Source: Candidatus Tayloriibacteriota bacterium (GTDB lineage Bacteria; Patescibacteriota; Minisyncoccia; Phycocordibacterales; PALSA-1337). From it: a DNA stretch of 64,000 nucleotides. How positions within the stretch are numbered: position 1 is the first letter of the stretch; each line of letters starts with the position of its first letter. Shown one piece after another: positions 1-64,000 of the stretch. Made by a program: the position numbers and the translations under genes. The notes below the pieces were generated by a model. That model did not search any database and was not told the origin of the DNA. It saw only the letters and a program-made list of their open reading frames with translations. The stretch covers positions 7,994-71,993 of the forward strand of contig CALRAJ010000002.1 of NCBI GenBank assembly GCA_943350765.1, in the 5' to 3' direction.

Positions 1-1
1 A

Positions 2-148
2 TTTGGTATTGGAGTATTGGTCAGTATGTTTACGGCTATTACCGTATCCAGAACATTTTTGCTTGCGGTAGCTACCAAGGGCAACGGTAAGATGATGAGA
101 TTCCTTTTAGGAAACGGTTTTGGACGAACAAAAGTCGCAAAAGCCTAA
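2..148 (+). CDS. secD: Protein-export membrane protein SecD, C-terminal fragment (5' partial)
   Basis: Frame ending TAA at 146-148 translates ...GIGVLVSMFTAITVSRTFLLAVATKG..., matching the conserved C-terminal TM segment of SecD; directly upstream of secF. Confidence 0.6.
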   Translation, partial: FGIGVLVSMFTAITVSRTFLLAVATKGNGKMMRFLLGNGFGRTKVAKA

Positions 149-179
149 TTTTATAAATTTATAATTTAATTCAAATCCA

Positions 180-1085
180 ATGTTTGTTGTTACTTATCGA
201 AAAATATTTTATGCTCTGTCGGTACTGTTGGTTCTAGGTTCGATCATGGCAGTCTCTATTTACGGATTAAACTTCGGAATAGATTTTAAGGGTGGTGCAT
301 TGCTCGAGGTAGAGTATCCTGCTGGACGACCAACGCAGACAGTACTTGAAAAGGCTCTTGCACCACTTGATCTACAGGCTACGATTAGACCGACAGGAGA
401 GATAGGTTATATTATTCGTATGAAAAGTCTGAGTGAGCCAGAGCGACTTGCTCTTGTCGAGACGATATCTTTTAACAGCACTCAGAAAATAGTTCAGAAA
501 CGATTTGATTCTGTTGGTCCCACTCTCGGTAATGAATCCGCCAAGAAATCATTCGCTTCGATTGCGGTAGTGATTATTGCCATCGTGCTTTTTATTGCCT
601 TTGCTTTTCGAAAAGTATCAGAGCCAGTGTCCTCGTGGAAGTACGGTATCGTGGCTATTGTAGCACTTATCCACGATGTGATAGTCCCGACTGGTGTGTT
701 TGCAATACTGGGGCATTTCAAGGGGTACGAGATCGATAGTCTTTTTGTGACGGCATTGCTCGTGGTACTTGGCTTTTCGGTACACGATACTATTGTAGTG
801 TTTGACCGAGTTCGAGAAAATCTAAAAATAAATAGAACCTACGGTAAAAAGCAGACATTTGCGGAGATCGTGGGAAGTAGTATCTCACAAACTTTTACCA
901 GATCTATAAACACTTCATTTACAGTACTGCTTTCACTTCTCGCGTTATACTTTTTTGGTGGTCCTGCGACACAGCACTTTACTCTCGCACTTATCATCGG
1001 TATCGTAGCGGGTACATACTCGTCTATCTTTCTTGGTTCGCCACTTCTCGTAACGATTGAAAAATGGCAGAGTAGGGGGAAGTAA
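180..1085 (+). CDS. secF: Protein-export membrane protein SecF
   Basis: 301-aa ORF with SecF-like N-terminus (MFVVTYRKIFYALSVLL..GLNFGIDFKGG) and multi-TM C-terminus; secD-secF synteny. Confidence 0.85.
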   Translation: MFVVTYRKIFYALSVLLVLGSIMAVSIYGLNFGIDFKGGALLEVEYPAGRPTQTVLEKALAPLDLQATIRPTGEIGYIIRMKSLSEPERLALVETISFNSTQKIVQKRFDSVGPTLGNESAKKSFASIAVVIIAIVLFIAFAFRKVSEPVSSWKYGIVAIVALIHDVIVPTGVFAILGHFKGYEIDSLFVTALLVVLGFSVHDTIVVFDRVRENLKINRTYGKKQTFAEIVGSSISQTFTRSINTSFTVLLSLLALYFFGGPATQHFTLALIIGIVAGTYSSIFLGSPLLVTIEKWQSRGK

Positions 1086-1125
1086 ATATCGTCCAAAACC
1101 AAGCTTTTGCCTGTTTTTACAAAAC

Positions 1126-1178
1126 GGCTCTAAAGAGCCATTTTAAACGGCTAAACACCTGTGTTTAGCCGTTTAAAA
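1126..1178. repeat. Two adjacent palindromic hairpins (GGCTCTAAAGAGCC; TTAAACGGCTAAACAC-CT-GTGTTTAGCCGTTTAA), AACGGCTAAAC palindrome family
   Basis: Perfect inverted repeats read directly from the sequence; core shared with palindromes at 50857-51020 and 53984-54017. Confidence 0.6.
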
Positions 1179-1254
1179 TGTGTCAGATATGTATAGTGAA
1201 AAACTCCCAATATATCGAAAGATTGGTTTTTGTTGTGCCATGTTCATTCAGTGC

Positions 1255-1914
1255 CTATTTTTCAAAAGAATACCCCACAATCTCAAAGTTATTTGGAGTA
1301 TTTACTGTATTCCAAAATAGGTAGTCAGGAGTTATTATTTTTACAGTGCTTACGGGAGGTATAATACCTTGTGTTTGTAGTTCGTTTAAGATAAGGTCGG
1401 CACACATCGCTTTTTTATGACCTATTTTAGGTAATCCAAAAATATATTCAGGATCATCTGCTATAGCTGATAAGTGCTTTACCATCTGACCTATCTTGTC
1501 GGTATTTTTCTTTGGTCTGAGTATTACCCAGTTTTTAACATCATCTTGCACCCAGATGCTGTTTGAAAGACTATCAACTCGTATATCGTCTTCAGGTTTA
1601 TTTTCTCTGCCATGTGCCTCCACGACTTGATTATTACCCAAATAGAGTGCTACATGGGTAAAGAAAACCCTAACCACTGTATTTGCTAGCCAAACATTTT
1701 TGGTAATATACCTACGAATCAAAATATCACCAGGTAGTAGCGGGCAGTCCTTTATTTTATCGCATTTCGATGGGGTGCTACTTAGTACTGCTGAAACATC
1801 ACCTTTTTTCAGTCTGAAGATATTTGTGTAGGTTTGGTGTATGTTGATAGCTACGAGGAGGCAGAAAAGTATTATCGGCAGGATTAGTATTGACAGTAAA
1901 ACTTTCTTTGTCAT
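1255..1914 (-). CDS. Permuted papain-fold (YiiX/NlpC-P60-like) peptidase/amidase, membrane-anchored
   Basis: 219 aa with N-terminal TM; motifs ILIRRY..THVALYLG..VVEAHG and C-terminal Cys (HKKAMCADLI) resemble permuted NlpC/P60 (DUF830/YiiX) proteins. Confidence 0.4.
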   Translation of the reverse strand: MTKKVLLSILILPIILFCLLVAINIHQTYTNIFRLKKGDVSAVLSSTPSKCDKIKDCPLLPGDILIRRYITKNVWLANTVVRVFFTHVALYLGNNQVVEAHGRENKPEDDIRVDSLSNSIWVQDDVKNWVILRPKKNTDKIGQMVKHLSAIADDPEYIFGLPKIGHKKAMCADLILNELQTQGIIPPVSTVKIITPDYLFWNTVNTPNNFEIVGYSFEK

Positions 1915-1926
1915 CTAGAGGACGGA

Positions 1927-2970
1927 TTATATTTCTCTGATCGTGGCTGTAGGTTTTAGATTGACCTGTACTGTTCCCGAGATTGGGTTTCCTGATTTGG
2001 CACTGATACAACTAATCGTATATGTTGTGTTTCGATCAATGGTCCAGCCAGAAACTGATGAGATTAAGTTTCGTATGATATTCCCACTGTACCATGTTGG
2101 ATTATAGCACTCTGAAACACCTGTAATTTCCCAAAGTAGCTTAAATTTTTGGTTTGGATTTACAGTTAGAATGGATTCTTCATTACCTGTATAGTCGGGA
2201 ACGGTAGAATTGGCGGGAGCGGTATTCTTAATACCCTTAAATTTCATTCTGGCTTCGTTTGTGATTGAACTATCGAATACTGTTACAGGCGGGCAGTTTA
2301 GGATTTGTGTTGCATTAGTCGTTAGGTTTTTTAGGGTTACTTGAGGTGCATGTTGCCCAGTCATATTTAGGGTTGTTGTAAATCTGTTTGTACTTCCCGC
2401 TGTTCTAGTTTGCCACGCGTACGTGTAATTAGAATTTGGAGCATCGACACCATTTTCCTTGACTATCCATGTGACGGAACCACCTTTATTTATGGGGGTA
2501 GATGTGGTTAGTTCACAAGTAAATGGTGTGGTTGTATTTGTTCCAGGGTTCACAGGACCGCCTCCACCGTTGTTTATAATAACGGGAGTGCCAGGGGGGA
2601 TCAATGGACCGTTATTGTTTATGATTGGATTTATAACAGTATTCGGATCTACTGTCGGTGTTGTTCCTCCATTATTTCCATTTCCTCCACCTCCGTTAGT
2701 ATTTCCGTTATCGCCACAATCGATTAAAAGTCTTACAACTGGGTCATTGGCGTATTGAAAAGGTTCTGGTATTACGCAGTAAATAAATTCAAATGTTTCA
2801 ATTGTCGCATCTATTACTGCCTCAGTTATGGTTGTTATTGCGTCAACCACTACATCAATAACAGAAGTAACAAAATCAGCAACTTCCTCGGCGTGGGCTT
2901 TTGGAGGTGTCGATATAAAAGTGGTTACGATTAGACATATAATTACTAATTTAGAAATAGCTTTTTTCAT
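1927..2970 (-). CDS. Secreted Gly/Asn/Thr-rich surface protein (signal peptide plus low-complexity linker plus beta-rich domains)
   Basis: N-terminal signal peptide MKKAISKLVIICLIVTTFISTPPKAHA; GDNGNTNGGGGNGNNGG and NNGGGGPVNPGTNTTTP stretches; no recognisable enzyme motifs. Confidence 0.5.
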   Translation of the reverse strand: MKKAISKLVIICLIVTTFISTPPKAHAEEVADFVTSVIDVVVDAITTITEAVIDATIETFEFIYCVIPEPFQYANDPVVRLLIDCGDNGNTNGGGGNGNNGGTTPTVDPNTVINPIINNNGPLIPPGTPVIINNGGGGPVNPGTNTTTPFTCELTTSTPINKGGSVTWIVKENGVDAPNSNYTYAWQTRTAGSTNRFTTTLNMTGQHAPQVTLKNLTTNATQILNCPPVTVFDSSITNEARMKFKGIKNTAPANSTVPDYTGNEESILTVNPNQKFKLLWEITGVSECYNPTWYSGNIIRNLISSVSGWTIDRNTTYTISCISAKSGNPISGTVQVNLKPTATIREI

Positions 2971-3064
2971 AAAGTTGATTGTGTTAAAAAATATAATAAA
3001 TGTTGTATATAGTATATCGCATTAGATTACTTGTGGGTAATGGATCTGGTTTTTATTTTACGCT

Positions 3065-3448
3065 TTGGTAAGCTCAGTACTTTCGGTACCTCCGCTACCA
3101 TTTGTGTGTACAACATGTTTAGGTTATACTTACTCTATGAATGAAGTTTTTTCAAAGAGAATAATTAGATCTATGATTGTAGCCGTGTTGTGTATTGTTG
3201 GTGGGTATGTGGGTATTTTGTTTTTGATAAATTCAAATGGTTTCCTTCCGATGATAATACTAGGGTCTTTGTTAGTTATCCTTGGTCTGGTAGGGATGGT
3301 CGCCGTGGTTGCTAAAGATGCATTGTATTTATATAAAAGAAATGTGTCTAATTACGATAATAACACAAGAAACTGGACGGCAGTATTAATTCTTATTTCA
3401 TTCACCCTCGTCTTTCTGCTTTTTAAATATGCTGGTATGTTTGATTAA
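3065..3448 (+). CDS. Small membrane protein (hypothetical; start may be internal at 3137)
   Basis: ORF with 3 predicted TM helices; no family assignment. Confidence 0.3.
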   Translation: MVSSVLSVPPLPFVCTTCLGYTYSMNEVFSKRIIRSMIVAVLCIVGGYVGILFLINSNGFLPMIILGSLLVILGLVGMVAVVAKDALYLYKRNVSNYDNNTRNWTAVLILISFTLVFLLFKYAGMFD

Positions 3449-3470
3449 ATGATGAGTCATGTTATGATGT

Positions 3471-4028
3471 TTGCAACACAAGCTTAATATACTTAATATG
3501 AAATTATTTCAGGGCAGATTGAATCGAAGAAGCTGTATCACTGGTTTAATTATTTTTTGGATACTTGAATTTGTAGCAACCGTTCCAACTTATATAATTT
3601 TATACTCACAACATTTTAGTGAATTTGGGGACTTGTCAAAAATTGAAGCAATAAAACTTTTAGCATCGCAGTTTAGTATATTTTCTACTACTGGAATAAT
3701 TTTTTATATACTAACAATTATTGTCTTATTTCTGTCACTCGGAGTGTATGTTAGGCGATTGCATGATTTGGGTAAATCAGGAACTCTGGCTATTTTGGTG
3801 ATACTAGATTTTCTTGTGACTAGGGGTTTTGCTGAGTGGACTTTATACAGTGGATTTAAAGCAGATATGTCTATTGTTTGGGTTTCTCAGATCCCTGGAT
3901 TATTTTCGGCTCTGGTTGGGATTTTTGTACTTTATGTAATAATACAGAAAGGGGAAGACATGCCTAATAAATACGGGGAGGTACCACCCGAAAAAAGCAG
4001 TTTAAGGAATATTCTTTTGGCAAAATAA
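3471..4028 (+). CDS. DUF805-family inner membrane protein
   Basis: FQGRLNRR near N-terminus and the conserved RRLHDLGKSG motif typical of DUF805 (YhaH-like) proteins; multiple TM helices. Confidence 0.55.
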   Translation: MQHKLNILNMKLFQGRLNRRSCITGLIIFWILEFVATVPTYIILYSQHFSEFGDLSKIEAIKLLASQFSIFSTTGIIFYILTIIVLFLSLGVYVRRLHDLGKSGTLAILVILDFLVTRGFAEWTLYSGFKADMSIVWVSQIPGLFSALVGIFVLYVIIQKGEDMPNKYGEVPPEKSSLRNILLAK

Positions 4029-4058
4029 TACCATCTACCACACAAGTACTTTTTTCCA

Positions 4059-4092
4059 ATCCCCGGAATTTTCTACTGAAAATTCCGGGGAT
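4059..4092. terminator. Stem-loop ATCCCCGGAATTTT-loop-AAAATTCCGGGGAT after the DUF805 gene
   Basis: 14-bp perfect inverted repeat; a T-run precedes rather than follows it, so terminator function is uncertain. Confidence 0.3.
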
Positions 4093-5839
4093 TACCGTTC
4101 AGTAATTTCATCAGAAAGTGGTTCTCAGGTTGTTTTGTCCACCAGAGGTGTAGTAATGAAGCCAAAAAAGAGACTTTGGAGCCCATTTCTCCCACCAGAG
4201 GCGTAGAAGTAACCCTCTAAAAGGGGGTTCGCAGGCGGGTAGCCGAGACTTCAGGAATTTTCTAGTAAGAAAATATCCGTACCCTTTTAGAGGGTTTACT
4301 TCGTAACCCTTGACTATTATAACCATTCATATATACTACTCCTACCCTAATCGAAACAGGGGTGTTCTTTGAAACTGTGCCAAAATAAGTTATGCATTAA
4401 GAACGTAGTTTAAACGAAGTCGTTTAATACGTGCAAGTCCCTGTAAAGTATTCAACAAGCATATTTTACGGGTGAGTCTAAAAAGTTTAGGAAAGTAGAA
4501 TCTTCGCAGTCGGCGCCCTTCTTTGTTGCAAGCTCCGTTCGCTTCCGCAATGTATTAGTATACATTTTGGTCGCGATACTCGCTCGCGCCTCGAAGTGCA
4601 TCCAACTACAAAGATTCTATGACACACATTTATAACAATAATTTCAAGAGCATAGACAAACTCTAATACAAAGCTTCGGCGGAGTAGTAATTATTTGAAA
4701 ATCAAAGTATAGAATATTTTTCTTTATTTTGTTCCGTTCATTTAATTTAGAGTTTGATTCTAGCTCAGGATGAACGCTGGCGGCGTGGGTAAGGCATGCA
4801 AGTCAAACGGCCCGCAAGGGCAGTGGCGAACGAGGTAGTACAAAGTAGGTAACGACCCTGGAAGTCAGGAATAACTAGTCGAAAGATTAGCTAATACTTG
4901 ATGGTCTCGCGAGAGTAAAGATTTATCGCTTCCAGATCGGCCTGCTCGATATCAGCTAGTTGGTAGGGTAATGGCCTACCAAGGCAATGACGTCTAGGGG
5001 AGCTGAGAGGCTGACCCCCACCGATGGTACTGAGATACGGACCATACACCTACGGGTGGCCGCAGTCGAGAATCTTCCGCAATGGACGCAAGTCTGACGG
5101 AGCGACGCCGCGTGATCGATGAAGTTCTTCGGAACGTAAAGATCTTTTATGAGGGAGAAAGTTTATTGATAGTACCTCAAGAATAAGGGGTTGCTAAACT
5201 CGTGCCAGCAGCAGCGGTAATACGAGTGCCCCAAGCGTTATCCGGAATTATTGGGCGTAAAGGGTGTGTAGGTGGTTTTGTTAGTCTCTTGTTAAACCTC
5301 CCGGCTCAACCGGGAAGATGCAAGGGAAACGGCATAACTAGAGGATGCGAGGGGTCTGTGGAACTCATGGTGTAGCGGTGAAATGCGTTGATATCATGGG
5401 GAACACCAAAAGCGAAGGCAGCAGACTGGAGCACTCCTGACACTGAAACACGAAAGCGTGGGTAGCGAATGGGATTAGATACCCCAGTAGTCCACGCCCT
5501 AAACGATCTTCTCTGGTTTTTCGGAGTATCGACCCTCTGAGAGACGAAGCTAACGCGTTAAGAGAAGCGCCTGGGTAGTACGACCGCAAGGTTAAAACTC
5601 AAAGAAATAGACGGGGACTTGCACAAGCGGTGGATCATGTGGTTTAATTCGACGATAAACGAAGAACCTTACCAAGATTTGAAACCTAGTTGAAGACAAG
5701 AGGAAACTTTTGTCGCCGCAAGGCAATTAGGCAGGTGATGCATGGCCGTCGTCAGTTCGTGGTTTGAATTGTTCCCTTAAGTGGGGTAACGAACGCAACC
5801 CTCGTTGCCTGTTATATATGTCAGGCGAGACTGCCCTCG

Positions 5840-5969
5840 ATTTTGTTCGGGAGAACAAAATCGAGTCGAAAGTAGAAAGTCAAAAGTACACAGTCGGATG
5901 CAAGTGCATCCACTCGGTACTCAGTACTTTCGACTTTTGACTCCGATTTCGATCGCTCGTGATCAAAAT
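5840..5969 (+). other. About 130-nt insertion in the loop of 16S helix 40 (IVS/expansion-segment type)
   Basis: Lies between GAGACTGCCCTCG and CGAGGGAGGAAGGCGAGGATGACG, where E. coli has about 7 nt. The insert is a nested hairpin (CTCGATTTTGTTC/GAACAAAATCGAG; GGATGCA-AGT-GCATCC) and its ends pair (CTCGATTTTG ... CAAAATCGAG). Confidence 0.6.
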
Positions 5970-6099
5970 CGAGGGAGGAAGGCGAGGATGACGCCAGGTC
6001 AGCATGTCCCTCTGATATCTTGGGCTACACACGTGATACAATGCCCGGTACAACAGGTTGCAATACCGCAAGGTGGAGCCAATCCTTATAAGCCGGGCC

Positions 6100-6136
<37 letters not shown>

Positions 6137-6198
6137 CCGGAATCGCTAGTAATCGCAGGTCAGCTATACTGCGGTGAATACGTTCTCAAGTCTTGTAC

Positions 6199-6615
6199 TC
6201 AAAATTAAAAGCGCCAGGCAGGTGCTGAATCTAGGTTGTTAAAATCAACCCTTTCCGAATACAATACAGGAGAGTAGTGAACGGGTAATCATTTGGTCGC
6301 GAGGCTAAGTGATGAAGGATCCTAGTAGCAAAAAGCAGCCCATTCAAAAAAGAGGGATACGACCCATATGGTGAGTTATGGGGAAGTATCGCAAATAACC
6401 TCGAATGGGATGCATGGAATAGAATCAGTACTGACCCTTGGGAGATCTCCTGATATGAAAAACAATCGAAGTATCAGTAGAAGTCAGCTGCGTCGTAGTA
6501 CCCATTTTTTATGATGGGGAAGGACAAAACCGATAGTGTTAAAACTATTGGACTCGCGTAGTGCGGGAAATCCGCTCGCTACGTGGGAACGCAAAATGTT
6601 GTTTCATTATTGCAA
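6199..6615 (+). other. About 415-nt ORF-less insertion in the 16S decoding-centre region (putative self-splicing intron)
   Basis: Interrupts the universally conserved CTTGTAC|ACACCGCCCGTCA block (E. coli about 1397-1400). No ORF over 60 aa; must be removed for a functional 16S. Boundaries are approximate. Confidence 0.5.
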
Positions 6616-6938
6616 TCCGCCCGTCAACTCAAGGGAGTTGGGAATACCCGAAATCTCTGCCTAGCAGGGCCTAAGGTAAGCTCAATGACAGGGAGTAAGT
6701 CGTAACAAGGCACGGGTAGCGGAAGCTGCTCGTGGATTATTTCAATTTGAACACGGTGTACAGTTTCTTCGGAATCTGTATTACCTTAAATGGTCTTTTG
6801 TCATTATTTTGGTGATAGGGTAATGGTTCTGCAACCTCAAATGCGAACCCTCAGCCATGAGAGAGGAATGGCGCAGGTCGGTATCCTCTATAGAGATACT
6901 GACCGGTGAACGGAACAAAATAAAGAATGATATTAAAG

Positions 6939-6967
6939 AAAAAACCGCCTGAAGGGGCGGTTTTTTC
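6939..6967. terminator. Rho-independent terminator downstream of 16S (AACCGCC-TGAAGG-GGCGGTT plus TTTTTT)
   Basis: GC stem with A-run before and T-run after (bidirectional form). Confidence 0.6.
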
Positions 6968-6997
6968 TTGGTTAAATCAATATGAATTATACTAGGT

Positions 6998-7143
6998 ACC
7001 CCAAATTACAAAATGCCTTTCTCGGCATATCTTTTAAAAGGCACGGATAAATTTCTGCTGAAATTTTCCTCAAGTCTCGACTACCCGTCTTGCGAAGTCC
7101 TTTTAAAAGATACACCTGCGACAGCATTTCGTAATTTGGGGTA
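6998..7143. mobile_element. MITE-like palindromic element, copy 1 (TIR CCCCAAATTACAAAATGC ... GCATTTCGTAATTTGGGG)
   Basis: About 145-bp element with 16-18-bp terminal inverted repeats and an internally self-complementary core (GGCATATCTTTTAAAAGG / CCTTTTAAAAGATACACC). Homologous copies at 9316, 32702, 38892 and 52181. Confidence 0.7.
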
Positions 7144-7326
7144 GACAGAGTAATGCGGTTGCGAATATTTTTTAAATTAAGATAACTTCCGCTATTGTTT
7201 TTCTGACATTTTTTTGCTATAGTCTTTTTGTTGTCTGGGTAGTGATAGGTTGTAGATTGCTGGCCCCGAGAAGATTACTCCTCGGGACGCTGCATTTTGC
7301 AGCCAAACCTGGGGTTTGGGCAAAAT

Positions 7327-7400
7327 GCGCGCATAGCTCAGTTGGTAGAGCACATCACTGATACTGATGGGGTCCTAGGTTCGAATCCTAGTGCGCGCAC
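7327..7400 (+). tRNA. tRNA-Ile (anticodon GAT)
   Basis: Manual cloverleaf: acceptor GCGCGCA/TGCGCGC, D-arm GCTC-AGTTGGTA-GAGC, anticodon stem CATCA/TGATG with loop CTGATAC (anticodon GAT), T-arm CTAGG-TTCGAAT-CCTAG, discriminator A. CCA is not fully encoded. Confidence 0.9.
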
Positions 7401-7500
7401 CTTAAAAGAACTAATTTGTGACTGTTTGGTACGGATTTTATAACTAAATTAAATCTCATACCTAGTATGGATCGTTCTCGCTAGTCGTCTAATCTAGATC

Positions 7501-7539
7501 GATGGCTCACTGGTTTTACTTTTAAACCAGTGAGCCATC
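7501..7539. repeat. Hairpin repeat, GATGGCTCACTG family (GATGGCTCACTGGTTT-TACTTTT-AAACCAGTGAGCCATC)
   Basis: Perfect 16-bp stem. Paralogous copies at 40398-40440 and 44061-44103 differ by a compensatory G/C swap (tgGttt/aaaCca versus tgCttt/aaaGca). Confidence 0.6.
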
Positions 7540-7594
7540 AACATAGATTGTGTAGGGAGGTTACTTTCAGAGGCTTTTGAAATAGGCTTCTACT

Positions 7595-7687
7595 GAGCCA
7601 TTTGAACGGCTCAACAGCCCTGTGCTTGTAACGAGTTTTACTAAACTCGTTATCTTCGTCACCTTGCTCCTTGAGCTGTTCAAATTA
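7595..7687. repeat. Composite palindromic element, GAGCCATTTGAACGGCTCAAC family, copy 1
   Basis: Left arm GAGCCATTTGAACGGCTCAAC, internal hairpin TAACGAGTTTT-ACT-AAACTCGTTA, conserved TCTTCGTCACCTTGCTCCTTGAGCTGTTCAAAT right arm. Same architecture at 14893-15000. Confidence 0.6.
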
Positions 7688-7816
7688 TATATAATCGATA
7701 TAGTTTATGTTTAGACCCTTACCAAAACCTCAATAATTAGTACATTTATTTGAGCTATGATATACTATGCAACCGAGCTTCTTTTGAGGCTCATTTTTAA
7801 TCAATTTTAATATACC

Positions 7817-9229
7817 ATGATCGCAAATACCAAAAAGACAAAGATTGTATGTACCATCGGCCCCGCTACTTCTAGTGTAGAAAGACTATCTGACCTTTTA
7901 AAAGCTGGAATGAATATCGTGCGTTTAAACTTTTCACATGGTGATTTTGCGGAGCATCAGGAGAAATTAGTGAATTTAAAAACTGCCATAAAACAGACGG
8001 GTATTCCTTGTGCCACACTTCAAGATTTAGCAGGTCCAAAGATCCGTATCGGTACTTTTAAGACCGAGTCTGTGATGCTAAAAGAAGGTGCATTTTTTAC
8101 TCTTACCACAGACAAGATTGAAGGCGACGAAACCCGAGTTTCTATAAACTACGCACCACTTCCAAAAGAGGTAAAGGTGGGTGGCTATATCATGCTCCAT
8201 GATGGCAAGAAAAGGCTCCAAATAGTTGAGATAAAAGGCAATGATGTGAAGTGTAAGATTATTATTGGTGGAGAAATAAAGGGTAAGCGAGGGGTAAATC
8301 TTCCTGGGGCATATCTCTCTATCTCATCTTTGACCGACAAGGATAAGACCGATATTGCTTTTGGCTTGAAAAATAAAGTTGATTTTTTCGCTTTTTCTTT
8401 TGTGCGTCGTGCTTCTGATGTAGAGGAGCTACGAGCTATTCTAAAGACAGCAAAATCTGATGCTAAAATCATTGCAAAAATCGAGGATCAGGAAGCGATT
8501 GAAAATATCGATAAGCTTATCGAGCTTGTGGACGGTGTAATGATAGGGCGTGGTGATTTGGCTATTGAAATAGGTGCTGAAAATATGCCGATTACTCAAA
8601 AAATGATTATTGATAAATGTAATCAGGCGGGCAAACCAGTGATCACTGCGACACAGATGTTTGAGTCAATGATAAAGAGTGCTACGCCTACTCGTGCAGA
8701 GGTGTCTGATGTAGCAAATGCTATTTTTGAAGGTACTGATGCTGTGATGCTTTCTGAGGAAACTACGCTCGGTGAGTATCCTGTGCAGGCGGTGACCATG
8801 ATGGCCTTGGTTGCAAAGACGACAGAGGCAGGTATTGCAAAGGAACATGAGGCAATGTGGGAAACATCAGGAATGGTAGAGTCGATCGGTGCCTCTGCTG
8901 TAAAAGTTGCTCATGATATAAGGGCGAAAGCTATCTTTGTTTTGACAAATAGCGGAAAGTCTGTATTTATGGTTTCAAAAAACAAGCCAAATCTACCGAT
9001 CATCGGTATGACTGCGAGTGTTCGTACCGCAAATCAACTTCTTTTGAGCTATGCCTGTACGCCGATTTTGGTCCCAAAGATGCTGACTATGGTAGAGGTT
9101 AGTAAACAGGTACGGGAGATTGTAAAGAAGTACAAGATTGCGGAAAAGGGAGATAGGGTGGTTGTCGTGGCGGGTATGCCTTTGGGTAAAGTGGCTGAGA
9201 CGAGTGCTATTTTGGTGGAGGTTATCTAG
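7817..9229 (+). CDS. pyk: Pyruvate kinase
   Basis: 470 aa; KIVCTIGPATSSVERLSDLLKAGMNIVRLNFSHG and downstream PK motifs. Confidence 0.9.
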   Translation: MIANTKKTKIVCTIGPATSSVERLSDLLKAGMNIVRLNFSHGDFAEHQEKLVNLKTAIKQTGIPCATLQDLAGPKIRIGTFKTESVMLKEGAFFTLTTDKIEGDETRVSINYAPLPKEVKVGGYIMLHDGKKRLQIVEIKGNDVKCKIIIGGEIKGKRGVNLPGAYLSISSLTDKDKTDIAFGLKNKVDFFAFSFVRRASDVEELRAILKTAKSDAKIIAKIEDQEAIENIDKLIELVDGVMIGRGDLAIEIGAENMPITQKMIIDKCNQAGKPVITATQMFESMIKSATPTRAEVSDVANAIFEGTDAVMLSEETTLGEYPVQAVTMMALVAKTTEAGIAKEHEAMWETSGMVESIGASAVKVAHDIRAKAIFVLTNSGKSVFMVSKNKPNLPIIGMTASVRTANQLLLSYACTPILVPKMLTMVEVSKQVREIVKKYKIAEKGDRVVVVAGMPLGKVAETSAILVEVI

Positions 9230-9251
9230 TTTGGAAAATTGAAAAAGAAAA

Positions 9252-9285
9252 CCCCGCGGCGTACTCGCCGCGGGGTTTTCTTTTG
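9252..9285. terminator. Rho-independent terminator after pyk (CCCCGCGGCG-TACT-CGCCGCGGGG plus TTTTCTTTT)
   Basis: 10-bp GC stem, TACT loop and T-run 23 nt after the pyk stop. Confidence 0.65.
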
Positions 9286-9315
9286 TTGTCTAAAATATGG
9301 TATTATTATCTTTAA

Positions 9316-9457
9316 TTCGAATTACAAAATACTTTTCTTGGCATACCTTTTAAAGAGCACGAGTATTTTCTTGCTAGAAAATCTCTCAGTCTCGGCTACC
9401 CGCCTTGCGAAGTCTCTTTAAAAGATACGCCTACGACAGTATTTTGTAATTCTGGGT
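9316..9457. mobile_element. MITE-like palindromic element, copy 2
   Basis: CGAATTACAAAATAC ... GTATTTTGTAATTCTGGG ends and the same internal core as copy 1; fills the pyk-murD spacer. The annotated 60-aa ORF 9239-9421 lies inside it. Confidence 0.7.
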
Positions 9458-9463
9458 ATTCAA

Positions 9464-10810
9464 ATGCACTACAAAGACTATTTTCAAGGTAAAAAAATCA
9501 CAGTAATGGGACTCGGTCTTCTCGGCCGAGGTATAAACGATGTAAAGTTTCTAGCGGAGTGCGGAGCTGATCTCATAGTTACAGATTTAAAAAATAAAAA
9601 AGATTTGGCAGAAAGTCTTGCTCAGCTTACGGACTATCCACAAATCACTTATGTTTTGGGAGAACATCGCATCGAGGATTTTCAGAATAGAGATTTGATT
9701 TTAAAAGCTGCTGGAGTACCGATAGATTCTGTCTTTATTGCTGAGGCTAGGAAAAACAAAATACCTATCGAAATGGACGAGTCACTTTTTTTTAAGCTTG
9801 CACCACCTACTGTTACGCTCATTGGGATTACAGGTACCCGTGGTAAAACTACCACCACAGCACTTATTTTTGAGATACTAAAGAATGCTCATGGAGAGGG
9901 TACTGTGCATCTGGCGGGCAATATACGAGGCTTGGCGACACTACCACTGCTAGCAGTCATACAGCCAAAAGATATTGTCGTTCTGGAGCTTTCATCATGG
10001 CAGTTGCAGGGTTTTGGAGACGCACAAATAAGTCCAAATATTGCTGTTTTTACAAACTTTATGCCTGATCATTTAAATTATTACAAAAATAGTATGCATG
10101 CGTATTTTGGTGATAAGGCAAATATATTTGCCTATCAGGGTTCACATAACTTTTTAATTATGGGGGAAGAGGTGGCTGGCCTGATAGAAGAAAAGTTTGG
10201 AAAAAGAGCTAGGGCAAAAAAGATTATCGCTGGAGCGGGAGATGTGCCTCCAAGCTGGAAGCTGGCTATAAAAGGTGTTCACAACAAAGAAAATATTGCA
10301 CTAGCGAAGGCTGTGGGAGATGTCCTAAGGATACCTATCAAAACAATACAACAGGCAGTAGAAAGTTTTATTGGAGTTGAAGGGAGAATGCAGTATCTTC
10401 GTACTGTGCGAGGAATAGATATATATAACGATACTACCGCCACCACTCCAGAAGCAACACTCGTGGCTTTGAAAGCACTTTCACAAAATAAAAATATCGT
10501 ACTTATTATGGGTGGGGCGGATAAGACACTTGATATGAGTCATTTACTTAAAAATATTTCGCAGTATTGTAGTGCTGTAGTGCTTTTGGCGGGGACGGGG
10601 ACACTGAAGATTCAAAAGGATATTATGCAATTGAAAAATATAAGTCATTGCCATGCAAGTACTTTGTCTGAAGCTCTTACGCAAGCGATGGATAGTGCGC
10701 GGACTGGGGACACGGTGCTTTTTAGTCCAGCTTTTGCTTCGTTTGGAATGTTTAAGAATGAGTTTGACCGAGGGGATCAGTTTTCAGAGCTAGTGAAAGG
10801 TTTGCAGTAG
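9464..10810 (+). CDS. murD: UDP-N-acetylmuramoylalanine--D-glutamate ligase
   Basis: 448 aa; GLGLLGRG, GITGTRGKTTTT (Mur ligase P-loop), C-terminal Mur ligase domain. Confidence 0.9.
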   Translation: MHYKDYFQGKKITVMGLGLLGRGINDVKFLAECGADLIVTDLKNKKDLAESLAQLTDYPQITYVLGEHRIEDFQNRDLILKAAGVPIDSVFIAEARKNKIPIEMDESLFFKLAPPTVTLIGITGTRGKTTTTALIFEILKNAHGEGTVHLAGNIRGLATLPLLAVIQPKDIVVLELSSWQLQGFGDAQISPNIAVFTNFMPDHLNYYKNSMHAYFGDKANIFAYQGSHNFLIMGEEVAGLIEEKFGKRARAKKIIAGAGDVPPSWKLAIKGVHNKENIALAKAVGDVLRIPIKTIQQAVESFIGVEGRMQYLRTVRGIDIYNDTTATTPEATLVALKALSQNKNIVLIMGGADKTLDMSHLLKNISQYCSAVVLLAGTGTLKIQKDIMQLKNISHCHASTLSEALTQAMDSARTGDTVLFSPAFASFGMFKNEFDRGDQFSELVKGLQ

Positions 10811-10947
10811 TTATGCACAGGGACAGAAAAGTGCTATAGACAAAGTACTGTAGTCTGGTATAATTGATGTCCGGAGAACAAACATGCTTATTTGTACGCT
10901 GAATGCGCAAGTCGTGTTTGAGATCTTCAAAGTTCAAAAACAGTTAA

Positions 10948-11463
10948 GTGGTGGAAGGAAAAAGGGTTATGGGACACAAAACACAAACGGAAGGAACAGT
11001 CTCGGATGCCAAGGAGTTCAACCGCACTCAAATGATGGCTCGGCTTTGGGGGGATTTGGTCAGGGCTGTCAGGGAGCTGAGGGTGATCGCTGTCGAAAAG
11101 TTGCAGAAGATCTGCCGAATGTTCCGTTTCAAAACCAGCCACAATCGTGCCATGAGGCTGGTCGCGAAGTATTATTCTGCCAACCAGCACCCTCTGGGCA
11201 TGGCGGAGGTACCCGCAGTGCTTCTCGAGGCATTTGCGGTGGTTGGCAAAGAAGAGTTCGTCAGGGCGAAGGAGCTCGGTGATGCGATTCGGACACACTC
11301 TGTATTGACCGAAGCACAAGTGGCACTTGGGGCGAGAATCTCTTGTCAGAAACAGCGCAGTGATTCTCTGCCTCGTGGTCGTGATTTTGCAGAAACACGA
11401 TATTTCCGGACATCAAGCATGCGTCCCCTTTATGGATTTCCTGTAATGCCTGCCATGGCGTAG
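10948..11463 (+). CDS. Orphan hypothetical protein in a GC-rich (about 53%) island
   Basis: 171-aa ORF with high GC3 codon pattern, unlike host genes. Overlapping ORFs on both strands (10884-11282 plus, 10927-11319 minus) reflect the high GC. No motif recognised. Confidence 0.3.
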   Translation: MVEGKRVMGHKTQTEGTVSDAKEFNRTQMMARLWGDLVRAVRELRVIAVEKLQKICRMFRFKTSHNRAMRLVAKYYSANQHPLGMAEVPAVLLEAFAVVGKEEFVRAKELGDAIRTHSVLTEAQVALGARISCQKQRSDSLPRGRDFAETRYFRTSSMRPLYGFPVMPAMA

Positions 11464-11547
11464 TTTGATAGCCATGGCCAGACCAAGCTTGTTTTATCTG
11501 CCATGCAGAGAAACAAGCCTTTTTAATTAAGAATTAGGTGGGGTAAA

Positions 11548-11569
11548 CCCGCGCCGTACTCGGCGCGGG
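11548..11569. terminator. GC hairpin CCCGCGCCG-TACT-CGGCGCGGG (terminator-like; T-run 8 nt downstream)
   Basis: Same TACT loop and near-identical stem as the pyk terminator at 9252, with a swapped GGC/GCC segment that preserves pairing. Confidence 0.35.
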
Positions 11570-11687
11570 CGAAAGAAGTTTTTTGTAGCTGTGGATAATC
11601 GTCCAAACTATTTCTGTGCTATGATTGTGTATAAGTGTTAATTAGTTTTTGTAAACATTTTTTATATATTGAAATCTCTTTAAAATC

Positions 11688-13727
11688 ATGAATGAAGACG
11701 AAAATAAAATTACTTACTTCGGACAAACGGACGCTCGTAATAAAAAAACTCCGTTTGGTATAAAACGAAAAGATCGTTCTAAACACACCTATGTTATTGG
11801 TAAAACAGGTATGGGTAAATCAACCCTGCTTGAAAATATGGCAGTGCAGGATATTCAAAATGGGGAGGGTCTAGCTTTTATTGATCCTCACGGCAAGACT
11901 GCTGAGCTTCTTCTGGAATATATTCCCGAACATCGCATAAAGGATGTTTTGTATTTTGCACCTTTCGATATGGAGTACCCAGTTTCGTTTAATGTTATGG
12001 AGGATGTGGGTGCAGACAAGAGGCATCTAGTGGTAAACGGTCTCATGAGTACTTTTGAAAAGATTTGGGTAGATGCTTGGTCTGCTCGCATGGCATATAT
12101 TTTAAATAATACACTACTAGCACTTCTTGAGTATCCTGGGGCTACACTTCTCGGTGTAAACAGGATGTTGGCAGATAAAGACTATCGAAAAAAGGTGGTA
12201 GATAATGTTACCGATCCATCAGTGAAGTCGTTTTGGATTGATGAGTTTGGAAAGTATACAGAGCGTTTTGCGGCTGAGGCAACTCCCGCTATTCAAAATA
12301 AGGTGGGGCAGTTTACCTCAAATCCGCTGGTGCGAAATCTGATCGGTCAGCCAAAGTCATCCTTTAATATTCGCCAGATGATGGACGAGAAAAAGATTTT
12401 GATTATCAACCTATCGAAAGGTAAGGTGGGAGAAGGGAATGCTAATCTTATTGGTAGTATGCTCATTACCAAAATCTATCTTGCAGCAATGTCTCGAGCA
12501 GATCTCACAGAGCGAGAACTAAAAAAATATCCCAATTTTTATCTATATGTAGATGAGTTTCAGTCCTTCGCCAATAAGTCCTTTGCCGATATTCTGTCCG
12601 AAGCACGAAAATATAAACTAAACCTAACTATCGCCCATCAGTACATTGAGCAAATGGAGGAGGAGGTGCGTGATGCAGTGTTTGGAAATGTTGGCACAAT
12701 GGTGGCTTTTAGAGTAGGTGCCTATGATGCAGAGGTGCTTGAAAAGGAATTCGCTCCACATTTTACATTGGAGGATATTGTAAATCTTGGCGTATATCAG
12801 ATATATTTAAAATTAATGATTGATGGAGTGGGATCACAGCCATTTTCAGCAACTACGATGGCACCTATTAGGTTACCAAGTATTTCTTATAAAAATGAAA
12901 TTATCGAAAGTTCCAGAAAGCTTTTTGCACAGCCGAGATCGGTAGTAGAGGAGGAGATAAAACAATGGCATGAGCAGGAGCGTGTGGGTCCGAGTAAGCC
13001 ATCAGGTGGAGGGCGTGTAGGAGTGGATAATTCAGCCAGTACCAGTCTATCTAAAGGCGGAGGGAGTGTCGGTCAGGTCGCTATCGTATCTAGTGGTGAT
13101 ATAACGCAACCCATTACTCCAATACCACCCTCAAAAACTGTCGTTCAAAAAGTAGAAATCAAAAAAATAGAAAAAATAATTATAAAGGAACCCCTAGTAG
13201 CCCTTAATTTAAAAGATGCGTTAAAAAATATAGTTTTAGGTGCATCCGCGAGCAAGTTTGTTGGGGTTGAAAAACCAAAACCACTTCATCAGATGGTCTC
13301 AACTTCAGCGCCAAATCCTACAGGATATACGGTTGTATCATCTTCTTTAAATGCACCTAGTCATGATCGTGAAATGGATCTTCGTCGTGCGGTTTCTTTG
13401 GATTATTTAAAAAAAGCTCCACAGCAACGCGAGCCTAAAAATCAACCAGGGGGAAAGCCTGTGAGTCAAAAGAATATTGATGATTTACGATCGGCACTTG
13501 CTTCGGTTATGGGTACAAGTTTTCCTTCAAAAAAGTCAGAGGAATCGACCGCTCCATTGGCGGAGCCTATAGTTAAACATCCTAAACCTATCACAGCAAA
13601 TCCTTCCCAAACCTATTCAAAGTCTTTGGAAAAGCCGGTACCAGAAAATAAAAATACAGCAAAGGTAGAGTTGCGTGAAGTACCTGAGGATGTACTACGA
13701 AAAGTACTCAAACTCGATGAAAAGTAG
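11688..13727 (+). CDS. TraG/VirD4/TrwB-like P-loop ATPase (type IV coupling-protein family) with about 260-aa disordered Ser/Gly/Pro/Lys-rich C-terminal tail
   Basis: Walker A VIGKTGMGKSTLL; FYLYVDEFQSFANKSF...ARKYKLNLTIAHQYIEQM resembles the T4CP Walker B/arginine-finger region; low-complexity C-terminus. Confidence 0.5.
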   Translation: MNEDENKITYFGQTDARNKKTPFGIKRKDRSKHTYVIGKTGMGKSTLLENMAVQDIQNGEGLAFIDPHGKTAELLLEYIPEHRIKDVLYFAPFDMEYPVSFNVMEDVGADKRHLVVNGLMSTFEKIWVDAWSARMAYILNNTLLALLEYPGATLLGVNRMLADKDYRKKVVDNVTDPSVKSFWIDEFGKYTERFAAEATPAIQNKVGQFTSNPLVRNLIGQPKSSFNIRQMMDEKKILIINLSKGKVGEGNANLIGSMLITKIYLAAMSRADLTERELKKYPNFYLYVDEFQSFANKSFADILSEARKYKLNLTIAHQYIEQMEEEVRDAVFGNVGTMVAFRVGAYDAEVLEKEFAPHFTLEDIVNLGVYQIYLKLMIDGVGSQPFSATTMAPIRLPSISYKNEIIESSRKLFAQPRSVVEEEIKQWHEQERVGPSKPSGGGRVGVDNSASTSLSKGGGSVGQVAIVSSGDITQPITPIPPSKTVVQKVEIKKIEKIIIKEPLVALNLKDALKNIVLGASASKFVGVEKPKPLHQMVSTSAPNPTGYTVVSSSLNAPSHDREMDLRRAVSLDYLKKAPQQREPKNQPGGKPVSQKNIDDLRSALASVMGTSFPSKKSEESTAPLAEPIVKHPKPITANPSQTYSKSLEKPVPENKNTAKVELREVPEDVLRKVLKLDEK

Positions 13728-13732
13728 TAGTA

Positions 13733-14881
13733 TTGATTTGTATGACTGAATCGGCAAAAAAAGTATTGATTTTTTCTATCGCCTATTACCCACATTTTAT
13801 TGGTGGTGCGGAAGTGGCGGTAAAGGAGATTACAGATAGATTAGTTGATGATTTTGAATTTCACATGATTACCTTGGGTGCAAAAGGGGATAAAAGTGAT
13901 GAAAGAATCAGCAATGTCTTTGTTCATCGTGTGGGGAGTGTTTCAACTATTTCAAAATATCTATTTCCATTTATAGGCTTTTTTAAAGCCGTTGATTTAC
14001 ACAAAAAACACCACTTTCAGATAACTTGGTCTATTATGGCAAATTATGCTGGTTTTGCTGGGCTATTTTTTAAATATTTGAAGCCAGAAGTAACATCCGT
14101 CTTAACCCTTCAGGAGGGTGATCCGATATTGTATATCAAAAAACGAGTTGGTGTCCTGTACCCTTTGTTTAAAAAGATATTTACCAAAGCAGATCGTATC
14201 CATGCTATTTCAAATTATCTTGCTGATTGGGCAAGAGATATGGGAGCTAAAGGTCGTGTTGATGTTGTGCCAAATGGAGTGGATATTTCACTTTTTTCAA
14301 AAGCAATTTCGGACGATGAGAAAAATTCACTTGCTCGTGAATTGGGAAAAAAGACCGAAGATATTTTCCTGATCACCACTTCTCGCTTGGTTATTAAAAA
14401 TGGAGTGGGGGATATTATAAAATCACTCCAGTATCTACCCACCAATGTAAAATTATTGATAGTAGGTAATGGAGTGCTAGAAGATACCTTAAAGGCTTCC
14501 GTAGATGCCCACAAGCTCTCAGGTAGGGTTTTGTTTGTTGGTTTTATACATCATGCCGATTTACCTAAATATCTGGCTATAAGCGATATATTCGTAAGAC
14601 CAAGCCTGTCTGAGGGGATGGGTAACTCATTTATTGAGGCAATGTCGGCAGGTATACCCGTAGTCGCTACTCCAGTAGGTGGAATAGTTGATTTTTTGGT
14701 TGATCGCGAAACAGGTCTTTTTTGTCAGGTTTCGGACCCAAAAAGTATTGCGGAATGCGTGAAATTACTTTTGTCTGATAAGATGCTATCTACTCGACTG
14801 GTCGAAAATGCTCAAAAAATGGTTTTAAATAATTATGATTGGTCTAGGATCGCTATTTTGATGCGTGAAGTGATCCGATAG
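13733..14881 (+). CDS. Glycosyltransferase family 4 (GT-B)
   Basis: C-terminal GT4 signature SLSEGMGNSFIEAMSAGIPVVATPVGG...VDRETG. Confidence 0.8.
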   Translation: MICMTESAKKVLIFSIAYYPHFIGGAEVAVKEITDRLVDDFEFHMITLGAKGDKSDERISNVFVHRVGSVSTISKYLFPFIGFFKAVDLHKKHHFQITWSIMANYAGFAGLFFKYLKPEVTSVLTLQEGDPILYIKKRVGVLYPLFKKIFTKADRIHAISNYLADWARDMGAKGRVDVVPNGVDISLFSKAISDDEKNSLARELGKKTEDIFLITTSRLVIKNGVGDIIKSLQYLPTNVKLLIVGNGVLEDTLKASVDAHKLSGRVLFVGFIHHADLPKYLAISDIFVRPSLSEGMGNSFIEAMSAGIPVVATPVGGIVDFLVDRETGLFCQVSDPKSIAECVKLLLSDKMLSTRLVENAQKMVLNNYDWSRIAILMREVIR

Positions 14882-14892
14882 TAGCCTTATTT

Positions 14893-15000
14893 ATAGCCAT
14901 TTGAACGGCTCAACATCTAGTTTGTACAGAGTCTTGCTAGACTCTGTATCTTCGTCGCCTTCGCTCCTTGAGCCGTTCAAATGGCTCTGCACAGAGCCAT
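14893..15000. repeat. Composite palindromic element, GAGCCATTTGAACGGCTCAAC family, copy 2
   Basis: AGCCATTTGAACGGCTCAAC ... TACAGAGTCT-TGC-TAGACTCTGTA ... TCTTCGTCGCCTTCGCTCCTTGAGCCGTTCAAATGGCT followed by GGCTCTG-CA-CAGAGCC. Confidence 0.6.
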
Positions 15001-15217
15001 TCTAAGTAACATAAGAGATTGGTAGTGTTTTCAACTTTTTGAGCTTTCTTTGTTATTATGCACACAGAATCTTATGCCACAAATCTTTCCAAATATCATG
15101 CTGCACAAGTTCAGATACATATGAGACTTTTAATTAAGTTTTGTATATGCGAATTTTTAACAAATTTAAAGGAACAAAAGGCTTTTCAGATGGTGAAAAA
15201 AATGATATAAAGTAGAT

Positions 15218-16225
15218 ATGAAGATTTTGCTAGTAACAGGTATTTATCCACCACAAATAGGTGGTCCAGCACAGTATGCCAAGAATCTTGCCGAGGCACT
15301 TCGTGTACAAGGACACGAAGTAGCGGTGCGTACTTATGAGCTGGAGCGGAAATTGCCGATGGGTGTACGACATTTACTTTTCTTTTTCCGAAGTTTGTGG
15401 GCTATGCCGGGGACGGATTTGGTGATTGCACTCGATACTTTTAGTGTGGCTTTTCCTGCGGTTTGTGCAGCAAGACTGTGTGGCAAAAAGATGATTATTC
15501 GGACTGGAGGAGATTTTCTTTGGGAGTTTTATGTTGAGCGAACGGGGGATTTGGTATTGTTACGAGATTTTTATAATACGAGGATTGGCAGATTAAACTT
15601 TAAAGAACGATTGATTTTTAAATCAACCGGTTGGACATTAAGAGGGGTGAACGCGATTATTTTTAGTACAGAGTGGCAGAGAGATATTTTTACACCAGCG
15701 TATGGGCTGGATATGAAAAAGAATTTTATAGTCGAGAATTATTGTGGTGAGAGAATGCCGTCATTTCCAGCGGTTATTAAAAACTTTGTGTCCGCCACTC
15801 GTCCACTCAAGTGGAAAAATCACGTTCGTCTTGCGGAAGCGTTTAAAAAGGTGCTTGGAAAGGGTATCTCAGTCGTACACGATATTAATCCAGTTCCACA
15901 TGATATGTTTATTGAGAAACTTCAGCACGCGTATGTTGTGATATTGGTTTCGCTTGGGGATATTAGTCCAAATATGATTCTGGATACAATTCGTTGCGGT
16001 AAGCCGTTTATTATGACTAAGGAGACGGGTTTTACCGAAAAACTAAAAGATATCGCTTTACTTGTTGATCCTGAAAATGTAGACGATATTGCAGAAAAGA
16101 TTGAGATGTTGTGTGATCCAAAAATATATGCAGAGTATCAGCATCGGGTACAAAACTTTAGCTTTAATCATGGTTGGGACGAGATTGCGAAAGAATTTTT
16201 GGTAGTTAATTCTCAAATAAAATGA
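15218..16225 (+). CDS. Glycosyltransferase (GT4-like)
   Basis: N-terminus MKILLVTGIYPPQIGGPAQYAKNLAEAL typical of GT4; GT-B C-terminal half. Confidence 0.65.
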   Translation: MKILLVTGIYPPQIGGPAQYAKNLAEALRVQGHEVAVRTYELERKLPMGVRHLLFFFRSLWAMPGTDLVIALDTFSVAFPAVCAARLCGKKMIIRTGGDFLWEFYVERTGDLVLLRDFYNTRIGRLNFKERLIFKSTGWTLRGVNAIIFSTEWQRDIFTPAYGLDMKKNFIVENYCGERMPSFPAVIKNFVSATRPLKWKNHVRLAEAFKKVLGKGISVVHDINPVPHDMFIEKLQHAYVVILVSLGDISPNMILDTIRCGKPFIMTKETGFTEKLKDIALLVDPENVDDIAEKIEMLCDPKIYAEYQHRVQNFSFNHGWDEIAKEFLVVNSQIK

Positions 16226-17241
16226 AAAATCTTTTGATGATATCGACTGATCGAAGGATATTTGAAAAGGATAGTGGGGTACGGGAGCGGATGATGGAGT
16301 ATGGTCGTGGTCTGGATGAATTGCATATAATTGTTTTTGCAAGAAAGAGCGCCGGATTTGTGGAGGAAAAAATAGGTGAAAATGTATTTGTATATCCGAC
16401 CCAGTCTACTACAAGGTTTAGATATATTTTTGATGCTATCAAAATCGGTCGCCTGATTTTATCTAAAGACTATCAACCAGAAACTAGTGATTGGTCTGTT
16501 TCCTGTCAGGATCCTTTTGAGACTGGACTTGTGGGTACTAGTTTAGCAAAGCAATTTTATCTGCCACTCGAACTTCAGATACATACTGATATCGGCAGTC
16601 TATATTTCACTTATTCTTTTTTAAATAAGGTGCGGATTATAATAGCTCGATATACGCTCCCAAAAGCGTCACATATTCGAGTGGTTTCCACACGAATACA
16701 AAAATATCTTGTGGATCAATTAAAAATCGATTCGAGTATTATCGAAATTCGCCCGATTCAGGTAAATGTAGAAAGTTTAAAAAATACTCCTGTAATCCTT
16801 GACCTTCACAAAAAATACCCTCAGTTTAAAAAGATTGTATTGATGGCTTCGCGCTTGGAAAAAGAAAAAAATATTGGCTTTGCTTTGCGGGCTTGGAAAA
16901 AAGTTTCGGATATTGTATCTGGGGTGGGTTTGGTGATCGTGGGTTCTGGGGGAGAAGAAAAAATCTTAAAAGAATCGGTGCAGAAACTCAATATTGAAAA
17001 AAGGGTGATATTTGAACCATGGACGAACGAAATTTCTTCATACTATAAGACTGCAGACATTTTTCTACTCAGCTCTCTTTTTGAGGGTTATGGCATGACA
17101 TTGGCTGAGGCAAATGCAGTGGGCTGTGCTATTGTGTCGAGTGATGTGGGGATTGCTCCCGAGCTTTCAAATACCACTGTGTGTCCGGTAAATGATGAAG
17201 AGTGTTTTGTCGAAGCTCTTGTTGCACAATTAACCAAATGA
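16222..17241 (+). CDS. Glycosyltransferase family 4
   Basis: SSLFEGYGMTLAEANAVGCAIVSSDVG motif; start overlaps the upstream stop. Confidence 0.8.
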   Translation: MKNLLMISTDRRIFEKDSGVRERMMEYGRGLDELHIIVFARKSAGFVEEKIGENVFVYPTQSTTRFRYIFDAIKIGRLILSKDYQPETSDWSVSCQDPFETGLVGTSLAKQFYLPLELQIHTDIGSLYFTYSFLNKVRIIIARYTLPKASHIRVVSTRIQKYLVDQLKIDSSIIEIRPIQVNVESLKNTPVILDLHKKYPQFKKIVLMASRLEKEKNIGFALRAWKKVSDIVSGVGLVIVGSGGEEKILKESVQKLNIEKRVIFEPWTNEISSYYKTADIFLLSSLFEGYGMTLAEANAVGCAIVSSDVGIAPELSNTTVCPVNDEECFVEALVAQLTK

Positions 17242-18278
17242 AGAATATATTGATTATTACACAAAAGGTTGACATGAACGACAGTAGCTTTGGTTTTTTC
17301 CATGATTGGCTCAGAGAGTTTTCAAAACTTGCTCAGGTGACAGTACTTGCGCTTGAGGTAGGGCAGTATGATTTACATGGAGTTAAGGTTTTTTCTTTGG
17401 GTAAGGACAAAGGAGTGTCTAAGTTTTTTTGGTTATTAAATCTATATAGATATTTATGGATACACAGAAAACAATATGATTTTGTTTTTGCCCACATGAG
17501 TCCACTGTTTGTGATATTTCCATTTCTACTGATGTTTTGTTTAAAAAAGAATATATATTTATGGTATGTCCATCGTAAAGTCGATCTAAAATTACGCATT
17601 TCCGAAAAACTAGTCTCGAAAATTTTTACTGCAACTAGAGAAAGTTTTGGTATTAAAAGTGATAAGGTCGTGTACATGGGACAGGCGGTCGATGTCGATA
17701 AATTTTATTCAGAAAACCTGGAGCATTTAAATGATAAAAAAGAGTTTCGGGTTATAACTGTGGGGAGGATTACTTCGATTAAAAATCTTGATACTTTGAT
17801 CGAAGCGGTAGCACTAGTTTCAAATGAAATACCGATTATTGTGGATATCGTGGGTGCTCCAGTGACCAAAGGAGATTTTGAATATGAGAAAAGATTGAAA
17901 AAGATGATTATCGAGGGTGGTCTTTCGAGTAAGATAAAGTTTATTGGTTCGGTAGCAAATAAAGATTTACCGAAACTTTTTACGACTGCTAATGCAAGTG
18001 TAAACCTCTGTCCGACAGGGGGTTTGGATAAGGCGGTACTCGAGTCAATGGCATCAGGAATACCTGTTTTAGTGTCAAATACTGCGTTTAAGGCTCATTT
18101 GGGGCAGTATGCAGAGGAATTTACCTTTCCAGAAAGAAATCCGAGGGCTTTGGCCGAGCGGTTGAAAAAGCTCTATGTTCAAAAGGATCTGGTCGAAGCT
18201 GGTCGGTATTTGCAAAAACTGGTACGGGAAAAGTCCTCGATTACGAATCTTATTAAAAGTATTGTTGAAAATCTATGA
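17238..18278 (+). CDS. Glycosyltransferase family 4 (start refined to the ATGA overlap at 17238)
   Basis: LDKAVLESMASGIPVLVSN GT4 motif; MKNILIITQK N-terminus; ATGA start/stop overlap with the previous gene. Confidence 0.75.
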   Translation: MKNILIITQKVDMNDSSFGFFHDWLREFSKLAQVTVLALEVGQYDLHGVKVFSLGKDKGVSKFFWLLNLYRYLWIHRKQYDFVFAHMSPLFVIFPFLLMFCLKKNIYLWYVHRKVDLKLRISEKLVSKIFTATRESFGIKSDKVVYMGQAVDVDKFYSENLEHLNDKKEFRVITVGRITSIKNLDTLIEAVALVSNEIPIIVDIVGAPVTKGDFEYEKRLKKMIIEGGLSSKIKFIGSVANKDLPKLFTTANASVNLCPTGGLDKAVLESMASGIPVLVSNTAFKAHLGQYAEEFTFPERNPRALAERLKKLYVQKDLVEAGRYLQKLVREKSSITNLIKSIVENL

Positions 18279-19339
18279 AAACAGTTTGTTTTTTTGGTAT
18301 TTATGATCCAAACTATGCCCGCAACCGGGTCCTTATTTCTGGTTTTAAATCAAATGGGTATCAAATTGTCGGGTGTCGAGTTGACCCGAGACTTTTTCCT
18401 GGGATAAAAAAGTACATACAACTTTTTAAAGAGTATCAAAAGATAAAGTTAAAAAATTTTGATCAGGTGATTGTTGGGTTTCCAGGACACACTGTTGTGT
18501 GGCTCGCGTATCTTTTTTTTGGTCGTCGGGTTATCTTTGACGCTTTTTTATCTTTGTATGATTCAAATGTGTTTGACCGGAAAATATATGCTACTCGTAG
18601 TATTGGCGCATACAAAGATTGGTTTTTGGACTGGTATAGTTGCACCCTTGCCTCAAGAGTGTTATTGGATACCCACCAGCATGTGAAGTATTTTAGTGAG
18701 CAATTTTGTATTCCAGCAGAAAAATGTTTAGTCATACCGGTCGGTTCAGATGAATCTATTTTCTATCCGCGAAGTAGTACAAACAAGACCGATGTCTACA
18801 CCATCCACTTTCACGGTAGCTTTGTTCCATTACAAGGTATACGGTATATAGTCGAGGCGGCTGAAATACTTAAATATGAAAAAATACTATTTAATATAAT
18901 TGGAAGTGGTCAGGAATTTGATTTAATAAAAAATCAAGTGCGTAATAAAAAACTTGAAAAAACAATTTGTTTTTTAGGACGAAAGGATTTAGACAAATTA
19001 CCTGAATATATGGCGAATTCGGATGTTTGCCTAGGTATTTTTGGGGATACAGAAAAAACAAAACGAGTAATCCCTAACAAACTTTATGAGGCAATTGCGA
19101 TGAAACGGCCAGTTATATCGGCGGATACACCTGCACTACGCGAAATTTTTATTGAAGACGAGACAATATTTTTCTGCAATATTTCAGATGGAGTTAGTTT
19201 GGCAAGTAAAATAACCTGGCTTATGAAAAATAAGGAAAATGGTGAGCAGGTTGCACAAAATGCATATCAACTTTTTAAGGATAAATTGTCACCACATATT
19301 ATTGTCGCTAACTTAATATCAGCTTTACTACAAAGGTGA
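18275..19339 (+). CDS. Glycosyltransferase (GT4-like)
   Basis: MKTVCFFGIYDPNYARNRV..., C-terminal KLYEAIAMKRPVISADTPALREIF. Confidence 0.65.
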   Translation: MKTVCFFGIYDPNYARNRVLISGFKSNGYQIVGCRVDPRLFPGIKKYIQLFKEYQKIKLKNFDQVIVGFPGHTVVWLAYLFFGRRVIFDAFLSLYDSNVFDRKIYATRSIGAYKDWFLDWYSCTLASRVLLDTHQHVKYFSEQFCIPAEKCLVIPVGSDESIFYPRSSTNKTDVYTIHFHGSFVPLQGIRYIVEAAEILKYEKILFNIIGSGQEFDLIKNQVRNKKLEKTICFLGRKDLDKLPEYMANSDVCLGIFGDTEKTKRVIPNKLYEAIAMKRPVISADTPALREIFIEDETIFFCNISDGVSLASKITWLMKNKENGEQVAQNAYQLFKDKLSPHIIVANLISALLQR

Positions 19340-19376
19340 TAGACGATAGACTGTCTAGGTATCTAACATTAAAAAT

Positions 19377-20066
19377 ATGTTTTACTTTGCTGGTACGCGA
19401 AAACCAAACTTTTCTGATGTAAAAAAAATCGACTACAACGACTACTGGACTCACCGTGGTTTTGTTATTAATAAAAAATTAAAAGAACGAGAAGAGATTA
19501 TTTTTGATTATATTCCTAAAGGATCTAGGGTGCTTGATGTCGGTTGCGGTAACTCTCTTTTACCCATAAAACTTAAAAAAAAAGGTGTGGTGGTGGAGGT
19601 GGCGGATATTTCTGAAATTGTCTTAAGGGGATATGGTGCCCATGGAATACCAAGTGTGCGAGTTGATCTTGAAAAGCCCGCGGATATAAGATTGAATACG
19701 AAATATGACTACATTGTTTTGAGCGAAGTTCTTGAACATCTTACCAATCCCGAGGAAGTGGTGGCTGTACTCAAAAAAAGTGCGAAAAATCTCATTATAA
19801 CTATCCCAAATAGTGCTTTTTATAGATTTAGATTACATTTGTTTTTTGTCGGCAGATTCTTTACTCAGTGGGTATATCATCCTTCGGAACATGTGCGGTA
19901 CTGGTCACATGTTGATTTTTTAGATTGGCTCTTTTCTCGAGGACTTGCAGTAATCAAATCTGAGGCATCAAACGGTCTCAAACTTTTTGGTCTACCGTTG
20001 TTTCGTATTTGGCCAAATTTATTTGGGCACCAGATTTGTTATTTTGTAAAAACTAATGAACTATAA
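19377..20066 (+). CDS. Class I SAM-dependent methyltransferase
   Basis: Motif I VLDVGCGNSLL; post-I acidic motif; VLEHL. Confidence 0.75.
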   Translation: MFYFAGTRKPNFSDVKKIDYNDYWTHRGFVINKKLKEREEIIFDYIPKGSRVLDVGCGNSLLPIKLKKKGVVVEVADISEIVLRGYGAHGIPSVRVDLEKPADIRLNTKYDYIVLSEVLEHLTNPEEVVAVLKKSAKNLIITIPNSAFYRFRLHLFFVGRFFTQWVYHPSEHVRYWSHVDFLDWLFSRGLAVIKSEASNGLKLFGLPLFRIWPNLFGHQICYFVKTNEL

Positions 20067-21075
20067 AATTGCGATCATTAGCCCAACTGAAGCAAGTGAT
20101 GTCTTGGCAGACACTATCTTTGACGGATTACTGACACTGCGAAAGACTTTTCCTGAACTTTCATTTTATATACCAAAAGAGCATAACTATATAACCCCAC
20201 TTCATCTGAGCGACCATGAATTATCCACAGAAGACTTTGTTCGATATGCTGAGTCGGCCGACCTAATATTTTTAATGTTCAGTAAGCGCTTTACCAACTT
20301 TGCGCTTGCTGAAAAGATTAATCGTTGGAATAAAACTATCTACATTGACGGTTCTGAGCTCGGTAAAAATCGTCGGTACGATAGCACTATTCAAAAGATG
20401 GTTCTCGATGGAACATTTGACGGGAACGGTAGAATCAATACAGAAATGGTTGAGAAATGCATACTTTATTTTAGGCGAGAAAAACCATATATAAAAAGTA
20501 TTATTCCTCTACCTTTCGGTATCGAATCCCGTTATCAACAGGAGTATTCTAAGGATATTAAAAAGGATATTGATTTTTTCTGTGTATTCGGTCAGGATGA
20601 GTATCCACAGATGAGAAAACATGCACGAGATTTAGTAAAGGACTTTTGTGCTAAGAATAATTTCACCTGCCATACCGAAGTAACCGAAGGATTTAATTTT
20701 GATGCTGGAAAAAAGTCGGGTCGAAATGAATTTTACAGACTCCTTGCTCGTTCAAAGGTCGGTATATCGATAGGTGGTGGTGGATACGATACAAGTCGCT
20801 TCTGGGAAATTCTTGGAAATAACTGTGTTTTGCTTACAGAGAATATTGATATTTATACTCCAGACAGTAATGCTTTGCGGTATGATAGAATACATCAGTT
20901 TACAAATATATACGATTTAGACTACCAATTAAAAAAGTTGGGAGCATTTTTGAAAGATGAGTATAGTCAAGATAATATGGGAGGTGAGTATGATGTGATT
21001 GTAAAAAAGCACTCATCTGTTTCTCGGGTGATGATGATTTTAGAGGAAGCTAGAGTAAAAAAGTTAATTATCTAA
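20056..21075 (+). CDS. Hypothetical protein (possible glycosyltransferase-like)
   Basis: 339-aa ORF in the GT cluster; no clear motif. Confidence 0.45.
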   Translation: MNYKIAIISPTEASDVLADTIFDGLLTLRKTFPELSFYIPKEHNYITPLHLSDHELSTEDFVRYAESADLIFLMFSKRFTNFALAEKINRWNKTIYIDGSELGKNRRYDSTIQKMVLDGTFDGNGRINTEMVEKCILYFRREKPYIKSIIPLPFGIESRYQQEYSKDIKKDIDFFCVFGQDEYPQMRKHARDLVKDFCAKNNFTCHTEVTEGFNFDAGKKSGRNEFYRLLARSKVGISIGGGGYDTSRFWEILGNNCVLLTENIDIYTPDSNALRYDRIHQFTNIYDLDYQLKKLGAFLKDEYSQDNMGGEYDVIVKKHSSVSRVMMILEEARVKKLII

Positions 21076-21085
21076 TTATAATTGG

Positions 21086-21841
21086 ATGTCTTTTGAAGAA
21101 AAAAATAATCTTTGCTCAATCATAGTTTCTTCTTGTGATGCCTACTCAGATGCTTGGCATCCATTTTTTACATTGTTTTTTAGGTACTGGGTAGATTGCC
21201 CATTTCAAGTGTATCTTATTTCTGGGAAAAAAGGATATGAAGATGTTCGAGTTAAGAATGTGTTACTCGAGGACAAGGGTTGGGCGAACAATATGTTTGA
21301 AATGTTCAAAGAGATAAAATCACCATATATTTTGTATTTACAAGAGGATTATTTTTTACAAAGTAAGGTTGTTACTGAAAATGTTTCAGAGCTTGTAGAA
21401 AAAATGGAAAGGTGGGGAGCTGGTTATTTAAGACTTATGTCGTCACCAAGGCCAGATGTTGTCTTTGATGCTAATCCAATTCTAGGGATTATTAATCCAC
21501 ATTCTCCTTACAGGGTTTCTTTGCAAGCGTCAATTTGGAAAGTAGAAACCCTTAAAAAGTTACTCTGTCCTGGTGAAAGTGGCTGGAGTATGGAGAAATA
21601 TGGTTCAGAAAGATCTAGCGTTCTACCAGAGCTATTTCTCTCCACCTTCAGGCCAATTTTGGACTATTACACCCCTACAGCGATAAAAAAAGGCAAATGG
21701 ATGCCAGGGGCATTGTGGCTTTGTAAAAAAGAAGGTATTGTGGTAGATATGTCGATGCGTCCAGTATATACATGGCGTAAGGTCGTATGGGGAAGAATTC
21801 GGAATCATCTTTCTACCATTTTTCACTCTTGCATGTCATGA
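21086..21841 (+). CDS. Hypothetical protein (possible nucleotide-sugar transferase-like)
   Basis: 251-aa ORF; IIVSSCDAYSDAW N-terminus; no confident family. Confidence 0.45.
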   Translation: MSFEEKNNLCSIIVSSCDAYSDAWHPFFTLFFRYWVDCPFQVYLISGKKGYEDVRVKNVLLEDKGWANNMFEMFKEIKSPYILYLQEDYFLQSKVVTENVSELVEKMERWGAGYLRLMSSPRPDVVFDANPILGIINPHSPYRVSLQASIWKVETLKKLLCPGESGWSMEKYGSERSSVLPELFLSTFRPILDYYTPTAIKKGKWMPGALWLCKKEGIVVDMSMRPVYTWRKVVWGRIRNHLSTIFHSCMS

Positions 21842-22953
21842 TAAAACTTTGTTATATAGCAAATATTCGTATACCTACAGAACGGGCACATGGAATACAG
21901 ATAGCGAAAACCTGTGAAGCACTTGGTCACGAGGGTATGGATGTAACCCTAGTGGTTCCTCGTAGGATGAATACAATACGTACAAATGTCTACGATTATT
22001 ATGGTGTAAGGAAAAATTTTAAAACTGTTTTTCTTCCGACTATTGACTTGATCAATTTTGGGAAAATTGGTTTCTCGATCCAATCGGTGCTTTTTGCGGT
22101 TGCTAGTTTTATATACTTGCTGAGAAATGATTTTCAGGTATTTTATTCACGAAATCGGCTACCTCTTTTATTTAGTCTGTGTGTAAGTGGTAAAAAGATT
22201 TGGGAGGTCCATGATGCCAAGAGTGGAGTGCGTACGGATTTTCTTTTGAAAAGGATTTCTGGAATAGTTGCTATTTCTCGTGGTTTGAAAGTTTTTTATG
22301 AAGAGAAAAAAGTTTTAAAAGAAAAAATAATCGTTGCACCAGATGGTGTTTCTATCGACCGTTTTTTTATAACCGAGAGTCAGTTAGAGGTTAGAAAAAA
22401 GCTAGGCTTACCATTGGATAAGAAATTAGTTCTTTATACAGGCCAATTATATGGATGGAAAGGTGTGCAGACGCTTGCCGACGCTGCTGTTTTGCTTGGG
22501 CAGGAGGTAAACACTATTTTTGTCGGTGGCAGTAGTAAACATCAGTCAGATTTTAGGCAGAGAAATTATGACTCAAGGATAATTCTTTTTCCGCAACAGA
22601 CTTATGATAAGATCCCTTATTTTTTAAAAGCTGCTGATGTTTTGGTGCTTCCAAACACTGCAAAAGAATCTATTTCAAATTTGTATACTTCTCCTATGAA
22701 ACTTTTCGAATATATGGCAAGTGGGGTGTCAATTGTCGCATCTAGAATTCCTTCTATATGTGAAGTTTTGAATGATACTAATGCTACACTGGTCGAAGCA
22801 GATAATCCCAAAGCTTTTGCGGATGGCCTACAAAAGGTTTTTCATAATCCTGTCGAGGCGAAAAGAGTGGCAGGTCAAGCGAAAAAGGACAGTCTTCAGT
22901 ATGACTGGTCTGTCCGGGCAAGGACAATAATTAATTTTTGTAATAGTCAATAA
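21838..22953 (+). CDS. Glycosyltransferase family 4 (start refined to the ATGA overlap at 21838)
   Basis: VLVLPNTAKESISNLYTSPMKLFEYMASGVSIVASRIP GT4 motif. Confidence 0.8.
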   Translation: MIKLCYIANIRIPTERAHGIQIAKTCEALGHEGMDVTLVVPRRMNTIRTNVYDYYGVRKNFKTVFLPTIDLINFGKIGFSIQSVLFAVASFIYLLRNDFQVFYSRNRLPLLFSLCVSGKKIWEVHDAKSGVRTDFLLKRISGIVAISRGLKVFYEEKKVLKEKIIVAPDGVSIDRFFITESQLEVRKKLGLPLDKKLVLYTGQLYGWKGVQTLADAAVLLGQEVNTIFVGGSSKHQSDFRQRNYDSRIILFPQQTYDKIPYFLKAADVLVLPNTAKESISNLYTSPMKLFEYMASGVSIVASRIPSICEVLNDTNATLVEADNPKAFADGLQKVFHNPVEAKRVAGQAKKDSLQYDWSVRARTIINFCNSQ

Positions 22954-22956
22954 TAT

Positions 22957-24069
22957 ATGAAAATTCTTTTTATTACAGAGTCGCTTGACCAGAAGAATGG
23001 GTGGGGAAGATATTCTCTTGGTTTAATTAAGCATCTCGGGGAAATGAATATTGAGTTGTATGTGCTTTGTCATAAAGTTTTTAGCACAGAGCCTTTCAGG
23101 CAAATTTCCGGATTACCAACTGCGTTGAATTTCCGGACTAACTATATGTTTTTTCTTTTTCATGTCGTAAAGATTCTGTTTTATAGTAGGTTGGAAAAGC
23201 CGGATATGATTCATTGTGTAGTGGAAACATATGCTCCTATAGCTTGGCTACTTTCAAAATACTGGGGAATTCCGTATGTGCTTACTATTCATGGTTCTTT
23301 TGCTATTAAAACACTAATTAATCCTTGGTACTCTTTGATACAAAAAAGGTGTTATCGGCAGGCGCAGACTATTGTTGCGGTTAGTAATTATACAAAAAAG
23401 AGATTACTTGAAAAAGTTTGGCTGGAGAATGTTGTGGTTATTCCAAATGGTGTGGAGCAATCCTTTTTTTCAATACAACAGACAAATACAGGAGAACCTA
23501 TGGTGTTGGGTGTAGGAGCCTTAAAACATCGTAAAGGTTTCCATGTTGTGTTGCGAGCTCTTGCTGAAGTAAAACGCTTTATTCCCGACATTAAATATTA
23601 CATGGTGGGCAGTACCCAAGATTCAAAGTATAGACTTTATTTGCGTGGAATTATCCATGAATTAGGTCTTGAGGAAACAGTTGTTGAATGTGGAAGTATT
23701 GATGAGGTGGAGCTCAAAAAACTCTATAGTATCTCGAGGTTGTTTGTGCTGACCCCAATCAGCGATGAGTATGATTTTGAAGGCTTTGGCCTTGTCTATC
23801 TTGAGGCAAATGCTACAGGTCTGCCCGTTATCGGTACTTATAATAGTGGAGCAGAAGATGCAATAAGTGATGGCAAAAGTGGTTTTTTGGTGCCACCAGA
23901 GAGCGTGTCGGCCTTGGCGGAAAAGATTTTGCTAGTACTTCAAGATTCTTCAGTATATAATAAGCTATCTCAAGGGGGGCAAGTCTGGGCAAAAAGTATG
24001 TTGTGGACTGAAATAATAAAAAGATATCAAAAAGTTTATGATCTTAAAAGACATTCTATATACAATTAA
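22957..24069 (+). CDS. Glycosyltransferase family 4
   Basis: FEGFGLVYLEANATGLPVIGTYNSGAEDAISDGKSGFLV GT4 motif. Confidence 0.8.
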   Translation: MKILFITESLDQKNGWGRYSLGLIKHLGEMNIELYVLCHKVFSTEPFRQISGLPTALNFRTNYMFFLFHVVKILFYSRLEKPDMIHCVVETYAPIAWLLSKYWGIPYVLTIHGSFAIKTLINPWYSLIQKRCYRQAQTIVAVSNYTKKRLLEKVWLENVVVIPNGVEQSFFSIQQTNTGEPMVLGVGALKHRKGFHVVLRALAEVKRFIPDIKYYMVGSTQDSKYRLYLRGIIHELGLEETVVECGSIDEVELKKLYSISRLFVLTPISDEYDFEGFGLVYLEANATGLPVIGTYNSGAEDAISDGKSGFLVPPESVSALAEKILLVLQDSSVYNKLSQGGQVWAKSMLWTEIIKRYQKVYDLKRHSIYN

Positions 24070-24772
24070 AGAGGATTTTAAAAAACTAAGAATTTATCCA
24101 GATGTATCTCTTGAGAATGGGTATGTAGTTGATTACGAAAAATATTGGAAAAAACGAGGTAGAAATAATCAATCGGTACTGACGCAGTGGCAGAAAGATC
24201 GTGCTGACCGTATCTCAAAGATGGTTTCAAAAGATGATGTGATCATTGATGTCGGATGCGGAGACGCTTCGCTTTTAAAATATTTAATTGATAAAACTGG
24301 AGTCCGTGGGGTTGGGGTCGATATGAGTGAGCCGATTCTCGAAAATGCAAAAAATATAGATGTAGAGACAATCGTCCTTGATATCTCAAAGATAGATACC
24401 CTGGGTCAGTTACCTGAAGCTGACTATATAATGGGACTGGAAATTTTGGAGCACATGCCGAATCCCGAAGAGTTTATAATGGCTGTTCGTAAGAAGGTTA
24501 GAAAAGGTATGATTTTTTCTTTCCCTAATACTGGGTATTATGCACATCGCTTGAGGTTACTTTTTGGCTCGTTCCCATTACAATGGATTTTGCACCCAAG
24601 TGAGCATTTACGCTACTGGACTGTACGAGATGCGCGTTTTTGGGTTGATTCACTTGGCTTTAAAATGGATAAAATTATTTTGTATCAAGGTGTAACCGTG
24701 CTAAATAATATATTTCCTTCGCTTTTTGGGAAGGGAATCATTATTAAAATTTCCGAAAAAAATGAAGGATAA
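24038..24772 (+). CDS. Class I SAM-dependent methyltransferase
   Basis: Motif I IIDVGCGDASLL; paralogous to 19377-20066 (shared EILEHMPNPEEF, HPSEHLRYW). Confidence 0.75.
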   Translation: MILKDILYTIKEDFKKLRIYPDVSLENGYVVDYEKYWKKRGRNNQSVLTQWQKDRADRISKMVSKDDVIIDVGCGDASLLKYLIDKTGVRGVGVDMSEPILENAKNIDVETIVLDISKIDTLGQLPEADYIMGLEILEHMPNPEEFIMAVRKKVRKGMIFSFPNTGYYAHRLRLLFGSFPLQWILHPSEHLRYWTVRDARFWVDSLGFKMDKIILYQGVTVLNNIFPSLFGKGIIIKISEKNEG

Positions 24773-26144
24773 GACCCTTCTGATAACAGTATTTCATAGT
24801 TTTATTTCAAAAAACTTTCTTAACACAGAGGCATTCTCTTTGTTGAAATCCTCGCCAGGACTCAAGATAATATTAATGGTCCCTAAAAATAAAGAAAGCT
24901 TTTTTACAGAACAGTATTCTGGTGTGAATGTCGTGGTGGCTGGATTTGATTTTGGTAGTATTCTCAGTAGAAAAAAAGTACAAATTTTATCTGCACTGAG
25001 CCATCTTCTTTTGGATTCCCATTATCTTTGGTATAAAAAGGTGGAACGGCGTGACAAAAGTACCCACTTACTAAGATCCATTAAGTATTATTTTGAACTA
25101 GCATTTACATATGTTTTTTCCGGTAAAAAGTATGCACATTCTGTGCTAAGATTTCTATTTAAAAAGATGCTTGTGGTCCCAGAAATTGAAGCTTTGTTCG
25201 ATCGATATGTACCAGATATTGTATTTTCTACAGATGTGTTTGATGAAATGGATGTCTTGGTAAATAGGGAGGCCAGAGCTCGAAGTATAAGGATTATTGG
25301 TATGGTCAGATCATGGGACAATTGCTACAGTAAGGGTGTTTTGCGAGTCATCCCCGACACTCTTTTGGTTAATAATGTAGAAATTAAAAAAGAAGCAATC
25401 TCTCTCCACGATGTTTGTGAAGATCAAATCAGTATTGTTGGTTTACCGCAATATGACCAGTTTGTGAATGGTGTTCGGACAGAGCGTAAAGACTTCTTTC
25501 GTGAAATAGGCGCAGATCAAAATAAAAAATTAATTCTTTTTTCTCCTGCTGGTTCAGTACTCTCAGATATTGATTGGCAGTTATGTACTATATTGAAGCG
25601 ATTGGTTGACACACATAAAATAAATGAACCGGTGACATTTCTAATTCGGAATCACCCACATCATCCGGCCGACTTGTCACTATTTAAGTCAGATTCAAAT
25701 TTTATAATAGAAAGACCCGGTACCTCGTTCGGCCTTAATGGTAAGGAGGTCGAGTTGTCTAGAAAAGACTCTCAACATCTCGGAGACTCTCTTTATTATA
25801 GTGATATTGTTATGTATGTCGCGACGACTTTGGGTAATGATTCATTACTTTTTGATAAGCCACAGATTATCATTAATTTTGACGGTTGGGAGAACAAAGA
25901 ATATGCAAGAAGCACTAAGAGATACCATAACGAAGACCATATGAAAAAGATGATAGCGTGCGGGGGTGTTTCGGTGGTTACAAATGAACAGGAGTTGACG
26001 ATAGCTCTAAACGCTTATTTGAAGGACCCTGGATATTTAAAGGAGGGGCGCTTGCGGACACTTGCTCAGCAGGTTTGTTATACGGACGGCAAGTCATGTG
26101 AAAGAATCACTCGTTGTCTCAATGAAGAACTGAAAAAAGTATAG
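24762..26144 (+). CDS. Hypothetical polysaccharide-biosynthesis protein (GT-B-like?)
   Basis: About 460-aa ORF in the glycan locus; no confident motif. Confidence 0.45.
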   Translation: MKDKTLLITVFHSFISKNFLNTEAFSLLKSSPGLKIILMVPKNKESFFTEQYSGVNVVVAGFDFGSILSRKKVQILSALSHLLLDSHYLWYKKVERRDKSTHLLRSIKYYFELAFTYVFSGKKYAHSVLRFLFKKMLVVPEIEALFDRYVPDIVFSTDVFDEMDVLVNREARARSIRIIGMVRSWDNCYSKGVLRVIPDTLLVNNVEIKKEAISLHDVCEDQISIVGLPQYDQFVNGVRTERKDFFREIGADQNKKLILFSPAGSVLSDIDWQLCTILKRLVDTHKINEPVTFLIRNHPHHPADLSLFKSDSNFIIERPGTSFGLNGKEVELSRKDSQHLGDSLYYSDIVMYVATTLGNDSLLFDKPQIIINFDGWENKEYARSTKRYHNEDHMKKMIACGGVSVVTNEQELTIALNAYLKDPGYLKEGRLRTLAQQVCYTDGKSCERITRCLNEELKKV

Positions 26145-26178
26145 TCAAAACTATTTGATATGGTAATATACATGGAAT

Positions 26179-27390
26179 ATGGATCAAAATAATGTTGTTG
26201 GTATTCAGATAAAGGACATACTCAAATCCACTCGTCTTGGTTTATTTCCATTACCGACAGATGTTTCTATTGAAGAATGCTGGACATGTTTCTGTTGTAC
26301 TAAAAAACTGGAAGTTTTTGCTGTATTAATTGGGGTAAAAGTACATTCTCAAATTCGTGTCGGAGTCTGTGGTTACTGTGGGTATATGGGGTATATTGAT
26401 CGGCCAGCCAAGGCATGGCTTACTTCCTTTTATTCTATTGATTGGGATAAAGAGTTTATGCGTTCGGCTACACAGATGAAAAGTGATGTTGTTTTGCAGA
26501 AGGGTGGTGTTAAAGGTAGTAGACAGCGTGCTTTTGAGCTCCATCGTCAGGTTCCGGTTGATAAAAAGAAGCCTTATTTTGAAATTGGAAGTGGTTACGG
26601 CCAAGTTATGAAGAACTTTGAAATTGCAGGTTTCGAAAAGCTCTATGGCATAGAGAATTCTAAACATCGAACTGAATTGGTAAAAAAAGTGTTTGGTTTC
26701 GAAATCCATCACGGTGATTTTGGGAGTAGAGAGGTCACAGAAAAGATCAATAAAAATGCTCCATACGGGCTTATTTTTTCACACCATGTGCTTGAGCATG
26801 TATACGATCCAAATGAGGTGGTGCGTGCTATGGCAGGGATGCAGGATGAAGGGGACTATGCTATTTTTGCAGTACCCAACGTTGCTGGTGAACATATGAA
26901 TTATGTCACTTTGTACTGGCCACATTTACATGGGTTTACAAAAGAGTCGCTCGAAATACTTTTTAATCGTCATGGTTATGAGGTCGTTGTCGACGGGTCC
27001 CCAGATATACTTAATATTATTTTTGTCCTAAAAAAAACAAAGAATCCAAAAGCAATTTTTAAAAAGAGAGATGATTATGTTGCTGAGGCAAAAAAACGAA
27101 TTCGTGTTGCCATGAGTGCAGGTGTCTTGTCGAAAGGTCTATCTGAGCTTCTTTGGGACCAAAAAATCACAGAGAGAGATAATTCATCAGTGCAAAAAAT
27201 AAGCGGGGGATTTTTCGGGGGAATTATTATTTGGCATGCGAAACAAATAATTTCTTGGATAAAGTCCAGAATTTTTAAAAGGCTTAGTGTGCAGTATTCA
27301 TTGCTTGTTTCGCCTGTTTTTGAGAAGATTAGTAAATATGATGCTTTCGAGATACAATTTAAAAAGAATATTACTTTCTTAATAAAATAG
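26179..27390 (+). CDS. SAM-dependent methyltransferase with N-terminal Cys-rich (zinc-ribbon-like) region
   Basis: CWTCFCC..CGYCGYM cysteine cluster; motif I FEIGSGYGQV; HHVLEHVYDP. Confidence 0.6.
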   Translation: MDQNNVVGIQIKDILKSTRLGLFPLPTDVSIEECWTCFCCTKKLEVFAVLIGVKVHSQIRVGVCGYCGYMGYIDRPAKAWLTSFYSIDWDKEFMRSATQMKSDVVLQKGGVKGSRQRAFELHRQVPVDKKKPYFEIGSGYGQVMKNFEIAGFEKLYGIENSKHRTELVKKVFGFEIHHGDFGSREVTEKINKNAPYGLIFSHHVLEHVYDPNEVVRAMAGMQDEGDYAIFAVPNVAGEHMNYVTLYWPHLHGFTKESLEILFNRHGYEVVVDGSPDILNIIFVLKKTKNPKAIFKKRDDYVAEAKKRIRVAMSAGVLSKGLSELLWDQKITERDNSSVQKISGGFFGGIIIWHAKQIISWIKSRIFKRLSVQYSLLVSPVFEKISKYDAFEIQFKKNITFLIK

Positions 27391-27392
27391 AT

Positions 27393-28145
27393 ATGATTCA
27401 GTATTATAATGTTGAGGCTTTTGCTCAGTTAAAAAAAGAACGGAAAACAGCCGGCAGGGGATTTAAGTACGGTTTTGTTACGGGTGTGTTTAAGGAAGAT
27501 GTATATAAGGAACTCATTCGCACTTTCCCTGATGTTAAGAAGTTTGAATTAGTAGATAAAGAATCCGGTGGAGGACATAAACGATTTTATGTTGGACCAA
27601 ATTATTATAGCGGAAAACATTGGGGGTCTACTAGACATCTCAATGGACTTCCTGAAATATGGAAAGAGGTTATAAAAGAATCTGGTTCAAAAGAACTACT
27701 TGATTTAGTAGCTGACGCTACAGGTGTTGATTGTAACTCACTTTGTAATTTTGGATTTACATACGGCAACGAGGGGTGTGTTCAGGGGCCACATATTGAT
27801 GGTGCTGCTCGACCAAATGACCCATCTCCTGTACACGCCACCATCGCCTGCCTGCTTTACTTTAATGAAAAAACAGGTGGTGTCGCGGGGACGGAAGTCT
27901 ATGATATTGATCGAAAAACAGTTTTGTTTGCGGTGCCTGATTTGCGAAACAGTTTCTTCTATTTTGAACAACATCCTGATTCTTGGCATGGTTTTCCGAC
28001 TGTACCAAAGGGGGCAGACCGTCGCCTGGTGAGTCTTTCATTTAGTCAGGAGAAAGATATAATCAAGATAGATGACTCATTCCTTAATGTAGTTTACCTT
28101 AAGAGTTTTGTTAAAGGGTTAATTAAAAAGATATTTAGTCGCTAG
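27393..28145 (+). CDS. 2OG-Fe(II) oxygenase-like protein
   Basis: HxD (GPHIDGAA), distal His (HPDSWHGF) and RxS (RRLVSLSF) triad arrangement. Confidence 0.45.
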   Translation: MIQYYNVEAFAQLKKERKTAGRGFKYGFVTGVFKEDVYKELIRTFPDVKKFELVDKESGGGHKRFYVGPNYYSGKHWGSTRHLNGLPEIWKEVIKESGSKELLDLVADATGVDCNSLCNFGFTYGNEGCVQGPHIDGAARPNDPSPVHATIACLLYFNEKTGGVAGTEVYDIDRKTVLFAVPDLRNSFFYFEQHPDSWHGFPTVPKGADRRLVSLSFSQEKDIIKIDDSFLNVVYLKSFVKGLIKKIFSR

Positions 28146-28196
28146 CGTTACGGTTGGTAAACATTATTGCAGGTACACTTTGTTTATCAGGTCGAT

Positions 28197-28925
28197 CTAT
28201 TTGTCTAACAAAAGTTTTTTGAATCTTATTTCTGACACTTCCCATTCGTCTGGGGTGTTAATATCCATTTCGTATTTTGCTGGTTCAGCCGTCACACAGA
28301 GCTCTACTTTATCGCCATAGAGATTTGGTCGCTCTGGGTCGTAGAGATTTTTTGGCTTCAAGACATATGCGATGTCATTTCGAGCGTAACATTTCTGAGG
28401 AAAATCTTGTCGACGGGTGAGTATTTTTTTAAGGGGCACATTTCCCCAGAGGGTAATTTTGCTATCCGGATTTCTGGTCAATGTCCAGTACGGAGTATGG
28501 TTTGCAGGTGTTTCGTTTACTGTTATCACAGAGTCAGCCAATGTTTTTTTAAAAATCTCGATTGCTTCTGTTAGATGATCTGCCTTTCGAGCTGGACTTG
28601 TTGGAAGGACCATAATAAGACCATCCGCCTCATAACCCTCGTTTTCTTTGAGCCATTCATATGTATGTTTTAGGACGGGTTCTATACCTATGGTGTCAAT
28701 TGAAAATTCTGGTGGTCTTAAAAAAGGTACTTCGGCACCATGTTCTTTTGCAATATCTGATATTTCTTTACTGTCCGTCGAGACGATGACCCTATCTATT
28801 AGAGGACAATTCTTTGCAGTTTCTATTGTCCATGCGATCAGGGGCTTACCACAAAAATCTCGGATATTTTTAAAAGGGATAGATTTTGAGCCACCTCTTG
28901 CTGGTATAATTGCTATAATTTTCAT
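28197..28925 (-). CDS. CMP-nonulosonic acid synthetase (acylneuraminate cytidylyltransferase family)
   Basis: MKIIAIIPARGGSKSIPFKNI...GKPLIAWTIE N-terminus diagnostic of the CMP-NeuAc/CMP-KDO synthetase fold. Confidence 0.8.
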   Translation of the reverse strand: MKIIAIIPARGGSKSIPFKNIRDFCGKPLIAWTIETAKNCPLIDRVIVSTDSKEISDIAKEHGAEVPFLRPPEFSIDTIGIEPVLKHTYEWLKENEGYEADGLIMVLPTSPARKADHLTEAIEIFKKTLADSVITVNETPANHTPYWTLTRNPDSKITLWGNVPLKKILTRRQDFPQKCYARNDIAYVLKPKNLYDPERPNLYGDKVELCVTAEPAKYEMDINTPDEWEVSEIRFKKLLLDK

Positions 28926-28957
28926 AACATATAGTATACTATATCAGTCTTTAATAT

Positions 28958-29905
28958 ATGCAAATTTTAAATTGGAAAATCGACCCAGTTTTGAAGAAAG
29001 AAATTGATGAGCATTATCGAACCGATTTTGCCTTGTCGATTAAAAATGAACCCGTAATCAATATAGTAAAAAAGATTACATTTGATAGTGTAGCTCCAAA
29101 TATTACCATTGAAGATGTGAAAATCTTTATGGATTATATAAATGAAACATTTCTAGATAGGGGAATCAAAGGTGTTGGACTTGAGGTTGGGGGAGGTTGC
29201 GGATTTTTTAGTGCATTACTTGCAACATATGCATCGGTTGAAAAAGTTTATTCTATTGAGATTTGTGAAAATATTGTTCGTGAGCTGATGCCTAAAGTTA
29301 TAGAAGAAGTTGCCGGGGAACACAAGGTGTATGAAAAAGTAATTGGCTGTGTCGGTGATTTTGATCGACTTGAGTTACCGAATGCATCGGTTGATTTTGT
29401 ATTTGATTTCTACTCACTACATCATTCATCAGATATAAAAAAGACTTTTACGGAGATTTGTCGAGTGCTCAAACATGGAGGCTTTATCTTTTGTTTTGAC
29501 AAAACCCGCGCAAATTCATTGACAGACGAAGGTCTAGAAAAGCTTCTCGACACAGAGTACTCCTCGGAAACAAAAATATCGATGGGTTTACCCCCGAACA
29601 TATTCCATACCCGTCGCATGAATGGTGAAAAAGAATACCGGCTCAAGGATTGGCAAAATTCGTTTTTAACAGCTGGGTTTAAAACTTTTAAGCATTATCA
29701 TATTGCTCGTCTTTCGGACACAAAATCTTTTACGAATCTAATTAAAAAAACATTATCGCTTCTTCCGGTTTCTATTCAGACTTTTTTTACGAAAATTCTG
29801 TCTCGTGATGGCAACAAAAATAATCTCGAGCAGTCCCATAAGATATATACCAAACTCGTCAACAATTTCCCTAAAGAGATTTCATTGATGGTGGTGCGGA
29901 AATAG
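28958..29905 (+). CDS. Class I SAM-dependent methyltransferase
   Basis: Motif I GLEVGGGCGFFS; VLKHGGFIF. Confidence 0.7.
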   Translation: MQILNWKIDPVLKKEIDEHYRTDFALSIKNEPVINIVKKITFDSVAPNITIEDVKIFMDYINETFLDRGIKGVGLEVGGGCGFFSALLATYASVEKVYSIEICENIVRELMPKVIEEVAGEHKVYEKVIGCVGDFDRLELPNASVDFVFDFYSLHHSSDIKKTFTEICRVLKHGGFIFCFDKTRANSLTDEGLEKLLDTEYSSETKISMGLPPNIFHTRRMNGEKEYRLKDWQNSFLTAGFKTFKHYHIARLSDTKSFTNLIKKTLSLLPVSIQTFFTKILSRDGNKNNLEQSHKIYTKLVNNFPKEISLMVVRK

Positions 29906-29956
29906 GTAGGTAGGAAAATAAAAAGAGGCTACCGAAGTAGCCCCGTGTGTTTGTGT

Positions 29957-31780
29957 CTATCCTGTCATGTCGAGGATTCTCTCGGTCTTGTCAGAATCGA
30001 TGTATCCACGAGCCTCGAGGAACTGCTCCTCGGAAAGCTCGCCGTAGTTGAGTGGCTTGCCGTCAGTGCCGTGAAGCACCTTGGTGGCGTCGTCGAGCTC
30101 AAGCACGTATTTTCGCAGATACTCATCCACGACTGGTTCCAGCTTGCAACCAGCTTTTTGTGCAAAGCTGATTCCGAAGTGCTCACCCAGTAGCTCTTGG
30201 ACTTTTGGGTGTCGGCACATCTGAGTGCCCGGGTAGGCCGTAGCAGTAAACATCCTCTTGTTGACGGATGCTACCGCGAGGTCGTAGTCTGGTGTGCCAG
30301 GAGTTTTGCCTCGAGTCATCTCGCCGATCTGCCACATGATAAATGCGACGGAGGTTTTGATTTCGCGAAGGCCTTCTTCTGGCCACCCCATGATCCATGT
30401 GCAGTTGGCATGAATGCCGGTTTCCTTGCACATTTTGATGCCGTTCATCATGGTGACGGGGAAGCGGTGATCGCCGACTTGCGTCAGCTGGTTTTCCCTA
30501 CTTCCTCTCGGTCGCAGGATAAACCCACCTTTTCCCATGCTTTCAAGCACTCGAGCGCTGGCACTTTCGGCACCGAAGCCGATGTAAATGCATCCGGCCT
30601 TGGCCATATAGCGCGCTCGGTCGTCCGCTTCGTCGAGGCGTGTGTGTGTGCCCCAACGAATACCCAAACCCTCGAATGTCTCAGGTAGGGCTTTCATGCG
30701 TGGAATGTTGACCCCGAAGTTGTCGTCGGGGAAGCCGAGGAAGTCAATCCCGTAGGTCCTGATCAGCCATTCGGCTTCGGCGCGGAGATTTGCAGGACTG
30801 CGCATACCGTAGTTGCGCTCACCCTGTCCTCCCCGGAAACAAAACTCGCAGGCGTAGGGACAGCCTCGGCTGGATACTGTCGTAAGGCTTCGTTTCATCG
30901 TAAACGATGTTGCGGAGCTATTGTTGGCAGCAGTGCCCCAGACAGGCGTTTTGATATACCACTCGAGCAGAGGATTTCCATGCACATCTTCGTGCAGGAG
31001 GTCCCATGCGGCAAATGGTAGCACATCCAGGTTTACAGGCCGGTCGCCCGCATACATGAGTCGGTGTTGTCCGCCGATTTCGCCCAAGTAGTAGGGGCTA
31101 TTTGACAGGAGGGAAAGATTCTTTCTCCCCCCGCGCTCTTTCAGGTGGTTGATCTCCTTTGCCATGAGCAAAATAACATCATCTCCTTCGGAGTGGGCAA
31201 CAGCATCGAGCTCAGGGATCCAACCAAAGAGTCCTTCTCGGATCTCAGTCGCGAGACCTCCGCCAGACACGAGAAACGCACCGGGCTGGAGCTTGCGACA
31301 AATCCTGGCAAAGTTTTCTTGCCAGCGGAGCGTAGTGATCATGCCTGAGAAGGCAATAATATCCTGATCGCCGTGTTTGGCGAGGTGAGCCTCGAGGAGC
31401 TGTTCGGCTTCCTGGAGCTTGAGGTGTCTACCGTTTGGCAAGCCACGTGCCATCGCATCTGCGTCCTGAAGCCGGTAGGCATTCAAGTCGAGGATGGTAG
31501 GCTCAGCTCCGTATTGACGAAGCCGTGCTGCCATAAGCCCCGGTCCTTGCGGAGGGGTGTTTGGCTTGGCACTTTCGCGCAGGGGCATGTTCACAAACAG
31601 CACCTTGACGCCTGTGAGTTCGCCAAATGTGAGTCTGGCAACCTGTGCGCTGGGGTGATCCAGCCCGACCAGCCGGCTCAGCTTGAGCTCGGGTGGTTTT
31701 GTGACTAGGAGGTTTGTCATGTCTACATTACCTTTCTTGGGTTGGTTTTGAGTGTGAAAAGTGGACGACAAATTGTTCAA
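29957..31780 (-). CDS. B12-binding-domain radical SAM enzyme (class B)
   Basis: CxxxCxxC (SSRGCPYACEFCF) preceded by a Rossmann-like cobalamin-binding-type N-domain (VLFVNMPL...GPGLMAARLRQYGAEPTILDLNA). GC-rich, unlike flanking genes. Confidence 0.75.
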   Translation of the reverse strand: MNNLSSTFHTQNQPKKGNVDMTNLLVTKPPELKLSRLVGLDHPSAQVARLTFGELTGVKVLFVNMPLRESAKPNTPPQGPGLMAARLRQYGAEPTILDLNAYRLQDADAMARGLPNGRHLKLQEAEQLLEAHLAKHGDQDIIAFSGMITTLRWQENFARICRKLQPGAFLVSGGGLATEIREGLFGWIPELDAVAHSEGDDVILLMAKEINHLKERGGRKNLSLLSNSPYYLGEIGGQHRLMYAGDRPVNLDVLPFAAWDLLHEDVHGNPLLEWYIKTPVWGTAANNSSATSFTMKRSLTTVSSRGCPYACEFCFRGGQGERNYGMRSPANLRAEAEWLIRTYGIDFLGFPDDNFGVNIPRMKALPETFEGLGIRWGTHTRLDEADDRARYMAKAGCIYIGFGAESASARVLESMGKGGFILRPRGSRENQLTQVGDHRFPVTMMNGIKMCKETGIHANCTWIMGWPEEGLREIKTSVAFIMWQIGEMTRGKTPGTPDYDLAVASVNKRMFTATAYPGTQMCRHPKVQELLGEHFGISFAQKAGCKLEPVVDEYLRKYVLELDDATKVLHGTDGKPLNYGELSEEQFLEARGYIDSDKTERILDMTG

Positions 31781-31843
31781 AGAGCGTTCGTCCGTATAAA
31801 ATAGTACTCAATTTTCTATATAAAGTCAAGTCATTGTTGTCGG

Positions 31844-32701
31844 ATGGTCTCTATGCTATTCTCAGTAATATATATGAATAATTTATTTTCACTCAAAGGC
31901 AAAAAAGTCGTACTGACCGGAGCGGCAGGCTTTTTCGGGACATACTTTGCCGAGGCACTTCTCTCGGCAGAAGCAGATAAAGTTTTCTGTGTTGATGTGA
32001 GTGAGCCAGGACTCGCTGATCTAAAAAAGCGCCTTGGCGCAAGTTCTTCAAAACAAGTCGAGTATGTTGTACTAGATCAAGGCGATCAAAAAATGGTTGC
32101 AAAAGTATTTGGCAAGCTGGCTGAGCATGGTGTGGATGTCCTCATCAACAATTCTTTTGTCTTTGGCGCACCGACTGGCTTTGCTCCAGCTCGAGGCCGT
32201 ATCGAAGACGCTACCTTTGAACAATTACAAAAATCTTTTGAATCTGGAATTTATTGGTCTATACAGGCTACACAGATTTTTGCCGAGGCAAGTAAAAAAA
32301 GCGACAAGCCATTGTCTGTGATCAACCTCGGCTCAATGTATTCGGTAGTGGTACCAAGTCCGACACTCTACGAAGGTTTTGATTATTACAACCCGCCCGG
32401 CTACAGCATGGCAAAGACCGGTCTGGTCGCGTTTACAAAATATACTGCCGCGTGGATGGGGCCACTCGTGCGTGCGAACATTCTCTGCCCAGGTGCTATT
32501 CCAAATGATGAAAAGAAATCGGCGAACTCTGAACAAAATAAAAACGATGCGTTTCGACAGAGAATGATTGATCGCACGGCACTCAAGCGTCTCGGACACC
32601 CAAATGATCTCGTAGGGACGGTGGTTTTCCTAGCTTCAGATGCTTCCAGCTATATTACGGGTCAAATGATCGTGGTGGATGGGGGATGGACTATTGTGTA
32701 A
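31844..32701 (+). CDS. Short-chain dehydrogenase/reductase (SDR); true start possibly 31874
   Basis: TGAAGFFG glycine motif; catalytic YxxxK (YSMAK). Confidence 0.8.
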   Translation: MVSMLFSVIYMNNLFSLKGKKVVLTGAAGFFGTYFAEALLSAEADKVFCVDVSEPGLADLKKRLGASSSKQVEYVVLDQGDQKMVAKVFGKLAEHGVDVLINNSFVFGAPTGFAPARGRIEDATFEQLQKSFESGIYWSIQATQIFAEASKKSDKPLSVINLGSMYSVVVPSPTLYEGFDYYNPPGYSMAKTGLVAFTKYTAAWMGPLVRANILCPGAIPNDEKKSANSEQNKNDAFRQRMIDRTALKRLGHPNDLVGTVVFLASDASSYITGQMIVVDGGWTIV

Positions 32702-32878
32702 ATAGCCCAAATTAGGAAACTCTTTCTCGGCGTATCTTTCTAGGAGTACGAATAAATTTCTGGTGAAATTTATCTCAGGTCTCGACTCCCGTCCTGCGCC
32801 GTCTACAGGAACACATCATCTACCGATGTGAAAGCCCCCTATAAAGATGTGTCTTCGACGAATTTCCTAATTTGGGCT
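32702..32878. mobile_element. MITE-like element, copy 3 (variant; TIR TAGCCCAAATTAGGAAA ... TTTCCTAATTTGGGCTA)
   Basis: Same TIR core and internal CTTTCTCGGCGTATC / CCGATGTGAAAG segments as the remnant at 52132. AT-rich insert inside the GC-rich island. Confidence 0.6.
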
Positions 32879-33029
32879 ATTTGCCTTGGTTGTTTACTGT
32901 GGATTATTGTGTATATGACATGTGGTCATTCTAATACCTTGAGTGCATCCAAGCTATTGAACCATTACCCGGTGGTATTGACTTTATTTGCAAATGGGTG
33001 TATAATAGGTTTTGGTCTGTTGGCGGTAG

Positions 33030-33647
33030 GTGCGGTCAAACAAGCTCTCTTATATGAAAAAACAATACTCGGAAACGCTCCTAGCGAAAGCTCGGAAGAT
33101 CAAGGCGGTTGTTCTCGACTGCGACGGCACTCTGACTGACAATACGGAGGTGACCGGTCTCGACGCGCCGTCTGCACACGGTTTGCTGAAGAGGCGTAGT
33201 CACTACGACGGTCAGGGCGTGTCCCTAATTCGAGCTGTGGGAATCCCTGTTGCGATAATTACGGGTGAAAAAGGTCCCGGCGCTCAGATGATTACCAAGC
33301 TCGTTGAAAGGTGGAACGGTCTGCCCTCTGTTAAAAATCGTGCATGGATACAAGTCGCTCTCTTCACCGGATATGCCGGCGAGGAAAAAGTTCTTAAGCT
33401 CCGCCAGTGGCTGAAGACAAACCAACTCACTTCTGAAGACTGCGCCGTGATGGGGGATGACCTCGTCGATGTGCCGATGCTTCGCGCAGTCGGATTTCGT
33501 GCCTGCCCGATTACCGCAGAAGAGGTAGTGCGGGAGATGGCCGACTTCATCAGCGACCGTCCTGCCGGCTACGGTGCAGTGCGTGATCTGGCAAACCTCA
33601 TCCTCACAGCTCGTGGTATTGATCCCACGACCCTGCCGACCAAGTAG
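33030..33647 (+). CDS. HAD-IIIA KdsC-like sugar-acid phosphate phosphatase
   Basis: VVLDCDGTLTD (DxDGT), ITG, MGDDLVDVPMLRAVGFRACPITAEE, AGYGAVRDLANLILTARG; classic KdsC/KDN-9-P phosphatase pattern. Confidence 0.75.
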   Translation: MRSNKLSYMKKQYSETLLAKARKIKAVVLDCDGTLTDNTEVTGLDAPSAHGLLKRRSHYDGQGVSLIRAVGIPVAIITGEKGPGAQMITKLVERWNGLPSVKNRAWIQVALFTGYAGEEKVLKLRQWLKTNQLTSEDCAVMGDDLVDVPMLRAVGFRACPITAEEVVREMADFISDRPAGYGAVRDLANLILTARGIDPTTLPTK

Positions 33648-33789
33648 GCTCGCTGGCGGTCCCAATAGTTTCCTCGCGTACCCTGAGTTTCTCGGGGTAT
33701 TTTTATTTTAAAATAAATCGCTGACCAAATCTGTACAAGTCCTGTATAGTATGATAGTGTGATTCTCGGTAGCTTTTTCCCAAACAATT

Positions 33790-34743
33790 ATGAGCAACAA
33801 AACAGTTCAGATCGGACCTTACGAGGTCGGCGGTAACAATCCGTGTCTGGTGGTGGCCGAGATCGGCATCAACCACAACGGATCATTGGAGTTCGTGAGT
33901 CGTTTGATCGACATGGCGGTGCTGGCGGGGTGTGGTGCTGTTAAATTTCAGACCCGCTCTGTGGATGTCGTCTATACGGCAGAGGAGCTGGCAAAGGCCA
34001 GGGCTGTACCGACAGATGTGGTTCAGCACGCTCTCATGCGGAGTGTTTTGCCTACTGAGGCAATCAGTCGCCTCGGAAAAGACATCACCAACACAACCAA
34101 CGGCGACCTCAAGCGTGCCCTTGAATTTAGCGCGGAGGACTACAGGTTGATCGACGACTACTGCAGGACCAAGGGTGTTATCTGGTTCTCTTCCCCTTGG
34201 GACGAGGCCTCGGTGGACTTGATCGAGCAGTTTAATCCTCCGTGCTTCAAGGTGGCTTCTGCGTCGCTTACCGACCGGGGACTCCTTGAGCGCATTGCGT
34301 CTTATGGGCGTCCGGTGATTCTCGGCACAGGCATGTCGAGCATGGATCAGGTCCGCAAGGCTATTGCTGTGCTTAACGGTGTGCCGGTGATCTTGAGTCA
34401 TACGGTCTCGACTTATCCGGCCAAGCGGTCTGATCTCAACCTGCGTGCCATCCATACCTTGCAAAAGGAGTTTGGTGTACCGGTCGCCTACAGTGGTCAC
34501 GAGAATGGCACGACCATGTCGGTGTGTGCGGTAGCGCTCGGTGCGTGCATGGTTGAGCGACACATCACCCTCGATCGGACCATGTTCGGCAGTGATCAGT
34601 CAGCCAGTCTCGAGGCGGTCGGTCTCACGACCATGATCCGCAATATCCGCGATCTCGAAGGTGCCCTAGGCACCGGCGAAAAGCAGATTCTCGATGCCGA
34701 AAAGCCGATTGCTGCCAAGCTCCGTCGCAAGGACACGCTCTAG
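33790..34743 (+). CDS. NeuB-family nonulosonic acid synthase (no C-terminal SAF domain)
   Basis: VVAEIGINHNGSLE...GCGAVKFQT, ILGTGMSSMDQV, HTVSTYP, SGHENG, MVERHITLD; matches the NeuB/PseI/LegI TIM-barrel motifs. Confidence 0.8.
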   Translation: MSNKTVQIGPYEVGGNNPCLVVAEIGINHNGSLEFVSRLIDMAVLAGCGAVKFQTRSVDVVYTAEELAKARAVPTDVVQHALMRSVLPTEAISRLGKDITNTTNGDLKRALEFSAEDYRLIDDYCRTKGVIWFSSPWDEASVDLIEQFNPPCFKVASASLTDRGLLERIASYGRPVILGTGMSSMDQVRKAIAVLNGVPVILSHTVSTYPAKRSDLNLRAIHTLQKEFGVPVAYSGHENGTTMSVCAVALGACMVERHITLDRTMFGSDQSASLEAVGLTTMIRNIRDLEGALGTGEKQILDAEKPIAAKLRRKDTL

Positions 34744-34766
34744 GCCTAGGCTTGTGGTTGGTACAA

Positions 34767-34797
34767 GTGGACACTAATACTGTCCACTTTTTTATTT
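34767..34797. terminator. Bidirectional terminator GTGGACA-CTAATAC-TGTCCAC plus TTTTTTATTTT between convergent genes
   Basis: 7-bp stem with T-run; sits between the NeuB-like gene (plus strand) and the flippase (minus strand). Confidence 0.55.
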
Positions 34798-36143
34798 TAT
34801 ACAGTAGCTTTACTCGCAGTGTTTTCGTCAGGTAATTCCTTTAAATTTTTCAGGAGGAAAAACATCACGAGGGCAGTGAGGTATTTTGTTACAACTAAGG
34901 AAACAATGATACCCAATACTCCATAGAAATATACCGAAATAAGCATGAATACTGTGCTAAAAATACTGACACCAAGACTAAGTATATACTTTTCTTTCAG
35001 GGCTTTTTTTGCGGTAAAGGCAGTATCAGATAAATTACCTAACAGTAGCATAAAGACGGAGTATATTTGGGAATAAAATACCGAATCCATATATTGAGGG
35101 AAGAATATTTTGTATATATAGGGTGCTAGAATAATGTAGGCAAGCACGATTGGACCAAGTACGAGAAGGGAAAGGAGGAATTTTTTTGGCACACTCTCCT
35201 TAAGTTCTTCTAAACTTCTTCCTGCAAGCTTGGGCATAGCAAGTGGTGCCAACATACCAACAAAACTGCGTACCTGTTTTGGTATTGCTGTAGAAAAAGT
35301 GTATATGGCAAGCTCAGCAGCACCTAGGTAGTGGTAGACAAGGACCTTGTCTACTTGAGCAGAAATATTTAGCCAAATATTTATAAAACTTATATGTTTT
35401 CCAAAATTGAAAGCTGTATAGTCGACGGGTGCATCAGTCGTCACCCCACGAGCTATTTTAAAGTAAAAAAAAGATTTAGTCAGAAGATCGGCTCCAAAAA
35501 ATACAGCAACTAAAGCAATTACATTGTCGGTAAAGAGGATTGCAATAAAAAATGCGACAGCTGCCGTAATACTTTCGACAGAATTATACAAAGAGCTTTT
35601 TTTAAAGTCTTTTTTACCACTCAAGTATGGACCGTATAATCCAACCGTTTTTAATAGCGGTGAAATACAAGCGATGATAATAAGCGATATTCCGAGCGTG
35701 TAGTTATTGTTAAATAAATAGTATCCAGCACCGATGAGTGATCCTACTACCATAAAAACACTCCACTTTAAACTCACGGAAATCGCTTTTTTAAATGTGC
35801 CGTCATACCCCCTTGCTACTGCCCGAGTTAGCGCTGTGCCGAGACCTGTCAATGTGAAGGTGGTTATAATACCTGAAATAGAAATAATGTATTTGTAATC
35901 CCCGTATACTTCTTTTGGTAGAAAGTGTGCACAGGCTATTGCGAGTAGGAATGATCCTGCGGAGGCAACTCCCTGACTGAAAAAGAGCCAAAAACTCCCT
36001 TTGGTGAGGTAAACCATGTCCGTCTTTGTAAAACGCTCGCTTTTGCGGAGAAGGGAATATACTCGACTGCGGAGGTTTTTTGGGGTGGGGTCTAGATCTG
36101 GCTGTGTCGGTATTATTGGCATTTCTTTTGTATCTATATCCAT
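34797..36143 (-). CDS. Polysaccharide flippase (Wzx-like, MOP superfamily)
   Basis: 448 aa, about 12-14 TM helices; typical Wzx topology and position in the glycan locus. Confidence 0.7.
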   Translation of the reverse strand: MDIDTKEMPIIPTQPDLDPTPKNLRSRVYSLLRKSERFTKTDMVYLTKGSFWLFFSQGVASAGSFLLAIACAHFLPKEVYGDYKYIISISGIITTFTLTGLGTALTRAVARGYDGTFKKAISVSLKWSVFMVVGSLIGAGYYLFNNNYTLGISLIIIACISPLLKTVGLYGPYLSGKKDFKKSSLYNSVESITAAVAFFIAILFTDNVIALVAVFFGADLLTKSFFYFKIARGVTTDAPVDYTAFNFGKHISFINIWLNISAQVDKVLVYHYLGAAELAIYTFSTAIPKQVRSFVGMLAPLAMPKLAGRSLEELKESVPKKFLLSLLVLGPIVLAYIILAPYIYKIFFPQYMDSVFYSQIYSVFMLLLGNLSDTAFTAKKALKEKYILSLGVSIFSTVFMLISVYFYGVLGIIVSLVVTKYLTALVMFFLLKNLKELPDENTASKATV

Positions 36144-36162
36144 ATATGTTATATTTTAGCAT

Positions 36163-38628
36163 ATGCAAACAAATAATATACTACGATATGTGGTTTTGGG
36201 TGGGATTTTTTTAGTGCCATTTGTTTTCCTAATCGTCTCAGAAAGCTTGTTTTTTCCATTTATTACAGGTAAAGGTTTCGTATTTCGCGTTATCGTTGAG
36301 ATTGTTTTTGGTACATGGCTAATTTTAGCATTACGAGATAGGTCGTATATGCCGAGCTTTTCGAAACTTACTATAGCACTAATTTCATTTACAGGTATTG
36401 TACTCATTGCTGATTTAGCTGGTATGAATCCAGTAAAAAGTCTCTGGAGCAATTACGAGCGGATGGAAGGCTTTGTAGTCATGGCACATCTACTAGGCTA
36501 CTATTTAGTCGCAAGCTCAGTTTTAACGACAGAAAAGCTTTGGGATAAGTTTATGCACACAGCTTTTGGTGTAGGGCTATTTATCTCTTTTTATGCTTTT
36601 CTACAAAAAATCGGAGAAATAAAAATCAATCAAGGCGACACCCGTCTCGACGCCACTCTCGGTAACTCGATTTATCTCGCGGTCACCATGCTGTTCCTGA
36701 TCTTCTTTGGTGTTTTGTGGTTTATACGAAATCGTACTAATATCTCAAATATTTTGTATAGCTGGATACTCGGTCTAGGACTTTTTATCGCCTATCCATT
36801 TTATGCTTATTACCAAAAGTTTTCTGAGATTCAAGACTATTACGGTAAAAATGTTATTCCACAAGAGGTAAAAGATCGAGTATTTTTTTGGGCTGGGCAA
36901 ACTCAAGCGGGTGTTACGACGGGATTGTGGCAACCGATACTTTTTTGGTTGGCAATAGTTTTGTTTATTGTGGCAGTGTACACATACGCAAAGAGTTCTA
37001 AACTAAGTTCGTCTCTACATAAATGGACGGCACATATTTTGTACGGATTGCTGATCGTGATCAATGTGGTGGTTTTATTTAATACAGGTACACGAGGTAC
37101 GATCATTGCACTTATGGGTGGCGCTTTTCTGACCGCGATTATTATTGCTTTATTTGAAAAGCATCGACCTTTGGTACGCAAATCTGCGATAGGGGTCATG
37201 GTAATCATCCCGCTTTTAGTGGGTGCGTTTTATATGGTTCGGACAAGTCATTTTGTTACGAGTCACCAAATGATCGCTCGGTATGCCTTGATATTTACAT
37301 ACGAAAACAAAACACAAGCACGAGGCTATGTCTGGCCTATGGCGATAGATGGATTTAAGGAAAAACCAATTCTTGGCTGGGGTCAGGAAAACTTTAGTTA
37401 TGTTTTTAATAAAAACTATGACCCGAGAATGTATGCTCATGAACAGTGGTTTGACCGGGCTCACAATGTGTTTTTGGACTGGCTCATCGCAGGGGGTATA
37501 CTAGCTTTTCTAGGATATGTTTCTTTGTATGGAATAGTGCTTTACTTTTTATGGAGAAAAAGGGAAGTACATTTTTCCGTAGTCGACAAGGCAATACTCA
37601 CGGGTCTTTTGGGAGCGTACGCAGTACATAATGTGTTTGTGTTTGATAATCTAGTCAGCTACATCCTCTTTTTTAGTTTTCTGGCATACATTCACACCCT
37701 TTCTCATCCGCCAAAAAATGAAACTCTTGTAAATTTTGAACTTGAGAAAGGTATTGTGGAGAGTATTATTGCACCAATCGTTATTATTGCGACAATTTTT
37801 GCAATATACATCATCAACTGGAATGCATATTTTGCTGGACAGACTTTGATAGATGCCTTACAACAGAGAAGTGGAAGCCCAACAAAAACACTAGAGCTTT
37901 TCAATCAGGTCTTTGAGTACGATTCGTTTGGTAGTAACGAGGCGAGAGAACAGCTCTCCATGGCTACTGGACAAATGCTCGGGAAAAATGTCGATCCTGC
38001 TATTCAGCAAAAATTCCTAACACTTGTGCGTAAACAGATAGACGAACAGCTCAAAGAAGCACCTTTTGATGCGAGGGCATATGTTTTTGCGGGTGCTTTT
38101 TTTAGTCAGATTGGACTGGCTGGCGAATCAGAAAAATACTTAGAAGATGCCTATAAGCTGTCTCCAAACAAGCAAAGTATCATTATCCAGCTCGGTGAAA
38201 ATAAAATGAACCTAGGGAAAATAGATGAGGCTGTTACTTTGTTTAAAAAGGCATATGAGCTGGAAACAACACAAGAACAAGCTAGAAATATTTATATTTC
38301 TGTACTCGTCTATGCCAAGCAAGAAAAAGAAGCCGAAAGGATTTTGATGGAATCATACGGCACTACTGTAATACCAGATGAGCGTTTGTTGCAAGCTTAT
38401 ATAAATACAAATAATTTTAAAAAGGCGTTACCGATAGTAGAGTTATTAATTGAAAAAGAACCGAGAAATGTAAAACATCATTTTGCTCTGGGTATTATTT
38501 TATATAAACTCGGACAAACAACAAAGGCAATCGCAGAGCTTGATCTAATAGTTAAAATGGAGCCAAGTACAAAAGGACAGATTGATGAGTATATAAAGTT
38601 GATGAAGGCAGGTAAGTCGATACAATAA
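36163..38628 (+). CDS. O-antigen ligase/polymerase-like (Wzy_C) membrane protein with C-terminal TPR repeats
   Basis: 821 aa; multi-TM N-half with Wzy_C-like segment; C-terminal 250 aa with TPR-like repeats. Confidence 0.7.
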   Translation: MQTNNILRYVVLGGIFLVPFVFLIVSESLFFPFITGKGFVFRVIVEIVFGTWLILALRDRSYMPSFSKLTIALISFTGIVLIADLAGMNPVKSLWSNYERMEGFVVMAHLLGYYLVASSVLTTEKLWDKFMHTAFGVGLFISFYAFLQKIGEIKINQGDTRLDATLGNSIYLAVTMLFLIFFGVLWFIRNRTNISNILYSWILGLGLFIAYPFYAYYQKFSEIQDYYGKNVIPQEVKDRVFFWAGQTQAGVTTGLWQPILFWLAIVLFIVAVYTYAKSSKLSSSLHKWTAHILYGLLIVINVVVLFNTGTRGTIIALMGGAFLTAIIIALFEKHRPLVRKSAIGVMVIIPLLVGAFYMVRTSHFVTSHQMIARYALIFTYENKTQARGYVWPMAIDGFKEKPILGWGQENFSYVFNKNYDPRMYAHEQWFDRAHNVFLDWLIAGGILAFLGYVSLYGIVLYFLWRKREVHFSVVDKAILTGLLGAYAVHNVFVFDNLVSYILFFSFLAYIHTLSHPPKNETLVNFELEKGIVESIIAPIVIIATIFAIYIINWNAYFAGQTLIDALQQRSGSPTKTLELFNQVFEYDSFGSNEAREQLSMATGQMLGKNVDPAIQQKFLTLVRKQIDEQLKEAPFDARAYVFAGAFFSQIGLAGESEKYLEDAYKLSPNKQSIIIQLGENKMNLGKIDEAVTLFKKAYELETTQEQARNIYISVLVYAKQEKEAERILMESYGTTVIPDERLLQAYINTNNFKKALPIVELLIEKEPRNVKHHFALGIILYKLGQTTKAIAELDLIVKMEPSTKGQIDEYIKLMKAGKSIQ

Positions 38629-38645
38629 ATTTTAGGACAGGTAGT

Positions 38646-38687
38646 GTAATTCCCCCGATTTTTGTACTCAAAAATCGGGGGAATTAC
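38646..38687. terminator. Perfect 18-bp hairpin GTAATTCCCCCGATTTTT-GTACTC-AAAAATCGGGGGAATTAC
   Basis: Immediately after the ligase gene; no clean T-run. Confidence 0.4.
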
Positions 38688-38693
38688 ATGCTA

Positions 38694-38721
38694 TTGACTT
38701 TTGCTATAGATTTGCTATACT
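38694..38721 (+). promoter_or_regulatory. Near-consensus sigma70 promoter TTGACT-N16-TATACT
   Basis: TTGACT (38694-38699), 16-nt spacer, TATACT (38716-38721); followed by hairpins and a GC hairpin CCCCGCC-TC-GGCGGGG (38777-38792). Confidence 0.4.
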
Positions 38722-38891
38722 TTACCATGTGAGTACTAACAAAGGTGTTAGTGCCAAACGAATGACTGCGTAAGTCCCCGCCTCGGCGGGGGTTTGCGTT
38801 TATGGCTAAACCAAATTTACTAATTTGGTCGCCCGAACATTTTTTACTAAAAATGTTTTAGGGGAAGTCTTCTGTCTCCAGTGTCTCGAAT

Positions 38892-39103
38892 CCCAAATCT
38901 CTTTCTCGGCACGACCTTTTTCATGCACGAGTATTTCTATGGTAAGAAATCTCTCAAATCTCGCGTGCCATGCCGTAGCCTTTGGCGAAGGCAGGGCTGC
39001 CCATGCACATGAAACTTGCTAGTTTCAGTATCTTCCTCGCCTCCGCTCGTCGACTTCCGAACCCTCTTAAAAAGACATACCTTCGACGAATTTTGCAATT
39101 TTA
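38892..39103. mobile_element. MITE-like element, diverged/expanded copy 5
   Basis: Shares CACGAGTATTTCT-TGGTAAGAAATCTCTCAA and the 3' end CTTAAAAAGACATACCTTCGACGAATTTTGCAATTTT with the other copies; carries an about 70-nt internal insertion. Confidence 0.45.
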
Positions 39104-39295
39104 AATACAAATTCCATTCGGTTGGTGGGGAGAACTTAAATTTTTATTTAACTGGGGTATATTAGTTTGCTGTAGAAAGATTTATTATGGTATACTGATT
39201 GTAATATATTGTTCCAAGTTGTGGTCGACGACTGTACTCACAATAGTCATTTATTTGGAGCTCACACCCGTCGACCAGAATTTGGCGTAATATCT

Positions 39296-40363
39296 ATGAA
39301 AGATTTAGTAATACAAGAAAACATTGTGCTTCGAGATTATACGACTTTTAAAATCGGGGGAAACGCCCGATATTTTTGTGTAATAAAAAACACAGAAGAT
39401 CTAAAATCGGCACGCGTTTTTGCCGAACAAAAACGCGTGCCGATTTTTATCCTCGGTGGCGGTTCAAACATTTTGATATCAGATGACGGTTTTGATGGTC
39501 TAGTCATCAAAAACGAAATCAAGGGTATACAGTATGAAAAACAGCCAGACGGTAAAACCCTAACGACAGTCGGTGCAGGAGAAGTCTGGGACTTTTTTGT
39601 CTCGGATACCATTGCTCACGACCTAGGTGGACTCGAAAACCTCTCTGGTATCCCTGGCACAGTCGGTGCCTCCCCAGTGCAAAATATCGGTGCTTATGGA
39701 GCAGAAGTCAAAGATACTATTGTTTCGGTTACAGCCATCGATCATATCACTGGCGAGGAGAAAATTTTCTCACATGACGAATGTCAGTTTAGTTATCGTC
39801 ATAGTTTCTTTAAAACTTACGCAGGTAAAAAATGGGTCATCACTTATGTGCAGTTTTTACTCGATTCTCTCAAGCCTATTTCAATAGAGTATAAAGACCT
39901 CGTTACTTATTTTGTACCCAAGAACTACACTACAATTTCAAGGCAGAATGTGCGTGATGCTGTGCTCGCTATCCGTCATGCAAAGTTACCTGAATTAAAA
40001 AGCCTAGGCACCGCTGGATCATTTTTTAAAAATGTTACCATCTCAAAACAGCAGTATGAAAATCTAAAAATAAAGTGGCCAAATCTACCAGGCTTCCCAG
40101 TATTGACTTCCGACTCCCGACTTTTGACTACCAAAATCCCTCTCGCTTGGATTCTGGACAATATCTGTGGCTTCAAAGGTATGCGAGTCGGGGAAGTAGG
40201 TGTTTATAAAAATCAGGCACTGGTTTTAATCAATTACGGTCAGGGTACCGCAGTAGATATTGCTAATCTAGCAAAATCTATGCAGGAAAAAGTGTATGAA
40301 ATGACAGGTATTACTATCGAGCCAGAGGTGGAGTATATTTTTCCGGAAAAGTTGTTAAAATAG
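39296..40363 (+). CDS. murB: UDP-N-acetylenolpyruvoylglucosamine reductase
   Basis: FAD-binding FKIGGNARYF..., GGGSNIL; MurB C-terminal domain. Start refined from 39209 to the conserved MKDLVIQENI. Confidence 0.85.
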   Translation: MKDLVIQENIVLRDYTTFKIGGNARYFCVIKNTEDLKSARVFAEQKRVPIFILGGGSNILISDDGFDGLVIKNEIKGIQYEKQPDGKTLTTVGAGEVWDFFVSDTIAHDLGGLENLSGIPGTVGASPVQNIGAYGAEVKDTIVSVTAIDHITGEEKIFSHDECQFSYRHSFFKTYAGKKWVITYVQFLLDSLKPISIEYKDLVTYFVPKNYTTISRQNVRDAVLAIRHAKLPELKSLGTAGSFFKNVTISKQQYENLKIKWPNLPGFPVLTSDSRLLTTKIPLAWILDNICGFKGMRVGEVGVYKNQALVLINYGQGTAVDIANLAKSMQEKVYEMTGITIEPEVEYIFPEKLLK

Positions 40364-40377
40364 CCCAAAATATCTTC

Positions 40378-40442
40378 AACGGCTCACTGGTCTGTAGTCG
40401 ATGGCTCACTGCTTTTTAATACAAAGCAGTGAGCCATCGACC
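40378..40442. repeat. GATGGCTCACTG-family repeat, left boundary of the R-M island (half-site plus 18-bp hairpin)
   Basis: CAACGGCTCACTGGTCTGTAGTCGATGGCTCACTGCTTT-TTAATAC-AAAGCAGTGAGCCATCGACC; near-identical to 44018-44105. Confidence 0.65.
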
Positions 40443-40570
40443 TAAAATATAGCTATAATAAAGGGTTCAATTAGTATTGGTAGGTATATAGGTAAGCGAT
40501 GTACAAGACTATATATTTCTACAAGCAAAAATGATAGAATGGATATATGTGAATGATTTAAAAAAACACT

Positions 40571-41842
40571 ATGAGTAAAGATATAATTACACTATTAAAT
40601 AAAACAAAGATTGATCACTCATGGTCTTTTTCTGATAAGACAAGAAAGGACACGGCGTATATTACGCATGGTTATCATCGCTACCCAGCAAAGTTTATTC
40701 CTCAAATAGTCTCTCGTTTGGCAGAAAAATACACCCGAGAAGGAGATTTTATCGTTGATCCATTTGGTGGGTGTGGAACGACACTCGTTGAATCAAAAGT
40801 TATGGGGCGACCATCAATTGCTGTTGATATTAACCCTGTTGCAGTTTTGATAACAAAAGCAAAAATCACCCCAATTAACCCCGATAAAATTGAGAAAGAA
40901 TTTGCAACACTTCAGAAGAGATTAGAAACTTATAACGAAGATACAAAAGTCAAAGCACATGAACATGAACGGATAGATTATTGGTTCAAACCCGAAAATA
41001 AAAGGAAGCTCGCCTTTATCTTTACCGAAATTTCAAAAATTAAAGATCAGGATGTTCAAGACTTTTTCTTTTGTGGATTTTCAAATATTCTCAAAAATTG
41101 TTCAATATGGTTACAAAAAAGCAATAAGCCGACGAGAGATTTTGAAAAGAAACCGTCAGATCCAATTAAAACTTTTTTTAAGCAAATAAAAATGATGTTG
41201 CGTGGCAACACACGACTATTTGAATTATTATCAGAGAAAGGTTATTTGAAAATTCCAAGCAAGGTAGTTTGTACGGACGCAAGGACAATTCCAGCAAAAG
41301 ACAATAGTATTAGCTTGATCGTTACCTCTCCGCCATATGTTACCTCATACGAATATGCCGATTTACACCAACTTACTGCATTATGGCTAGAATATACAAA
41401 GGATTTGAGTGATTTCAGAAAGCGTTTTATTGGCACTTCATATCACAGTAAGAAAGATTTGATACTCAATAGTTCAATCGCAGAAAGTATCCGAAAAGAA
41501 TTGCTGGAAATAGACAAAAAGACTGCCGAAGAAGTCTCAACATACTTCAGCGAAATGAATCAGGTTTTTGTTGAGATGGAAAGGATACTCAAGAAAGGAG
41601 GAAAAACGTGTATTGTTGTCGGGAACACGAGCCTGAAAGGTGTTAAAATACTAAACGCCGAGGTTTTTGTTGAACAATTACAAAATTTAGGACTGAAAGT
41701 CACGGATGTTATCAAAAGGGAAATACCTTCAAAAAATTTACCCTCAGTGAGAGATAAAAAAACAGGCAAGTTTGCAGCGATAACGGATAAAAATAAAGTT
41801 TCCGCATATCCAACAGAATATATATTAGTAATGCAAAAATAA
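40571..41842 (+). CDS. DNA methyltransferase (N4-cytosine/N6-adenine family, SPPY type)
   Basis: HRYPAKFIPQIV...GDFIVDPFGGCGTT (SAM-binding motifs X-I), catalytic SPPY (LIVTSPPYVTSYEYAD). Confidence 0.8.
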   Translation: MSKDIITLLNKTKIDHSWSFSDKTRKDTAYITHGYHRYPAKFIPQIVSRLAEKYTREGDFIVDPFGGCGTTLVESKVMGRPSIAVDINPVAVLITKAKITPINPDKIEKEFATLQKRLETYNEDTKVKAHEHERIDYWFKPENKRKLAFIFTEISKIKDQDVQDFFFCGFSNILKNCSIWLQKSNKPTRDFEKKPSDPIKTFFKQIKMMLRGNTRLFELLSEKGYLKIPSKVVCTDARTIPAKDNSISLIVTSPPYVTSYEYADLHQLTALWLEYTKDLSDFRKRFIGTSYHSKKDLILNSSIAESIRKELLEIDKKTAEEVSTYFSEMNQVFVEMERILKKGGKTCIVVGNTSLKGVKILNAEVFVEQLQNLGLKVTDVIKREIPSKNLPSVRDKKTGKFAAITDKNKVSAYPTEYILVMQK

Positions 41843-41846
41843 AAAT

Positions 41847-42530
41847 ATGACCAAACAAGATATTGTTAATTTATATGAGAGGTATAAGAAATTACATGGA
41901 AATAATGCCTTCAAACATATTTCTGCAATTTTAATTGAGGCAAAAGGACTTCACAACAAAGATTTTTTGAAAAATCCAACCCCAAAAGGTGATCATGAGC
42001 AATCATGGAAGGGTTTCAAAGGTAGTGCTTTAGAGACATTAATTGATCATGTCTTAAAAGAAGAAGTAAATAGTTTGGGGTTAAATATTGTATCAGGAAA
42101 AAAGTTTGAAAAAACTAAGCCAGAGAATTTATCGATAGAATTGCAGACTGTTAAGAGAAATCTTTCTATTGATTTTGGTGAATTTGGTTTTCATATACCA
42201 GATGTTGATCTAGTAATATATAATCCAAAAACCTTCAAGGTCGTTGCTGTTTTATCAAGCAAGTCGACTTTGCGAGAAAGAATAGCCCAATCAGGTTATT
42301 GGAATATAAAAATTAAGAACTACGATTTAACAAAACATATTAAGGTGTTTTTTGTAAGCCCAGATGAAGACGGTAATTTTTCTCTCGGAAGAAATCTTGG
42401 AAAGAGTAGAGCGATTGTGGAAACAGATCTTGATGGAGCATATGTTATGACAGAGCAATCCGTTAGAGAAAGTGAGAAAGTCAAAACATTTGATAAATTT
42501 ATTGATGATCTTAAAAAACTTTTGAAATAA
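41847..42530 (+). CDS. Hypothetical protein, candidate restriction endonuclease by context
   Basis: 227 aa between two DNA MTases; possible PD..D/ExK-like residues (IPDVDLVIY...SSK) but not convincing. Confidence 0.3.
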   Translation: MTKQDIVNLYERYKKLHGNNAFKHISAILIEAKGLHNKDFLKNPTPKGDHEQSWKGFKGSALETLIDHVLKEEVNSLGLNIVSGKKFEKTKPENLSIELQTVKRNLSIDFGEFGFHIPDVDLVIYNPKTFKVVAVLSSKSTLRERIAQSGYWNIKIKNYDLTKHIKVFFVSPDEDGNFSLGRNLGKSRAIVETDLDGAYVMTEQSVRESEKVKTFDKFIDDLKKLLK

Positions 42531-42534
42531 AACT

Positions 42535-42933
42535 ATGGAACAATTACTTTTACAACTTGGGTTAGGAATTGCTTCAAACACGATGTATGATTTTTTGAAG
42601 GATTTTTTCACTAAAAATTATAAACCTGATAGATTACAATTACAAAATAAGCTAGCTTCTTTTCTTGATGTTCAAAACGCCAACATAATAGCCGATAAAA
42701 TTATTACTTTTTTGGCTCAGAATGGAGATATAAGAATTAATGGAACGAGTATTTACGCTAATGATTCAATTTCTATGTCTTCCACAAAAAACACAAAATT
42801 TACTTTTGGAAATAATAGTTCCAGTACAACGAAAAATACAAAAATAGAAGTTGGTAATGGTGCTTTCATTCAAGGACAAGGCTGTGCAGGAATAAAACAA
42901 AATGACGATGGCAGTATTAATCTTTTTACTTAA
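42535..42933 (+). CDS. Hypothetical small protein with Asn/Ser/Thr-rich C-terminus
   Basis: 132-aa ORF tightly packed (4-bp spacers) inside the R-M island. Confidence 0.35.
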   Translation: MEQLLLQLGLGIASNTMYDFLKDFFTKNYKPDRLQLQNKLASFLDVQNANIIADKIITFLAQNGDIRINGTSIYANDSISMSSTKNTKFTFGNNSSSTTKNTKIEVGNGAFIQGQGCAGIKQNDDGSINLFT

Positions 42934-42936
42934 ATT

Positions 42937-43605
42937 ATGGAAATTGAATCAACAACACTTTGGGATTTTCCAAGACAGAATTATGGAGATACCCCACACG
43001 GAAACAATAAATATAATGGCGTTACCCCTGCGGCAGTAATTTGGAATTTGCTACAACGATACACCAAAGAGGGCGACTTGGTCGTGGATCCGATGTGCGG
43101 AAGTGGAACGACTATCGATGTTGCCAATGAATTGAAGCGTAAGGTTATTGGGTATGATCTTAATGTAACAAGACCAGAAATAATCAAAAATGATTCTCGT
43201 AAAATTCCGCTTGCTGACAATTCCGTTGATTTTATTTTCATTGATTCGCCGTATTCGGACAATATAAACTATTCCGATAATAAGGAGTGTATAGGAAAAA
43301 TATCTTGCGAGAAAACGGAATTTTATGATGAGCTAGAAAAAACCGCTAGTGAAATCGCAAGGATTTTGAAGCCCGGCAAAGCGATTGGTTGGGTAATCGC
43401 TGATCAATGGGTAAAGAAGAAATTTACGCCTGTTGGTTTTTTAATGTGGCAGAGATTAGAAAAATATTTTGAAACAGTCGATATGATTTGCCTCACTCGT
43501 CATAATCAAACATCAAATACGGGAATTTGGCACGAACGAGCAAGACAGTATAACTTTTATCTCAGAGGATTCAAGTATCTATTCATAATGAGAAAAGTTA
43601 AGTAA
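42937..43605 (+). CDS. DNA methyltransferase (short N4/N6 family, second MTase of the island)
   Basis: PAAVIWNLLQRYTKEGDLVVDPMCGSGTT (motifs X-I) and FIFIDSPYSD (motif IV variant); paralogous N-terminus to the MTase at 40571. Confidence 0.7.
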   Translation: MEIESTTLWDFPRQNYGDTPHGNNKYNGVTPAAVIWNLLQRYTKEGDLVVDPMCGSGTTIDVANELKRKVIGYDLNVTRPEIIKNDSRKIPLADNSVDFIFIDSPYSDNINYSDNKECIGKISCEKTEFYDELEKTASEIARILKPGKAIGWVIADQWVKKKFTPVGFLMWQRLEKYFETVDMICLTRHNQTSNTGIWHERARQYNFYLRGFKYLFIMRKVK

Positions 43606-43668
43606 AATAGAAATAGGCATAAAACTATTTAGATGTACCACGCACGCATCGTCTAGTACTAAAAAATC

Positions 43669-43677
43669 TGGTATAAT
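43669..43677 (+). promoter_or_regulatory. Extended -10 element TGGTATAAT, 9 nt upstream of ATG 43687
   Basis: TGnTATAAT; no Shine-Dalgarno; predicts a leaderless or near-leaderless mRNA. Confidence 0.4.
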
Positions 43678-43686
43678 GTCTATACT

Positions 43687-43992
43687 ATGAACTCAACAAA
43701 ATTAATTTTAGTACTGGTGTTGCTAGGGGTACTGATTTGGCTGTATCGAAACAGGTCTAATGTCTGGCGACCAAATAGGGAACGGGTGTGGGCAAAATCG
43801 GAGCATAAGCATCAAGTGATGGAGCTGTTTTTATTGCCAGGTATGCGAGTGAAAAATGACGATGTACAGAGGCTGACTGGTGTTTCTGACGCGACTGCCA
43901 CAAGGTATCTAGATGAACTCGAAAAAGAAGGACTAATACGGCAGGTCGGGGTAGTAGGTGGGTATGTGTATTATGAGAAAATAGGGAAATAG
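43687..43992 (+). CDS. Membrane-anchored winged-helix DNA-binding protein
   Basis: N-terminal TM (LILVLVLLGVLIWLY) plus C-terminal wHTH-like RLTGVSDATATRYLDELEKEGLIRQVG. Confidence 0.45.
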   Translation: MNSTKLILVLVLLGVLIWLYRNRSNVWRPNRERVWAKSEHKHQVMELFLLPGMRVKNDDVQRLTGVSDATATRYLDELEKEGLIRQVGVVGGYVYYEKIGK

Positions 43993-44017
43993 CCCGAAGC
44001 AGAGCCATTTTATGAAA

Positions 44018-44105
44018 CGATGGCTCACTGGTCTGTAGTCGATGGCCCAGTGGTGTTTGGTCGATGGCTCACTGCTTTATAATACAAAGCAGTGAGCCAT
44101 CGACC
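44018..44105. repeat. GATGGCTCACTG-family repeat, right boundary of the R-M island (two half-sites plus 18-bp hairpin)
   Basis: CGATGGCTCACTGGTCTGTAGTCGATGGC...TCGATGGCTCACTGCTTT-ATAATAC-AAAGCAGTGAGCCATCGACC. Confidence 0.65.
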
Positions 44106-44272
44106 TCGTCTGGACTAAATTAAGAAGCTTTTTAGGTATCGGACAACTGATTAATTTTTAAAACAAAGTTTAGTCTCGTTCTATCCCCACGGCAAGCCGT
44201 CGGGGTATTCTCCACAATTAAAATAAAAATCCCCACGAGTGTGAGGAGTCAGGCTGTCGGATTGAGGAGGAA

Positions 44273-44578
44273 ATGGCGAAGTTTGACTGCCCGCTTGCCG
44301 ATGATTTGCTTGAGCCACTGTGCATTAGTGTCGGCACACTGCATGATGAGGAGGGCGTTCTGTTTGGTCAGACCGATCTGTTTGCTGGCTCGGTAAGTAG
44401 TATTCGTAGAAACAGTTCTCCGTACCCTGAATCCAACATTTGCGTTGGCGACAGCAGTGATTGGGCAATGGCAGGTGCATCCGTTTACTCTCCGACCAAG
44501 ACGTATAGAGGTACGGTTCGGGATGATGTGCCAATTACTCGTAAAAAGCTCTTTGTAAGCTTGTTTGAATTCGCGTAG
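44273..44578 (+). CDS. Ambiguous small ORF (101 aa) in a GC-rich 0.45-kb island; an alternative 111-aa ORF lies on the minus strand (44249-44584)
   Basis: Plus ORF preceded by GAGGAGG 5 nt before ATG, atypical for this genome. Minus ORF is followed by a terminator (CCTCAC-ACTC-GTGGGG plus T-run, about 44222-44246). The coding strand cannot be decided by eye. Confidence 0.25.
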   Translation: MAKFDCPLADDLLEPLCISVGTLHDEEGVLFGQTDLFAGSVSSIRRNSSPYPESNICVGDSSDWAMAGASVYSPTKTYRGTVRDDVPITRKKLFVSLFEFA

Positions 44579-44713
44579 TGTCATAAGTAATCCGTGCTGA
44601 GTTTTGTCGAAGAGCGTCCTACGGAGGTGTAGGACTCATTTAATCTAATACTACCAGAAATATGTACTATGTCAAGCCAGCCTAACCAGATTATATGCTA
44701 TAATAACCCCACT

Positions 44714-47215
44714 ATGTCATTTTTCACAAAAATATTTGGCGATTCACATACAAAAGCCCTAAAGGTGTATTCTCCATTCGTGTCAAAAATCAACGCTTTT
44801 GAGCCGAGTATCAAGGCACTTTCTGATGACGCCCTAAAGGCAAAAACCACTTACTTTAAAGCCGAGCTGGCTAGTGGGAAAACACTCGAGGATATTCTCC
44901 CAGAGGCATTTGCTGTGGTTCGTGAAGCATCTTTTCGTACTCTAGGACAGCGTCATTTTGATGTTCAGCTTTTAGGTGGAATGGTGCTTCATCATGGCAA
45001 GATTGCTGAGATGAGAACAGGAGAAGGTAAAACTCTCGTCGCCACCCTTCCTGCTTATCTCAATGCACTCACGGGCAAGGGTGTGCAGGTGGTTACAGTC
45101 AATGACTATCTATCACGCCGTGATGCGGTGTGGATGGGGCAGGTATATTCTTTTCTCGGACTTTCGGTAGGTGTGATAAATCATGAAGCCTCTTTTCTCT
45201 ACGATCCAAATCACAAAGAACTCGATAGTGAGCGAGATGAAGTCGGAGCATTTAAAGTTATCCACGAGTTCCTCCGCCCAGTTTCTCGTCGAGATGCCTA
45301 TTTGGCGGATATTACCTATGGTACAAACAATGAATACGGTTTTGACTTTTTACGAGACAATATTGAGTACCAAGTAGGCAATCTTCGCCAGAGAGAATAT
45401 AACTTTGCTATTGTGGACGAAATCGACTCAATCCTCATTGATGAGGCTCGTACCCCGCTGATTATTTCTGCACCGACCGCGGAGTCTGGAGATCTGTATG
45501 TTACTTTTGCCCAGATTGCGAACAAGCTCAAGCAGGAGCAAGACTATACTATTGATGAAAAGTTAAAAGCTATTACGCTCACCGATGCGGGTATCACTTC
45601 TGCTGAAAAGATTCTCGGTGTCGAAAATATCTATACCGAAAAGGGGATTAAATATGTGCATCATCTCGAGACGGCTGTCCGAGCCAAGGCACTTTTTCAT
45701 CTCGATAAAGAGTATGTAGTAAGAGACGGGGAGATAATGATTGTCGATGAGTTTACCGGCCGAATGCAACCGGGTAGAAGATGGTCAGAGGGCTTGCATC
45801 AGGCGATCGAGGCAAAGGAGGGAGTGAAGATTCAAAAAGAGTCACGGACTTTTGCGTCTATTACATTTCAAAATTATTTCCGTCTTTACAAAAAGCTCGC
45901 GGGTATGACTGGTACCGCACTCACCTCGAGCGAGGAGTTTTACAAGGTTTACGGACTAGATACTGTCGTGATTCCGACCAACAAGCAGATTCAGCGTCTC
46001 GATCACAATGACCTCATTTTCCAGACCGAGTCGGGCAAATTTAAAGCGGTAGCGAGGAAAATAAAAGAACTCAACAAAGCAGGTCAGCCAGTACTTGTAG
46101 GTACTGTGTCTATCGAGAAAAACGAAGTACTTTCGGAGTATCTAAAACGCGAAGGTGTGCCACACGAGCTTTTGAATGCTAAAAATCACGAGCGAGAGGG
46201 AGAAATTATCGCGCAAGCTGGTAAAAAAGGTGCGGTAACTATTGCTACCAACATGGCAGGACGAGGGGTGGATATCAAGCTCGGAGGCAATCCGACCACA
46301 CCCGAAGCACAGGCGGAAGTACTCTCACTCGGTGGACTTTTTGTGCTGGGTACAGAGCGACATGAGGCACGGCGTATTGATAATCAGCTCCGCGGACGAT
46401 CTGGTAGACAAGGTGATCCTGGTGCGACACAGTTTTTCGTATCTCTCGAGGACTCACTGATGCGAATATTTGCGTCCGATACTATTAAAACCGTGATGGG
46501 TAAGCTCGGTGTGGCCGAGGACGAGGCGGTAGAAAACAGAATGATTACTCGCTCGCTCGAAACAGCTCAGACTAAGATCGAAGGTTTTAATTTTGACTCT
46601 CGAAAACATGTGCTTGAGTATGACGATGTTCTAAATCTTCAGCGAAAGACGGTGTACGAAAGAAGACGAAAGATTCTCGTCGGTACCGTAGCCGATGTTA
46701 AAGAAAAGCTTGCTGAGGTGGTGGGTGATGATGCTGGGTTACTCAAGGTGATTGTCGAAAAAGTCGCGTCTATAGGTGAGGAAATTTATTTTAATACCAT
46801 ACGACAGCTTTTGCTCCAGACCATAGATATGTTTTGGGTGGAGCATCTCGAGCTTATGGATTATGTCCGCTCGAGTGTAAATCTCCGTGCTTATGGTCAG
46901 CGTGATCCTCTGGTGGAATACAAAAAAGAAGGTTTGCGACTGTTTAAAGAAATGCAGACGGCGATCGATGAACAGATTTGCAAACTTTTACCAAATGTCG
47001 GCGGTGTCGCACTTTCCCATGAGGAGGTAAAACTCCAAGAAGTGCATGAGCAGGCACAGGTGATCGGTAGTGGTGATGGAGATGCAAACAAAGCTCATTC
47101 TGGAGGTTCTCTGGTCCCTGAGGCACCCAAAAATTCCGACGGAGAGAAAATAGGTAGAAACGACCTCTGTCACTGCGGGTCTGGAAAGAAGTTTAAAAAG
47201 TGTCATGGGAAGTAA
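44714..47215 (+). CDS. secA: Preprotein translocase ATPase SecA (start refined from 44669)
   Basis: MRTGEGKTLVATLPAYLNALTGKGVQVVTVNDYL (Walker A/NBD1), DEAD-like motifs, C-terminal zinc finger CHCGSGKKFKKCHG. Confidence 0.9.
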   Translation: MSFFTKIFGDSHTKALKVYSPFVSKINAFEPSIKALSDDALKAKTTYFKAELASGKTLEDILPEAFAVVREASFRTLGQRHFDVQLLGGMVLHHGKIAEMRTGEGKTLVATLPAYLNALTGKGVQVVTVNDYLSRRDAVWMGQVYSFLGLSVGVINHEASFLYDPNHKELDSERDEVGAFKVIHEFLRPVSRRDAYLADITYGTNNEYGFDFLRDNIEYQVGNLRQREYNFAIVDEIDSILIDEARTPLIISAPTAESGDLYVTFAQIANKLKQEQDYTIDEKLKAITLTDAGITSAEKILGVENIYTEKGIKYVHHLETAVRAKALFHLDKEYVVRDGEIMIVDEFTGRMQPGRRWSEGLHQAIEAKEGVKIQKESRTFASITFQNYFRLYKKLAGMTGTALTSSEEFYKVYGLDTVVIPTNKQIQRLDHNDLIFQTESGKFKAVARKIKELNKAGQPVLVGTVSIEKNEVLSEYLKREGVPHELLNAKNHEREGEIIAQAGKKGAVTIATNMAGRGVDIKLGGNPTTPEAQAEVLSLGGLFVLGTERHEARRIDNQLRGRSGRQGDPGATQFFVSLEDSLMRIFASDTIKTVMGKLGVAEDEAVENRMITRSLETAQTKIEGFNFDSRKHVLEYDDVLNLQRKTVYERRRKILVGTVADVKEKLAEVVGDDAGLLKVIVEKVASIGEEIYFNTIRQLLLQTIDMFWVEHLELMDYVRSSVNLRAYGQRDPLVEYKKEGLRLFKEMQTAIDEQICKLLPNVGGVALSHEEVKLQEVHEQAQVIGSGDGDANKAHSGGSLVPEAPKNSDGEKIGRNDLCHCGSGKKFKKCHGK

Positions 47216-47292
47216 GTAAATGAAAACACTTTGGTGGTTAAAATGCTAGATTTCCAGATTTTAAATCAAGCTAAAAATGTCTAAAAGTATTT

Positions 47293-47814
47293 ATGCAACA
47301 CAAAGACATAAAAAAACTCATCAAGATACTGAAAACAATCGACATTGTCAGAAAAGAGTCGGTAACACTAAAGTATGCTGGTGATTCTGCTATCTATATA
47401 GATATTAAAAAAGCTTATGGATACCCTGAGGCACTTGTTTTAATGTGTAAATTAATGATGGAAAAAATCGATGGGAAAATAGACTGCATTGCTTCGGGAG
47501 GCTACGGAGGCTTACCTTTGGCGGGGGCGATGGCAGTAAAATTTAAGCTAAAACTCGCTTTGATAAGAGAGAAACCAAAAAGTCATGGTAGAAATGTGTG
47601 GATTGATGGTTATGTACCAAAAGCAGATGAGAAAGTTTGGGTAGTGGACGATGTGTTCACCACGGGAAACAGTCTCAAACAAATAATTAAAACTTTAAAA
47701 TCAACAAAAGCCGAGGTGGTCGGATGCAGTGTGGTGGTAAGGAGGGGTATTGGTAAAATCGCTCTGCCATGCAAACACCTGATGACCATTGAGGATCTAG
47801 TCATAAATATATGA
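47293..47814 (+). CDS. Type I phosphoribosyltransferase (orotate PRTase-like)
   Basis: PRPP-binding motif VWVVDDVFTTGNSL; size 173 aa. Confidence 0.6.
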   Translation: MQHKDIKKLIKILKTIDIVRKESVTLKYAGDSAIYIDIKKAYGYPEALVLMCKLMMEKIDGKIDCIASGGYGGLPLAGAMAVKFKLKLALIREKPKSHGRNVWIDGYVPKADEKVWVVDDVFTTGNSLKQIIKTLKSTKAEVVGCSVVVRRGIGKIALPCKHLMTIEDLVINI

Positions 47815-48305
47815 AGAATAAAGTTTTATATCACGGTTCAAAAGTTCCAAACATTAAGGTTTTAGAGCCACAAGCTCATGTGGTATGTAAAGGCAGAAAA
47901 GTTGTATTTGCGACGGATAATAGAAATTATGCGTTAGCTATGATACATGCGACTGGAAATGAGTTGGCAGTTTCATATGCCGTTAATTCAAAAACAGATA
48001 AAATAAAAATTTACATTGATGAATTGCAGATTGGAAAATTGAAGCTCCTAGAAAATGTTGGTTATCTCTACGAGGTTGAAAAAGAACACTTTGAACCAAG
48101 TCCTGAAAAACTCAAGGGCGAATTTGTGAGTTATGATACCGTTACTATTTTGTCAGAAATAAAAATAGATAATATTGCAAAAGAATTAACGACTGCAGAA
48201 GATGTTTATTTTGTACAGTATGATAATGTTTTGAAATCAATGCAAGAGAGGGGGAAGATTCTTAAGAACCCGGAGATCAAACACGGTGTAGATCGCTTCG
48301 AATAA
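47811..48305 (+). CDS. Hypothetical protein
   Basis: 164-aa ORF; ATGA overlap with the upstream gene; no motif. Confidence 0.4.
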   Translation: MKNKVLYHGSKVPNIKVLEPQAHVVCKGRKVVFATDNRNYALAMIHATGNELAVSYAVNSKTDKIKIYIDELQIGKLKLLENVGYLYEVEKEHFEPSPEKLKGEFVSYDTVTILSEIKIDNIAKELTTAEDVYFVQYDNVLKSMQERGKILKNPEIKHGVDRFE

Positions 48306-48408
48306 TTTTGTGCGTTTCACCTTCAAAACTAAATCCAATAGTTGGACCTGCCGTTTGAAGTTTTTAGAATAGATTCTGAAACCATGTTATACTGAGACGA
48401 TACAAAAT

Positions 48409-49266
48409 ATGAAAAATAAATTCACAACACTTTTTTTGGTCGGTGTTTTTGGGCTTTTGGTATTGGTTGGTGCTTTTTATTATAAATCAAGTCAAGATGT
48501 GAGTCCGATCAAAGATACAGCTTTGGTAATTAGTACAAGTAGTAATCTAAAGACGGTCAATCCTAGTCAGGAAGATGTGTCGGTCACTAATCTAAAAAAG
48601 ACGAGTGCTGAGATTGCAAGTGAGATTAGAGAGAAAAATTTCGAATTATTACAATCACCGCGTCAGATTACTTTTGCCGAGGCTTTGGATAAGGCAAATT
48701 ATGTGTCAAATCTGACTAAAATTCGTCCCGCTTTCCTTCTTGCGATTTTTCAAGAGGAATTGGCATTAGAGAAATTTGATATGTGTTATCTTACAAATCT
48801 CAAGACCGGTGATGGGGTTAGAGTTACAGATAATATGTTCAAACCAAAAACCATGCACCCGACACGAGATTTACCTCCTTTTATAAAAATTATGAAAGAA
48901 CTTGGGAAAGATCCTCTAAACACGCTGATCACCTGCCCCATGAGCTTTGGTTGGGGTGGGGCAATGGGACCAGCGGATTTTATCCCCTCAACATGGATGA
49001 TGTATAAAAAGCGGGTAGAGAGTGTTACTAAAAAACCAGCGGATCCCTGGAATATTGAGGATGCTTTTTTGGCAGCCGGTTTGTTTTTGGCAGATGCCGG
49101 AGCAAAGTCAAAAAACAGTTCTGGAGAACGGAAGGCCGCAACGATATATTTTTCAGGTTCAGCCAATTCCCCACATACTTTTTATGCCGATGGTGCTCTC
49201 AAGATTGCCGAACAAATCCAAAAGGATATAGATGTTGTAGAGGCACTTCTACCTGACATGAAGTAA
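48409..49266 (+). CDS. Lytic murein transglycosylase (MltB/Slt35-like), membrane-anchored
   Basis: N-terminal TM; GWGGAMGPADFIPSTW matches the GAMGxxQFMPSTW block of family 3 lytic transglycosylases. Confidence 0.55.
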   Translation: MKNKFTTLFLVGVFGLLVLVGAFYYKSSQDVSPIKDTALVISTSSNLKTVNPSQEDVSVTNLKKTSAEIASEIREKNFELLQSPRQITFAEALDKANYVSNLTKIRPAFLLAIFQEELALEKFDMCYLTNLKTGDGVRVTDNMFKPKTMHPTRDLPPFIKIMKELGKDPLNTLITCPMSFGWGGAMGPADFIPSTWMMYKKRVESVTKKPADPWNIEDAFLAAGLFLADAGAKSKNSSGERKAATIYFSGSANSPHTFYADGALKIAEQIQKDIDVVEALLPDMK

Positions 49267-49303
49267 AGTGGTATGATTAGATGACCATTAAATTAATAAA
49301 ATT

Positions 49304-50197
49304 ATGTGGTCATTTTATAAAAAAATAAAAGTTGTCACGCACGATAGTCATTTTCACGCTGATGATGTGTGCGCGATCGCATCACTCTCCATGCTCTATG
49401 GTAACAAAATAAAAGTTATTCGTAGCCGTGATCCAAAAATAATCGAGCAGGGAGACATCGTACTTGATGTCGGCGGTAAATACGACGGTGTACGATTTTT
49501 TGATCATCACCAGATTGGTGGTGCGGGCAAACGAGACAATAACATACCCTACGCGGCATTCGGCCTCATCTGGAAGCGTTTTGGAAAAGAGATTTGTAAA
49601 AGTGAGACGGTGGCCAAGCGTTTTGATGAAGTGTTTGTCCAGCCGATCGATGCCAATGATAACGGAGTCTCTATTTCCGAGACCAAATTTTCTGGTGTGT
49701 ACCCGTTTAAATTTGACGCCTTTGTATTCGCTTCAAACCCCACATGGAAAGAGTCTGATGCGTGTCGAGATGAGAAGTTTTTCCAAACCGTAGAGCTTTT
49801 TAAAAAGATCATTGCAAGAGAAATTGTTTTCCTACAACACGAGGAAGAAGCTAGGGAAAAGGTGCTAGCCGAGTACGCACAAGCCGAAGATAAAAGGATT
49901 GTAATCCTCTCGAAACATTATCCTGTTCAGGATGTACTTACCGCAATACCCGAAACACTATTTTATGTTTACCCACGAGATAGTGGTATCTGGGGTGTGC
50001 GGGCGGTACGCGATGTGGGAATGGATTACAAAAACCGCAAAGACTTACCAGCCAGCTGGGCAGGGAAGCGCGATGCTGAGCTAGCACAGATAACGGGTGT
50101 TCCCGATGCCATCTTTTGTCACAATGCTCGTTTTATGATAGTCGCTGGATCAAAAGAGGGGGCGGTTATGCTTGCACAGAAAGCCATAGATCTGTAA
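49304..50197 (+). CDS. MYG1/UPF0160 metal-dependent hydrolase
   Basis: VVTHDSHFHADDVCAIASL (HxxxFHADD) and FDHHQ motifs. Confidence 0.7.
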   Translation: MWSFYKKIKVVTHDSHFHADDVCAIASLSMLYGNKIKVIRSRDPKIIEQGDIVLDVGGKYDGVRFFDHHQIGGAGKRDNNIPYAAFGLIWKRFGKEICKSETVAKRFDEVFVQPIDANDNGVSISETKFSGVYPFKFDAFVFASNPTWKESDACRDEKFFQTVELFKKIIAREIVFLQHEEEAREKVLAEYAQAEDKRIVILSKHYPVQDVLTAIPETLFYVYPRDSGIWGVRAVRDVGMDYKNRKDLPASWAGKRDAELAQITGVPDAIFCHNARFMIVAGSKEGAVMLAQKAIDL

Positions 50198-50206
50198 ATA
50201 GAAAAA

Positions 50207-50767
50207 ATGAAAACAAAAATAATTTTACATGGTGGATATGCATCTCATAAGAATGAACAGAACGATCAGTTTTTTAAGGAAATACTTTCTACAACAAAGA
50301 AAGTGGTAAATATTCTGCTTGTTTATTTTGCAAAAGAGTCAGAAAGGGTTGAGGTCAATCGTGAGGAGGATATTTTTATGTTTAATAAAAATAATGAGAA
50401 TAAAACCCTTAATTTCGAAGTAGCTACTGAACATTTTTTTGTAGATCAGGTAAAAAGAGCAGATATTGTATATCTTCATGGAGGAACAACTTTAAAAATA
50501 TTAAATACACTTAAAGATTTTCCAAATTTAAAAAGCATGTTTGAGGGCAAAGTTATTGCAGGTGAGTCTGCTGGATCATATGTTTTGTCGAGCTTATTCT
50601 ATTCAGTGAAAGCGGGTGGCATTTTCGAAGGATTGGGATTTGTACCAGTAAAGATGATTTGTCATTTTTCTAATGAAAAGAAGGATAAATTTGAAGGATT
50701 AAAAGATAGAAATGAGTTGGAAAGTTTATTTTTATCGGACTACGAATATAAAGTCTTTCACATCTGA
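50207..50767 (+). CDS. Peptidase S51-like (dipeptidase E / class I glutamine-amidotransferase-like)
   Basis: ILHGGYAS, YLHGGTTLKIL, GESAGS nucleophile-elbow-like. Confidence 0.5.
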   Translation: MKTKIILHGGYASHKNEQNDQFFKEILSTTKKVVNILLVYFAKESERVEVNREEDIFMFNKNNENKTLNFEVATEHFFVDQVKRADIVYLHGGTTLKILNTLKDFPNLKSMFEGKVIAGESAGSYVLSSLFYSVKAGGIFEGLGFVPVKMICHFSNEKKDKFEGLKDRNELESLFLSDYEYKVFHI

Positions 50768-50856
50768 ATGTAAAAAAATGGCTTGATCTATAGTTAGTAA
50801 GATTTGTCGGTTGTTCAAGACCTTACCCTAAAGCTAGGTTATATAATCACAAAAAT

Positions 50857-51020
50857 TCAAAGGCTAAACGCTAGCGTTTAGCCTTTGAATTTTTGACCCA
50901 ATAGCCGATTTTGAGCCTAATTTTGCCAAACCGTGGCTAAAAATCATTCATACTTCCTTTTTGAACATCTAGCTCTGTATAGCCACGCTAAACGGCTAAA
51001 CTCATGAGTTTAGCCGTTTA
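50857..51020. repeat. Two perfect 34-bp palindromes of the AACGGCTAAAC family
   Basis: TTCAAAGGCTAAACGCTAGCGTTTAGCCTTTGAA (50857-50890) and CTAAACGGCTAAACTCATGAGTTTAGCCGTTTAG (50987-51020), both with palindromic 4-bp centres. Confidence 0.65.
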
Positions 51021-51132
51021 GTGGGTGCGGGATGGGGTTTGGTAGGGTAAAATCCCCCTCGACATACTCTCCGCGGGGGTCATTCCTTTCTCCAGGACTA
51101 CCCATTTTTCGCTAGTTTTTTAGCCTAAAATC

Positions 51133-51141
51133 TGCTATAAT
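51133..51141 (+). promoter_or_regulatory. Extended -10 TGCTATAAT, 9 nt upstream of the obg ATG
   Basis: Same TGnTATAAT-N9-ATG architecture as at 43669 and 44696. Confidence 0.4.
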
Positions 51142-51150
51142 GCTCTCACT

Positions 51151-52125
51151 ATGTCTTTTATCGATGAGGCACAATTTCATATCAAGGCTGGCAACGGTGG
51201 ACACGGTGTAGTCCGTTGGCGTCACGAAAAGGGCAAGGAATTTTCTGGTCCATCCGGTGGCGATGGTGGCAAAGGTGCTGATGTGTATATGCGAGCAGTA
51301 CGAGATGTGGGTATTCTCGGGCGGTATAGACATGTAAAAGAGTTTGTGGGTGAGCATGGTGTAGATGGTATGCGAAATAGTATGCATGGTAGTGATGGTA
51401 AAGATTTGATAATTGACTTGCCGATCGGTGCTATTGTAACAAATGTCCTAACTGGTAAAAAGTTTAGCTTACTTACCGAAGATGAGACGGTGTATATTTT
51501 AAAAGGTGGTCGAGGGGGAATGGGCAATGAGCAGTTTAAAAGCTCGGTGAATATTCGTCCTGAGGAGTCCACAAAAGGTAAGCCCGGTGAAGAAGGTGAT
51601 TTTGCTATCGAGCTAGAGCTAGTGGTAGACGCTGGACTGATCGGTATACCAAATGCTGGCAAGTCCAGTCTTTTGAATGAGCTCACAAATGCATCATCAA
51701 AAGTGGGTAGCTATCAGTTTACGACACTTGAGCCACATCTAGGCGCACTTTCTGGTGGATTTGTGCTTGCGGACATCCCAGGACTCATTGAAGGTGCGTC
51801 AGAGGGGAAAGGTCTCGGACATGCTTTTCTCCGACATATCAAACGCACTAAAATGATTTTGCATTGTCTCTCGCTCGAGAACACAGCTCTGGTGGAGACA
51901 TACAAAATCATTAGAAAAGAATTGATGGACTACGACCCAGCACTCGCAGAGAAAAAGGAAGTGGTAATCCTGACCAAGACAGATTTGGTGACAGAAAAGG
52001 CTATAGCGACTGCCATAGGAAAAATCAAAAAATACAATAAAGATATTTTTACTGTTACAGTATACGATGATGCTTCGATAAAAAAGCTAAATGATGGTTT
52101 GGTGAAAATGTTACGGGTGATGTAG
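51151..52125 (+). CDS. obg: GTPase Obg/CgtA
   Basis: Obg fold N-terminus (FIDEAQFHIKAGNGGHG..GGDGGKGADV) and G-domain motifs GIPNAGKSSLL, DIPGLIEGA, TKTD. Confidence 0.9.
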   Translation: MSFIDEAQFHIKAGNGGHGVVRWRHEKGKEFSGPSGGDGGKGADVYMRAVRDVGILGRYRHVKEFVGEHGVDGMRNSMHGSDGKDLIIDLPIGAIVTNVLTGKKFSLLTEDETVYILKGGRGGMGNEQFKSSVNIRPEESTKGKPGEEGDFAIELELVVDAGLIGIPNAGKSSLLNELTNASSKVGSYQFTTLEPHLGALSGGFVLADIPGLIEGASEGKGLGHAFLRHIKRTKMILHCLSLENTALVETYKIIRKELMDYDPALAEKKEVVILTKTDLVTEKAIATAIGKIKKYNKDIFTVTVYDDASIKKLNDGLVKMLRVM

Positions 52126-52131
52126 GTCTTT

Positions 52132-52324
52132 GGAATTAGAAAATTCTTTCTCGGTCTGCCGATGTGAAAGTCCTTTAAAACCCCAAATTACGAAATACCT
52201 TTCTTGGCATATCTTTTAAAAGGCACGAGTATTTCTTTGGTAAGAAATCTCTCAAGTCTCAGCTACCCGCTTCCGAAGTCCTTTTAAAAGATACGCCTGC
52301 GACGGTATTCTGTAATTTGGGGTT
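52132..52324. mobile_element. MITE-like element: internally deleted remnant (52132-52182) abutting full copy 4 (52181-52324)
   Basis: Remnant GGAATTAGAAAATTCTTTCTCGG...CCGATGTGAAAGTCCTTTAAAA equals the ends of the copy-3 variant joined by a deletion. The full copy starts CCCCAAATTACGAAATACC and ends GTATTCTGTAATTTGGGG. Confidence 0.65.
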
Positions 52325-52376
52325 TTAAAACACATATTCTCAACAGATTTTCTCATTTCAGTCAGTATATGCTAAA

Positions 52377-53834
52377 ATGAAAAAAAGTATGGATACATAT
52401 AAAGCCACAATCGGACTAGAAATACATGCGGAATTGAAAACCAAGACCAAGGTTTTTTGTGCGTGCGTAAACTCTGCTGATGAAGTGCGACCAAATGTAA
52501 ATATCTGCCCAGTTTGTATGGGTCATCCTGGGACACTTCCTGTGCTAAATAGGGAGGCTGTAAAGCATGTACTCAAAGTCGGCTATTCTATCGGGGCGAC
52601 CATTGCCGATTTTACAGAGTTTGACCGCAAAAATTATTTTTATCCGGACATTCCAAAAGGCTATCAGATCAGTCAGTACAAGTACCCGCTCGTTTCAGGT
52701 GGTGTGCTAGCTGGGGTGAAAATTACCCGTGTGCATCTCGAGGAGGATACTGCTCGTTCTACCCACGACACTGGAGACTATAGTCTAGTGGATTTCAACC
52801 GTGCGGGTGTGCCACTTATGGAGCTAGTTACAGAGCCTGTGATACATAGTGCTGAGGAGGCGGTGCGTTTTGCTCGTGAGCTACAGCTACTTTTACGCTA
52901 TCTCGGGGTTGGAGATGCTAATATGGAAAAAGGGGAGATGCGTGTCGAGGCAAATATATCGGTGAGTCCCGAGTCGAAAGGAGAAAGTCAAAAGTTAGGT
53001 ACCAAAACAGAAGTCAAAAACCTCAACTCCTTCAAGGTGGTAGAAAAAGCGATTGCCTGTGAGATAAAAAGACAGATTGCCTTGCTCGAAAGTGGTGAAA
53101 AAGTGATACAGGAAACTCGTGGCTGGGATGAGGCTGGGCAAAAAACATACTCTCAGAGAATCAAAGAGGATTCGCATGACTACCGATATTTTCCAGAGCC
53201 AGATTTGCCAAAACTCAAGCTCAGTGAGATTGTAGAATTTAAAAAAGAAGTGCTTGAAAAAGAGCTGGGTGAGCTTCCGTGGCAAAAGCGCGAAAGACTT
53301 CAGAAAGATTTTGCTCTCAAGCCTCTAGACGCCGAGATTTTTGTGCAGTCAAAAGAGCTGGCGGACTATTTCGAGCAGGTGATCAAGCGGTTTCAGCCAA
53401 ACACTAAATTGGTAAAACTATCTGCCAACTATATTCTTTCAGATTATCTCGGCTTGCTTAAAAACGACACTACTGGAGCGACTATTTCAAAAATCTCTCC
53501 AGAAAGTTTCTCAAAACTTATACAAATGGTGGGGGACAATAAACTTTCGTCTCGAGGGGCAAAAGACACCATGCTCGCACTTTTTACTGATGGCGGTGAG
53601 CCAGAGGAGGTTGCAACAGCTCGAGGTCTAATACAAAAAAGTGATGAGGGTGAGCTGATGAAAGTGGTTTCGGTAATAATCGAGGCTAACCCAAATGTAG
53701 TGGCGGATTATCGAAGTGGAAAGGAGTCGGCATTACAGTTTCTGATCGGACAGGGGATGAAGGCTACTCGTGGCGGAGCAAACCCTGATGTTCTAAAGAA
53801 GTCTTTTTTGGCTGGATTGACACAGGTGAAGTAG
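52377..53834 (+). CDS. gatB: Asp-tRNA(Asn)/Glu-tRNA(Gln) amidotransferase subunit B
   Basis: TIGLEIHAELKTKTKVFC and downstream GatB/GatE and YqeY-like C-domain. Confidence 0.9.
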   Translation: MKKSMDTYKATIGLEIHAELKTKTKVFCACVNSADEVRPNVNICPVCMGHPGTLPVLNREAVKHVLKVGYSIGATIADFTEFDRKNYFYPDIPKGYQISQYKYPLVSGGVLAGVKITRVHLEEDTARSTHDTGDYSLVDFNRAGVPLMELVTEPVIHSAEEAVRFARELQLLLRYLGVGDANMEKGEMRVEANISVSPESKGESQKLGTKTEVKNLNSFKVVEKAIACEIKRQIALLESGEKVIQETRGWDEAGQKTYSQRIKEDSHDYRYFPEPDLPKLKLSEIVEFKKEVLEKELGELPWQKRERLQKDFALKPLDAEIFVQSKELADYFEQVIKRFQPNTKLVKLSANYILSDYLGLLKNDTTGATISKISPESFSKLIQMVGDNKLSSRGAKDTMLALFTDGGEPEEVATARGLIQKSDEGELMKVVSVIIEANPNVVADYRSGKESALQFLIGQGMKATRGGANPDVLKKSFLAGLTQVK

Positions 53835-53983
53835 TTTTTGGTGGGGAAATGCAAGTCAAGACAGCAGACTTAAGACAGTAGATCAAAAAAATCGAAAAAA
53901 TAATCCCTCTAAAATCGCTACTACAATTTTAGATGGATTGAGCATTTTGAGCAAAATAGCCTCAGGTAGAGCCGTGATTTAGC

Positions 53984-54017
53984 TCAAAGGCTCAACGGTG
54001 TACCGTTGAGCCTTTGA
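53984..54017. repeat. Palindrome TCAAAGGCTCAACGG-TGTA-CCGTTGAGCCTTTGA (AACGGCTCAAC family)
   Basis: 15-16-bp perfect stem with GTAC centre. Confidence 0.55.
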
Positions 54018-54038
54018 CCATGTTTTCCTAAGACCATA

Positions 54039-54070
54039 CATCGATTATACGCATGTGCGTATAATCGATG
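54039..54070. promoter_or_regulatory. Perfect palindrome CATCGATTATACGCA-TG-TGCGTATAATCGATG about 80 nt upstream of gap
   Basis: 15-bp arms; extendable to about 20 bp (CCATACATCGATTATACGCA / TGCGTATAATCGATGTATGG). Candidate operator or terminator. Confidence 0.4.
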
Positions 54071-54149
54071 TATGGCTATGGTCGCGATAGGGTACTTTTT
54101 ATTTTTCTGGTATACTGAATATTACTTACTCATAGATTTAAAAGATAAA

Positions 54150-55199
54150 ATGAAAAAAATAAAAGTTGGGATAAATGGTTTTGGTCGGATTGGGCGGGCG
54201 TTTTTGAAGGTGGCACGAGAGCGAGCCGATGAACTTGAGGTAGTGGCGATCAATGATTTAGGTGATATTAAAAGTTTTGCTTATTTGCTCAAGTATGACA
54301 CAGTGTATGGTGTGAGTGATTTTGAGGTATCTGTGAAGGCAGATAATACTGCACTGATTGTGGGTGGTAAGGAGATTGTGTTTGTGAGTGAACGCGATGC
54401 GACCAAGCTTCCGTGGGGCAAGCTAGGGGTGGATGTGGTGGTAGAGTCGACGGGGCTTTTTACTAGTTTTGAAAAAGCACATGTCCATATTACGGCTGGG
54501 GCAAAGAGGGTGGTGATTTCGGCTCCTGCAAAGGATGAGGTTGGTGTTGCTGGTGCGCCGGCTGTAGCAGGTGAGACCGTCCTCATGGCAATGAATGAAG
54601 AGAAGCTCGCGACCTGCCAGATCACTTCAAATGCATCATGTACGACAAATGCTGGCTCGCCCCTCCTCGCCATTCTCGATGAGGCACTGGGTATTGAAAA
54701 AGCTTTGCTCAACACTGTGCATGGATACACCGCTAGCCAGTCTCTAGTCGACGGTCCAAACAAAAAAGATTTCAGGGATGGGAGAGCGGCGGCACAAAAT
54801 ATCGTGCCGTCTTCTACGGGCGCAGCGATTGCCGTGACCAAAATCATGACACATCTCAAGGGACTTTTTGATGGTGTGGCAATGCGTGTGCCAGTGGTGA
54901 CGGGGTCTATTGTAGATGTGACATTTGTGTCAAAGAAAAATACTACTACTGAGGAAGTTAATGCGATTTTGAAAAAGGCATCAGGAGACGCGCGTTGGAA
55001 AGGTATTTTTACGGTTACTGAGGAGCCTCTCGTCTCATCTGACATCATCGGCAACCCTCACGCCTCTATAGCCGACCTAGCTTTTACTCGTGTCGTAGGG
55101 GGTAATCTAGTAAAAGTCATGGCGTGGTATGATAATGAGATGGGGTATACGCATACCCTCGTCGAGCATGTGATTAAAGCGGGGAGGTTAATTAAATAA
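54150..55199 (+). CDS. gap: Glyceraldehyde-3-phosphate dehydrogenase (start refined from 54072)
   Basis: KVGINGFGRIGR NAD-binding, active-site SNASCTTN. Confidence 0.9.
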   Translation: MKKIKVGINGFGRIGRAFLKVARERADELEVVAINDLGDIKSFAYLLKYDTVYGVSDFEVSVKADNTALIVGGKEIVFVSERDATKLPWGKLGVDVVVESTGLFTSFEKAHVHITAGAKRVVISAPAKDEVGVAGAPAVAGETVLMAMNEEKLATCQITSNASCTTNAGSPLLAILDEALGIEKALLNTVHGYTASQSLVDGPNKKDFRDGRAAAQNIVPSSTGAAIAVTKIMTHLKGLFDGVAMRVPVVTGSIVDVTFVSKKNTTTEEVNAILKKASGDARWKGIFTVTEEPLVSSDIIGNPHASIADLAFTRVVGGNLVKVMAWYDNEMGYTHTLVEHVIKAGRLIK

Positions 55200-55206
55200 T
55201 TCAAAA

Positions 55207-55545
55207 ATGAAAAATATATCACTTTATAAATTTCTTTTGCCACTTAGTGTTATAATGCTTGCAGTAGGAGCTATCATTTTCTTTTTAGGGTATTTACCCG
55301 GTTCAGACTTGGGTTATGCTACAGGGGTGATTTGTGGAGGTCTCCTGTTTTTTGGACTTATATTTTTTGTCATAAGTCTTATTGATTCAGCAATTAGTCG
55401 TAAACGTGCTATTGCCGAGGGACAGGGAACTTCTCCTGTTCAAGGGTCACATTCAGTACTTAAATATACTGGCATCGCAATCATCTCTATTATTGTGGTT
55501 TTTTGTGCAATCATTTTCTATATAATGAGTACTATGTGGGGCTAA
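55207..55545 (+). CDS. Small membrane protein (hypothetical)
   Basis: 112 aa, 3 TM helices. Confidence 0.35.
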   Translation: MKNISLYKFLLPLSVIMLAVGAIIFFLGYLPGSDLGYATGVICGGLLFFGLIFFVISLIDSAISRKRAIAEGQGTSPVQGSHSVLKYTGIAIISIIVVFCAIIFYIMSTMWG

Positions 55546-55567
55546 GACAATATTGTTTGCTTTATAA

Positions 55568-55711
55568 TTCGCAAGAAATGATAATGGGATAATGGCAATA
55601 ATAATAATTATGAGAATAATGGGGTCAAGAATAATGGGGTCAGCCACCATTAAATAAAAATGAAAAATGAGGGCTTCGCAAGAACGGTTCTTGCGAAGAG
55701 TTCTTGCGAAG
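55568..55711. repeat. Repeat cluster upstream of rpiB: ATAATGG(G) x4 / AATAATGGGGTCA x2 and TTCGCAAG hairpin plus tandem GTTCTTGCGAAG x2
   Basis: Direct repeats read from the sequence; hairpin CTTCGCAAGAAC-GGTT-CTTGCGAAG. Confidence 0.4.
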
Positions 55712-55731
55712 ATAGTCTCTAATAAACTAAT

Positions 55732-56181
55732 ATGAAAATCTACTTTGCCACCGATCACGCAGGGTTTGAACTCAAAAATGTACTCGTCGAGTATGTGAAG
55801 AGTCTTGGTTTTGAAGTGGAAGATTTCGGAGCAAAAAGTTTTGACAAGGAGGATGATTATCCAAATTTTATTAAACTAGCAGGGCAAGCGGTTTCGGCTG
55901 ATCCGGTAAATTCAAAAGCGATTGTACTGGGTGGCTCAGGGCAGGGTGAAGCTATAGTCTCAAACCGTTTTCACGGTGTACGAGCAGTGGTGTATTATGG
56001 TGGCAATTTAGAAACTATAAAACTTTCTCGAGAGCATAACGATGCCAACATTCTCTCTCTCGGTGCACGATTTTTGAATGTGGATGAAGCCAGGGAAGCT
56101 GTAAAACTTTGGTTGGACACGCCTTTTACTAGCGATGAGCGCCACTTGCGAAGAATTCAAAAAATTGAACAAATAAATTGA
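55732..56181 (+). CDS. rpiB: Ribose-5-phosphate isomerase B
   Basis: MKIYFATDHAGFELKN...; RpiB/LacAB fold motifs. Confidence 0.85.
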   Translation: MKIYFATDHAGFELKNVLVEYVKSLGFEVEDFGAKSFDKEDDYPNFIKLAGQAVSADPVNSKAIVLGGSGQGEAIVSNRFHGVRAVVYYGGNLETIKLSREHNDANILSLGARFLNVDEAREAVKLWLDTPFTSDERHLRRIQKIEQIN

Positions 56182-56190
56182 GTTAAAATT

Positions 56191-56615
56191 CTCCCTTTGC
56201 AAAGGGAGTACCCGTAGGGGGAGGGATTTGTATGAAATTAGTCTACGGTCAAAATTTAAAACCTCTTGCTCAAAACCTCAGGAAGTCAGGTAATCTTTCG
56301 GAGGTTTTGCTCTGGAATGAGATAAAATCGAAAAAACTGGGTGTTCAATTTTTAAGACAGAAACCTATAGATAAATACATCGTTGATTTTTATTGTAATG
56401 AACTCAGTCTTGCTATAGAGATAGATGGTGTGAGTCACGATGTTAAGGTTGATGCCGACACCAGAAGGCAAAATGTGTTAGAATCTAAGGGTGTACGATT
56501 TATTAGGTTCAGTGATTCAGATGTTAAGTGTAATCTAGAAAGTGTAGTAAGGGAAATCAAGGAATTTATCGAGAGTAAAAATCCCTCCCTTTCAGGTGCT
56601 CCCTTTAAAAAGGGA
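56191..56615. mobile_element. DUF559 endonuclease cassette bounded by about 39-bp imperfect terminal inverted repeats
   Basis: Left CTCCCTTTGCAAAGGGAGTACCCGTAGGGGGAGGGATTT; right AAATCCCTCCCTTTCAGGTGCTCCCTTTAAAAAGGGAG. Each end is a hairpin plus an 11-bp GGGAGGGATTT / AAATCCCTCCC inverted repeat. Confidence 0.5.
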
Positions 56616-56621
56616 GAATAA
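56232..56621 (+). CDS. DUF559 (Vsr/MutH-like fold) endonuclease-domain protein
   Basis: YIVDFYCNELSLAIEIDGVSHD, the diagnostic DUF559 block; the C-terminus reads through the right TIR. Confidence 0.7.
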   Translation: MKLVYGQNLKPLAQNLRKSGNLSEVLLWNEIKSKKLGVQFLRQKPIDKYIVDFYCNELSLAIEIDGVSHDVKVDADTRRQNVLESKGVRFIRFSDSDVKCNLESVVREIKEFIESKNPSLSGAPFKKGE

Positions 56622-56640
56622 TAACTAATAACTATCAACC

Positions 56641-57315
56641 ATGTCCATCTCAATCATTCCCGCAATCCTTCCAAACAGTTTCAAAGAACTTGAGGAAAAA
56701 ATGACTCAAGTAAATGGACTTGTACCTATGGTACAGGTAGATATTTGTGATGGAAAATACACCCCAAAGGCTACTTGGCCATATCGAAAGCCCGATAACT
56801 CTTTTGATGCTATGATGCGTGAGGAAAGAGGCATGCCGTTTTGGGAAGAACTTGATTTTGAAGTTGACCTCATGGCTCGTGATCCAGAAGTGCTTGTGTT
56901 GCAATGGGTAACAGCAGGTGCTAAAAGGATTATTATCCATGCAGATTCGACAGAAAAGCTTGGTGAAGTCATAGCGATGTGTAAAGATTTGGTAGAAGTA
57001 GGGGTGGCTGTCGGATTTAATACACCACTTGAAAAGATTTTGCCGTATGTAGCAGATATTTCGGTAATCCAGTGTATGGGAATAGGTAGGATTGGTTTTC
57101 AGGGCGAAGTATTTGATGATAGAGTTTTTGATAAAATACATGAAATCCGCACAACACTACCCGAGATGGAGATAAGTGTAGATGGCGGTGTAAATCTTGA
57201 AAATATAGATCAGCTCATTGACGCAGGAGTGTCTCGTCTCGTCGTCGGCTCAGCTATTTTTGGTGAAATCGATATCCACAAAGCCATTAGTGATTTTCAA
57301 GAACGGGCAGTATAA
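56641..57315 (+). CDS. rpe: Ribulose-phosphate 3-epimerase
   Basis: SIIPAILPNSF...VQVDICDGKYTP, HADSTE, GFNTPLE; Rpe TIM-barrel motifs. Confidence 0.85.
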   Translation: MSISIIPAILPNSFKELEEKMTQVNGLVPMVQVDICDGKYTPKATWPYRKPDNSFDAMMREERGMPFWEELDFEVDLMARDPEVLVLQWVTAGAKRIIIHADSTEKLGEVIAMCKDLVEVGVAVGFNTPLEKILPYVADISVIQCMGIGRIGFQGEVFDDRVFDKIHEIRTTLPEMEISVDGGVNLENIDQLIDAGVSRLVVGSAIFGEIDIHKAISDFQERAV

Positions 57316-57322
57316 TATAGAC

Positions 57323-57601
57323 ATGCAAAAAAAGTCTCAAGGTTTAAAAAGTAAGGGTGTGATGACGCTCGATAAACTTGCTGGTATGATGGCAAATGGT
57401 TTTTCAAATTTGGAGGAGAGGCTCGGTGGAAGAATAGATTCTCTTGAAAATAGAATAGACACTCTGGAGGACGGCATTTTGCAAAAGTTTTCTGGTCTTG
57501 AAAATCGCATTGATAATCTCGCTGAGGGTAAGGCTAGTCGAGATGAAGTGCATGTATTGAATACCCGAGTTATTCGTGTCGAGAAAAAACTAAGCATTTA
57601 A
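57323..57601 (+). CDS. Small coiled-coil protein with LENRIDxLxEG repeats (start refined from 57218)
   Basis: Repeats LENRIDTLEDG / LENRIDNLAEG; TATAAT 6 nt before ATG. Confidence 0.4.
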   Translation: MQKKSQGLKSKGVMTLDKLAGMMANGFSNLEERLGGRIDSLENRIDTLEDGILQKFSGLENRIDNLAEGKASRDEVHVLNTRVIRVEKKLSI

Positions 57602-57602
57602 A

Positions 57603-58469
57603 ATGTCTTTAGAATATTCAAAAGTAAAAGAGCTAGAGCTGAAGGCGAATGACATTCGTCAGTCGATCATTCAAATGTTGCTAGAGGCTGGCTCAGGACA
57701 CACAGCTGGACCACTTGATATGGCTGATATTTTTACTTATTTATACTTTCACGCCTTAAAACATAATCCTAAAAATCCTACATGGAAAGATCGTGATAGG
57801 CTTGTACTATCAAACGGTCATATTTGCCCAGTTTTGTATTCCACGATGGCACATGCGGGATATTTTCCAGTGGCAGAATTAAAGACTTTGCGTAAATTTG
57901 GCTCTAGACTACAGGGGCACCCCCATCGAGAGTGGCTTCCGTCACTTGAGACTAGCTCTGGTCCTCTCGGCTCAGGTCTATCTCAAATAGTGGGTATGGC
58001 ATTGGCAGACCGTATAGATAATGGACGCACTTCGGGCAAACAGTTTTATTGTCTCACAGGAGACGGCGAGCTCGATTGTGGACAGATCTGGGAAGCGGCA
58101 ATGCTTGCGGGTAAAGAAAAGATTCAGAATCTAACTGTGATTATTGACCGCAATAATATCCAAATCGATGGTTTTACTGAAGATATAATGCCGTTAAATC
58201 CTCTAGATGATAAGTGGCGAGCTTTTGGCTGGCATGTTCAGGAGATAGACGGTCATAATTTTGACATGATAGATGATGCTGTCGGGCAAGCACATGCGGT
58301 GTTTGATAGGCCGTCAGTGATTATTGCAAACACGATTGCAAGTAAGGGTGTACCAGAGTTTGAAAGACGCTTTGAATGGCATGGTAAACCACCAAATAAA
58401 GAGGAGGCAGATCTGGCTTTGAGGGAACTGAGAACATGGAGAGGGAAGATTAAGGGAGAGCATGAGTAA
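57603..58469 (+). CDS. tkt: Transketolase, N-terminal (TPP-binding) subunit
   Basis: GSGHTAGPLDMADIFTYLYF..., GDGELDCGQIWEA, split-TK N-subunit. Confidence 0.85.
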   Translation: MSLEYSKVKELELKANDIRQSIIQMLLEAGSGHTAGPLDMADIFTYLYFHALKHNPKNPTWKDRDRLVLSNGHICPVLYSTMAHAGYFPVAELKTLRKFGSRLQGHPHREWLPSLETSSGPLGSGLSQIVGMALADRIDNGRTSGKQFYCLTGDGELDCGQIWEAAMLAGKEKIQNLTVIIDRNNIQIDGFTEDIMPLNPLDDKWRAFGWHVQEIDGHNFDMIDDAVGQAHAVFDRPSVIIANTIASKGVPEFERRFEWHGKPPNKEEADLALRELRTWRGKIKGEHE

Positions 58470-58525
58470 AGTAGAAAACATCAGTAATCAGATATTAGAC
58501 GGTAGACACCGAACAATAAATTAAA

Positions 58526-59458
58526 ATGGAAGATACAAATAAAAAAAACAATTGGTTGATAAATCATAAGAAATATTTTTTTATCCTTATCGTCTTGATT
58601 ATTGTAGTTTTCTTAACTTTAAAGTATTCTACACCCCACTTTGCATTATCCCCAAATGAAACATCAGTAAAAACATATTTATTTCCTGTTGATTCTAGTG
58701 TGAAAGATCTTTTTATATCCATTCAAGCTAGTGGCAAGACTAGTGAAAAAGTAGCCGGTTATAAAACCGATCCATCTTATGAGCTTCTCGCAAAGCATAC
58801 GGGTGGAGAAATAATGGCGTGGACTCCAGAAGAATATCTAAAAATACCTTCAGAGCTTATTGGTATTGTAGCGAATTCAAATAGCGGGGATGCTCAAAGT
58901 ATTTTATTGGCAGATCATGAAGGTGGTGGGCAAAAATTAGAGGCACATATCCTTCAACCAAGTGGTAGAGATGTTTCCTTAGAGAATAATAATCCAGATA
59001 TACAATTTTTTAATTACAGTGGTGGTATTATTGCGAAAATCAGTAGGCCACAGCTAGGGAATTGGAAAATTGAAGTTCCAGAAAAATCAACTATTTCTAT
59101 TCGAGTGTCGGCACAGTCAGACATTTCTGTTTTAGGCTTTAGTGTTATGGAACTGAGACCAAGTCGTGAAAGCGGGACGGGCTATTTTTCTACAGATAGA
59201 GAGCCAAAGAAAGGCAGTAAGGAACAGCTAGGTATTACTTTGTATGGTAATAATTCAAAAGATCGACCTGAATTCGTATTGGTGTCAGTTGACGCAGGGG
59301 ATTTGGTGAAAGTAAACTTAGAAAATAATTATCAGAATACCGAAGTGATTGATTTGATGGGTCAAGTTGCAATTCCAAAAGCACCTTTTCGGGTTATGGT
59401 GAGGGGGCAAAATAAAGATGGGGGTTTTTATCAGAGAATGATTTCACGGATTTATTAG
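58526..59458 (+). CDS. Hypothetical membrane-anchored extracellular protein
   Basis: N-terminal TM; 280-aa extracytoplasmic region; no motif. Confidence 0.4.
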   Translation: MEDTNKKNNWLINHKKYFFILIVLIIVVFLTLKYSTPHFALSPNETSVKTYLFPVDSSVKDLFISIQASGKTSEKVAGYKTDPSYELLAKHTGGEIMAWTPEEYLKIPSELIGIVANSNSGDAQSILLADHEGGGQKLEAHILQPSGRDVSLENNNPDIQFFNYSGGIIAKISRPQLGNWKIEVPEKSTISIRVSAQSDISVLGFSVMELRPSRESGTGYFSTDREPKKGSKEQLGITLYGNNSKDRPEFVLVSVDAGDLVKVNLENNYQNTEVIDLMGQVAIPKAPFRVMVRGQNKDGGFYQRMISRIY

Positions 59459-59477
59459 GCATAAATAAGTAAATAAT

Positions 59478-59831
59478 ATGGAAATTATAAACAAAAAAAG
59501 ATATTGGTTGAGAGGGGGAGTTAGCCTATCGGTCACAATTGGGATTATTTATTCGCTTGCAGTTTTATATCAAAATTACTATATTCCAACTACTGATAAT
59601 TATGCATTGACTATTATACTTGTAATAGCCATACCATTATTGGCAACTATGTATTTATTTACAGGAATTTTTAATATTAGCAATAATGATACCTTATTTA
59701 TAGATTCATTTTTAAAAAATCACAAGTTCGCCGGTTTTATAATGGAACTTTTAATTGTAATTTTGTTTTATTTCATGGTAGGAGCACTTGTTGGATGGTT
59801 ATATGGCTTATATAAAAACAGAAAAAACTAA
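59478..59831 (+). CDS. Small membrane protein (hypothetical)
   Basis: 117 aa, 3 TM. Confidence 0.35.
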   Translation: MEIINKKRYWLRGGVSLSVTIGIIYSLAVLYQNYYIPTTDNYALTIILVIAIPLLATMYLFTGIFNISNNDTLFIDSFLKNHKFAGFIMELLIVILFYFMVGALVGWLYGLYKNRKN

Positions 59832-59837
59832 TTTTTT

Positions 59838-60857
59838 ATGCTCAACCCATCACAAAAACTTAATCCGAAACTCTGGGACAAAGATGTCGAACAAGCTCCG
59901 ATTCGAAAGGGTTTTGGCGAGGGTCTGCTCGCTGCGGCCGAGTCGGATGAGCGAGTAGTGGGACTTTGTGCAGACCTTACCGAATCGACCCAGATGCACT
60001 TGTTTAAGAAAAAGTTCCCAGATAGATTTATTGAAATGGGTGTGGCGGAGCAAAATCTCGCTTCGGTGGCGAGTGGTATGGCGGCGATGGGTAAAATCCC
60101 TTTCATTACCTCTTATGCTATGTTTTCTCCCGGACGAAATTGGGAGCAGATTCGCACCACTATTTGTTACAATGACATGCCTGTAAAAATAGCTGGCTCA
60201 CATGCAGGGATATCTGTGGGTCCCGACGGTGGTACTCATCAAGCTGTCGAGGATATAGCCCTCATGCGAGTCATACCTCGTATGGTCGTGATATCACCCT
60301 GCGACGCTATTGAGGCAAAAAAGGCTACTGAGCTTTCTGTTAAAATTCATAACCCAGTCTATATTCGTCTTGCCAAGCAAAACACACCCATTATAACTAC
60401 CCTAGAAACTCCATTTGAAATAGGCAAAGCTCAGGTATTTTTTGTTTCAATAGACTACGATGCTGTATCTATAAAAAAGGGAAGGGTGGGGATAGTGGCT
60501 ACTGGGGCATTAGTCTATAAAGCCTTGCAAGCTGCGAGAAAGCTTGATGCGGAGGGTATTTTAGTAAAAGTTCTCAATTTGGCAACTATAAAACCACTAG
60601 ACACAGAGGCTATAGAAACACTCGCTAAAGAGACAGGGGGAATAGTAACAGTTGAGGAACATCAGGTTGCTGGAGGCATGGGAAGTGCTGTGGCAGAGCA
60701 TCTGGCACAGACTGTACCTGTGCCTATCGAGTTTATCGGGGTGCAGGATCAGTTTGGTCAGTCTGGCACACCAGAGGAGCTACTTTCTCACTATGGAATG
60801 GGAGAGACGGATATTATTGAGGCGGTAAAAAGACTTCTAGAAAGAAAGCCGTTTTAA
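59838..60857 (+). CDS. tkt: Transketolase, C-terminal (pyrimidine-binding plus C-domain) subunit
   Basis: GVAEQNLASVASGMAAMG, GPDGGTHQAVEDIALMRVIP; split-TK C-subunit. Confidence 0.85.
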   Translation: MLNPSQKLNPKLWDKDVEQAPIRKGFGEGLLAAAESDERVVGLCADLTESTQMHLFKKKFPDRFIEMGVAEQNLASVASGMAAMGKIPFITSYAMFSPGRNWEQIRTTICYNDMPVKIAGSHAGISVGPDGGTHQAVEDIALMRVIPRMVVISPCDAIEAKKATELSVKIHNPVYIRLAKQNTPIITTLETPFEIGKAQVFFVSIDYDAVSIKKGRVGIVATGALVYKALQAARKLDAEGILVKVLNLATIKPLDTEAIETLAKETGGIVTVEEHQVAGGMGSAVAEHLAQTVPVPIEFIGVQDQFGQSGTPEELLSHYGMGETDIIEAVKRLLERKPF

Positions 60858-60956
60858 GTTTTGGGTATGAGTTTTACACATTGGACTGCGGATTGACTTT
60901 TTGAAAGTAGTGTATAATGAAAGTATGTATTATTTAATGGTAATTGATTTTTAATT

Positions 60957-63353
60957 ATGGAAAATATAAAGTCCAAAGAGAGGGTGTCGTCCTTAGTTTC
61001 AAGACTCGATAAAGTAGCTTTTGCTATTCTTGTTGCACTGGTCTTTTTATTGCCAGTTTTTTTTATACCATCACTTTCTGTCCCTTTTCAACTTATGAAG
61101 ATGATTATGCTAGTCGTGGGAGTATTGGTAACTTTTTTGTTATGGCTAGTCGCGAGAATTAAAGAGGGGGTCATTTCTTTTCCAAGAACTTTTGTGTTAC
61201 TTTTTGCAGTATTAATACCGATTTCATTTTTTGTCTCAGCTTTGACGATAGATCAAAAAGTGAGTTTGCCAACGGCTTTTCTTGGGCAAGGTGGAGAGCT
61301 TGGAACTGTCGGAGCAATGATTATTTTATCATTATCGATGTTTTTGGTTATAATGATTGTTCGTTCTAAATCCAGAATAAAAAGTATCTTTGTAGCTTTG
61401 TTCTCAGCTATCGCTGTAGTTTCTATTTTCGAAATTATAAGATTTATTCCCGGTACAAACTATCTTTCTTTCGGTATATTTACTGACAAAGCATTAAATC
61501 TAATAGGTAAGTGGAACGAGCTAGGCATTTTCTTTGGAATATCATTGATTTTATTGATGCTTACTTTGGAAACACTTGCTATGAAAAAAACTAGTAAGAT
61601 TTTGATCTGGATTGCATACACTATATCACTCGCTTTGTTTCTCGTTGTTAATTTTGGTTTATCTCTTTATGTAATTGGTCTGGTTTCACTATTTTTATTC
61701 GTATATCTTTATGTGTTCAATAAACAAGTGTTGGTAAAGGTAGCCGATAGTGATGTAGAATCCTTGCCTAAAAATACATCAGATATAAAAACCCGATTTC
61801 CTATTAGTCCGATCATCACATTTGTTATTGTTTTAGTTTTTATTATTGATGGGTTTATTGCTGGTGCACCAGTTCATTCGAAACTTTTTCAAAAGTTTCA
61901 GGTAAATCAGGTAGAAGTATCTTTGCCATGGAGTGCGACAATAGATGTAACACAAAGCTCACTAAAAGCGGATCCAGTTTTCGGTATTGGCCCAAATAGA
62001 TTTATAAATCGTTACCTTGTTTCTAAGCCTTTAAGTATAAATAATTCTGATTTCTGGGGTGTGGATTTCAATTACGCAACAGGTCTTTTGCCTAGCTTCG
62101 TTGTTACTTCTGGCTTAATTGGTACAGTCGCGTGGCTTCTTTTTCTGGTATCATTTTTCTATCTCGGATTTAAATATCTTTTACTAGGAGCGAGTACCAA
62201 TAGATATCTTACAGTATCCTCTTTTTTGATTTCAGGTTATCTCTGGCTAATCAGTATTTTCTATGTTCCAAACATCGTATTGTTTGCATTTGCGTTTATG
62301 TTTTCGGGGTTATTTATTGCCACTCTAGTTCAGGAAAAAACAATTAAAACCTCCTCTATTGGATTTCTCAAGAATCCAAAAGTCGGGTTTGTTTCAGTCC
62401 TCGTTCTGGTTTTAATTATAATTATCACTCTTGTTGGATTGTATAAATATAGTCAAAGATTTATTTCTGGATATTATTTTCAAAAAAGCCTTGTCGATTT
62501 AAATGTAAATAGCGATATTATTTCCGCTGAAATGAATATGCTCAAGGCAGTGGATCATTCAAGGCTCGATTTATATTACCGATCACTTGCAGAGCTTAAC
62601 CTATTTAAAATCGATAGACTTTTTGCAACAACAAGTACCAATAAGGAGTTGAACACTCAGTTATTAAGTCAATTTTCTATTGATGCATTTAATAATGCAA
62701 AAGAGGCAAAGTTGGTAGATCCTCTAAACTATCAAAACGATGCATCTCTGGCTCGTATATATGAGTTTTTTGTACCGCTAGGGGACACAGCAGCTTATCA
62801 GGCCGCAACGAGTGTTTACCTGGAGGCAGTAAAGCTCAACCCAGGAAATCCTGCTTTATTTCTTACGCTTGCAAGACTAGAGATTACAAACAAGAAGTTG
62901 GATGAAGCAAAAAAGTATATTGCAAAAGCACTTGAAATCAAAGCTAATTACGGCGAAGCACTCTTTTTGCGATCACAAATAGAAGCAACGAATGGCGATA
63001 TAAAGTCAGCGATAGCTACGATGATATCTGTGGCATCACTTTATCCATCTGATCCAAATGTATTCTTTGAGCTTGGTAAGCTTCAATACGCAAACAAGGA
63101 TTATGTCTCAGCAATGCCTTCTTTCGAAAGAGCAGTGATTTTAAATCAATACTATTCAAATGCTAGATATTTCCTTGGTCTTACTTATTCAAATTTAGAT
63201 AAAGATGATTACGCCATAACCCAGTTTGAAATTATTAAAAAGATTGACCCAAACAGTAAGGGTGAGGTGGATCCAATCATTACGAATATAAAAGCTGGGC
63301 GCGCACCACTAAGTAAGCCAGTCGTGAAGACTGAAACGACAAAGAAAAAGTAG
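60957..63353 (+). CDS. O-antigen ligase-like multi-TM protein with C-terminal TPR repeats (second copy of this architecture)
   Basis: 798 aa; N-terminal 500-aa polytopic domain; C-terminal TPR-like repeats (NPGNPALFLTLARLE..., YGEALFLRSQIE...). Confidence 0.65.
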   Translation: MENIKSKERVSSLVSRLDKVAFAILVALVFLLPVFFIPSLSVPFQLMKMIMLVVGVLVTFLLWLVARIKEGVISFPRTFVLLFAVLIPISFFVSALTIDQKVSLPTAFLGQGGELGTVGAMIILSLSMFLVIMIVRSKSRIKSIFVALFSAIAVVSIFEIIRFIPGTNYLSFGIFTDKALNLIGKWNELGIFFGISLILLMLTLETLAMKKTSKILIWIAYTISLALFLVVNFGLSLYVIGLVSLFLFVYLYVFNKQVLVKVADSDVESLPKNTSDIKTRFPISPIITFVIVLVFIIDGFIAGAPVHSKLFQKFQVNQVEVSLPWSATIDVTQSSLKADPVFGIGPNRFINRYLVSKPLSINNSDFWGVDFNYATGLLPSFVVTSGLIGTVAWLLFLVSFFYLGFKYLLLGASTNRYLTVSSFLISGYLWLISIFYVPNIVLFAFAFMFSGLFIATLVQEKTIKTSSIGFLKNPKVGFVSVLVLVLIIIITLVGLYKYSQRFISGYYFQKSLVDLNVNSDIISAEMNMLKAVDHSRLDLYYRSLAELNLFKIDRLFATTSTNKELNTQLLSQFSIDAFNNAKEAKLVDPLNYQNDASLARIYEFFVPLGDTAAYQAATSVYLEAVKLNPGNPALFLTLARLEITNKKLDEAKKYIAKALEIKANYGEALFLRSQIEATNGDIKSAIATMISVASLYPSDPNVFFELGKLQYANKDYVSAMPSFERAVILNQYYSNARYFLGLTYSNLDKDDYAITQFEIIKKIDPNSKGEVDPIITNIKAGRAPLSKPVVKTETTKKK

Positions 63354-63368
63354 TTACTGTGAAAAATA

Positions 63369-64000
63369 ATGGTCAAAAAGATTCTAAATATTTTAAGTAA
63401 AGAGATACGCGGACTCCATGAGGCCGCGTATCTCTTGGGTATGTTTGCAATACTTGCCCAGCTTCTCTCACTTGTACGAGATCGACTGTTTGCATACTAC
63501 TTTGGTGCTGGTCCAACGCTAGATTTGTATTACGCGTCATTTAGAATTCCAGACATGATTTTTGTGACTGTTGCATCAATGGTGTCAATTTCAGTTCTTG
63601 TTCCATTTTTTATTGAGCGAGTGGAGAAGGATTTTGAGGAAGGAAAAGCTTTTATCAGTAATTTATTTTCTGTTTTTTGTATTGGTATTGTGTGTGTGAG
63701 CATACTGACTTTTTTTCTTGTACCATACATTATTCCTATTGTTCTACCAGGATTTAAAGATAGTGTGCAGTTACCCGAGCTTATTACTTTGACTAGAATA
63801 CTTTTACTGTCACCAATCCTGTTGGGCATTTCAAATTTTCTAGCAAGTATTACTCAAATGTATAATCGTTTCTTTATTTATGCCATAAGTCCTCTACTTT
63901 ATAATTTTGGTATAGTCTGTGGAACCATTTTTCTTTACCCATATTTCGGTATTTATGGACTAGTCTATGGGGTGCTTTTTGGAGCGGTGCTACACTTGCT
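63369..64000 (+). CDS. murJ: Lipid II flippase MurJ (MviN), 3' partial
   Basis: MVKKILNILSKEIRGLHEAAYLLGMFAILAQLLSLVRDRLFAYYFG...LYYASFRIPD, canonical MurJ N-terminus. Runs off the window end, so it is absent from the ORF track. Confidence 0.75.
   Translation, partial: MVKKILNILSKEIRGLHEAAYLLGMFAILAQLLSLVRDRLFAYYFGAGPTLDLYYASFRIPDMIFVTVASMVSISVLVPFFIERVEKDFEEGKAFISNLFSVFCIGIVCVSILTFFLVPYIIPIVLPGFKDSVQLPELITLTRILLLSPILLGISNFLASITQMYNRFFIYAISPLLYNFGIVCGTIFLYPYFGIYGLVYGVLFGAVLHL

Follow-up and report, generated by a model that had tools for sequence, protein, structure and literature searches.

A Patescibacteria genome carries, between murB and secA, a low-GC operon of four genes (M1, R, X and M2) followed by a gene encoding a membrane-anchored winged-helix protein (wHTH). 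We consider the best explanation, with a probability of roughly 60%, to be that a horizontally acquired Type II restriction–modification (R-M) operon was inserted here together with wHTH at a hairpin element, one copy of which lies at each junction. This agrees best with a pattern already described for R-M genes, insertion between long direct repeats (Furuta/Kobayashi), and the island would represent a clear, if fairly ordinary, instance of an established type of gene mobility.

Organisation of the island

The features lie within a window of 64,000 nucleotides, the whole stretch of DNA that was analysed:

7501–7539, + strand: third palindrome copy, between tRNA-Ile and pyruvate kinase
39296–40363, + strand: murB (UDP-N-acetylmuramate dehydrogenase), left flank; Pfam FAD_binding_4 and MurB_C
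40376–40443, + strand: left repeat; half-site, 22-nt step and palindrome, with a sharp end at ...GACCT
40444–40570, + strand: AT-rich leader from the left repeat to M1; other cassette copies lack it
40571–41842, + strand: M1, amino (N4-C/N6-A) DNA methyltransferase, 423 aa
41847–42530, + strand: R, BsaWI/CCGG-family Type II restriction endonuclease, 227 aa
42535–42933, + strand: X, 132 aa; variable slot between R and M2
42937–43605, + strand: M2, short amino DNA methyltransferase, 222 aa
43687–43992, + strand: wHTH, membrane-anchored winged-helix protein, 101 aa
44000–44106, + strand: right repeat; reversed half-site-like sequence, three half-sites and palindrome, ending ...GACCT like the left copy
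44249–44584, − strand: orf111, an uncalled 111-aa gene of the native murB–secA spacer
44669–47215, + strand: secA, right flank; from the ORF list, with SecA Pfam domains on the identical gene in L001

The earlier note had read this segment as an R-M island and had placed M1, the 227-aa and 132-aa ORFs, M2 and wHTH in it; all of these gene positions were confirmed, and the reading is borne out, R being a BsaWI-family Type II endonuclease with two DNA methyltransferases alongside. The intergenic spacers M1/R, R/X and X/M2 measure 4, 4 and 3 nt, and the cassette is compositionally foreign relative to the flanking genes (GC 0.30–0.375 versus 0.40–0.46). The insert amounts to 3.58 kb (40444–44021) in the spacer between murB and orf111/secA, and no recombinase genes are encoded in the island. 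The murB ORF opens at 39209, the start in relatives corresponds to 39296, and homologs with 77% identity are 351–352 aa long. At the assembly level the left junction was found in L001, L002 and L003, and the right one in a single record, L001, a contig reported from two samples.

The endonuclease and its partners

The 227-aa ORF, listed previously as an unknown protein and candidate restriction endonuclease, is a CCGG-family (BsaWI/PfoI-like) PD...K endonuclease. It matches Pfam PF18643 (RE_BsaWI) far above threshold (E=4.4e-30), and a profile search aligns about 100 residues with the BsaWI structure (PDB 4ZSF, E=0.002), whereby E63, P118-D119, K139 and the contiguous R-E-R motif R143-E144-R145 correspond to BsaWI E92, D145, K165 and R169-D170-R171, respectively; the catalytic and CCGG-reading roles of the BsaWI residues are those given in PMC4652773. 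Structure prediction of 41847–42530 had been proposed in the earlier note as a search for a nuclease core; the top fold match of the AF2 model is PfoI (6EKO; E=4.5e-4, prob 1.00, TM 0.63). The comparison covered the CCGG family of Type IIP endonucleases, namely BsaWI (W^CCGGW), NgoMIV, Cfr10I, Bse634I, SgrAI, AgeI, Kpn2I, PfoI, Ecl18kI and EcoRII-C. R resembles BsaWI in its PD...K arrangement, its R-E-R motif and the conserved N-terminal-helix glutamate (E63 = E92), and has PfoI as its closest structural neighbour, but at 227 aa it is shorter than both BsaWI (272 aa) and PfoI (312 aa), and its partners are two amino-methyltransferases with a putative target. Characterised members of the family act on symmetric CCGG or CCNGG targets (PMC6344858), and R is predicted to recognise a CCGG-type site. 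The BsaWI outer-base contact K85 aligns with G56 and the second catalytic acid D175 with S149; neither is conserved in R, and the alignment therefore predicts neither the flanking-base specificity nor whether the site is of CCGG or CCNGG form.

M1 matches Pfam PF01555 (E=3.7e-20) and PADLOC MTase_II (E=9e-60), and its motif I (DPFGGCGTT) is followed by an insert of ~180 aa and then by motif IV (SPPY, residues 253–256); it shares 72% identity with its homolog in L007. M2 matches the same two models (PF01555 E=9e-24) and has motif I (DPMCGSGTT) and then motif IV (DSPY); a target-recognition insert is not evident. Its closest solved structures are the N4-cytosine methyltransferases 8S9M/8S9N, and its 90%-identity cluster holds 678 members. 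That the two are paralogues, as had been suggested, is confirmed by BLASTP (E=1e-11), the similarity residing in the N-terminal AdoMet region and around motif IV. Both amino-methyltransferases would serve to protect the host DNA at its own sites, and M2 might be a second-strand, single-strand or redundant methylase. Among Type II systems, DpnII (DpnM/DpnA) and MboI (M.MboIA/B) have two methyltransferases for one endonuclease. The island shares with these a single small endonuclease gene flanked by two co-conserved methyltransferase genes, but the enzyme families differ, and one population variant, in one sample, carries a nonsense codon in M2.

X has helices at its N terminus and a right-handed β-helix at its C terminus. 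In other cassette copies its slot holds unrelated ORFs of 75–83 aa (in L015 the X ORF is present though not called), and X is also found away from any R-M genes. X was considered as a nuclease candidate and rejected, being a small β-helix protein in a slot filled by unrelated small ORFs elsewhere. Any roles assigned to X, M2 or wHTH would be putative.

The composition of the operon bears on the earlier suggestion that the system is Type IIS-like, with an asymmetric site, or atypical in some other way, which would make the 227-aa and 132-aa proteins novel effectors. Both methyltransferases are indeed present and conserved in the unit, the need of a palindrome-type enzyme for both is unexplained, and X has no assigned function. 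We nevertheless regard this reading as highly improbable, since R belongs to the BsaWI family with its CCGG-reading R-(D/E)-R motif and is matched end to end by its homologs and the PfoI fold, leaving no added cleavage domain; the replacement of X by unrelated ORFs, its occurrence elsewhere and the M2 nonsense codon also speak against it. M1-R-(small ORF)-M2 is instead a widespread conventional cassette.

Distribution of the cassette

Distant lineages hold the M1-R-(small ORF)-M2 cassette in at least six further contexts, its hosts comprising Patescibacteria, Deltaproteobacteria, Elusimicrobia, a Pacearchaeota archaeon and an uncharacterised genome in which it is placed inside a ribosomal-protein operon. 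Across these lineages the cassette proteins are 66–78% identical. Homology to the other cassettes (blastn) begins at 40553–40607, at or just before the M1 ATG (with L075, the closest copy, exactly at 40571); its outer limits, 40553 and 43608, fall well inside the repeats. Neither long flanking repeats nor the island hairpin were found around the other fetched copies. The cassette passes between phyla as a promiscuous module of genes alone, and these repeats do not travel with it.

Empty sites and flanking hairpins

In the relatives L009–L014 (77% MurB identity) the spacer between murB and secA is 600–630 bp long and holds one hairpin element and a minus-strand orf111 homolog, with the R-M genes and wHTH both absent. 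By this comparison the 3.6-kb segment is a genuine insertion. The empty junction that the earlier note had proposed to look for is thus present, uninterrupted and with a single hairpin, albeit a different one (AAAGGCTCAACG...) after murB in both relatives. The first half-site of the left repeat is identical to the half-site after murB in L009, and only this first 13-nt half-site aligns between the empty sites and the repeat, so that the target that would have been duplicated is seen in no empty site.

A repeat search delimited the left copy at 40376–40443 and the right at 44017–44106. The left copy consists of a half-site (AACGGCTCACTG, 40378–40389) and a palindrome at 40397–40441, GTCGATGGCTCACTGCTTT-TTAATAC-AAAGCAGTGAGCCATCGAC; on the right a reversed half-site-like sequence (CAGAGCCAT, 44000–44008) precedes half-sites at 22-nt spacing (44019, 44041 and 44063) and a palindrome at 44059–44105. 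The near-identity of the two boundaries reported earlier is real, the left core 40381–40443 matching 44022–44046 plus 44069–44106 at 62 of 63 positions, and the extra half-site noted on the right corresponds to one 22-nt unit (44047–44068). Near-perfect palindromes of 45–47 nt (19–20-bp stem, 7-nt loop) end both copies and fold as RNA at −35 to −58 kcal/mol (z −7 to −8 against shuffles). The hairpin lacks a T-tract after it and therefore does not qualify as a canonical intrinsic terminator. Transcriptional insulation of the island is a probable side effect of the two strong hairpins. The 12-mer GATGGCTCACTG (≤2 mismatches) occurs 13 times in the window versus 3.0 expected, a count reached in 0/100 shuffles.

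The third palindrome copy, downstream of tRNA-Ile and missed by the earlier note, reads GATGGCTCACTGGTTT-TACTTTT-AAACCAGTGAGCCATC and differs from the island copies at one stem position changed on both arms (C-G to G-C). The two island copies resemble each other much more closely than they do this one; their mutual similarity points to a recent common origin, as does the unameliorated GC of the cassette. Related palindromes of GGCT[AC]A type follow other genes at 1139, 50850, 50988 and 53984, and away from the murB site hairpins are kept at orthologous positions in different lineages. The family recalls REP/BIME, Neisseria DUS pairs and Correia-type elements, which are likewise strong palindromes just downstream of genes, with several related families per genome (here united by a GGCT[AC]A core), found again at orthologous positions in related species and situated at the edges of variable DNA. 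It differs from them in having only three copies of this element in 64 kb, no RAYT or transposase seen and no T-tract.

wHTH has an N-terminal hydrophobic helix and Pfam matches to HTH_IclR/HTH_24/MarR (E=1e-5 to 1e-4). It belongs to the insert and not to the shared cassette, has a host-like GC of 0.438 and its own extended −10 (TGGTATAAT, about 43670), and is absent from the murB–secA locus of all three related lineages sampled. It forms a singleton 90% cluster with no close homolog in the collection, and its context is identical in 6/6 contigs carrying it. The last ~85 nt of murB weakly resemble those of wHTH, a similarity that takes in AAATAGCCC around each stop codon (z=3.2; 5/500 shuffles).

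Route of arrival

On the favoured explanation, the insert would enter by host-mediated recombination or repair at the hairpin element just after murB, which would leave one hairpin copy at each junction. Uptake of DNA from a related donor probably preceded this, and the reaction would be one that nothing in the island encodes. Furuta et al. 2010 list three explicit criteria for such insertions: R and M in the insert, an insert <20 kb and a repeat >30 bp (PMC2853133). The island agrees on 3/3, with R and M genes, a length of 3.6 kb and repeats of 63 and 85 nt, and holds no mobility gene. It further resembles the R-M insertions with long direct repeats (Nobusato et al. 2000; Furuta, Abe and Kobayashi 2010, PMC2853133) in the uninterrupted site of related genomes, an insert GC below that of the host and a host from a group thought to take up DNA. 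It departs from them in a repeat that is palindromic and 22-nt-periodic with at least one further genome copy, in available empty sites carrying a different hairpin, and in the extra host-like wHTH in the insert. Several observations weigh against this explanation: the left copy keeps the ancestral CAACGG while the first unit of the right copy has CGATGG, which simple duplication does not predict; the relatives have another hairpin after murB, whereas elsewhere hairpins are retained at orthologous positions; no excised, circular or empty allele was seen for this organism; the GC of wHTH suggests that it might predate the cassette at the locus; and there are the third palindrome copy at 7501 and the related palindromes after other genes.

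Furuta et al. excluded multi-copy repeats and recognised a class of 'chance insertion between repeated sequences' (PMC2853133). With the repeat being multi-copy in this genome, two pre-existing paralogous elements could bracket an insert by chance. The hairpins would then be terminator- or REP-like palindromes ending murB and wHTH and unconnected with the arrival, and the cassette (about 40553–43608) would have dropped into the spacer between them with wHTH already in place. The dispersal of the family at gene 3' ends (including 7501), the limits of cassette homology inside the repeats, the host-like GC and own promoter of wHTH, and the repeat-free cassette copies elsewhere all agree with such a course. 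We nonetheless hold it to be unlikely, given that 62/63 identity, against a clearly lower similarity for the third copy, calls for a duplication or gene conversion that is recent, that wHTH is missing from the relatives' locus and has no close homolog, and that the shared AAATAGCCC ends fit duplication of the murB end better.

The earlier note had also proposed site-specific insertion or excision of the whole module. Insertion stands; site-specificity and excision are conjectural, as the island has no recombinase, the other fetched copies are repeat-free and the hairpin has a further copy in the genome. In its fullest form the proposal would make the hairpins att-like sites for a recombinase whose gene lies outside the island, comparable to integron attC or IS200/REP hairpins, which act as folded single strands, so that the module could be excised and could re-integrate at other palindrome copies, that at 7501 being an alternative target. 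Same-orientation palindromes lie exactly at both junctions with identical outer ends, paired changes between copies keep the palindrome intact, and the 22-nt-periodic half-sites resemble protein-binding arrays. The island also shares with integron cassettes a compact co-directional module that ends 3' in a hairpin-forming site and has a second such site just upstream. We judge this very unlikely, however: no integrase or transposase (and no IntI) was found in the island or in ten ORFs scanned around the 7501 copy and upstream, the near-perfect palindromes lack both attC extrahelical bases and an R'/R'' core (GTTRRRY), no target-site duplication flanks the hairpins, and the module has its own leader. 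Such sites bound no other fetched copy of the cassette, scans of JGI metagenomes and IMG/VR did not turn up the element, and no excised, circular or empty allele of the source organism was seen among contigs carrying the island proteins.

Between the right repeat and secA lies orf111, a conserved gene missed by the earlier note; its homologs in L009–L014 occupy the same position at full length with 36–45% identity (tblastn), and a promoter/terminator scan places a promoter-like site at 44675–44648 and a terminator-like hairpin at 44247–44230.

Gene content and composition of the island

The contig is of the Patescibacteria type, the closest named MurB homologs coming from Patescibacteria, Parcubacteria and Paceibacterota. 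Five co-directional ORFs lie between murB and secA, exactly at the positions that the earlier note had given, and the tight packing it had described (4-bp spacers) is reflected in gaps of 4, 4 and 3 nt along M1–R–X–M2. The features of the locus are as follows:

39296-40363, murB, left flank
40571-41842, co-directional, M1, amino DNA methyltransferase
41847-42530, co-directional, R, predicted endonuclease of 227 aa
42535-42933, co-directional, X, protein of 132 aa
42937-43605, co-directional, M2, second amino DNA methyltransferase
43687-43992, co-directional, wHTH, winged-helix protein of 101 aa with a hydrophobic helix at its N-terminus
44249-44584, minus strand, orf111, small ORF of 111 aa
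44669-47215, secA, right flank

The insert comprises 3578 nt with M1, R, X, M2 and wHTH. The GC content is 0.30–0.375 in M1, R, X and M2 and 0.40–0.46 in murB and secA (window overall 0.403), and the wHTH gene is host-like at 0.438. Domain searches including Pfam and PADLOC detected no integrase or transposase domains in the proteins of the island.

A CCGG-family endonuclease with two methyltransferases

R, previously listed as an unknown protein and candidate endonuclease, can be assigned to the BsaWI family of Type II restriction enzymes. It matches the Pfam family RE_BsaWI (PF18643) with 104.3 bits (E=4.4e-30; the curated cut-off is 26.2 bits), and several of its 1594 homologs carry the name ‘BsaWI family type II restriction enzyme’. 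A phmmer search of the PDB with R alone missed BsaWI, and the BsaWI structure 4ZSF was matched by a 12-sequence profile of R homologs. In the profile alignment E63, P118-D119 and K139 of R correspond to E92, D145 and K165 of BsaWI, and the stretch K139-S-T-L-R143-E144-R145, invariant across the 12 homologs, places K139...R143-E144-R145 on K165...R169-D170-R171. These BsaWI positions comprise the residues of catalysis together with the R-(D/E)-R motif, by which enzymes of the CCGG family read CCGG (PMC4652773; PMC6344858). The second catalytic acid of BsaWI, D175, is aligned to S149 of R, where no alternative acid was identified and where the pLDDT of the model has dropped (beyond residue 140), and the outer-base contact K85 is aligned to G56. 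Since neither K85 nor D175 is conserved, a CCGG-type core, not the full site, can be inferred for the sequence that R would recognise.

The AlphaFold model of R (pLDDT 77) has the PfoI structure 6EKO as its top Foldseek match and sole significant PDB neighbour (E=4.5e-4, probability 1.00, TMq 0.63), with SgrAI among the weaker matches; the predicted fold of 41847-42530, which the earlier note had proposed to inspect for a PD-(D/E)xK or HNH core, is thus closest to that of a CCGG-family enzyme. From homology and fold R is predicted to be the endonuclease of a CCGG-family (BsaWI-like) Type II restriction–modification (R–M) system. The earlier note had taken the pair of methyltransferases to suggest an asymmetric-site, Type IIS-like or otherwise atypical defence system. 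Two methyltransferases alone do not define Type IIS, and a Type IIS or asymmetric-site system was rejected: R is a CCGG-family protein of 227 aa, its homologs and the PfoI fold match it from end to end, and it has no added domain. The atypical reading is hardly credible.

M1 and M2 both match PF01555 and the PADLOC model MTase_II and are paralogous, as had been claimed. In M1, which carries the SPPY motif, an insert of ~180 aa separates motif I from motif IV; M2 is reduced to a minimal form and has DSPY. N4-cytosine methylases are among the nearest solved relatives of the two. Both are conserved alongside R at six or more further loci, and we infer that they are cognate to R. By homology the operon would work as an ordinary Type II R–M system, in which M1 and M2 would modify a CCGG-type site on host DNA and R would cut unmodified incoming DNA. 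In one sample M2 has a nonsense codon (G43318T, E128*), located on a contig with a probable chimeric end (L004; ERZ27265269 k141_2656476); this hints that M2 is dispensable.

X has 37 homologs of constant length and no family match. Its model consists of N-terminal helices and a confident small right-handed β-helix, for which fold searches returned generic β-helix neighbours only and no function. NCBIfam and PADLOC searches found nothing for X or for orf111, and neither X nor the alternative ORFs that occupy its slot in other copies contain an HTH or a significant Pfam match. A C-protein-controlled R–M operon was rejected, there being no small Xre-type HTH gene in the operon and X being a β-helix protein. 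The wHTH protein is IclR/MarR-like and membrane-anchored, and its gene lies outside the conserved cassette.

The murB–secA junction in related lineages

The earlier note had raised the question of whether relatives possess an empty murB–secA junction with a single copy of the repeat, and three lineages have an uninterrupted junction with a single hairpin element, largely different in sequence from the window repeats. In these lineages, whose MurB is 77% identical to that of the window and 79% identical among themselves, murB is followed by the hairpin, a small minus-strand gene and secA; the murB–secA spacer measures 600–630 bp, and the R–M genes and wHTH are absent. The minus-strand gene is a homolog of orf111, a Cys-containing ORF (…CTCHCP…) that is uncalled in the source annotations, has its own promoter-like and terminator-like signals and is found with 36–45% identity at the equivalent spot in all related loci; no family match was found for it. 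The arrangement in the relatives and the homology of orf111 define the native locus as murB, hairpin, orf111 (minus strand) and secA, to which the window adds 3578 nt, enclosed by two copies of a hairpin. Judged by this comparison, the island is an insertion.

The correspondence between the empty and the occupied site is partial. The first half-site of the left copy, AACGGCTCACTGG, is identical to that after murB in one of the related loci (L009), and it is the only part that aligns between the relatives' site and the window repeats, the closest MurB available being 77% identical. The hairpin proper differs (AAAGGCTCAACG...CGTTGAGCCTTT), and this relatives' hairpin is also present in the window at 53984. 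A genome-contig search with MurB yielded only an unrelated Balneolaceae locus. Exact-protein look-ups with R and wHTH retrieved no island-less contig of this organism and no alternative junction apart from L004, which covers 40407-43743 of the window and continues, midway through wHTH, into an unrelated nusA/trmB region. A strain rearrangement or a chimeric assembly would account for this join at 43743, which looks like a chimera.

Hairpin repeats and related palindromes

A repeat search recovered a 68-nt family at 40376-40443 and 44017-44106, bearing out the near-identical direct repeats described at both boundaries. The core at 40381-40443 corresponds to 44022-44046 plus 44069-44106 at 62/63 positions, the right copy containing one additional 22-nt unit, and the repeats measure 63 nt (left) and 85 nt (right). 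Both copies end in the common string ...CCATCGACCT, beyond which they diverge completely. Half-sites of 12 nt occur at an exact spacing of 22 nt, the left copy having two and the right copy three, and in each copy the final one serves as the 5′ arm of a near-perfect palindrome of 45–47 nt. As RNA the palindromes would fold with –35 to –58 kcal/mol, 7–8 standard deviations beyond shuffled sequences; the 12-mer itself occurs 13 times in the window, compared with 3 expected.

A third copy of the palindrome, overlooked in the earlier note, is situated at 7501-7539 between tRNA-Ile and pyruvate kinase, and the repeat is therefore not unique in the genome even within 64 kb. It differs from the island copies in its loop and at one stem position; because the stem difference is present on both arms, the palindrome has been preserved. 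That the island repeats are merely pre-existing paralogous gene-end palindromes would agree with an element that is multi-copy and has this third copy, but the two island copies, matching at 62/63 positions and sharing sharp ends, are far closer to each other than either is to the copy at 7501, and such an origin is unlikely.

Other genes, too, are followed by long palindromes (1139-1180, 50850-50895, 50988-51021 and 53984-54017), whose GGCT[AC]A core is related. These gene-end palindromes have the core AAA(C/G)GGCT(A/C)AAC, and members are also found in two of the related loci (L012 at 16590-16623; L009 and L012 at ~11100). Lineages with only ~77% protein identity share the sequence of some of them at orthologous positions, which argues that these elements are under sequence constraint and not just structural constraint. 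A perfect 45-nt palindrome with a 20-bp stem resides inside the murB coding sequence (39403-39447, codons ~36–51), and L009 has a perfect palindrome with an 18-bp stem and a different sequence at the equivalent place of its murB (10102-10140), indicating that the symmetry is kept by paired changes in the coding region.

With three copies in the window and related gene-end families, the element may be of the REP/BIME type; no RAYT was found among the ORFs scanned. Several other identities were considered and rejected. An intrinsic terminator would require a T-tract, which does not follow the hairpin; a CRISPR-like array does not consist of just 2–3 abutting 22-nt units that lack spacers; the element bears no resemblance to dif and is multi-copy, unlike a dif/Xer-type site; a MITE-flanked composite transposon is at odds with the absence of a target-site duplication; and integron attC cassettes do not fit palindromes that are near-perfect, have no GTTRRRY at their ends and are accompanied by no integrase in the island. 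The exact hairpin is absent from JGI metagenomes, and a search with a relaxed pattern of 20 bases matched only unrelated hairpins, 42 in metagenomes and 4 in viral sequences, at about chance level. Long perfect palindromes break de Bruijn assemblies. Some contigs end inside hairpins, and we did not count these ends as a sign of high copy number, such breakage being expected anyway.

Route of arrival

Furuta, Abe and Kobayashi divided repeat-flanked R–M units into three classes: those arising by site-specific recombination, those inserted with long target duplication, and those that landed between repeats by chance (PMC2853133). Their criteria ask for inserts of <20 kb that contain both R and M, are flanked by repeats of >30 bp and have no mobility gene (Furuta et al. 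2010; PMC2853133). The island has R and M inside, 3578 nt, repeats of 63 and 85 nt and no mobility gene. Long target duplication would further call for a repeat found nowhere else in the genome and for an empty site whose one copy aligns with both repeats; here the palindrome recurs at 7501-7539, and the relatives' site aligns only in AACGGCTCACTGG. In our estimate the repeats probably (about 0.6) record the insertion event, via host-mediated recombination or duplication, as favoured by their near-identity and shared sharp ends. The 62/63 identity of the repeats and the unameliorated GC content of the cassette make both the insertion and the origin of the repeats look recent.

A simple target duplication is disfavoured, since the element is multi-copy, the hairpin of the relatives is different, and the right copy has CGATGG in its first unit, against the ancestral CAACGG retained on the left. 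The import of a donor segment bounded by hairpins, or conversion between 22-nt units, would accommodate these points. A weak similarity links the final ~85 nt of murB with the final ~85 nt of the wHTH ORF and includes AAATAGCCC around both stop codons (z=3.2, 5/500 shuffles in a post-hoc test); if real, it would mean that a duplication reached into the 3′ end of murB.

The earlier note had proposed site-specific insertion or excision of the whole module. Insertion stands, supported by the empty relatives; a self-contained site-specific element is unlikely, as the island contains no recombinase and no empty or circular allele was seen among the contigs carrying these proteins. Hairpins acting as active att-like sites could have explained the repeats at both junctions, but they lack attC-like features and no target-site duplication is seen, and we regard this as distinctly improbable compared with insertion through host-mediated recombination or duplication.

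Distribution of the cassette

The order M1–R–small ORF–M2 recurs in many contexts on contigs that carry homologs of R and X.

Other copies of the cassette
L007/L008: another Patescibacteria genome
L015: a Deltaproteobacterium
L017: an Elusimicrobium
L019: Pacearchaeota GCA_001786395.1, with a 552-aa GHKL-type ATPase (HATPase_c_3; 3346-5004) between M1 and R
L020, 4020-7073: GCA_964490125.1, M1–R–X–M2 in a ribosomal-protein operon between secY-ybaB and adk
L075: a metagenome contig, downstream of a Peptidase_S24 gene

In L020 the M2 stop overlaps the adk start by 4 bp, and the R–M unit is thus embedded in one of the most conserved operons. Compared with L007, M1 shows 72% and M2 78% identity to its counterpart there, and R is 66–78% identical across cassette lineages. 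The small ORF is not conserved: the slot between R and M2 is occupied by three unrelated families (X, an 83-aa family and a 75–81-aa family), and X homologs are also found alone, distant from R–M genes. At 90% identity the cluster of M2 has 678 member sequences and that of M1 87, and R, X and wHTH are singletons; by this measure the methylases are far more uniform across metagenomes than the accompanying nuclease.

Nucleotide homology between the window and other copies extends only from ~40553-40607 to ~43600, the closest copy beginning at the ATG of M1, and neither flanking long direct repeats nor this hairpin were found at the other cassette loci examined. On this evidence the hairpin repeats are not part of the widespread cassette. 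As a long shot, the GATGGCTCACTG palindrome and its half-sites of 22-nt periodicity may serve Patescibacteria as a recombination or uptake module peculiar to the lineage, one that captures and brackets foreign genes 3′ of housekeeping genes and has no linked recombinase; separately, the R–M2 slot may hold interchangeable restriction modulators, such as DNA-mimic-like inhibitors that ease establishment after transfer.

A tblastn search with R against plasmid and phage collections gave no match, and wHTH has no relatives in IMG/VR. One phage in IMG/VR has an M1 homolog and a cut-down R: on this viral contig (UViG_3300025589_000824, 4568-6318) a 458-aa M1 homolog is followed by a 122-aa R, of which the first ~111 residues are homologous, running into an SMC/SbcC-like gene. 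The phage looks like one that kept the methylase and lost the nuclease.

Site avoidance

The observed-to-expected ratio of CCGG is 0.60 in the window without the island and 0.91 in the relatives. Outside the island GGCC, CCWGG, GCGC and CCGG have ratios of 0.49–0.64, and the strongest depletion is that of ACGT (15 observed and 95 expected, ratio 0.16; relatives 0.60). The depletion of CCGG is consequently not specific to one site, and site-avoidance statistics were dropped as a guide to the recognition sequence for insufficient specificity. The joint under-representation of ACGT, GGCC, CCWGG, GCGC and CCGG suggests several other restriction systems in the past of this lineage.

Significance and additional observations

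R–M systems are thought to be the main phage defence of small-genome Patescibacteria, and the literature documents them well in this radiation. The enzyme family, the cassette type and the signature of long direct repeats are already known; what sets this locus apart is that it allows a clean empty-site comparison in Patescibacteria, that its repeat is palindromic and that its small-ORF slot varies in content. The island documents the mobility of R–M genes in Patescibacteria with an empty-site comparison, and it belongs to a compact cassette of the CCGG-enzyme family that travels as a gene-only unit among phyla of bacteria and DPANN-type archaea. Its practical value is modest: a candidate for a new CCGG-type specificity, paired with two amino-methylases, a small conserved β-helix protein family that rides in R–M operons, and a family of palindromic repeats at which short-read assemblies of this lineage break. 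The known working and movement of R–M systems are unchanged and no new principle emerges.

Two further features of the window lie apart from the island. An Rfam match to group-II-intron D1-D4 (39.6 bits, above the gathering score) is located at 6447-6525, shortly downstream of the 16S rRNA gene (4742-6255) and ahead of tRNA-Ile. A 679-aa ORF at 11688-13727 has weak above-threshold matches to T4SS-DNA_transf, TrwB and TraG-D_C (type IV secretion coupling protein), and its neighbours are cell-wall and glycosyltransferase genes.

Follow-up and report, generated by a model that had tools for sequence, protein, structure and literature searches.

In the group C genomes of GeneMarkS-2, which include Actinobacteria and Deinococcus-Thermus (for example, M. 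tuberculosis and D. deserti), leaderless transcription affects about 25 to 50% of transcripts or operons (PMC6028130). For D. deserti, a genome-wide study puts the leaderless fraction at 60% (PMC4007540). In Parcubacteria, the anti-SD motif is present in only 48% of members (Tsurumaki et al. 2022, RNA 28:1041; PMC9297842); that paper deals with rRNA loss only, leaves leaderless mRNAs unmentioned and keeps the initiation route open. Leaderless architecture and the loss of the anti-SD in Parcubacteria are, each on its own, already known. Our literature search returned no paper joining the two, and no substantive report of leaderless mRNAs in Patescibacteria, CPR, Parcubacteria or Saccharibacteria. 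Here we analyze a 64,000-nt stretch of DNA (the window) from an uncultured ultra-small bacterium of the CPR/Paceibacteria, whose SecA groups with Parcubacteria/Paceibacteria. We consider it likely that sigma-70-type extended -10 promoters located 6 to 10 bp before the ATG give rise in this clade to leaderless or near-leaderless mRNAs, as a major but not the sole mode of initiation.

The 3′ end of the window's 16S rRNA reads GGAUUAUUUCAAUU, the consensus being GGAUCACCUCCUU. In the alignment to the Rfam SSU model, GGAUcACCUCCUUu of the model pairs with GGAUUAUUUCAAUU of the window, and UUUCA stands where the anti-SD core CCUCC would be. SD-like tetramers precede only 2 of 57 window genes (4%, versus a background of 9%), and in most of the related loci described below they are also at or under background. 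G is depleted upstream of starts in the window, and the upstream regions of genes that do not have the leaderless architecture are A-rich and G-poor. The same pipeline applied to 100 kb of E. coli as a control found SD-like motifs at 44% of genes and the promoter box at 0 of 85. The proposal of the first-pass annotation that both SD and anti-SD are absent is therefore borne out, as is the tie it drew between their absence and the box architecture. The 80 related loci hold no 16S genes with which the tail could be compared.

Within the window, TGNTATAAT occurs only 8 times, and in three of these cases it is followed by N9 and an ATG that opens an ORF (TGnTATAAT-N9-ATG at the winged-HTH gene, secA and obg; Table 1). 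In 100 dinucleotide-preserving shuffles, 0.03 ± 0.17 such matches were expected. The identical 9-nt spacing that had been noted at these three genes is thus real, and the motif positions and spacings given earlier for them, for the coiled-coil gene and for secF all read as described. The secA ORF has an earlier in-frame ATG, its first, at 44669, upstream of the -10 box; Pfam SecA_DEAD begins at residue 5 of the protein begun at 44714. As is usual for extended -10 promoters, secA has no good -35. A palindromic hairpin between the winged-HTH gene and the secA promoter is likely a transcription-unit boundary. Similarly, Pfam GTP1_OBG begins at residue 4 of the obg protein begun at 51151. In gatB, an upstream in-frame ATG (52377) falls within the -10 box itself and GatB_N begins at residue 7 counted from 52389, which is the true start; public gene calls give 481 aa.

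Other window genes have the same arrangement. The -10 of the coiled-coil gene overlaps the stop codon of the ribulose-phosphate epimerase gene upstream, and the A of its ATG is the 7th nucleotide past the -10. In the 19-nt divergent intergenic region, two extended -10 boxes overlap on opposite strands (TGCTAAAAT-N9-ATG, minus; TGTTATATT-N7-ATG, plus), and there is no space for two leaders with ribosome-binding sites. Among 41 tblastn matches to the N-terminal 80 aa of the plus-strand gene, some of them possibly paralogues, 22 retain an extended -10 at 5 to 11 nt. In flanking contigs from this organism, lepA (N10), divIC (N8), a zeta toxin (N6) and further genes have the box at independently called starts. 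The gene secF does have TATAAT 14 nt upstream, as had been reported, but it does not serve as a leaderless example, being operon-internal (in the same-organism contigs it follows secD by 31 nt) with an N14 spacer. We set aside an ATG at 54072 in the GAPDH gene (N6) as a probable false start, the canonical N-terminus lying at 54150.

Table 1. Coordinates of features in the window
Feature	Position	Strand	Basis or remark
16S rRNA 3′ end, GGAUUAUUUCAAUU	6734..6747	+	Rfam SSU model alignment
secA extended -10 element, TGCTATAAT	44696..44704	+	exact-pattern match; without good -35
secA spacer aaccccact (9 nt) and ATG	44705..44716	+	sequence; ATG at 44714
secA CDS, 833 aa	44714..47215	+	Pfam SecA_DEAD, P-loop_SecA, SecA_PP_bind, SecA_SW, SEC-C
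TGGTATAAT (43669-43677), N9, ATG 43687	43669..43689	+	101-aa membrane-anchored winged-HTH gene, 43687-43992
obg: TGCTATAAT (51133-51141), N9, ATG 51151	51133..51153	+	gene 51151-52125
Palindromic hairpin, TCGATGGCTCACTG...CAGTGAGCCATCGA	44061..44103	.	between winged-HTH gene and secA promoter
gatB: TGCTAAAAT-N10-ATG	52370..52391	+	start ATG 52389
TATAAT (57311-57316), N6, ATG 57323	57311..57325	+	92-aa coiled-coil gene
TGGTAATAT-N9-ATG	26161..26181	+	methyltransferase gene 26179-27390
Divergent intergenic region, 19 nt	36141..36165	.	between ATG 36143 (-) and ATG 36163 (+)
TATACT-N7-ATG	28923..28938	-	cytidylyltransferase gene 28197-28925
TATACT-N6-ATG	3125..3139	+	103-aa ORF 3137-3448; start called in two public contigs
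secF: TATAAT (160-165), N14, ATG 180			

A start-agnostic scan of 1.32 Mb, comprising the window and 80 related Paceibacteria loci (ORFs of at least 100 codons), found -10-like hexamers at 6, 7, 8, 9 and 10 nt before ATG in 130, 94, 48, 71 and 73 cases, respectively, compared with about 30 at each of the other positions; the peak rises sharply at 6 nt and both flanks are flat. The enrichment of -10 elements near starts that a positional scan was expected to reveal is thus present, and it is specific to ATG, as had also been anticipated: GTG, TTG and CTG have no spacing peak after -10-like hexamers. Across the clade, 33% of the occurrences of TGNTATAAT (n = 103) are placed 6 to 10 nt before the ATG of a long ORF. 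With gene starts set by a crude first-ATG rule, TGnTAnnnT lies 5 to 11 nt upstream of 180 of 982 gene starts (versus 1.3% of all ATGs), and the box is present in about 29% of clade genes (background, 2 to 5%). The motif also persists among orthologues. TGnTAnnnT stands 5 to 11 nt before the ATG in 50 of 74 secA orthologues, though their sequences have diverged. In obg, a close -10 is kept in only 5 of 28 loci and lies 14 to 18 nt away in several of the closest relatives, and therefore the architecture is gene- and lineage-specific.

Could these boxes be chance TATAAT-like words in AT-rich DNA upstream of ATGs, with the three N9 cases a coincidence? A generic -35/-10 scan of positions 43500-52500 found 19 sites, with 19.1 expected, and enrichment within the window alone is modest (8 of 58 genes versus 3.9% of control ATGs, P = 0.002). 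The generic scan is uninformative, however, because it demands a -35, which is weak or absent in the box promoters. An effect of composition is refuted, and its probability is negligible, given the shuffles, the ATG-specific peak rising sharply from a flat background, the conservation in orthologues, the absence of the box from the E. coli control, the roughly 8-fold enrichment of the TG extension reported below and the control word ATTATA, which has no peak at 6 to 10 nt in the clade scan.

The hexamers that an unbiased search found enriched at the box position (TATACT, TAATAT, TATAAT, TAGAAT, TACAAT and TAAAAT) form a TAnnnT family. TGn precedes 48 to 50% of start-proximal -10 boxes, about 8-fold more than the 6% of all -10-like hexamers, and TnTGn precedes 37 to 40% (versus 3% of controls). 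A weak TTG is found at the 17-bp position of the -35. We identify the motif as an extended -10 promoter of the sigma-70 type, of the form TRTGnTAnnnT and with a weak -35, and not as an accident of AT-rich sequence. The claim that these are genuine -10 elements, placed so as to yield leaders of 0 to 3 nt, is upheld by the TGn enrichment, the sharp ATG-specific onset at 6 nt and the secA orthologues.

We also considered a re-coded SD. Here the "-10-like" sequence would be part of the mRNA and would serve as a ribosome-binding site by pairing with the altered 3′ tail of the 16S rRNA; a spacing of 6 to 10 nt would suit an SD equally well. The tail, 5′-GGAUUAUUUCAAU-3′, has the reverse complement AUUGAAAUAAUCC, which includes UGAAAUAAU and agrees with TGnTATAAT at 8 of 9 positions, and at the gene at 42535, TTGAAATAA is placed so that its TGAAA core is 7 nt from the ATG. 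In addition, the motif in related genomes is about equally common before close-packed "internal" genes and first genes: the box precedes 27% of genes with gaps of <50 nt and 30% of unit-first genes, which is unexpected for promoters unless most genes own one. In the window, the real tail pairs with a mean dG of -3.04 (permuted tails, -2.55 ± 0.38; 9.7% of permutations as good), and stretches of at least 6 nt that match the tail complement occur in 12 upstream regions, where 6.3 would be expected (11% of permutations reach that count). These permutation tests are non-significant (duplex energy, P of about 0.10; longest match, P of about 0.05 to 0.11), with low power because only 57 genes share the tail. 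None of the three tests of a re-coded SD was supportive, the two permutation tests giving P values of about 0.05 to 0.11, and the pairing energy is equal within genes (-3.02). The enriched hexamers, moreover, are degenerate TAnnnT with T at position 1 (TATAAT is enriched 11-fold and AATAAT 4.8-fold), whereas the tail-complement words GAAATA, TGAAAT and TTGAAA are unenriched in the clade (0.8-, 0.6- and 1.65-fold). The secA orthologues keep T1, A2 and T6 and leave the middle three bases free, which is a sigma-factor and not a base-pairing pattern; TnTGn and the TTG of the -35 have no counterpart in the tail; and UAUAAU would pair with the tail by 5 A-U pairs, which is too weak. Taken together, these observations make a re-coded SD very improbable.

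Spacers of N6 to N11 number 59, 38, 18, 39, 20 and 5, respectively, a bimodal distribution. In the N6 class, position -1 is C in 43%, T in 28% and G in 1%, and this preference for pyrimidine with a near-absence of G fits the Y(-1)R(+1) start-site rule. In the N9 class (n = 48), A occupies spacer position 7 in 54% and T occupies -1 in 71%; over the N9 to N11 classes, A is enriched at spacer position 7 or 8 (54 to 71%) and U at -1 (62 to 71%). The window organism has N9-10 over N6-7 (9 versus 2), although heterogeneity of N6-7 versus N9-10 across loci is not significant overall (chi-square P = 0.83).

From the motif, its position, promoter character, ATG specificity and clade conservation, and from the lack of SD and anti-SD, all of them read directly in the DNA, we infer where transcription starts and how initiation proceeds. 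RNA polymerase usually starts about 7 nt past the -10, so that N6/N7 transcripts would begin on the A of the AUG and be truly leaderless. In the N9/N10 class, which is commoner in the window organism, transcription would start either on the conserved A 3 nt upstream (5′-A-N-U-AUG) or on the AUG itself; for secA, the predicted start is A44711 (the 7th nucleotide past the -10, giving the 3-nt leader ACU) or A44714 (zero leader). Overall, mRNAs with the box 6 to 10 nt before the ATG probably begin at the start codon or 1 to 3 bases before it, and their leaderless or near-leaderless nature appears well supported in silico. We propose that the ribosome and initiator tRNA would bind the 5′-terminal or near-terminal AUG directly, there being no SD in the mRNAs and no anti-SD on the ribosome to read one. 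The other genes would rely on SD-independent leadered initiation, with A/U-rich, G-poor upstream regions, or on coupling to the upstream gene.

The flagship cases are N9, and there the canonical start position would yield a 3-nt leader, which counts against full leaderlessness. In Caulobacter, each nucleotide of a short leader lowers leaderless translation about 2-fold, and in E. coli one nucleotide is enough to inhibit it (PMC8459731). The promoters may be real and the mRNAs not functionally leaderless, either because transcription would start at the A nearer the -10 and the 3- to 4-nt leaders would be recognized in a different 5′-proximal way, or because the true starts lie downstream on a leadered mRNA. 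The bimodal spacers, the A and U preferences of the N9 to N11 classes and the bias of the window organism toward N9-10 all agree with this alternative, and GAPDH illustrates that an ATG abutting TATAAT can be a false start. We nevertheless regard it as unlikely: the family domains of secA, obg and gatB start within 4 to 7 residues of the proposed ATG, 74 secA orthologues can be aligned from that ATG through their N-terminal MxFxxKIFGD, and a leader of 0 to 3 nt is still inside the field's usage of the term. The D. deserti study classes as leaderless those starts that are "exactly at or very close to" the initiation codon (PMC4007540).

How widespread is this architecture in the window? Under the first-ATG rule, the signature is found in 9 of 57 genes (7 of 30 transcription-unit-first and 2 of 25 internal genes). 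Hand curation raises this to about 11 or 12 of 58 (~20%), or about one third of unit-first genes. About 70 to 80% of genes are without the signature; these have SD-less leaders of 8 to 40 nt or overlap the upstream gene. Clear leadered SD-less cases are the ORFs at 10884 (N19), 48409 (N15) and 40571 (N30), pyruvate kinase at 7817 (about N48) and the canonical GAPDH start at 54150 (N33), and 17 of 45 same-strand neighbors overlap or are at most 10 nt apart. The first-pass annotation had proposed leaderless initiation as the dominant mode of this organism, and that goes too far with only ~20% of window genes fitting; the leaderless architecture is a major mode, not the sole one.

A more speculative reading of the same data is that the altered 16S tail (…AUUAUUUCA…) is no dead remnant but co-evolved with the box, so that TGnnATAAT-like sequences would be -10 elements at the DNA level and weak docking sites for the tail in read-through polycistronic RNA; in a milder version, 5′-A-N-U-AUG in the N9/N10 class would be a distinct one-codon-leader mode. 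We hold this to be a long shot. If true, one signal would serve both as promoter and for ribosome binding, and this would account for the box standing before tightly packed internal genes as often as before first genes.

Extended -10 promoters with a start-proximal box offer a partial answer to the question of how start codons are found in anti-SD-less Parcubacteria: in the window and the 80 loci, a quarter or more of genes appear to be built leaderless and none by SD. They also provide a rule for mending start-codon calls in CPR genomes, where taking the longest ORF misplaces the start of secA, of gatB and possibly of other genes, and they predict the positions of transcription starts. The remaining 70 to 80% of genes, SD-less and leadered or coupled, become the main question. 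Because the mechanism is familiar, these results extend known biology and do not overturn it.

Bacteroidetes rRNA keeps the anti-SD. Like in Bacteroidetes (GeneMarkS-2 group B), SD is generally absent here and the regions before starts are A-rich and G-poor; unlike in Bacteroidetes, the motif that recurs at a set distance from starts is a promoter box carrying a TG extension, and a minority of genes have it. Gram-positive extended -10 promoters (the "-16 region," TRTGn) have the form TRTGnTAnnnT with a dispensable -35; the element is the same here, and the sole difference is where it stands relative to the start codon. Mammalian mitochondrial small-subunit rRNA is without an anti-SD. Mammalian mitochondrial mRNAs are without 5′ leaders (PMC12265510). 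Transcription and RNA processing differ altogether there, with 5′ ends arising by tRNA punctuation and not from a -10 promoter, so mitochondria offer an analogy only. As in the anti-SD-less Parcubacteria (PMC9297842), the window 16S is without CCUCCU. Ribosomal protein uL1 is absent from an anti-SD-less subgroup in that paper; the ribosomal protein operons of the present organism lie outside the window and the flanks analyzed. The architecture also resembles that of group C: as there, a Pribnow box lies at a fixed short distance of about 6 to 10 nt before the start codon with no SD between, and AUG is strongly preferred (an ATG peak, with GTG, TTG and CTG flat). The lack of a GTG peak differs from M. 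smegmatis, in which leaderless translation starts efficiently at GUG (PMC8459731). In group C, however, SD sites serve the remaining genes and the anti-SD is retained in the 16S, whereas here there is no anti-SD and no SD enrichment; and, unlike in group C, the promoters here are of the extended -10 (TRTGn) class, with a second spacing class, N9-N10, prominent.

In a joint scan of the window and 80 related loci (1.32 Mb in total), which is independent of gene calls, we counted the ATGs opening ORFs of at least 100 codons at each distance downstream of TAnnnT hexamers with at most one mismatch to TATAAT. The counts at 6, 7, 8, 9, and 10 nt are 130, 94, 48, 71, and 73, against ~30 per position elsewhere, and the peak sets in sharply at 6 nt. 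For exact TATAAT, the corresponding counts are 35, 16, 12, 14, and 8, versus ~3, and 33% of the 103 TGNTATAAT occurrences precede such an ATG by 6 to 10 nt. In the same scan, GTG, TTG, and CTG peak at no such distance, and the control word ATTATA has no 6- to 10-nt peak. Two of the checks proposed in the first-pass annotation, a positional scan (here of the window and related loci) and the comparison of start codons, agree with -10 hexamers being enriched 6 to 10 nt before ATG specifically. With crude gene calls (non-overlapping ORFs taken from the first ATG), TGnTAnnnT lies 5 to 11 nt before 180 of 982 starts, versus 1.3% of all ATGs; a box of either type is found 6 to 10 nt before 28.8% of genes, versus 2 to 5% at other upstream or intragenic positions. 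The same pipeline, applied to 100 kb of E. coli, detected the box at 0 of 85 genes and SD-like motifs at 44%.

The motifs and spacings claimed earlier for secA, obg, a winged-HTH (wHTH) gene, and a coiled-coil gene read as described. We found three matches to TGNTATAAT-N9-ATG versus 0.03 expected from dinucleotide-preserving shuffles (the window holds eight TGNTATAAT in total), and in all three (secA, wHTH, and obg) the spacer closes with ACT directly before ATG. This excess, the ATG-specific peak, and the flat control word exclude a chance origin of the motif. The proposed starts of secA and obg are credible: SecA_DEAD is matched from residue 5 of the one product, and GTP1_OBG from residue 4 of the other. 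The earliest in-frame ATG of the secA ORF (44669) lies 5′ of the -10 box, and the longest-ORF start is therefore probably wrong.

Candidate promoter-proximal starts, leadered genes, and the 16S rRNA gene in the window (N6, N9, etc., nucleotides between -10 box and start codon)
Feature	Coordinates	Strand	Box and spacer	Remarks
secA	44696-44704	+	TGCTATAAT, 9 nt	ATG 44714
wHTH gene	43669-43677	+	TGGTATAAT, 9 nt	ATG 43687; 101 aa, membrane-anchored
obg	51133-51141	+	TGCTATAAT, 9 nt	ATG 51151
Coiled-coil gene	57311-57316	+	TATAAT, 6 nt	ATG 57323; 92 aa
gatB	52389	+	TGCTAAAAT, N10	ATG; curated; GatB_N from residue 7
Gene	26179		N9	curated
Gene	28925	-	N7	curated
Gene	3137		N6	curated
Divergent pair	36143/36163	-/+		ATGs 19 nt apart; one extended -10 box per strand, the two overlapping
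ORF	10884		TGGTATAAT, N19	SD-less, leadered
ORF	48409		N15	SD-less, leadered
ORF	40571		N30	SD-less, leadered
Pyruvate kinase	7817		~N48	SD-less, leadered
GAPDH	54150		TGGTATACT, 33 nt	canonical N-terminus MKKIKVGINGFGRIGR; SD-less, leadered
16S rRNA gene	4742-6747

Further cases come from the same organism. An earlier ATG of gatB (52377) falls within the -10 box, and the gap and overlapping boxes of the divergent pair leave too little space for two leaders. On flanking contigs, the starts of lepA (N10), divIC (N8), and zeta toxin, glycosyltransferase, and 253-aa genes (all N6) are those called independently by public pipelines. The zeta-toxin gene (18452-19150 of L081, a further locus) lies just beyond the window and is preceded by an N6 promoter of the leaderless type. 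At 11688-13727, amid a glycosyltransferase-rich region, the window encodes a VirD4/TrwB-like type IV coupling protein.

The absence of SD and anti-SD sequences, also claimed earlier, is borne out. The 16S 3′ end reads GGAUUAUUUCAAUU where the Rfam consensus has GGAUcACCUCCUUu, and the anti-SD core (CCUCC) is therefore gone, in agreement with Tsurumaki et al. 2022 (PMC9297842), who detected the motif in only 48% of Parcubacteria, left the consequence of its loss open, and never mentioned leaderless mRNAs. SD-like tetramers precede 2 of 57 window genes versus a 9% background, and most related loci do not exceed background either; G is depleted ahead of starts. An insert of ~415 nt (6199-6613, flanked by CTTGTAC and CCGCCCGTCA) interrupts the 16S near E. 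coli position ~1396-1400, and the full-length Rfam alignment wrongly places the 3′ end at 6255. Within the insert is an Rfam hit to group-II-D1D4-1 (6447-6525, 39.6 bits; gathering score, 35); a complete group II intron would be longer than the insert. Because no 23S follows the 16S, the rRNA genes appear unlinked.

The start-proximal motif is a promoter of the extended -10 (TRTGn) class. Unbiased hexamer enrichment at the box position returned a TAnnnT family (TATACT, TAATAT, TATAAT, TAGAAT, TACAAT, and TAAAAT); TGn precedes 48 to 50% of start-proximal boxes versus 6% of all such hexamers, and TnTGn 37 to 40% versus 3%. Two further features point the same way: TTG shows up weakly at the -35 position for a 17-bp spacing, and the base before ATG in the N6 class is a pyrimidine in 71% and G in 1%, which is what a transcription start on the A of ATG would predict. 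We consider it very improbable that the motif is instead a re-coded Shine-Dalgarno pairing with the altered 16S tail, even though the tail's reverse complement AUUGAAAUAAUCC includes UGAAAUAAU, a sequence that departs from TGnTATAAT at a single specified base, and although in related genomes the box precedes closely packed genes (27%) about as often as first genes (30%). At hexamer position 1 the enriched words carry T instead of A, and words complementary to the tail show no enrichment. Upstream regions pair with the real tail at the same duplex energies as sequence inside genes, and not significantly better than with permuted tails (-3.04 versus -2.55 ± 0.38; 57 genes share the tail); the longest matches to the tail complement are marginal (P ~ 0.05 to 0.11, with only these 57 genes).

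Spacer lengths of such promoters are bimodal (59, 38, 18, 39, 20, and 5 for N6 to N11), with modes at N6-7 and N9-10 and a dip at N8; the window organism prefers N9-10 (9 versus 2). Transcription would begin ~7 nt past the -10 box, so that N6 and N7 transcripts would start with the A of AUG. In the N9 to N11 classes, A occupies spacer position 7 or 8 in 54 to 71%, which would imply a 3-nt A-N-U leader if transcripts start there rather than at AUG itself. In both E. coli and Caulobacter, leaderless translation is lowered by short leaders (PMC8459731); either N9 transcripts do start on AUG, or a leader of one codon is acceptable to this ribosome. Across the window and related loci, T stands at -1 in 47 to 51% of all gene starts and in 62 to 71% of the N8 to N11 classes, and G is rare there (2 to 11% across gene sets and spacer classes); this bias may stem from the choice of start site or from an extended initiator-tRNA contact. 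Given mRNAs without SD and a ribosome without anti-SD, leaderless or near-leaderless initiation on a 5′-terminal AUG is the best-supported reading of these sequences.

TGnTAnnnT is retained 5 to 11 nt before the aligned ATG in 50 of 74 secA orthologues, whose products open with a conserved MxFxxKIFGD, while hexamer middle and spacer vary freely (TGATATAGT, TGCTAAAGT, TGCTAGAAT, TGTTAAAAT, and others). For the Wzy/TPR gene at 36163, the box is kept in 22 of 41 tblastn matches to the N-terminal 80 aa, some possibly paralogues. Because obg retains a close box in just 5 of 28 orthologues, the arrangement is gene-specific. SecA relatives in GTDB (one genome per species) are all Patescibacteria/CPR (best identity, 74%), with labels of Parcubacteria/Paceibacteria type (Taylorbacteria, Zambryskibacteria, Campbellbacteria, and Paceibacterota); GCA_943354485.1 is a same-species MAG. 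Among the related loci, many TPA-assembled MAGs with 65 to 74% identical SecA are titled "uncultured Candidatus Saccharibacteria bacterium"; neighboring hits are labeled Taylorbacteria, Paceibacterota, or Zambryskibacteria, and the Saccharibacteria titles look like database mislabels.

The first-pass annotation went too far in calling this the dominant initiation mode. Under the first-ATG rule, 9 of 57 window genes carry the signature (7 of 30 first genes of inferred transcription units and 2 of 25 internal ones), or ~11 to 12 of 58 after curation. One of its examples, secF, lies within a secDF operon, and 17 of 45 same-strand neighbors overlap or lie ≤10 nt apart, which suggests coupling. Together with the clear leadered, SD-less cases, these counts mark the mode as a major one, with dominance overstated. 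For GAPDH, an N6 ATG at 54072 is a suspect start: it would add an odd 26-residue extension before the canonical N-terminus, and its TATAAT is supplied by a perfect 30-nt palindrome (ATCGATTATACGCATGTGCGTATAATCGAT, 54040-54069), which carries TATAAT on both strands and may be an operator. Divergent from secA, a 111-aa minus-strand ORF (44249-44584) has a full TTGACA-16-TGnTAGTAT promoter ~63 nt upstream (region 44585-44675) and a predicted leader holding the hairpin GTCCTAC...GTAGGAC; its transcript is predicted to be leadered and SD-less within the same intergenic region.

The window also holds intergenic repeats. One family consists of long hairpins with perfectly palindromic arms (TCGATGGCTCACTG-loop-CAGTGAGCCATCGA), at 7499-7541, 40398-40440, and 44061-44103, with another half-site at 44017-44030 (7 half-sites versus 0.02 expected); each directly follows a gene or tRNA ahead of the next promoter. 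Lacking T-tracts, these are elements of REP-like or terminator type. The region 3′ of the 16S (6750-7400) has a terminator-like hairpin (~6945-6972), a ~150-nt MITE-like element (6993-7143) whose inverted ends read TACCCCAAATTACAAAATGCC...GCATTTCGTAATTTGGGGTA, and one lone tRNA (7327-7399). Two more intergenic copies of one MITE-like end lie at 9434-9457 and 52300-52323, upstream of a murD-like gene (9464) and gatB.

Leaderless architecture and anti-SD loss in Parcubacteria (PMC9297842) are each already published. A Pribnow box 6 to 10 nt from the start defines GeneMarkS-2 group C (PMC6028130), and such architecture has been mapped by experiment in Deinococcus (PMC4007540) and mycobacteria. 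Our full-text literature searches found no paper linking leaderless mRNAs to Patescibacteria or Parcubacteria. The present case adds leaderless-type architecture in an anti-SD-less Parcubacteria lineage, which differs from group C in two respects: the remaining genes lack any SD system, and a spacing class corresponding to a one-codon leader is prominent.

Follow-up and report, generated by a model that had tools for sequence, protein, structure and literature searches.

A DUF559 gene bracketed by inverted hairpin-plus-mirror-tail units at the rpiB-rpe junction of a Parcubacteria clade

In the 64-kb stretch of Parcubacteria DNA analysed here (the window), the only ORF between rpiB and rpe encodes a 129-aa DUF559 protein and is flanked on both sides by structured repeats in inverted orientation. 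A preliminary description, made from the sequence, regarded this arrangement as a selfish mobile unit. The locus raises the question of what the cassette is and how its gene and its repeats are related.

Anatomy and insertion of the cassette

The cassette has a size of approximately 445 bp and its features are listed in Table 1. Its ends are two inverted units (56181-56229 and 56578-56626) that include 10 nt beyond each hairpin. Aligning the left end with the reverse complement of the right end gave 76% complementarity over 49 nt. In brief, a unit consists of a hairpin, CTCCCTTT-nn-AAAGGGAG, followed by a short linker and then by GGGAGGGATTT. The preliminary description had correctly placed the mirror-image structures around the DUF559 ORF, the 11-bp inverted repeat and the flanking rpiB, rpe and tkt genes. 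Its hairpins are also well placed, except that the right end is 56616 and not 56615. The ends are inverted repeats as it claimed, not simple transposon TIRs but hairpin/linker/mirror-purine-tail units.

Table 1. Features of the DUF559 cassette and its neighbours, in positions of the window
Feature	Position	Strand	Basis or remark
rpiB, upstream neighbour	55732-56181	+	stop codon abuts left unit
Left unit outer flank AGTTAAAATT	56181-56190	+	inverted repeat of 56617-56626
Segment missing from L088 rpiB-rpe junction	56182-56640	+	comparison with L088
Left hairpin 1 CTCCCTTTGCAAAGGGAG	56191-56208	+	pyrimidine arm CTCCCTTT, loop GC, purine arm AAAGGGAG
Left linker TACCCGTAGG	56209-56218	+	mini-hairpin CCC-GTAG-GGG, 56211-56213 paired with 56218-56220
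Left G-rich tail GGGAGGGATTT (11-mer)	56219-56229	+	contains mirror block GAGGGATTT
DUF559 ORF, 129 aa	56232-56621	+	gene call and Pfam PF04480
Right tail, AAATCCCTCCC on + and GGGAGGGATTT on -	56579-56589	-	reverse complement of left 11-mer
Right linker TTTCAGGTG (+ strand letters)	56590-56598	-	
Right hairpin 1 CTCCCTTTAAAAAGGGAG	56599-56616	-	CTCCCTTT, loop AA, AAAGGGAG
Right unit outer flank AATAATAACT (+ strand letters)	56617-56626	-	
rpe, downstream neighbour	56641-57315	+	
Split tkt	57603-58469 and 59838-60857		

The hairpin pattern matches twice in the 64-kb window, both times bracketing DUF559, against a chance expectation of 0.01. We did not find further hairpins with up to one mismatch in the window. 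The outer end of Parcubacteria units is conserved as (T)TATT. Across the family, the linker is hypervariable, in sequence as well as in length, with its self-complementarity kept.

The DUF559 domain fits exactly between both tails, and GGAGG at 56220-56224 in the left tail doubles as the Shine-Dalgarno sequence of the DUF559 gene, 7 nt 5' of its ATG. Residues N117-E129 are read-through into the right unit, which bears out the earlier statement that the right repeat encodes the C-terminus. This coding is incidental, because the DUF559 ORF of the relative L006 ends ahead of the hairpin. The units account for the odd P-P-L-x-K-G-E and P-S-P-S-x-E-G-N tails and for the fused ORFs that gene callers predict near DUF559 genes. 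No Rfam family was found over the units in the window region and 17 related loci, and no intrinsic terminator on the + strand was predicted at either hairpin. Nearest-neighbour folding of the window units yields hairpins only; in the right unit, the pyrimidine arm is alternatively predicted to pair with the tail.

The 129-aa product is a predicted Vsr-fold PD-(D/E)XK nuclease. Pfam PF04480 (DUF559) matches residues 9-113 with 100.3 bits (gathering cut-off 20.6, E=7e-29), and it is the only Pfam domain of this single-domain protein. Residues D52, E63, D65, G66 and H69 are invariant among 39 homologues and are candidate catalytic residues. Foldseek matches of the AlphaFold model (pLDDT 80.9, residues 122-129 below 50) are 3HRL, 3R3P, PvuRts1I and 1VSR; RAP-domain mitoribosomal proteins are returned as well. 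The alignment with 3HRL and 3R3P spans the E-x-D-G...H block. The DUF559 family comprises 19,173 representative clusters at 50% identity. The cassette encodes no DDE, HUH, serine or tyrosine recombinase.

The earlier claim that the cassette interrupts rpiB-rpe holds. An empty site was sought among relatives and is present in the close relative L088, where the rpiB stop overlaps the rpe start as TAATG, and rpiB is directly followed by rpe in the majority of other Parcubacteria, approximately 60 of them more distant. The cassette is an insertion into a tightly coupled junction. Both tktN and rpe place L088 between the window and L005-L007, indicating that presence of the cassette is polymorphic within the clade. 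No direct repeat suggestive of a target-site duplication is evident outside the ends, the diverged empty site of L088 precluding a base-precise comparison, and no precise recent insertion was found among the loci compared.

Where it is present in the clade, the cassette occurs once and diverges in step with its neighbour genes. The dN/dS of the DUF559 gene is 0.05-0.11, the same as for rpe and rpiB; the cassette is inherited vertically, under purifying selection as strong as that on these two genes. Conservation is higher in the flanking units than at synonymous sites: the window and L006 have the same left 46 nt (100% identity) despite a dS above 1. The repeats vary in L005, where the left unit is disrupted, and in L006, whose right linker has been replaced. 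In other genomes, related cassettes with ends of this kind occupy quite different sites, at recA and between obg and gatB, ssb and efp, and smc and RNase R. The preliminary description would have favoured a resident gene if all relatives carried it without repeat polymorphism and no other copies existed; because the repeats are polymorphic in L005 and L006, this is not the case. Its selfish mobile unit survives as a discrete, inverted-repeat-bounded cassette. Selfishness and mobility are inferred, and the clade itself shows a single copy, vertical descent and housekeeping-like constraint, which suit a gene that has been domesticated or benefits its host just as well as a selfish gene.

Repeat units and their association with DUF559

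The block GAGGGATTT mirrors the purine arm AAAGGGAG, with A kept or T in its place, so that the left tail could serve as the third strand in an intrastrand triplex, whose base triads in this class are G*G-C, A*A-T and T*A-T. Both units of the window contain the CTCCCTTT, AAAGGGAG and GAGGGATTT blocks. A perfect mirror of its own purine arm lies near 228 of 273 hairpins, as compared with 34.8 in arm-swapped permutations (maximum 55). Loop 1 is 2 nt, and loop 2 is approximately 10-12 nt here, up to 41 nt in relatives and 3 nt in the median over all phyla. The mirror covariation (228/273 against about 35) indicates that the ends are intrastrand-triplex motifs of the BoxC/PIT/TM class, of which the window units exceed the short-loop definition (ITxF 1-6 nt, Hoyne 0-10 nt).

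Two other reasons for the tail were considered and rejected as general ones. A G-quadruplex does not suit the Pelosinus units, which have just two G-runs. Watson-Crick pairing between tail and pyrimidine arm fails in Bacteroidales, Pelosinus and Ignavibacteria, where T replaces the needed A. The mirror rule holds in every lineage.

Units also occur without the gene. In the loci of related genomes they are dispersed or arranged as doublets, with just 2 copies in the 64 kb of the window. Nine inverted doublets lack an ORF, two of them being near-identical copies in L048, and other units form tandem arrays with periods of 39-42 bp. The hypervariable linker is common to the units within one locus. 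In ORF-less doublets, GGAGGGATTT joined to AAATCCCTCC makes a perfect palindrome, and it is this sequence that the DUF559 ORF splits. Integron attC sites and a CRISPR-like array were rejected as explanations, as the arrays have neither variable spacers nor attC core sites.

We surveyed 80 homologous loci from approximately 10 phyla, all belonging to one DUF559 subfamily chosen by a single peptide pattern. A hairpin lies upstream of the gene in 67 of these loci, downstream in 71 and on both sides in 58. Hairpins number 5-8 per kb in the 100 nt next to the ORF ends and 0.08-0.12 per kb at distances above 1 kb, a 50-100-fold enrichment, and of the 169 units that could be oriented, 148 have their tails facing the ORF. 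In a control of 376 kb of DUF559-free Parcubacteria loci, two such hairpins were found and neither has a mirror tail. Gene and units are paired in one phylum after another, with repeat sequences specific to each lineage. Bracketing of DUF559 genes by repeats, rarely shown according to the preliminary description, is the rule across phyla.

More distant members (30-39% identity) are also accompanied by units, namely E. coli ycjD, the homologue of N. gonorrhoeae NGO0050, and members in Deinococcus, Sphingomonas and Picosynechococcus. Both Neisseria units have the same orientation. In E. coli, the units lie 3' of ycjD only, the upstream element being a different hairpin, and the unit adjoining ycjD fits the published TMECO pattern. 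TMECO occupies approximately 4-6 places in sampled E. coli genomes with a ycjD-adjacent copy, mostly one in ExPEC-like genomes and three in O157, a comparison that is confounded by phylogeny and suggestive at most. A clean empty site for ycjD was sought and rejected: strains that lack ycjD have the eefRABCD efflux operon in its place at sapF-fabI (PMC12817139), and for this reason the boundaries are unreadable. The gene was still called hypothetical in January 2026 (PMC12817139).

A reverse search with the DNA motif gave nine viral contigs that contain units and no DUF559 ORF, which makes the association one-directional. Plasmids and phages were rejected as vehicles; the matches comprised just 36 plasmid records, many being in fact mislabelled chromosomes, and two phage records, all below 40% identity.

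Possible roles of nuclease and repeats

The anatomy, insertion, family-wide association, mirror covariation and ORF-less doublets and arrays are observed; an action of the nuclease on the repeats, its site of cleavage and the way in which the module moves are inferred. We consider it probable that nuclease and repeats form a cognate REPIN/RAYT-like or homing-like module. An ancestor of this Parcubacteria clade acquired the cassette at the rpiB-rpe junction, and purifying selection has preserved it intact since. The nuclease would recognise the repeats and cut at or near them. Its substrate could be a single-stranded repeat in folded form or, alternatively, the palindrome at which the two tails of an ORF-less doublet meet. 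Repair of the cut, or recombination at it, may then copy the repeats, and occasionally the intervening gene, to new places, as for REPIN/RAYT or for a homing endonuclease gene inside its own palindromic target.

A wider proposal is more tentative, and we hold it to be somewhat less likely true than false. DUF559 proteins might be the cognate enzymes of BoxC/PIT/TM repeats in general, across many bacterial phyla (YcjD of TMECO, NGO0050 of the abundant G/C-rich Neisseria motifs), recognising and cutting a folded hairpin-plus-third-strand DNA and driving both the spread of the repeats and the local genome instability tied to them. The cassette would then represent a new type of element, mobile or semi-domesticated, with DNA triplexes as its ends. 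We did not find a published link between DUF559 and triplex repeats in the open-access literature, where a report in a subscription journal could be missed.

Three other explanations were weighed. The units could be autonomous or host-propagated and functionally unlinked to the nuclease, gathering at DUF559 genes through recombination-prone spots or through hitch-hiking of the gene in a doublet. The units on viral contigs are in line with this, as are the numbers in E. coli K-12, which has 23 triplex-motif copies and a single ycjD (PMC4666352), the link of such motifs with local instability reported by Holder et al. (PMC4666352) and the variable nature of the sapF-fabI site of ycjD (PMC12817139). 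We nevertheless find it unlikely, given the strong enrichment, the fixed inward orientation, the exact fit of the ORF between the tails, the recurrence of the pairing across phyla with lineage-specific sequences, the lack of mirror-tailed units in the DUF559-free control and the ribosome binding site built into the left tail.

The same ribosome binding site can be read in another way. DUF559 could be a resident gene whose symmetric hairpins regulate or insulate a potentially toxic nuclease, acting at the transcript level by sequestration of the ribosome binding site, by 5'-3' pairing, as stabilisers or as terminators; or the protein could act on RNA, like RAP-domain proteins. The Shine-Dalgarno sequence is complementary to the right tail, an alternative pairing is predicted for the right unit, Foldseek returns RAP-domain mitoribosomal proteins, and the cassette is inherited vertically under strong purifying selection. 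Against this stand the empty site in a close relative, the differing contexts elsewhere and the units that occur as ORF-less doublets, tandem arrays and dispersed copies. Moreover, Watson-Crick pairing of RNA leaves the T-for-A mirror rule of Bacteroidales and Pelosinus unexplained, purine-motif triplexes reportedly do not form in RNA (PMC4666352), PIT elements reportedly showed no promoter or terminator activity (PMC4666352), and no + strand terminator is predicted here. We regard a resident gene as slightly less plausible still than unlinked repeats.

Finally, that DUF559 nicks mismatches in the manner of Vsr or serves as a solitary restriction-like nuclease, with the repeats beside it by coincidence, is very improbable: source records do label homologues 'very-short-patch-repair endonuclease' or 'DNA methylase', and PADLOC gives a weak match to a methyl-directed restriction enzyme, but the neighbours are rpiB and rpe with no methyltransferase adjacent, the resemblance to Vsr is at fold level alone, and the number of matches in the window, the enrichment, the mirror covariation and the control set the repeats far from coincidence.

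To our knowledge, the BoxC/PIT/TM repeats, catalogued since the 1990s, have no known function, mobility gene or spreading mechanism. Two old puzzles, the spread of these repeats and the function of DUF559, may explain each other. The gene-between-repeats architecture across phyla leads to a hypothesis testable in E. coli K-12, namely that YcjD acts on TMECO. If this holds, a structure-specific (triplex or hairpin) nuclease-repeat system would take its place beside the paradigms of REPIN-RAYT and homing endonucleases, and one cause of local genome instability would be accounted for.

Relation to known systems

The BoxC, PIT and TM-TMECO repeats were reportedly described by Bachellier et al. in the 1990s and by Hoyne, Maher et al. 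in 2000. The units described here share with them the order on one strand (C-rich arm, loop, G-rich arm, loop and a mirroring second G-rich block), two subtypes that pair as A+B inverted doublets, and intergenic, lineage-specific sequences. They differ in loop 2, which has its own mini-hairpin in the window (10-12 nt, approximately 40 nt in relatives) and is 3 nt in TMECO, in the A/T content of the cassette stem CTCCCTTT, and in their number, with just two copies in 64 kb. A published count gives 3610 TMECO copies for 262 proteobacterial genomes, and motifs in cyanobacteria and Neisseria are far more numerous. The cassette units bracket a nuclease gene, whereas no mobility gene has been reported with the published repeats, and Holder et al. 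(2015) found none in their work on TM-TMECO (PMC4666352). It should be noted that the TMECO triplex was observed in vitro by CD and NMR, and that DMS footprinting failed to show it in vivo (PMC4666352).

The DUF559 proteins 3HRL (N. gonorrhoeae NGO0050) and E. coli YcjD share Pfam family and fold with the window protein (E=3e-22, TM 0.88, target-normalised), and their genes adjoin hairpin-plus-mirror-tail units. They are 30-36% identical to the window protein, and the orientation and number of their units differ. Canonical Vsr is matched at the fold alone (1VSR, TM 0.54) and the cassette lacks its linkage to a Dcm-type cytosine methyltransferase. The cassette also differs from an IS, a TIR transposon or a MITE in that it has no transposase gene.

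The EDxHD homing endonuclease I-Bth0305I (3R3P) has a related fold (profile E=6e-5, Foldseek E=9e-5, TM 0.59-0.76). Homing endonuclease genes likewise show presence/absence polymorphism at one site, and the ORF splits its palindrome as a homing gene splits its target. In contrast, the 129-aa protein is a nuclease domain alone, without NUMOD or HTH, the cassette is intergenic with no intron or intein host, and its putative target is itself a repeated element.

In REPIN-RAYT systems, too, a single-copy, vertically inherited nuclease gene lies between inverted copies of a short structured repeat, which is also found as dispersed singlets, inverted doublets and clusters (here in the loci of relatives). 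The enzyme is an HUH/Y1 tyrosine transposase there and a Vsr-fold PD-(D/E)XK DUF559 protein here, and the repeat is a REP with a GTAG guide there and a hairpin with a mirror tail, the triplex motif, here. The cassette resembles this vertical REPIN-RAYT pattern more than an active IS.

Anatomy of the cassette

The DUF559 nuclease gene of the window lies precisely between two inverted triplex-motif repeats, with the right unit being the reverse complement of the left. Re-reading the region bore out the preliminary description of a DUF559 ORF bracketed by mirror-image ends between rpiB and rpe; the hairpin and 11-bp inverted repeat that it described at each end were both located. Its claim that the C-terminus lies inside the right repeat also held, as the right unit encodes residues 117-129. 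The anatomy of the cassette is secure.

Layout of the DUF559 cassette and its neighbours (window positions)
Feature	Position	Sequence or remark
rpiB, upstream neighbour	end 56181	
Left unit		49 nt, directly after rpiB; order: flank, hairpin, linker, 11-mer
Left outer flank		AGTTAAAATT
Left hairpin	56191-56208	CTCCCTTT-GC-AAAGGGAG
Left linker		TACCCGTAGG
Left G-rich 11-mer	56219-56229	GGGAGGGATTT
DUF559 ORF	56232-56621	
Right-unit 11-mer	56579-56589	AAATCCCTCCC
Right linker		TTTCAGGTG
Right hairpin	56599-56616	CTCCCTTT-AA-AAAGGGAG
Right outer flank		AATAATAACT
rpe, downstream neighbour	start 56641	

The hairpin pattern has two matches in the 64 kb, both at the cassette, against 0.01 expected by chance, and a scan of the window allowing one mismatch gave no hairpin beyond these two. 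The Pfam match to DUF559 has E=7e-29, and the neighbouring genes are rpiB, rpe and a split transketolase. The left 11-mer contains GGAGG 7 nt upstream of the ATG, which is therefore the ribosome-binding site of the DUF559 gene. Residues 122-129 are predicted to be disordered in the AlphaFold model. The ORF of L006, a locus from a relative, terminates ahead of the hairpin, and the peptide tail is thus a by-product.

The DUF559 gene has a dN/dS of 0.05-0.11, the same level as rpe and rpiB (0.05-0.09), and therefore encodes a functional protein. The left unit (46 nt) is 100% identical between the window and L006 while synonymous sites are saturated (dS >1), and the right unit of the window is near-identical in L005 and L007, two further loci from relatives. 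Constraint is therefore stronger on the non-coding ends than on the gene. The linkers are polymorphic: L005 and L007 have ~55 nt of different, self-complementary sequence in place of the left linker, and the right one is replaced in L006.

Other features of the window were recorded. A terminator-like, 44-nt near-perfect palindrome (TGTAATTCCCCCGATTTTTGTACTCAAAAATCGGGGGAATTACA) at 38645-38688 was found to have no mirror tail, and so is unrelated to the cassette units. The spacer 5' of rpiB (55560-55700) holds a degenerate AATAATGGGGTCA-like tandem repeat (55580-55650) and a direct repeat of TTCTTGCGAAG, including an 11-bp-stem hairpin (55674-55698) with a minus-strand terminator score. The gap (GAPDH) ORF, listed as 54072-55199, starts 25 codons too far upstream; the true start is likely MKKIKVGINGFGRIG at ~54147, and the homologues in relatives have 344 aa.

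Insertion and inheritance at the rpiB-rpe junction

The rpiB-rpe junction is a recurrent insertion point. The identical DUF559 protein occurs in several metagenomes, at this site only, and the nearest homologues (76-81% identity) belong to other species and are also arranged as rpiB-DUF559-rpe. A metagenome scan using rpe as query gave 80 loci. The preliminary description had proposed looking for an empty site in relatives, and such sites were found in L088, a locus from a relative, and in ~60 more distant Parcubacteria, where rpe directly follows rpiB. L088 and the cassette-bearing species are equally close (gap 90%, tktN 86%, rpe 77%). At the L088 junction rpiB runs straight into rpe, its stop codon overlapping the start codon (cTAATGcc), and neither spacer nor hairpin is present. 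Judged from these comparisons, the cassette is an insertion that was thereafter vertically inherited in the clade.

By pairwise identity of tktN and rpe, the window falls outside the group of L088, L005, L006 and L007, and the empty L088 is therefore nested among cassette-bearing genomes. Either the cassette would have been lost from L088, or the site would have acquired it twice. The rpiB of L088 (1887-2327) is 71-75% identical to that of the others, compared to 86-93% for its gap, rpe and tktN, which hints that rpiB and the cassette-free junction may have been replaced by recombination.

In a few other Parcubacteria genomes the junction holds unrelated inserts, namely a RelE/HTH-like toxin-antitoxin pair, an inositol-monophosphatase-like gene, GlmS and a 182-aa ORF (L103 2191-2832; L139 277-1074; L145, L149; L124 and L158 1144-2986; L094/L095 ~2391-2940). 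A second variable junction of the operon lies between the two halves of the split transketolase, where each relative has small ORFs of its own, unrelated to those of the others: 310-aa and 117-aa membrane-like ORFs in the window (58526-59831), a MazG-like ORF and another in L005 (6222-7056), and a 102-aa ORF in L006 (5151-5459).

Pairing of DUF559 genes with triplex-motif units

The gene-repeat pairing is family-wide, with lineage-specific covariation. Scanning one genome per species gave 477 relatives, of which we retained the best 80 loci (49-76% identity). These span Patescibacteria, Bacteroidota, Ignavibacteriota, Nitrospirota, Desulfobacterota, Firmicutes (Pelosinus), Chlamydiota, Planctomycetota, Chloroflexota and others. 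Perfect hairpins whose 5' arm is pyrimidine and whose 3' arm is purine are found upstream of the ORF in 67/80 loci, downstream in 71/80 and on both sides in 58/80. Up to 100 nt from the ORF ends there are 5-8 of them per kb, compared to 0.08-0.12 per kb more than 1 kb away. In the control, the 80 DUF559-free Parcubacteria rpe loci (376 kb), there were two such hairpins, neither with a mirror tail. The arms vary by lineage: CTCCCTTT/AAAGGGAG or CCTCCTTT/AAAGGAGG in Parcubacteria, CCCCTCC/GGAGGGG in Bacteroidales, CCCCTCT/AGAGGGG in Ignavibacteria and Pelosinus, CCCCCTT/AAGGGGG in Ekhidna and Nitrospirota, and CCCCCCT/AGGGGGG in Desulfobacterota. Far more distant DUF559 genes (30-39% identity) likewise adjoin such units, in E. 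coli (ycjD), N. gonorrhoeae (the homologue of PDB 3HRL), Deinococcus (paaD-paaZ), Sphingomonas (gatB/yqeY-dnaG) and Picosynechococcus.

In Parcubacteria relatives the cassettes are likewise intergenic, at unrelated positions among housekeeping genes (before recA, obg|gatB, ssb|efp, smc|RNase R). Four Bacteroidales cassettes (L063, L024, L069, L071) have one common context, with a SAM riboswitch ~2 kb upstream and a long ORF directly after the downstream units, so that in this lineage, too, the site is conserved across species. Gene callers would merge DUF559 with this long ORF, giving ORFs of 650-800 aa. Some genomes have two or three DUF559 copies within 5-13 kb (L024 1395-1721, 3992-4366, 6068-6427; L074 2522-2839, 4001-4351; L030/L039, one contig), and some database proteins have two or three tandem DUF559 domains (P0125, P0193).

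The unit exceeds the hairpin. A linker, hypervariable in sequence and length (0-41 nt) and usually with a small GC hairpin of its own, is followed by a G-rich tail that mirrors the purine arm, i.e. same strand, reversed order and uncomplemented, with G kept and A kept or changed to T. Examples are AAAGGGAG to GAGGGATTT, AAAGGAGG to GGAGGATTT, GGAGGGG to GGGGTGG, AGAGGGG to GGGGTGT and AGGGGGG to GGGGGGT. A perfect mirror of the hairpin's own arm (7-8 nt) lies within 50 nt in 228/273 hairpins, compared to an average of 34.8 (maximum 55) when arms are swapped between units and to 88 for the direct-repeat version. Opposite an arm A the tail base is T in 244 cases and A in 96. Replication errors are not known to give rise to mirror repeats. 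An intramolecular triplex (G*G-C, A*A-T and T*A-T triads) requires homopurine mirror symmetry, and a tail folding back is naturally antiparallel to the purine arm.

Upstream units run hairpin-then-tail toward the ORF in 81/96 cases, and the tails of downstream units face back to it in 67/73. Besides 43 adjacent (+,-) pairs around a DUF559 ORF, units also occur as doublets without an ORF, as arrays and as dispersed copies. The flanks contain nine ORF-less (+,-) doublets, 72-169 bp long and from four phyla; two of these, in L048, are near-identical, 72-73 bp long and 310 bp apart. The tails of ORF-less doublets meet in a palindrome, GGAGGGATTT|AAATCCTCC, and exactly there the cassettes have the ORF. 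Linkers are at least 80% identical in 22% of within-locus pairs vs 3% of between-locus pairs, and in L014 the linker at the right end of the cassette is identical to that in the right half of a doublet lying 1.4 kb away. Bacteroidales, among others, have units in tandem, up to six per array, with a period of 39-42 bp. Orientation, doublets, common linkers and arrays are signs of unit propagation.

The nuclease and known repeat systems

According to the literature, the units belong to a known class, described as BoxC, later as PIT elements and later as TM/TMECO. TMECO, defined as CCCTCNCCC-N3-6-GGGNGAGGG-N3-GGGNGAGGG, forms triplexes in vitro by CD and NMR (Holder et al. 2015, PMC4666352). MG1655 has 23 intergenic copies, of two subtypes paired as A+B inverted doublets; copy numbers vary among strains, the motifs are linked to local instability, and they have never been found near a transposase, an integrase or any other mobility function (PMC4666352). 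The text mentions neither an endonuclease nor ycjD (PMC4666352). Like the E. coli doublets, our ORF-less doublets usually combine two different hairpin types (A+B).

In MG1655 (L174 1340-1545), a degenerate triplex motif overlaps the 3' end and stop codon of ycjD, a unit fitting the TMECO pattern lies 170 nt 3' of the gene, and a ~50-nt partial duplicate of the ycjD 3' end lies between the two. An unrelated 43-nt hairpin (CACCTCATTCTGACAA...TTGTCAGAATGAGGTG) is located upstream. At the sapF-fabI site, 3378/5426 complete E. coli genomes have ycjD and the others the eefRABCD operon; at least two independent replacements were inferred in a 2026 study, which still terms ycjD hypothetical (PMC12817139).

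In profile searches of solved structures the window protein matched N. gonorrhoeae NGO0050 (3HRL, E=3e-22) and the catalytic domain of the EDxHD homing endonuclease I-Bth0305I (3R3P, E=6e-5). Structural matches of the AlphaFold model (pLDDT 80.9) are again these two, followed by PvuRts1I/AbaSI and Vsr. D52, E63, D65, G66 and H69 are invariant in the family, which comprises 19,173 representative clusters at E<=0.001 and is rare among catalogued plasmids and phages. We found no extra DNA-binding domain in the window protein.

We infer that the DUF559 nuclease acts on the repeats, and two versions fit the data equally. As with RAYT, the REP-associated tyrosine transposase of REPIN systems, the nuclease could cut folded units on single-stranded DNA and so mobilise singlets and doublets, while its gene would stay single-copy and vertically inherited. 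In a homing-like version it would cut doublets at the palindrome where their tails meet, and repair templated by a filled copy would put the gene in mid-junction and destroy the site. A rival explanation is that triplex repeats spread independently of DUF559. The asymmetry of the association leaves it some weight: E. coli has many TMECOs vs one ycjD, and nine IMG/VR viral contigs of putative phage (L178-L186) carry several different compact units (e.g. CTCTCCCTTTCGTAAAGGGAGA-TTG-AGAGGGATTT and TCCCCCTTTTCCAAAGGGGGA) with no DUF559 ORF found on them. Such asymmetry is expected under the RAYT-like and homing-like versions alike.

We found no link between DUF559 and BoxC/PIT/TM repeats in the accessible literature, and according to the main paper on the repeats a partner of this kind was not seen. 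Each component by itself, namely the repeat class, the protein family and the REPIN/RAYT and homing paradigms, is already known. The pairing of DUF559 genes with these repeats brings two long-standing unknowns within reach of tests in E. coli K-12, and is therefore of high interest.
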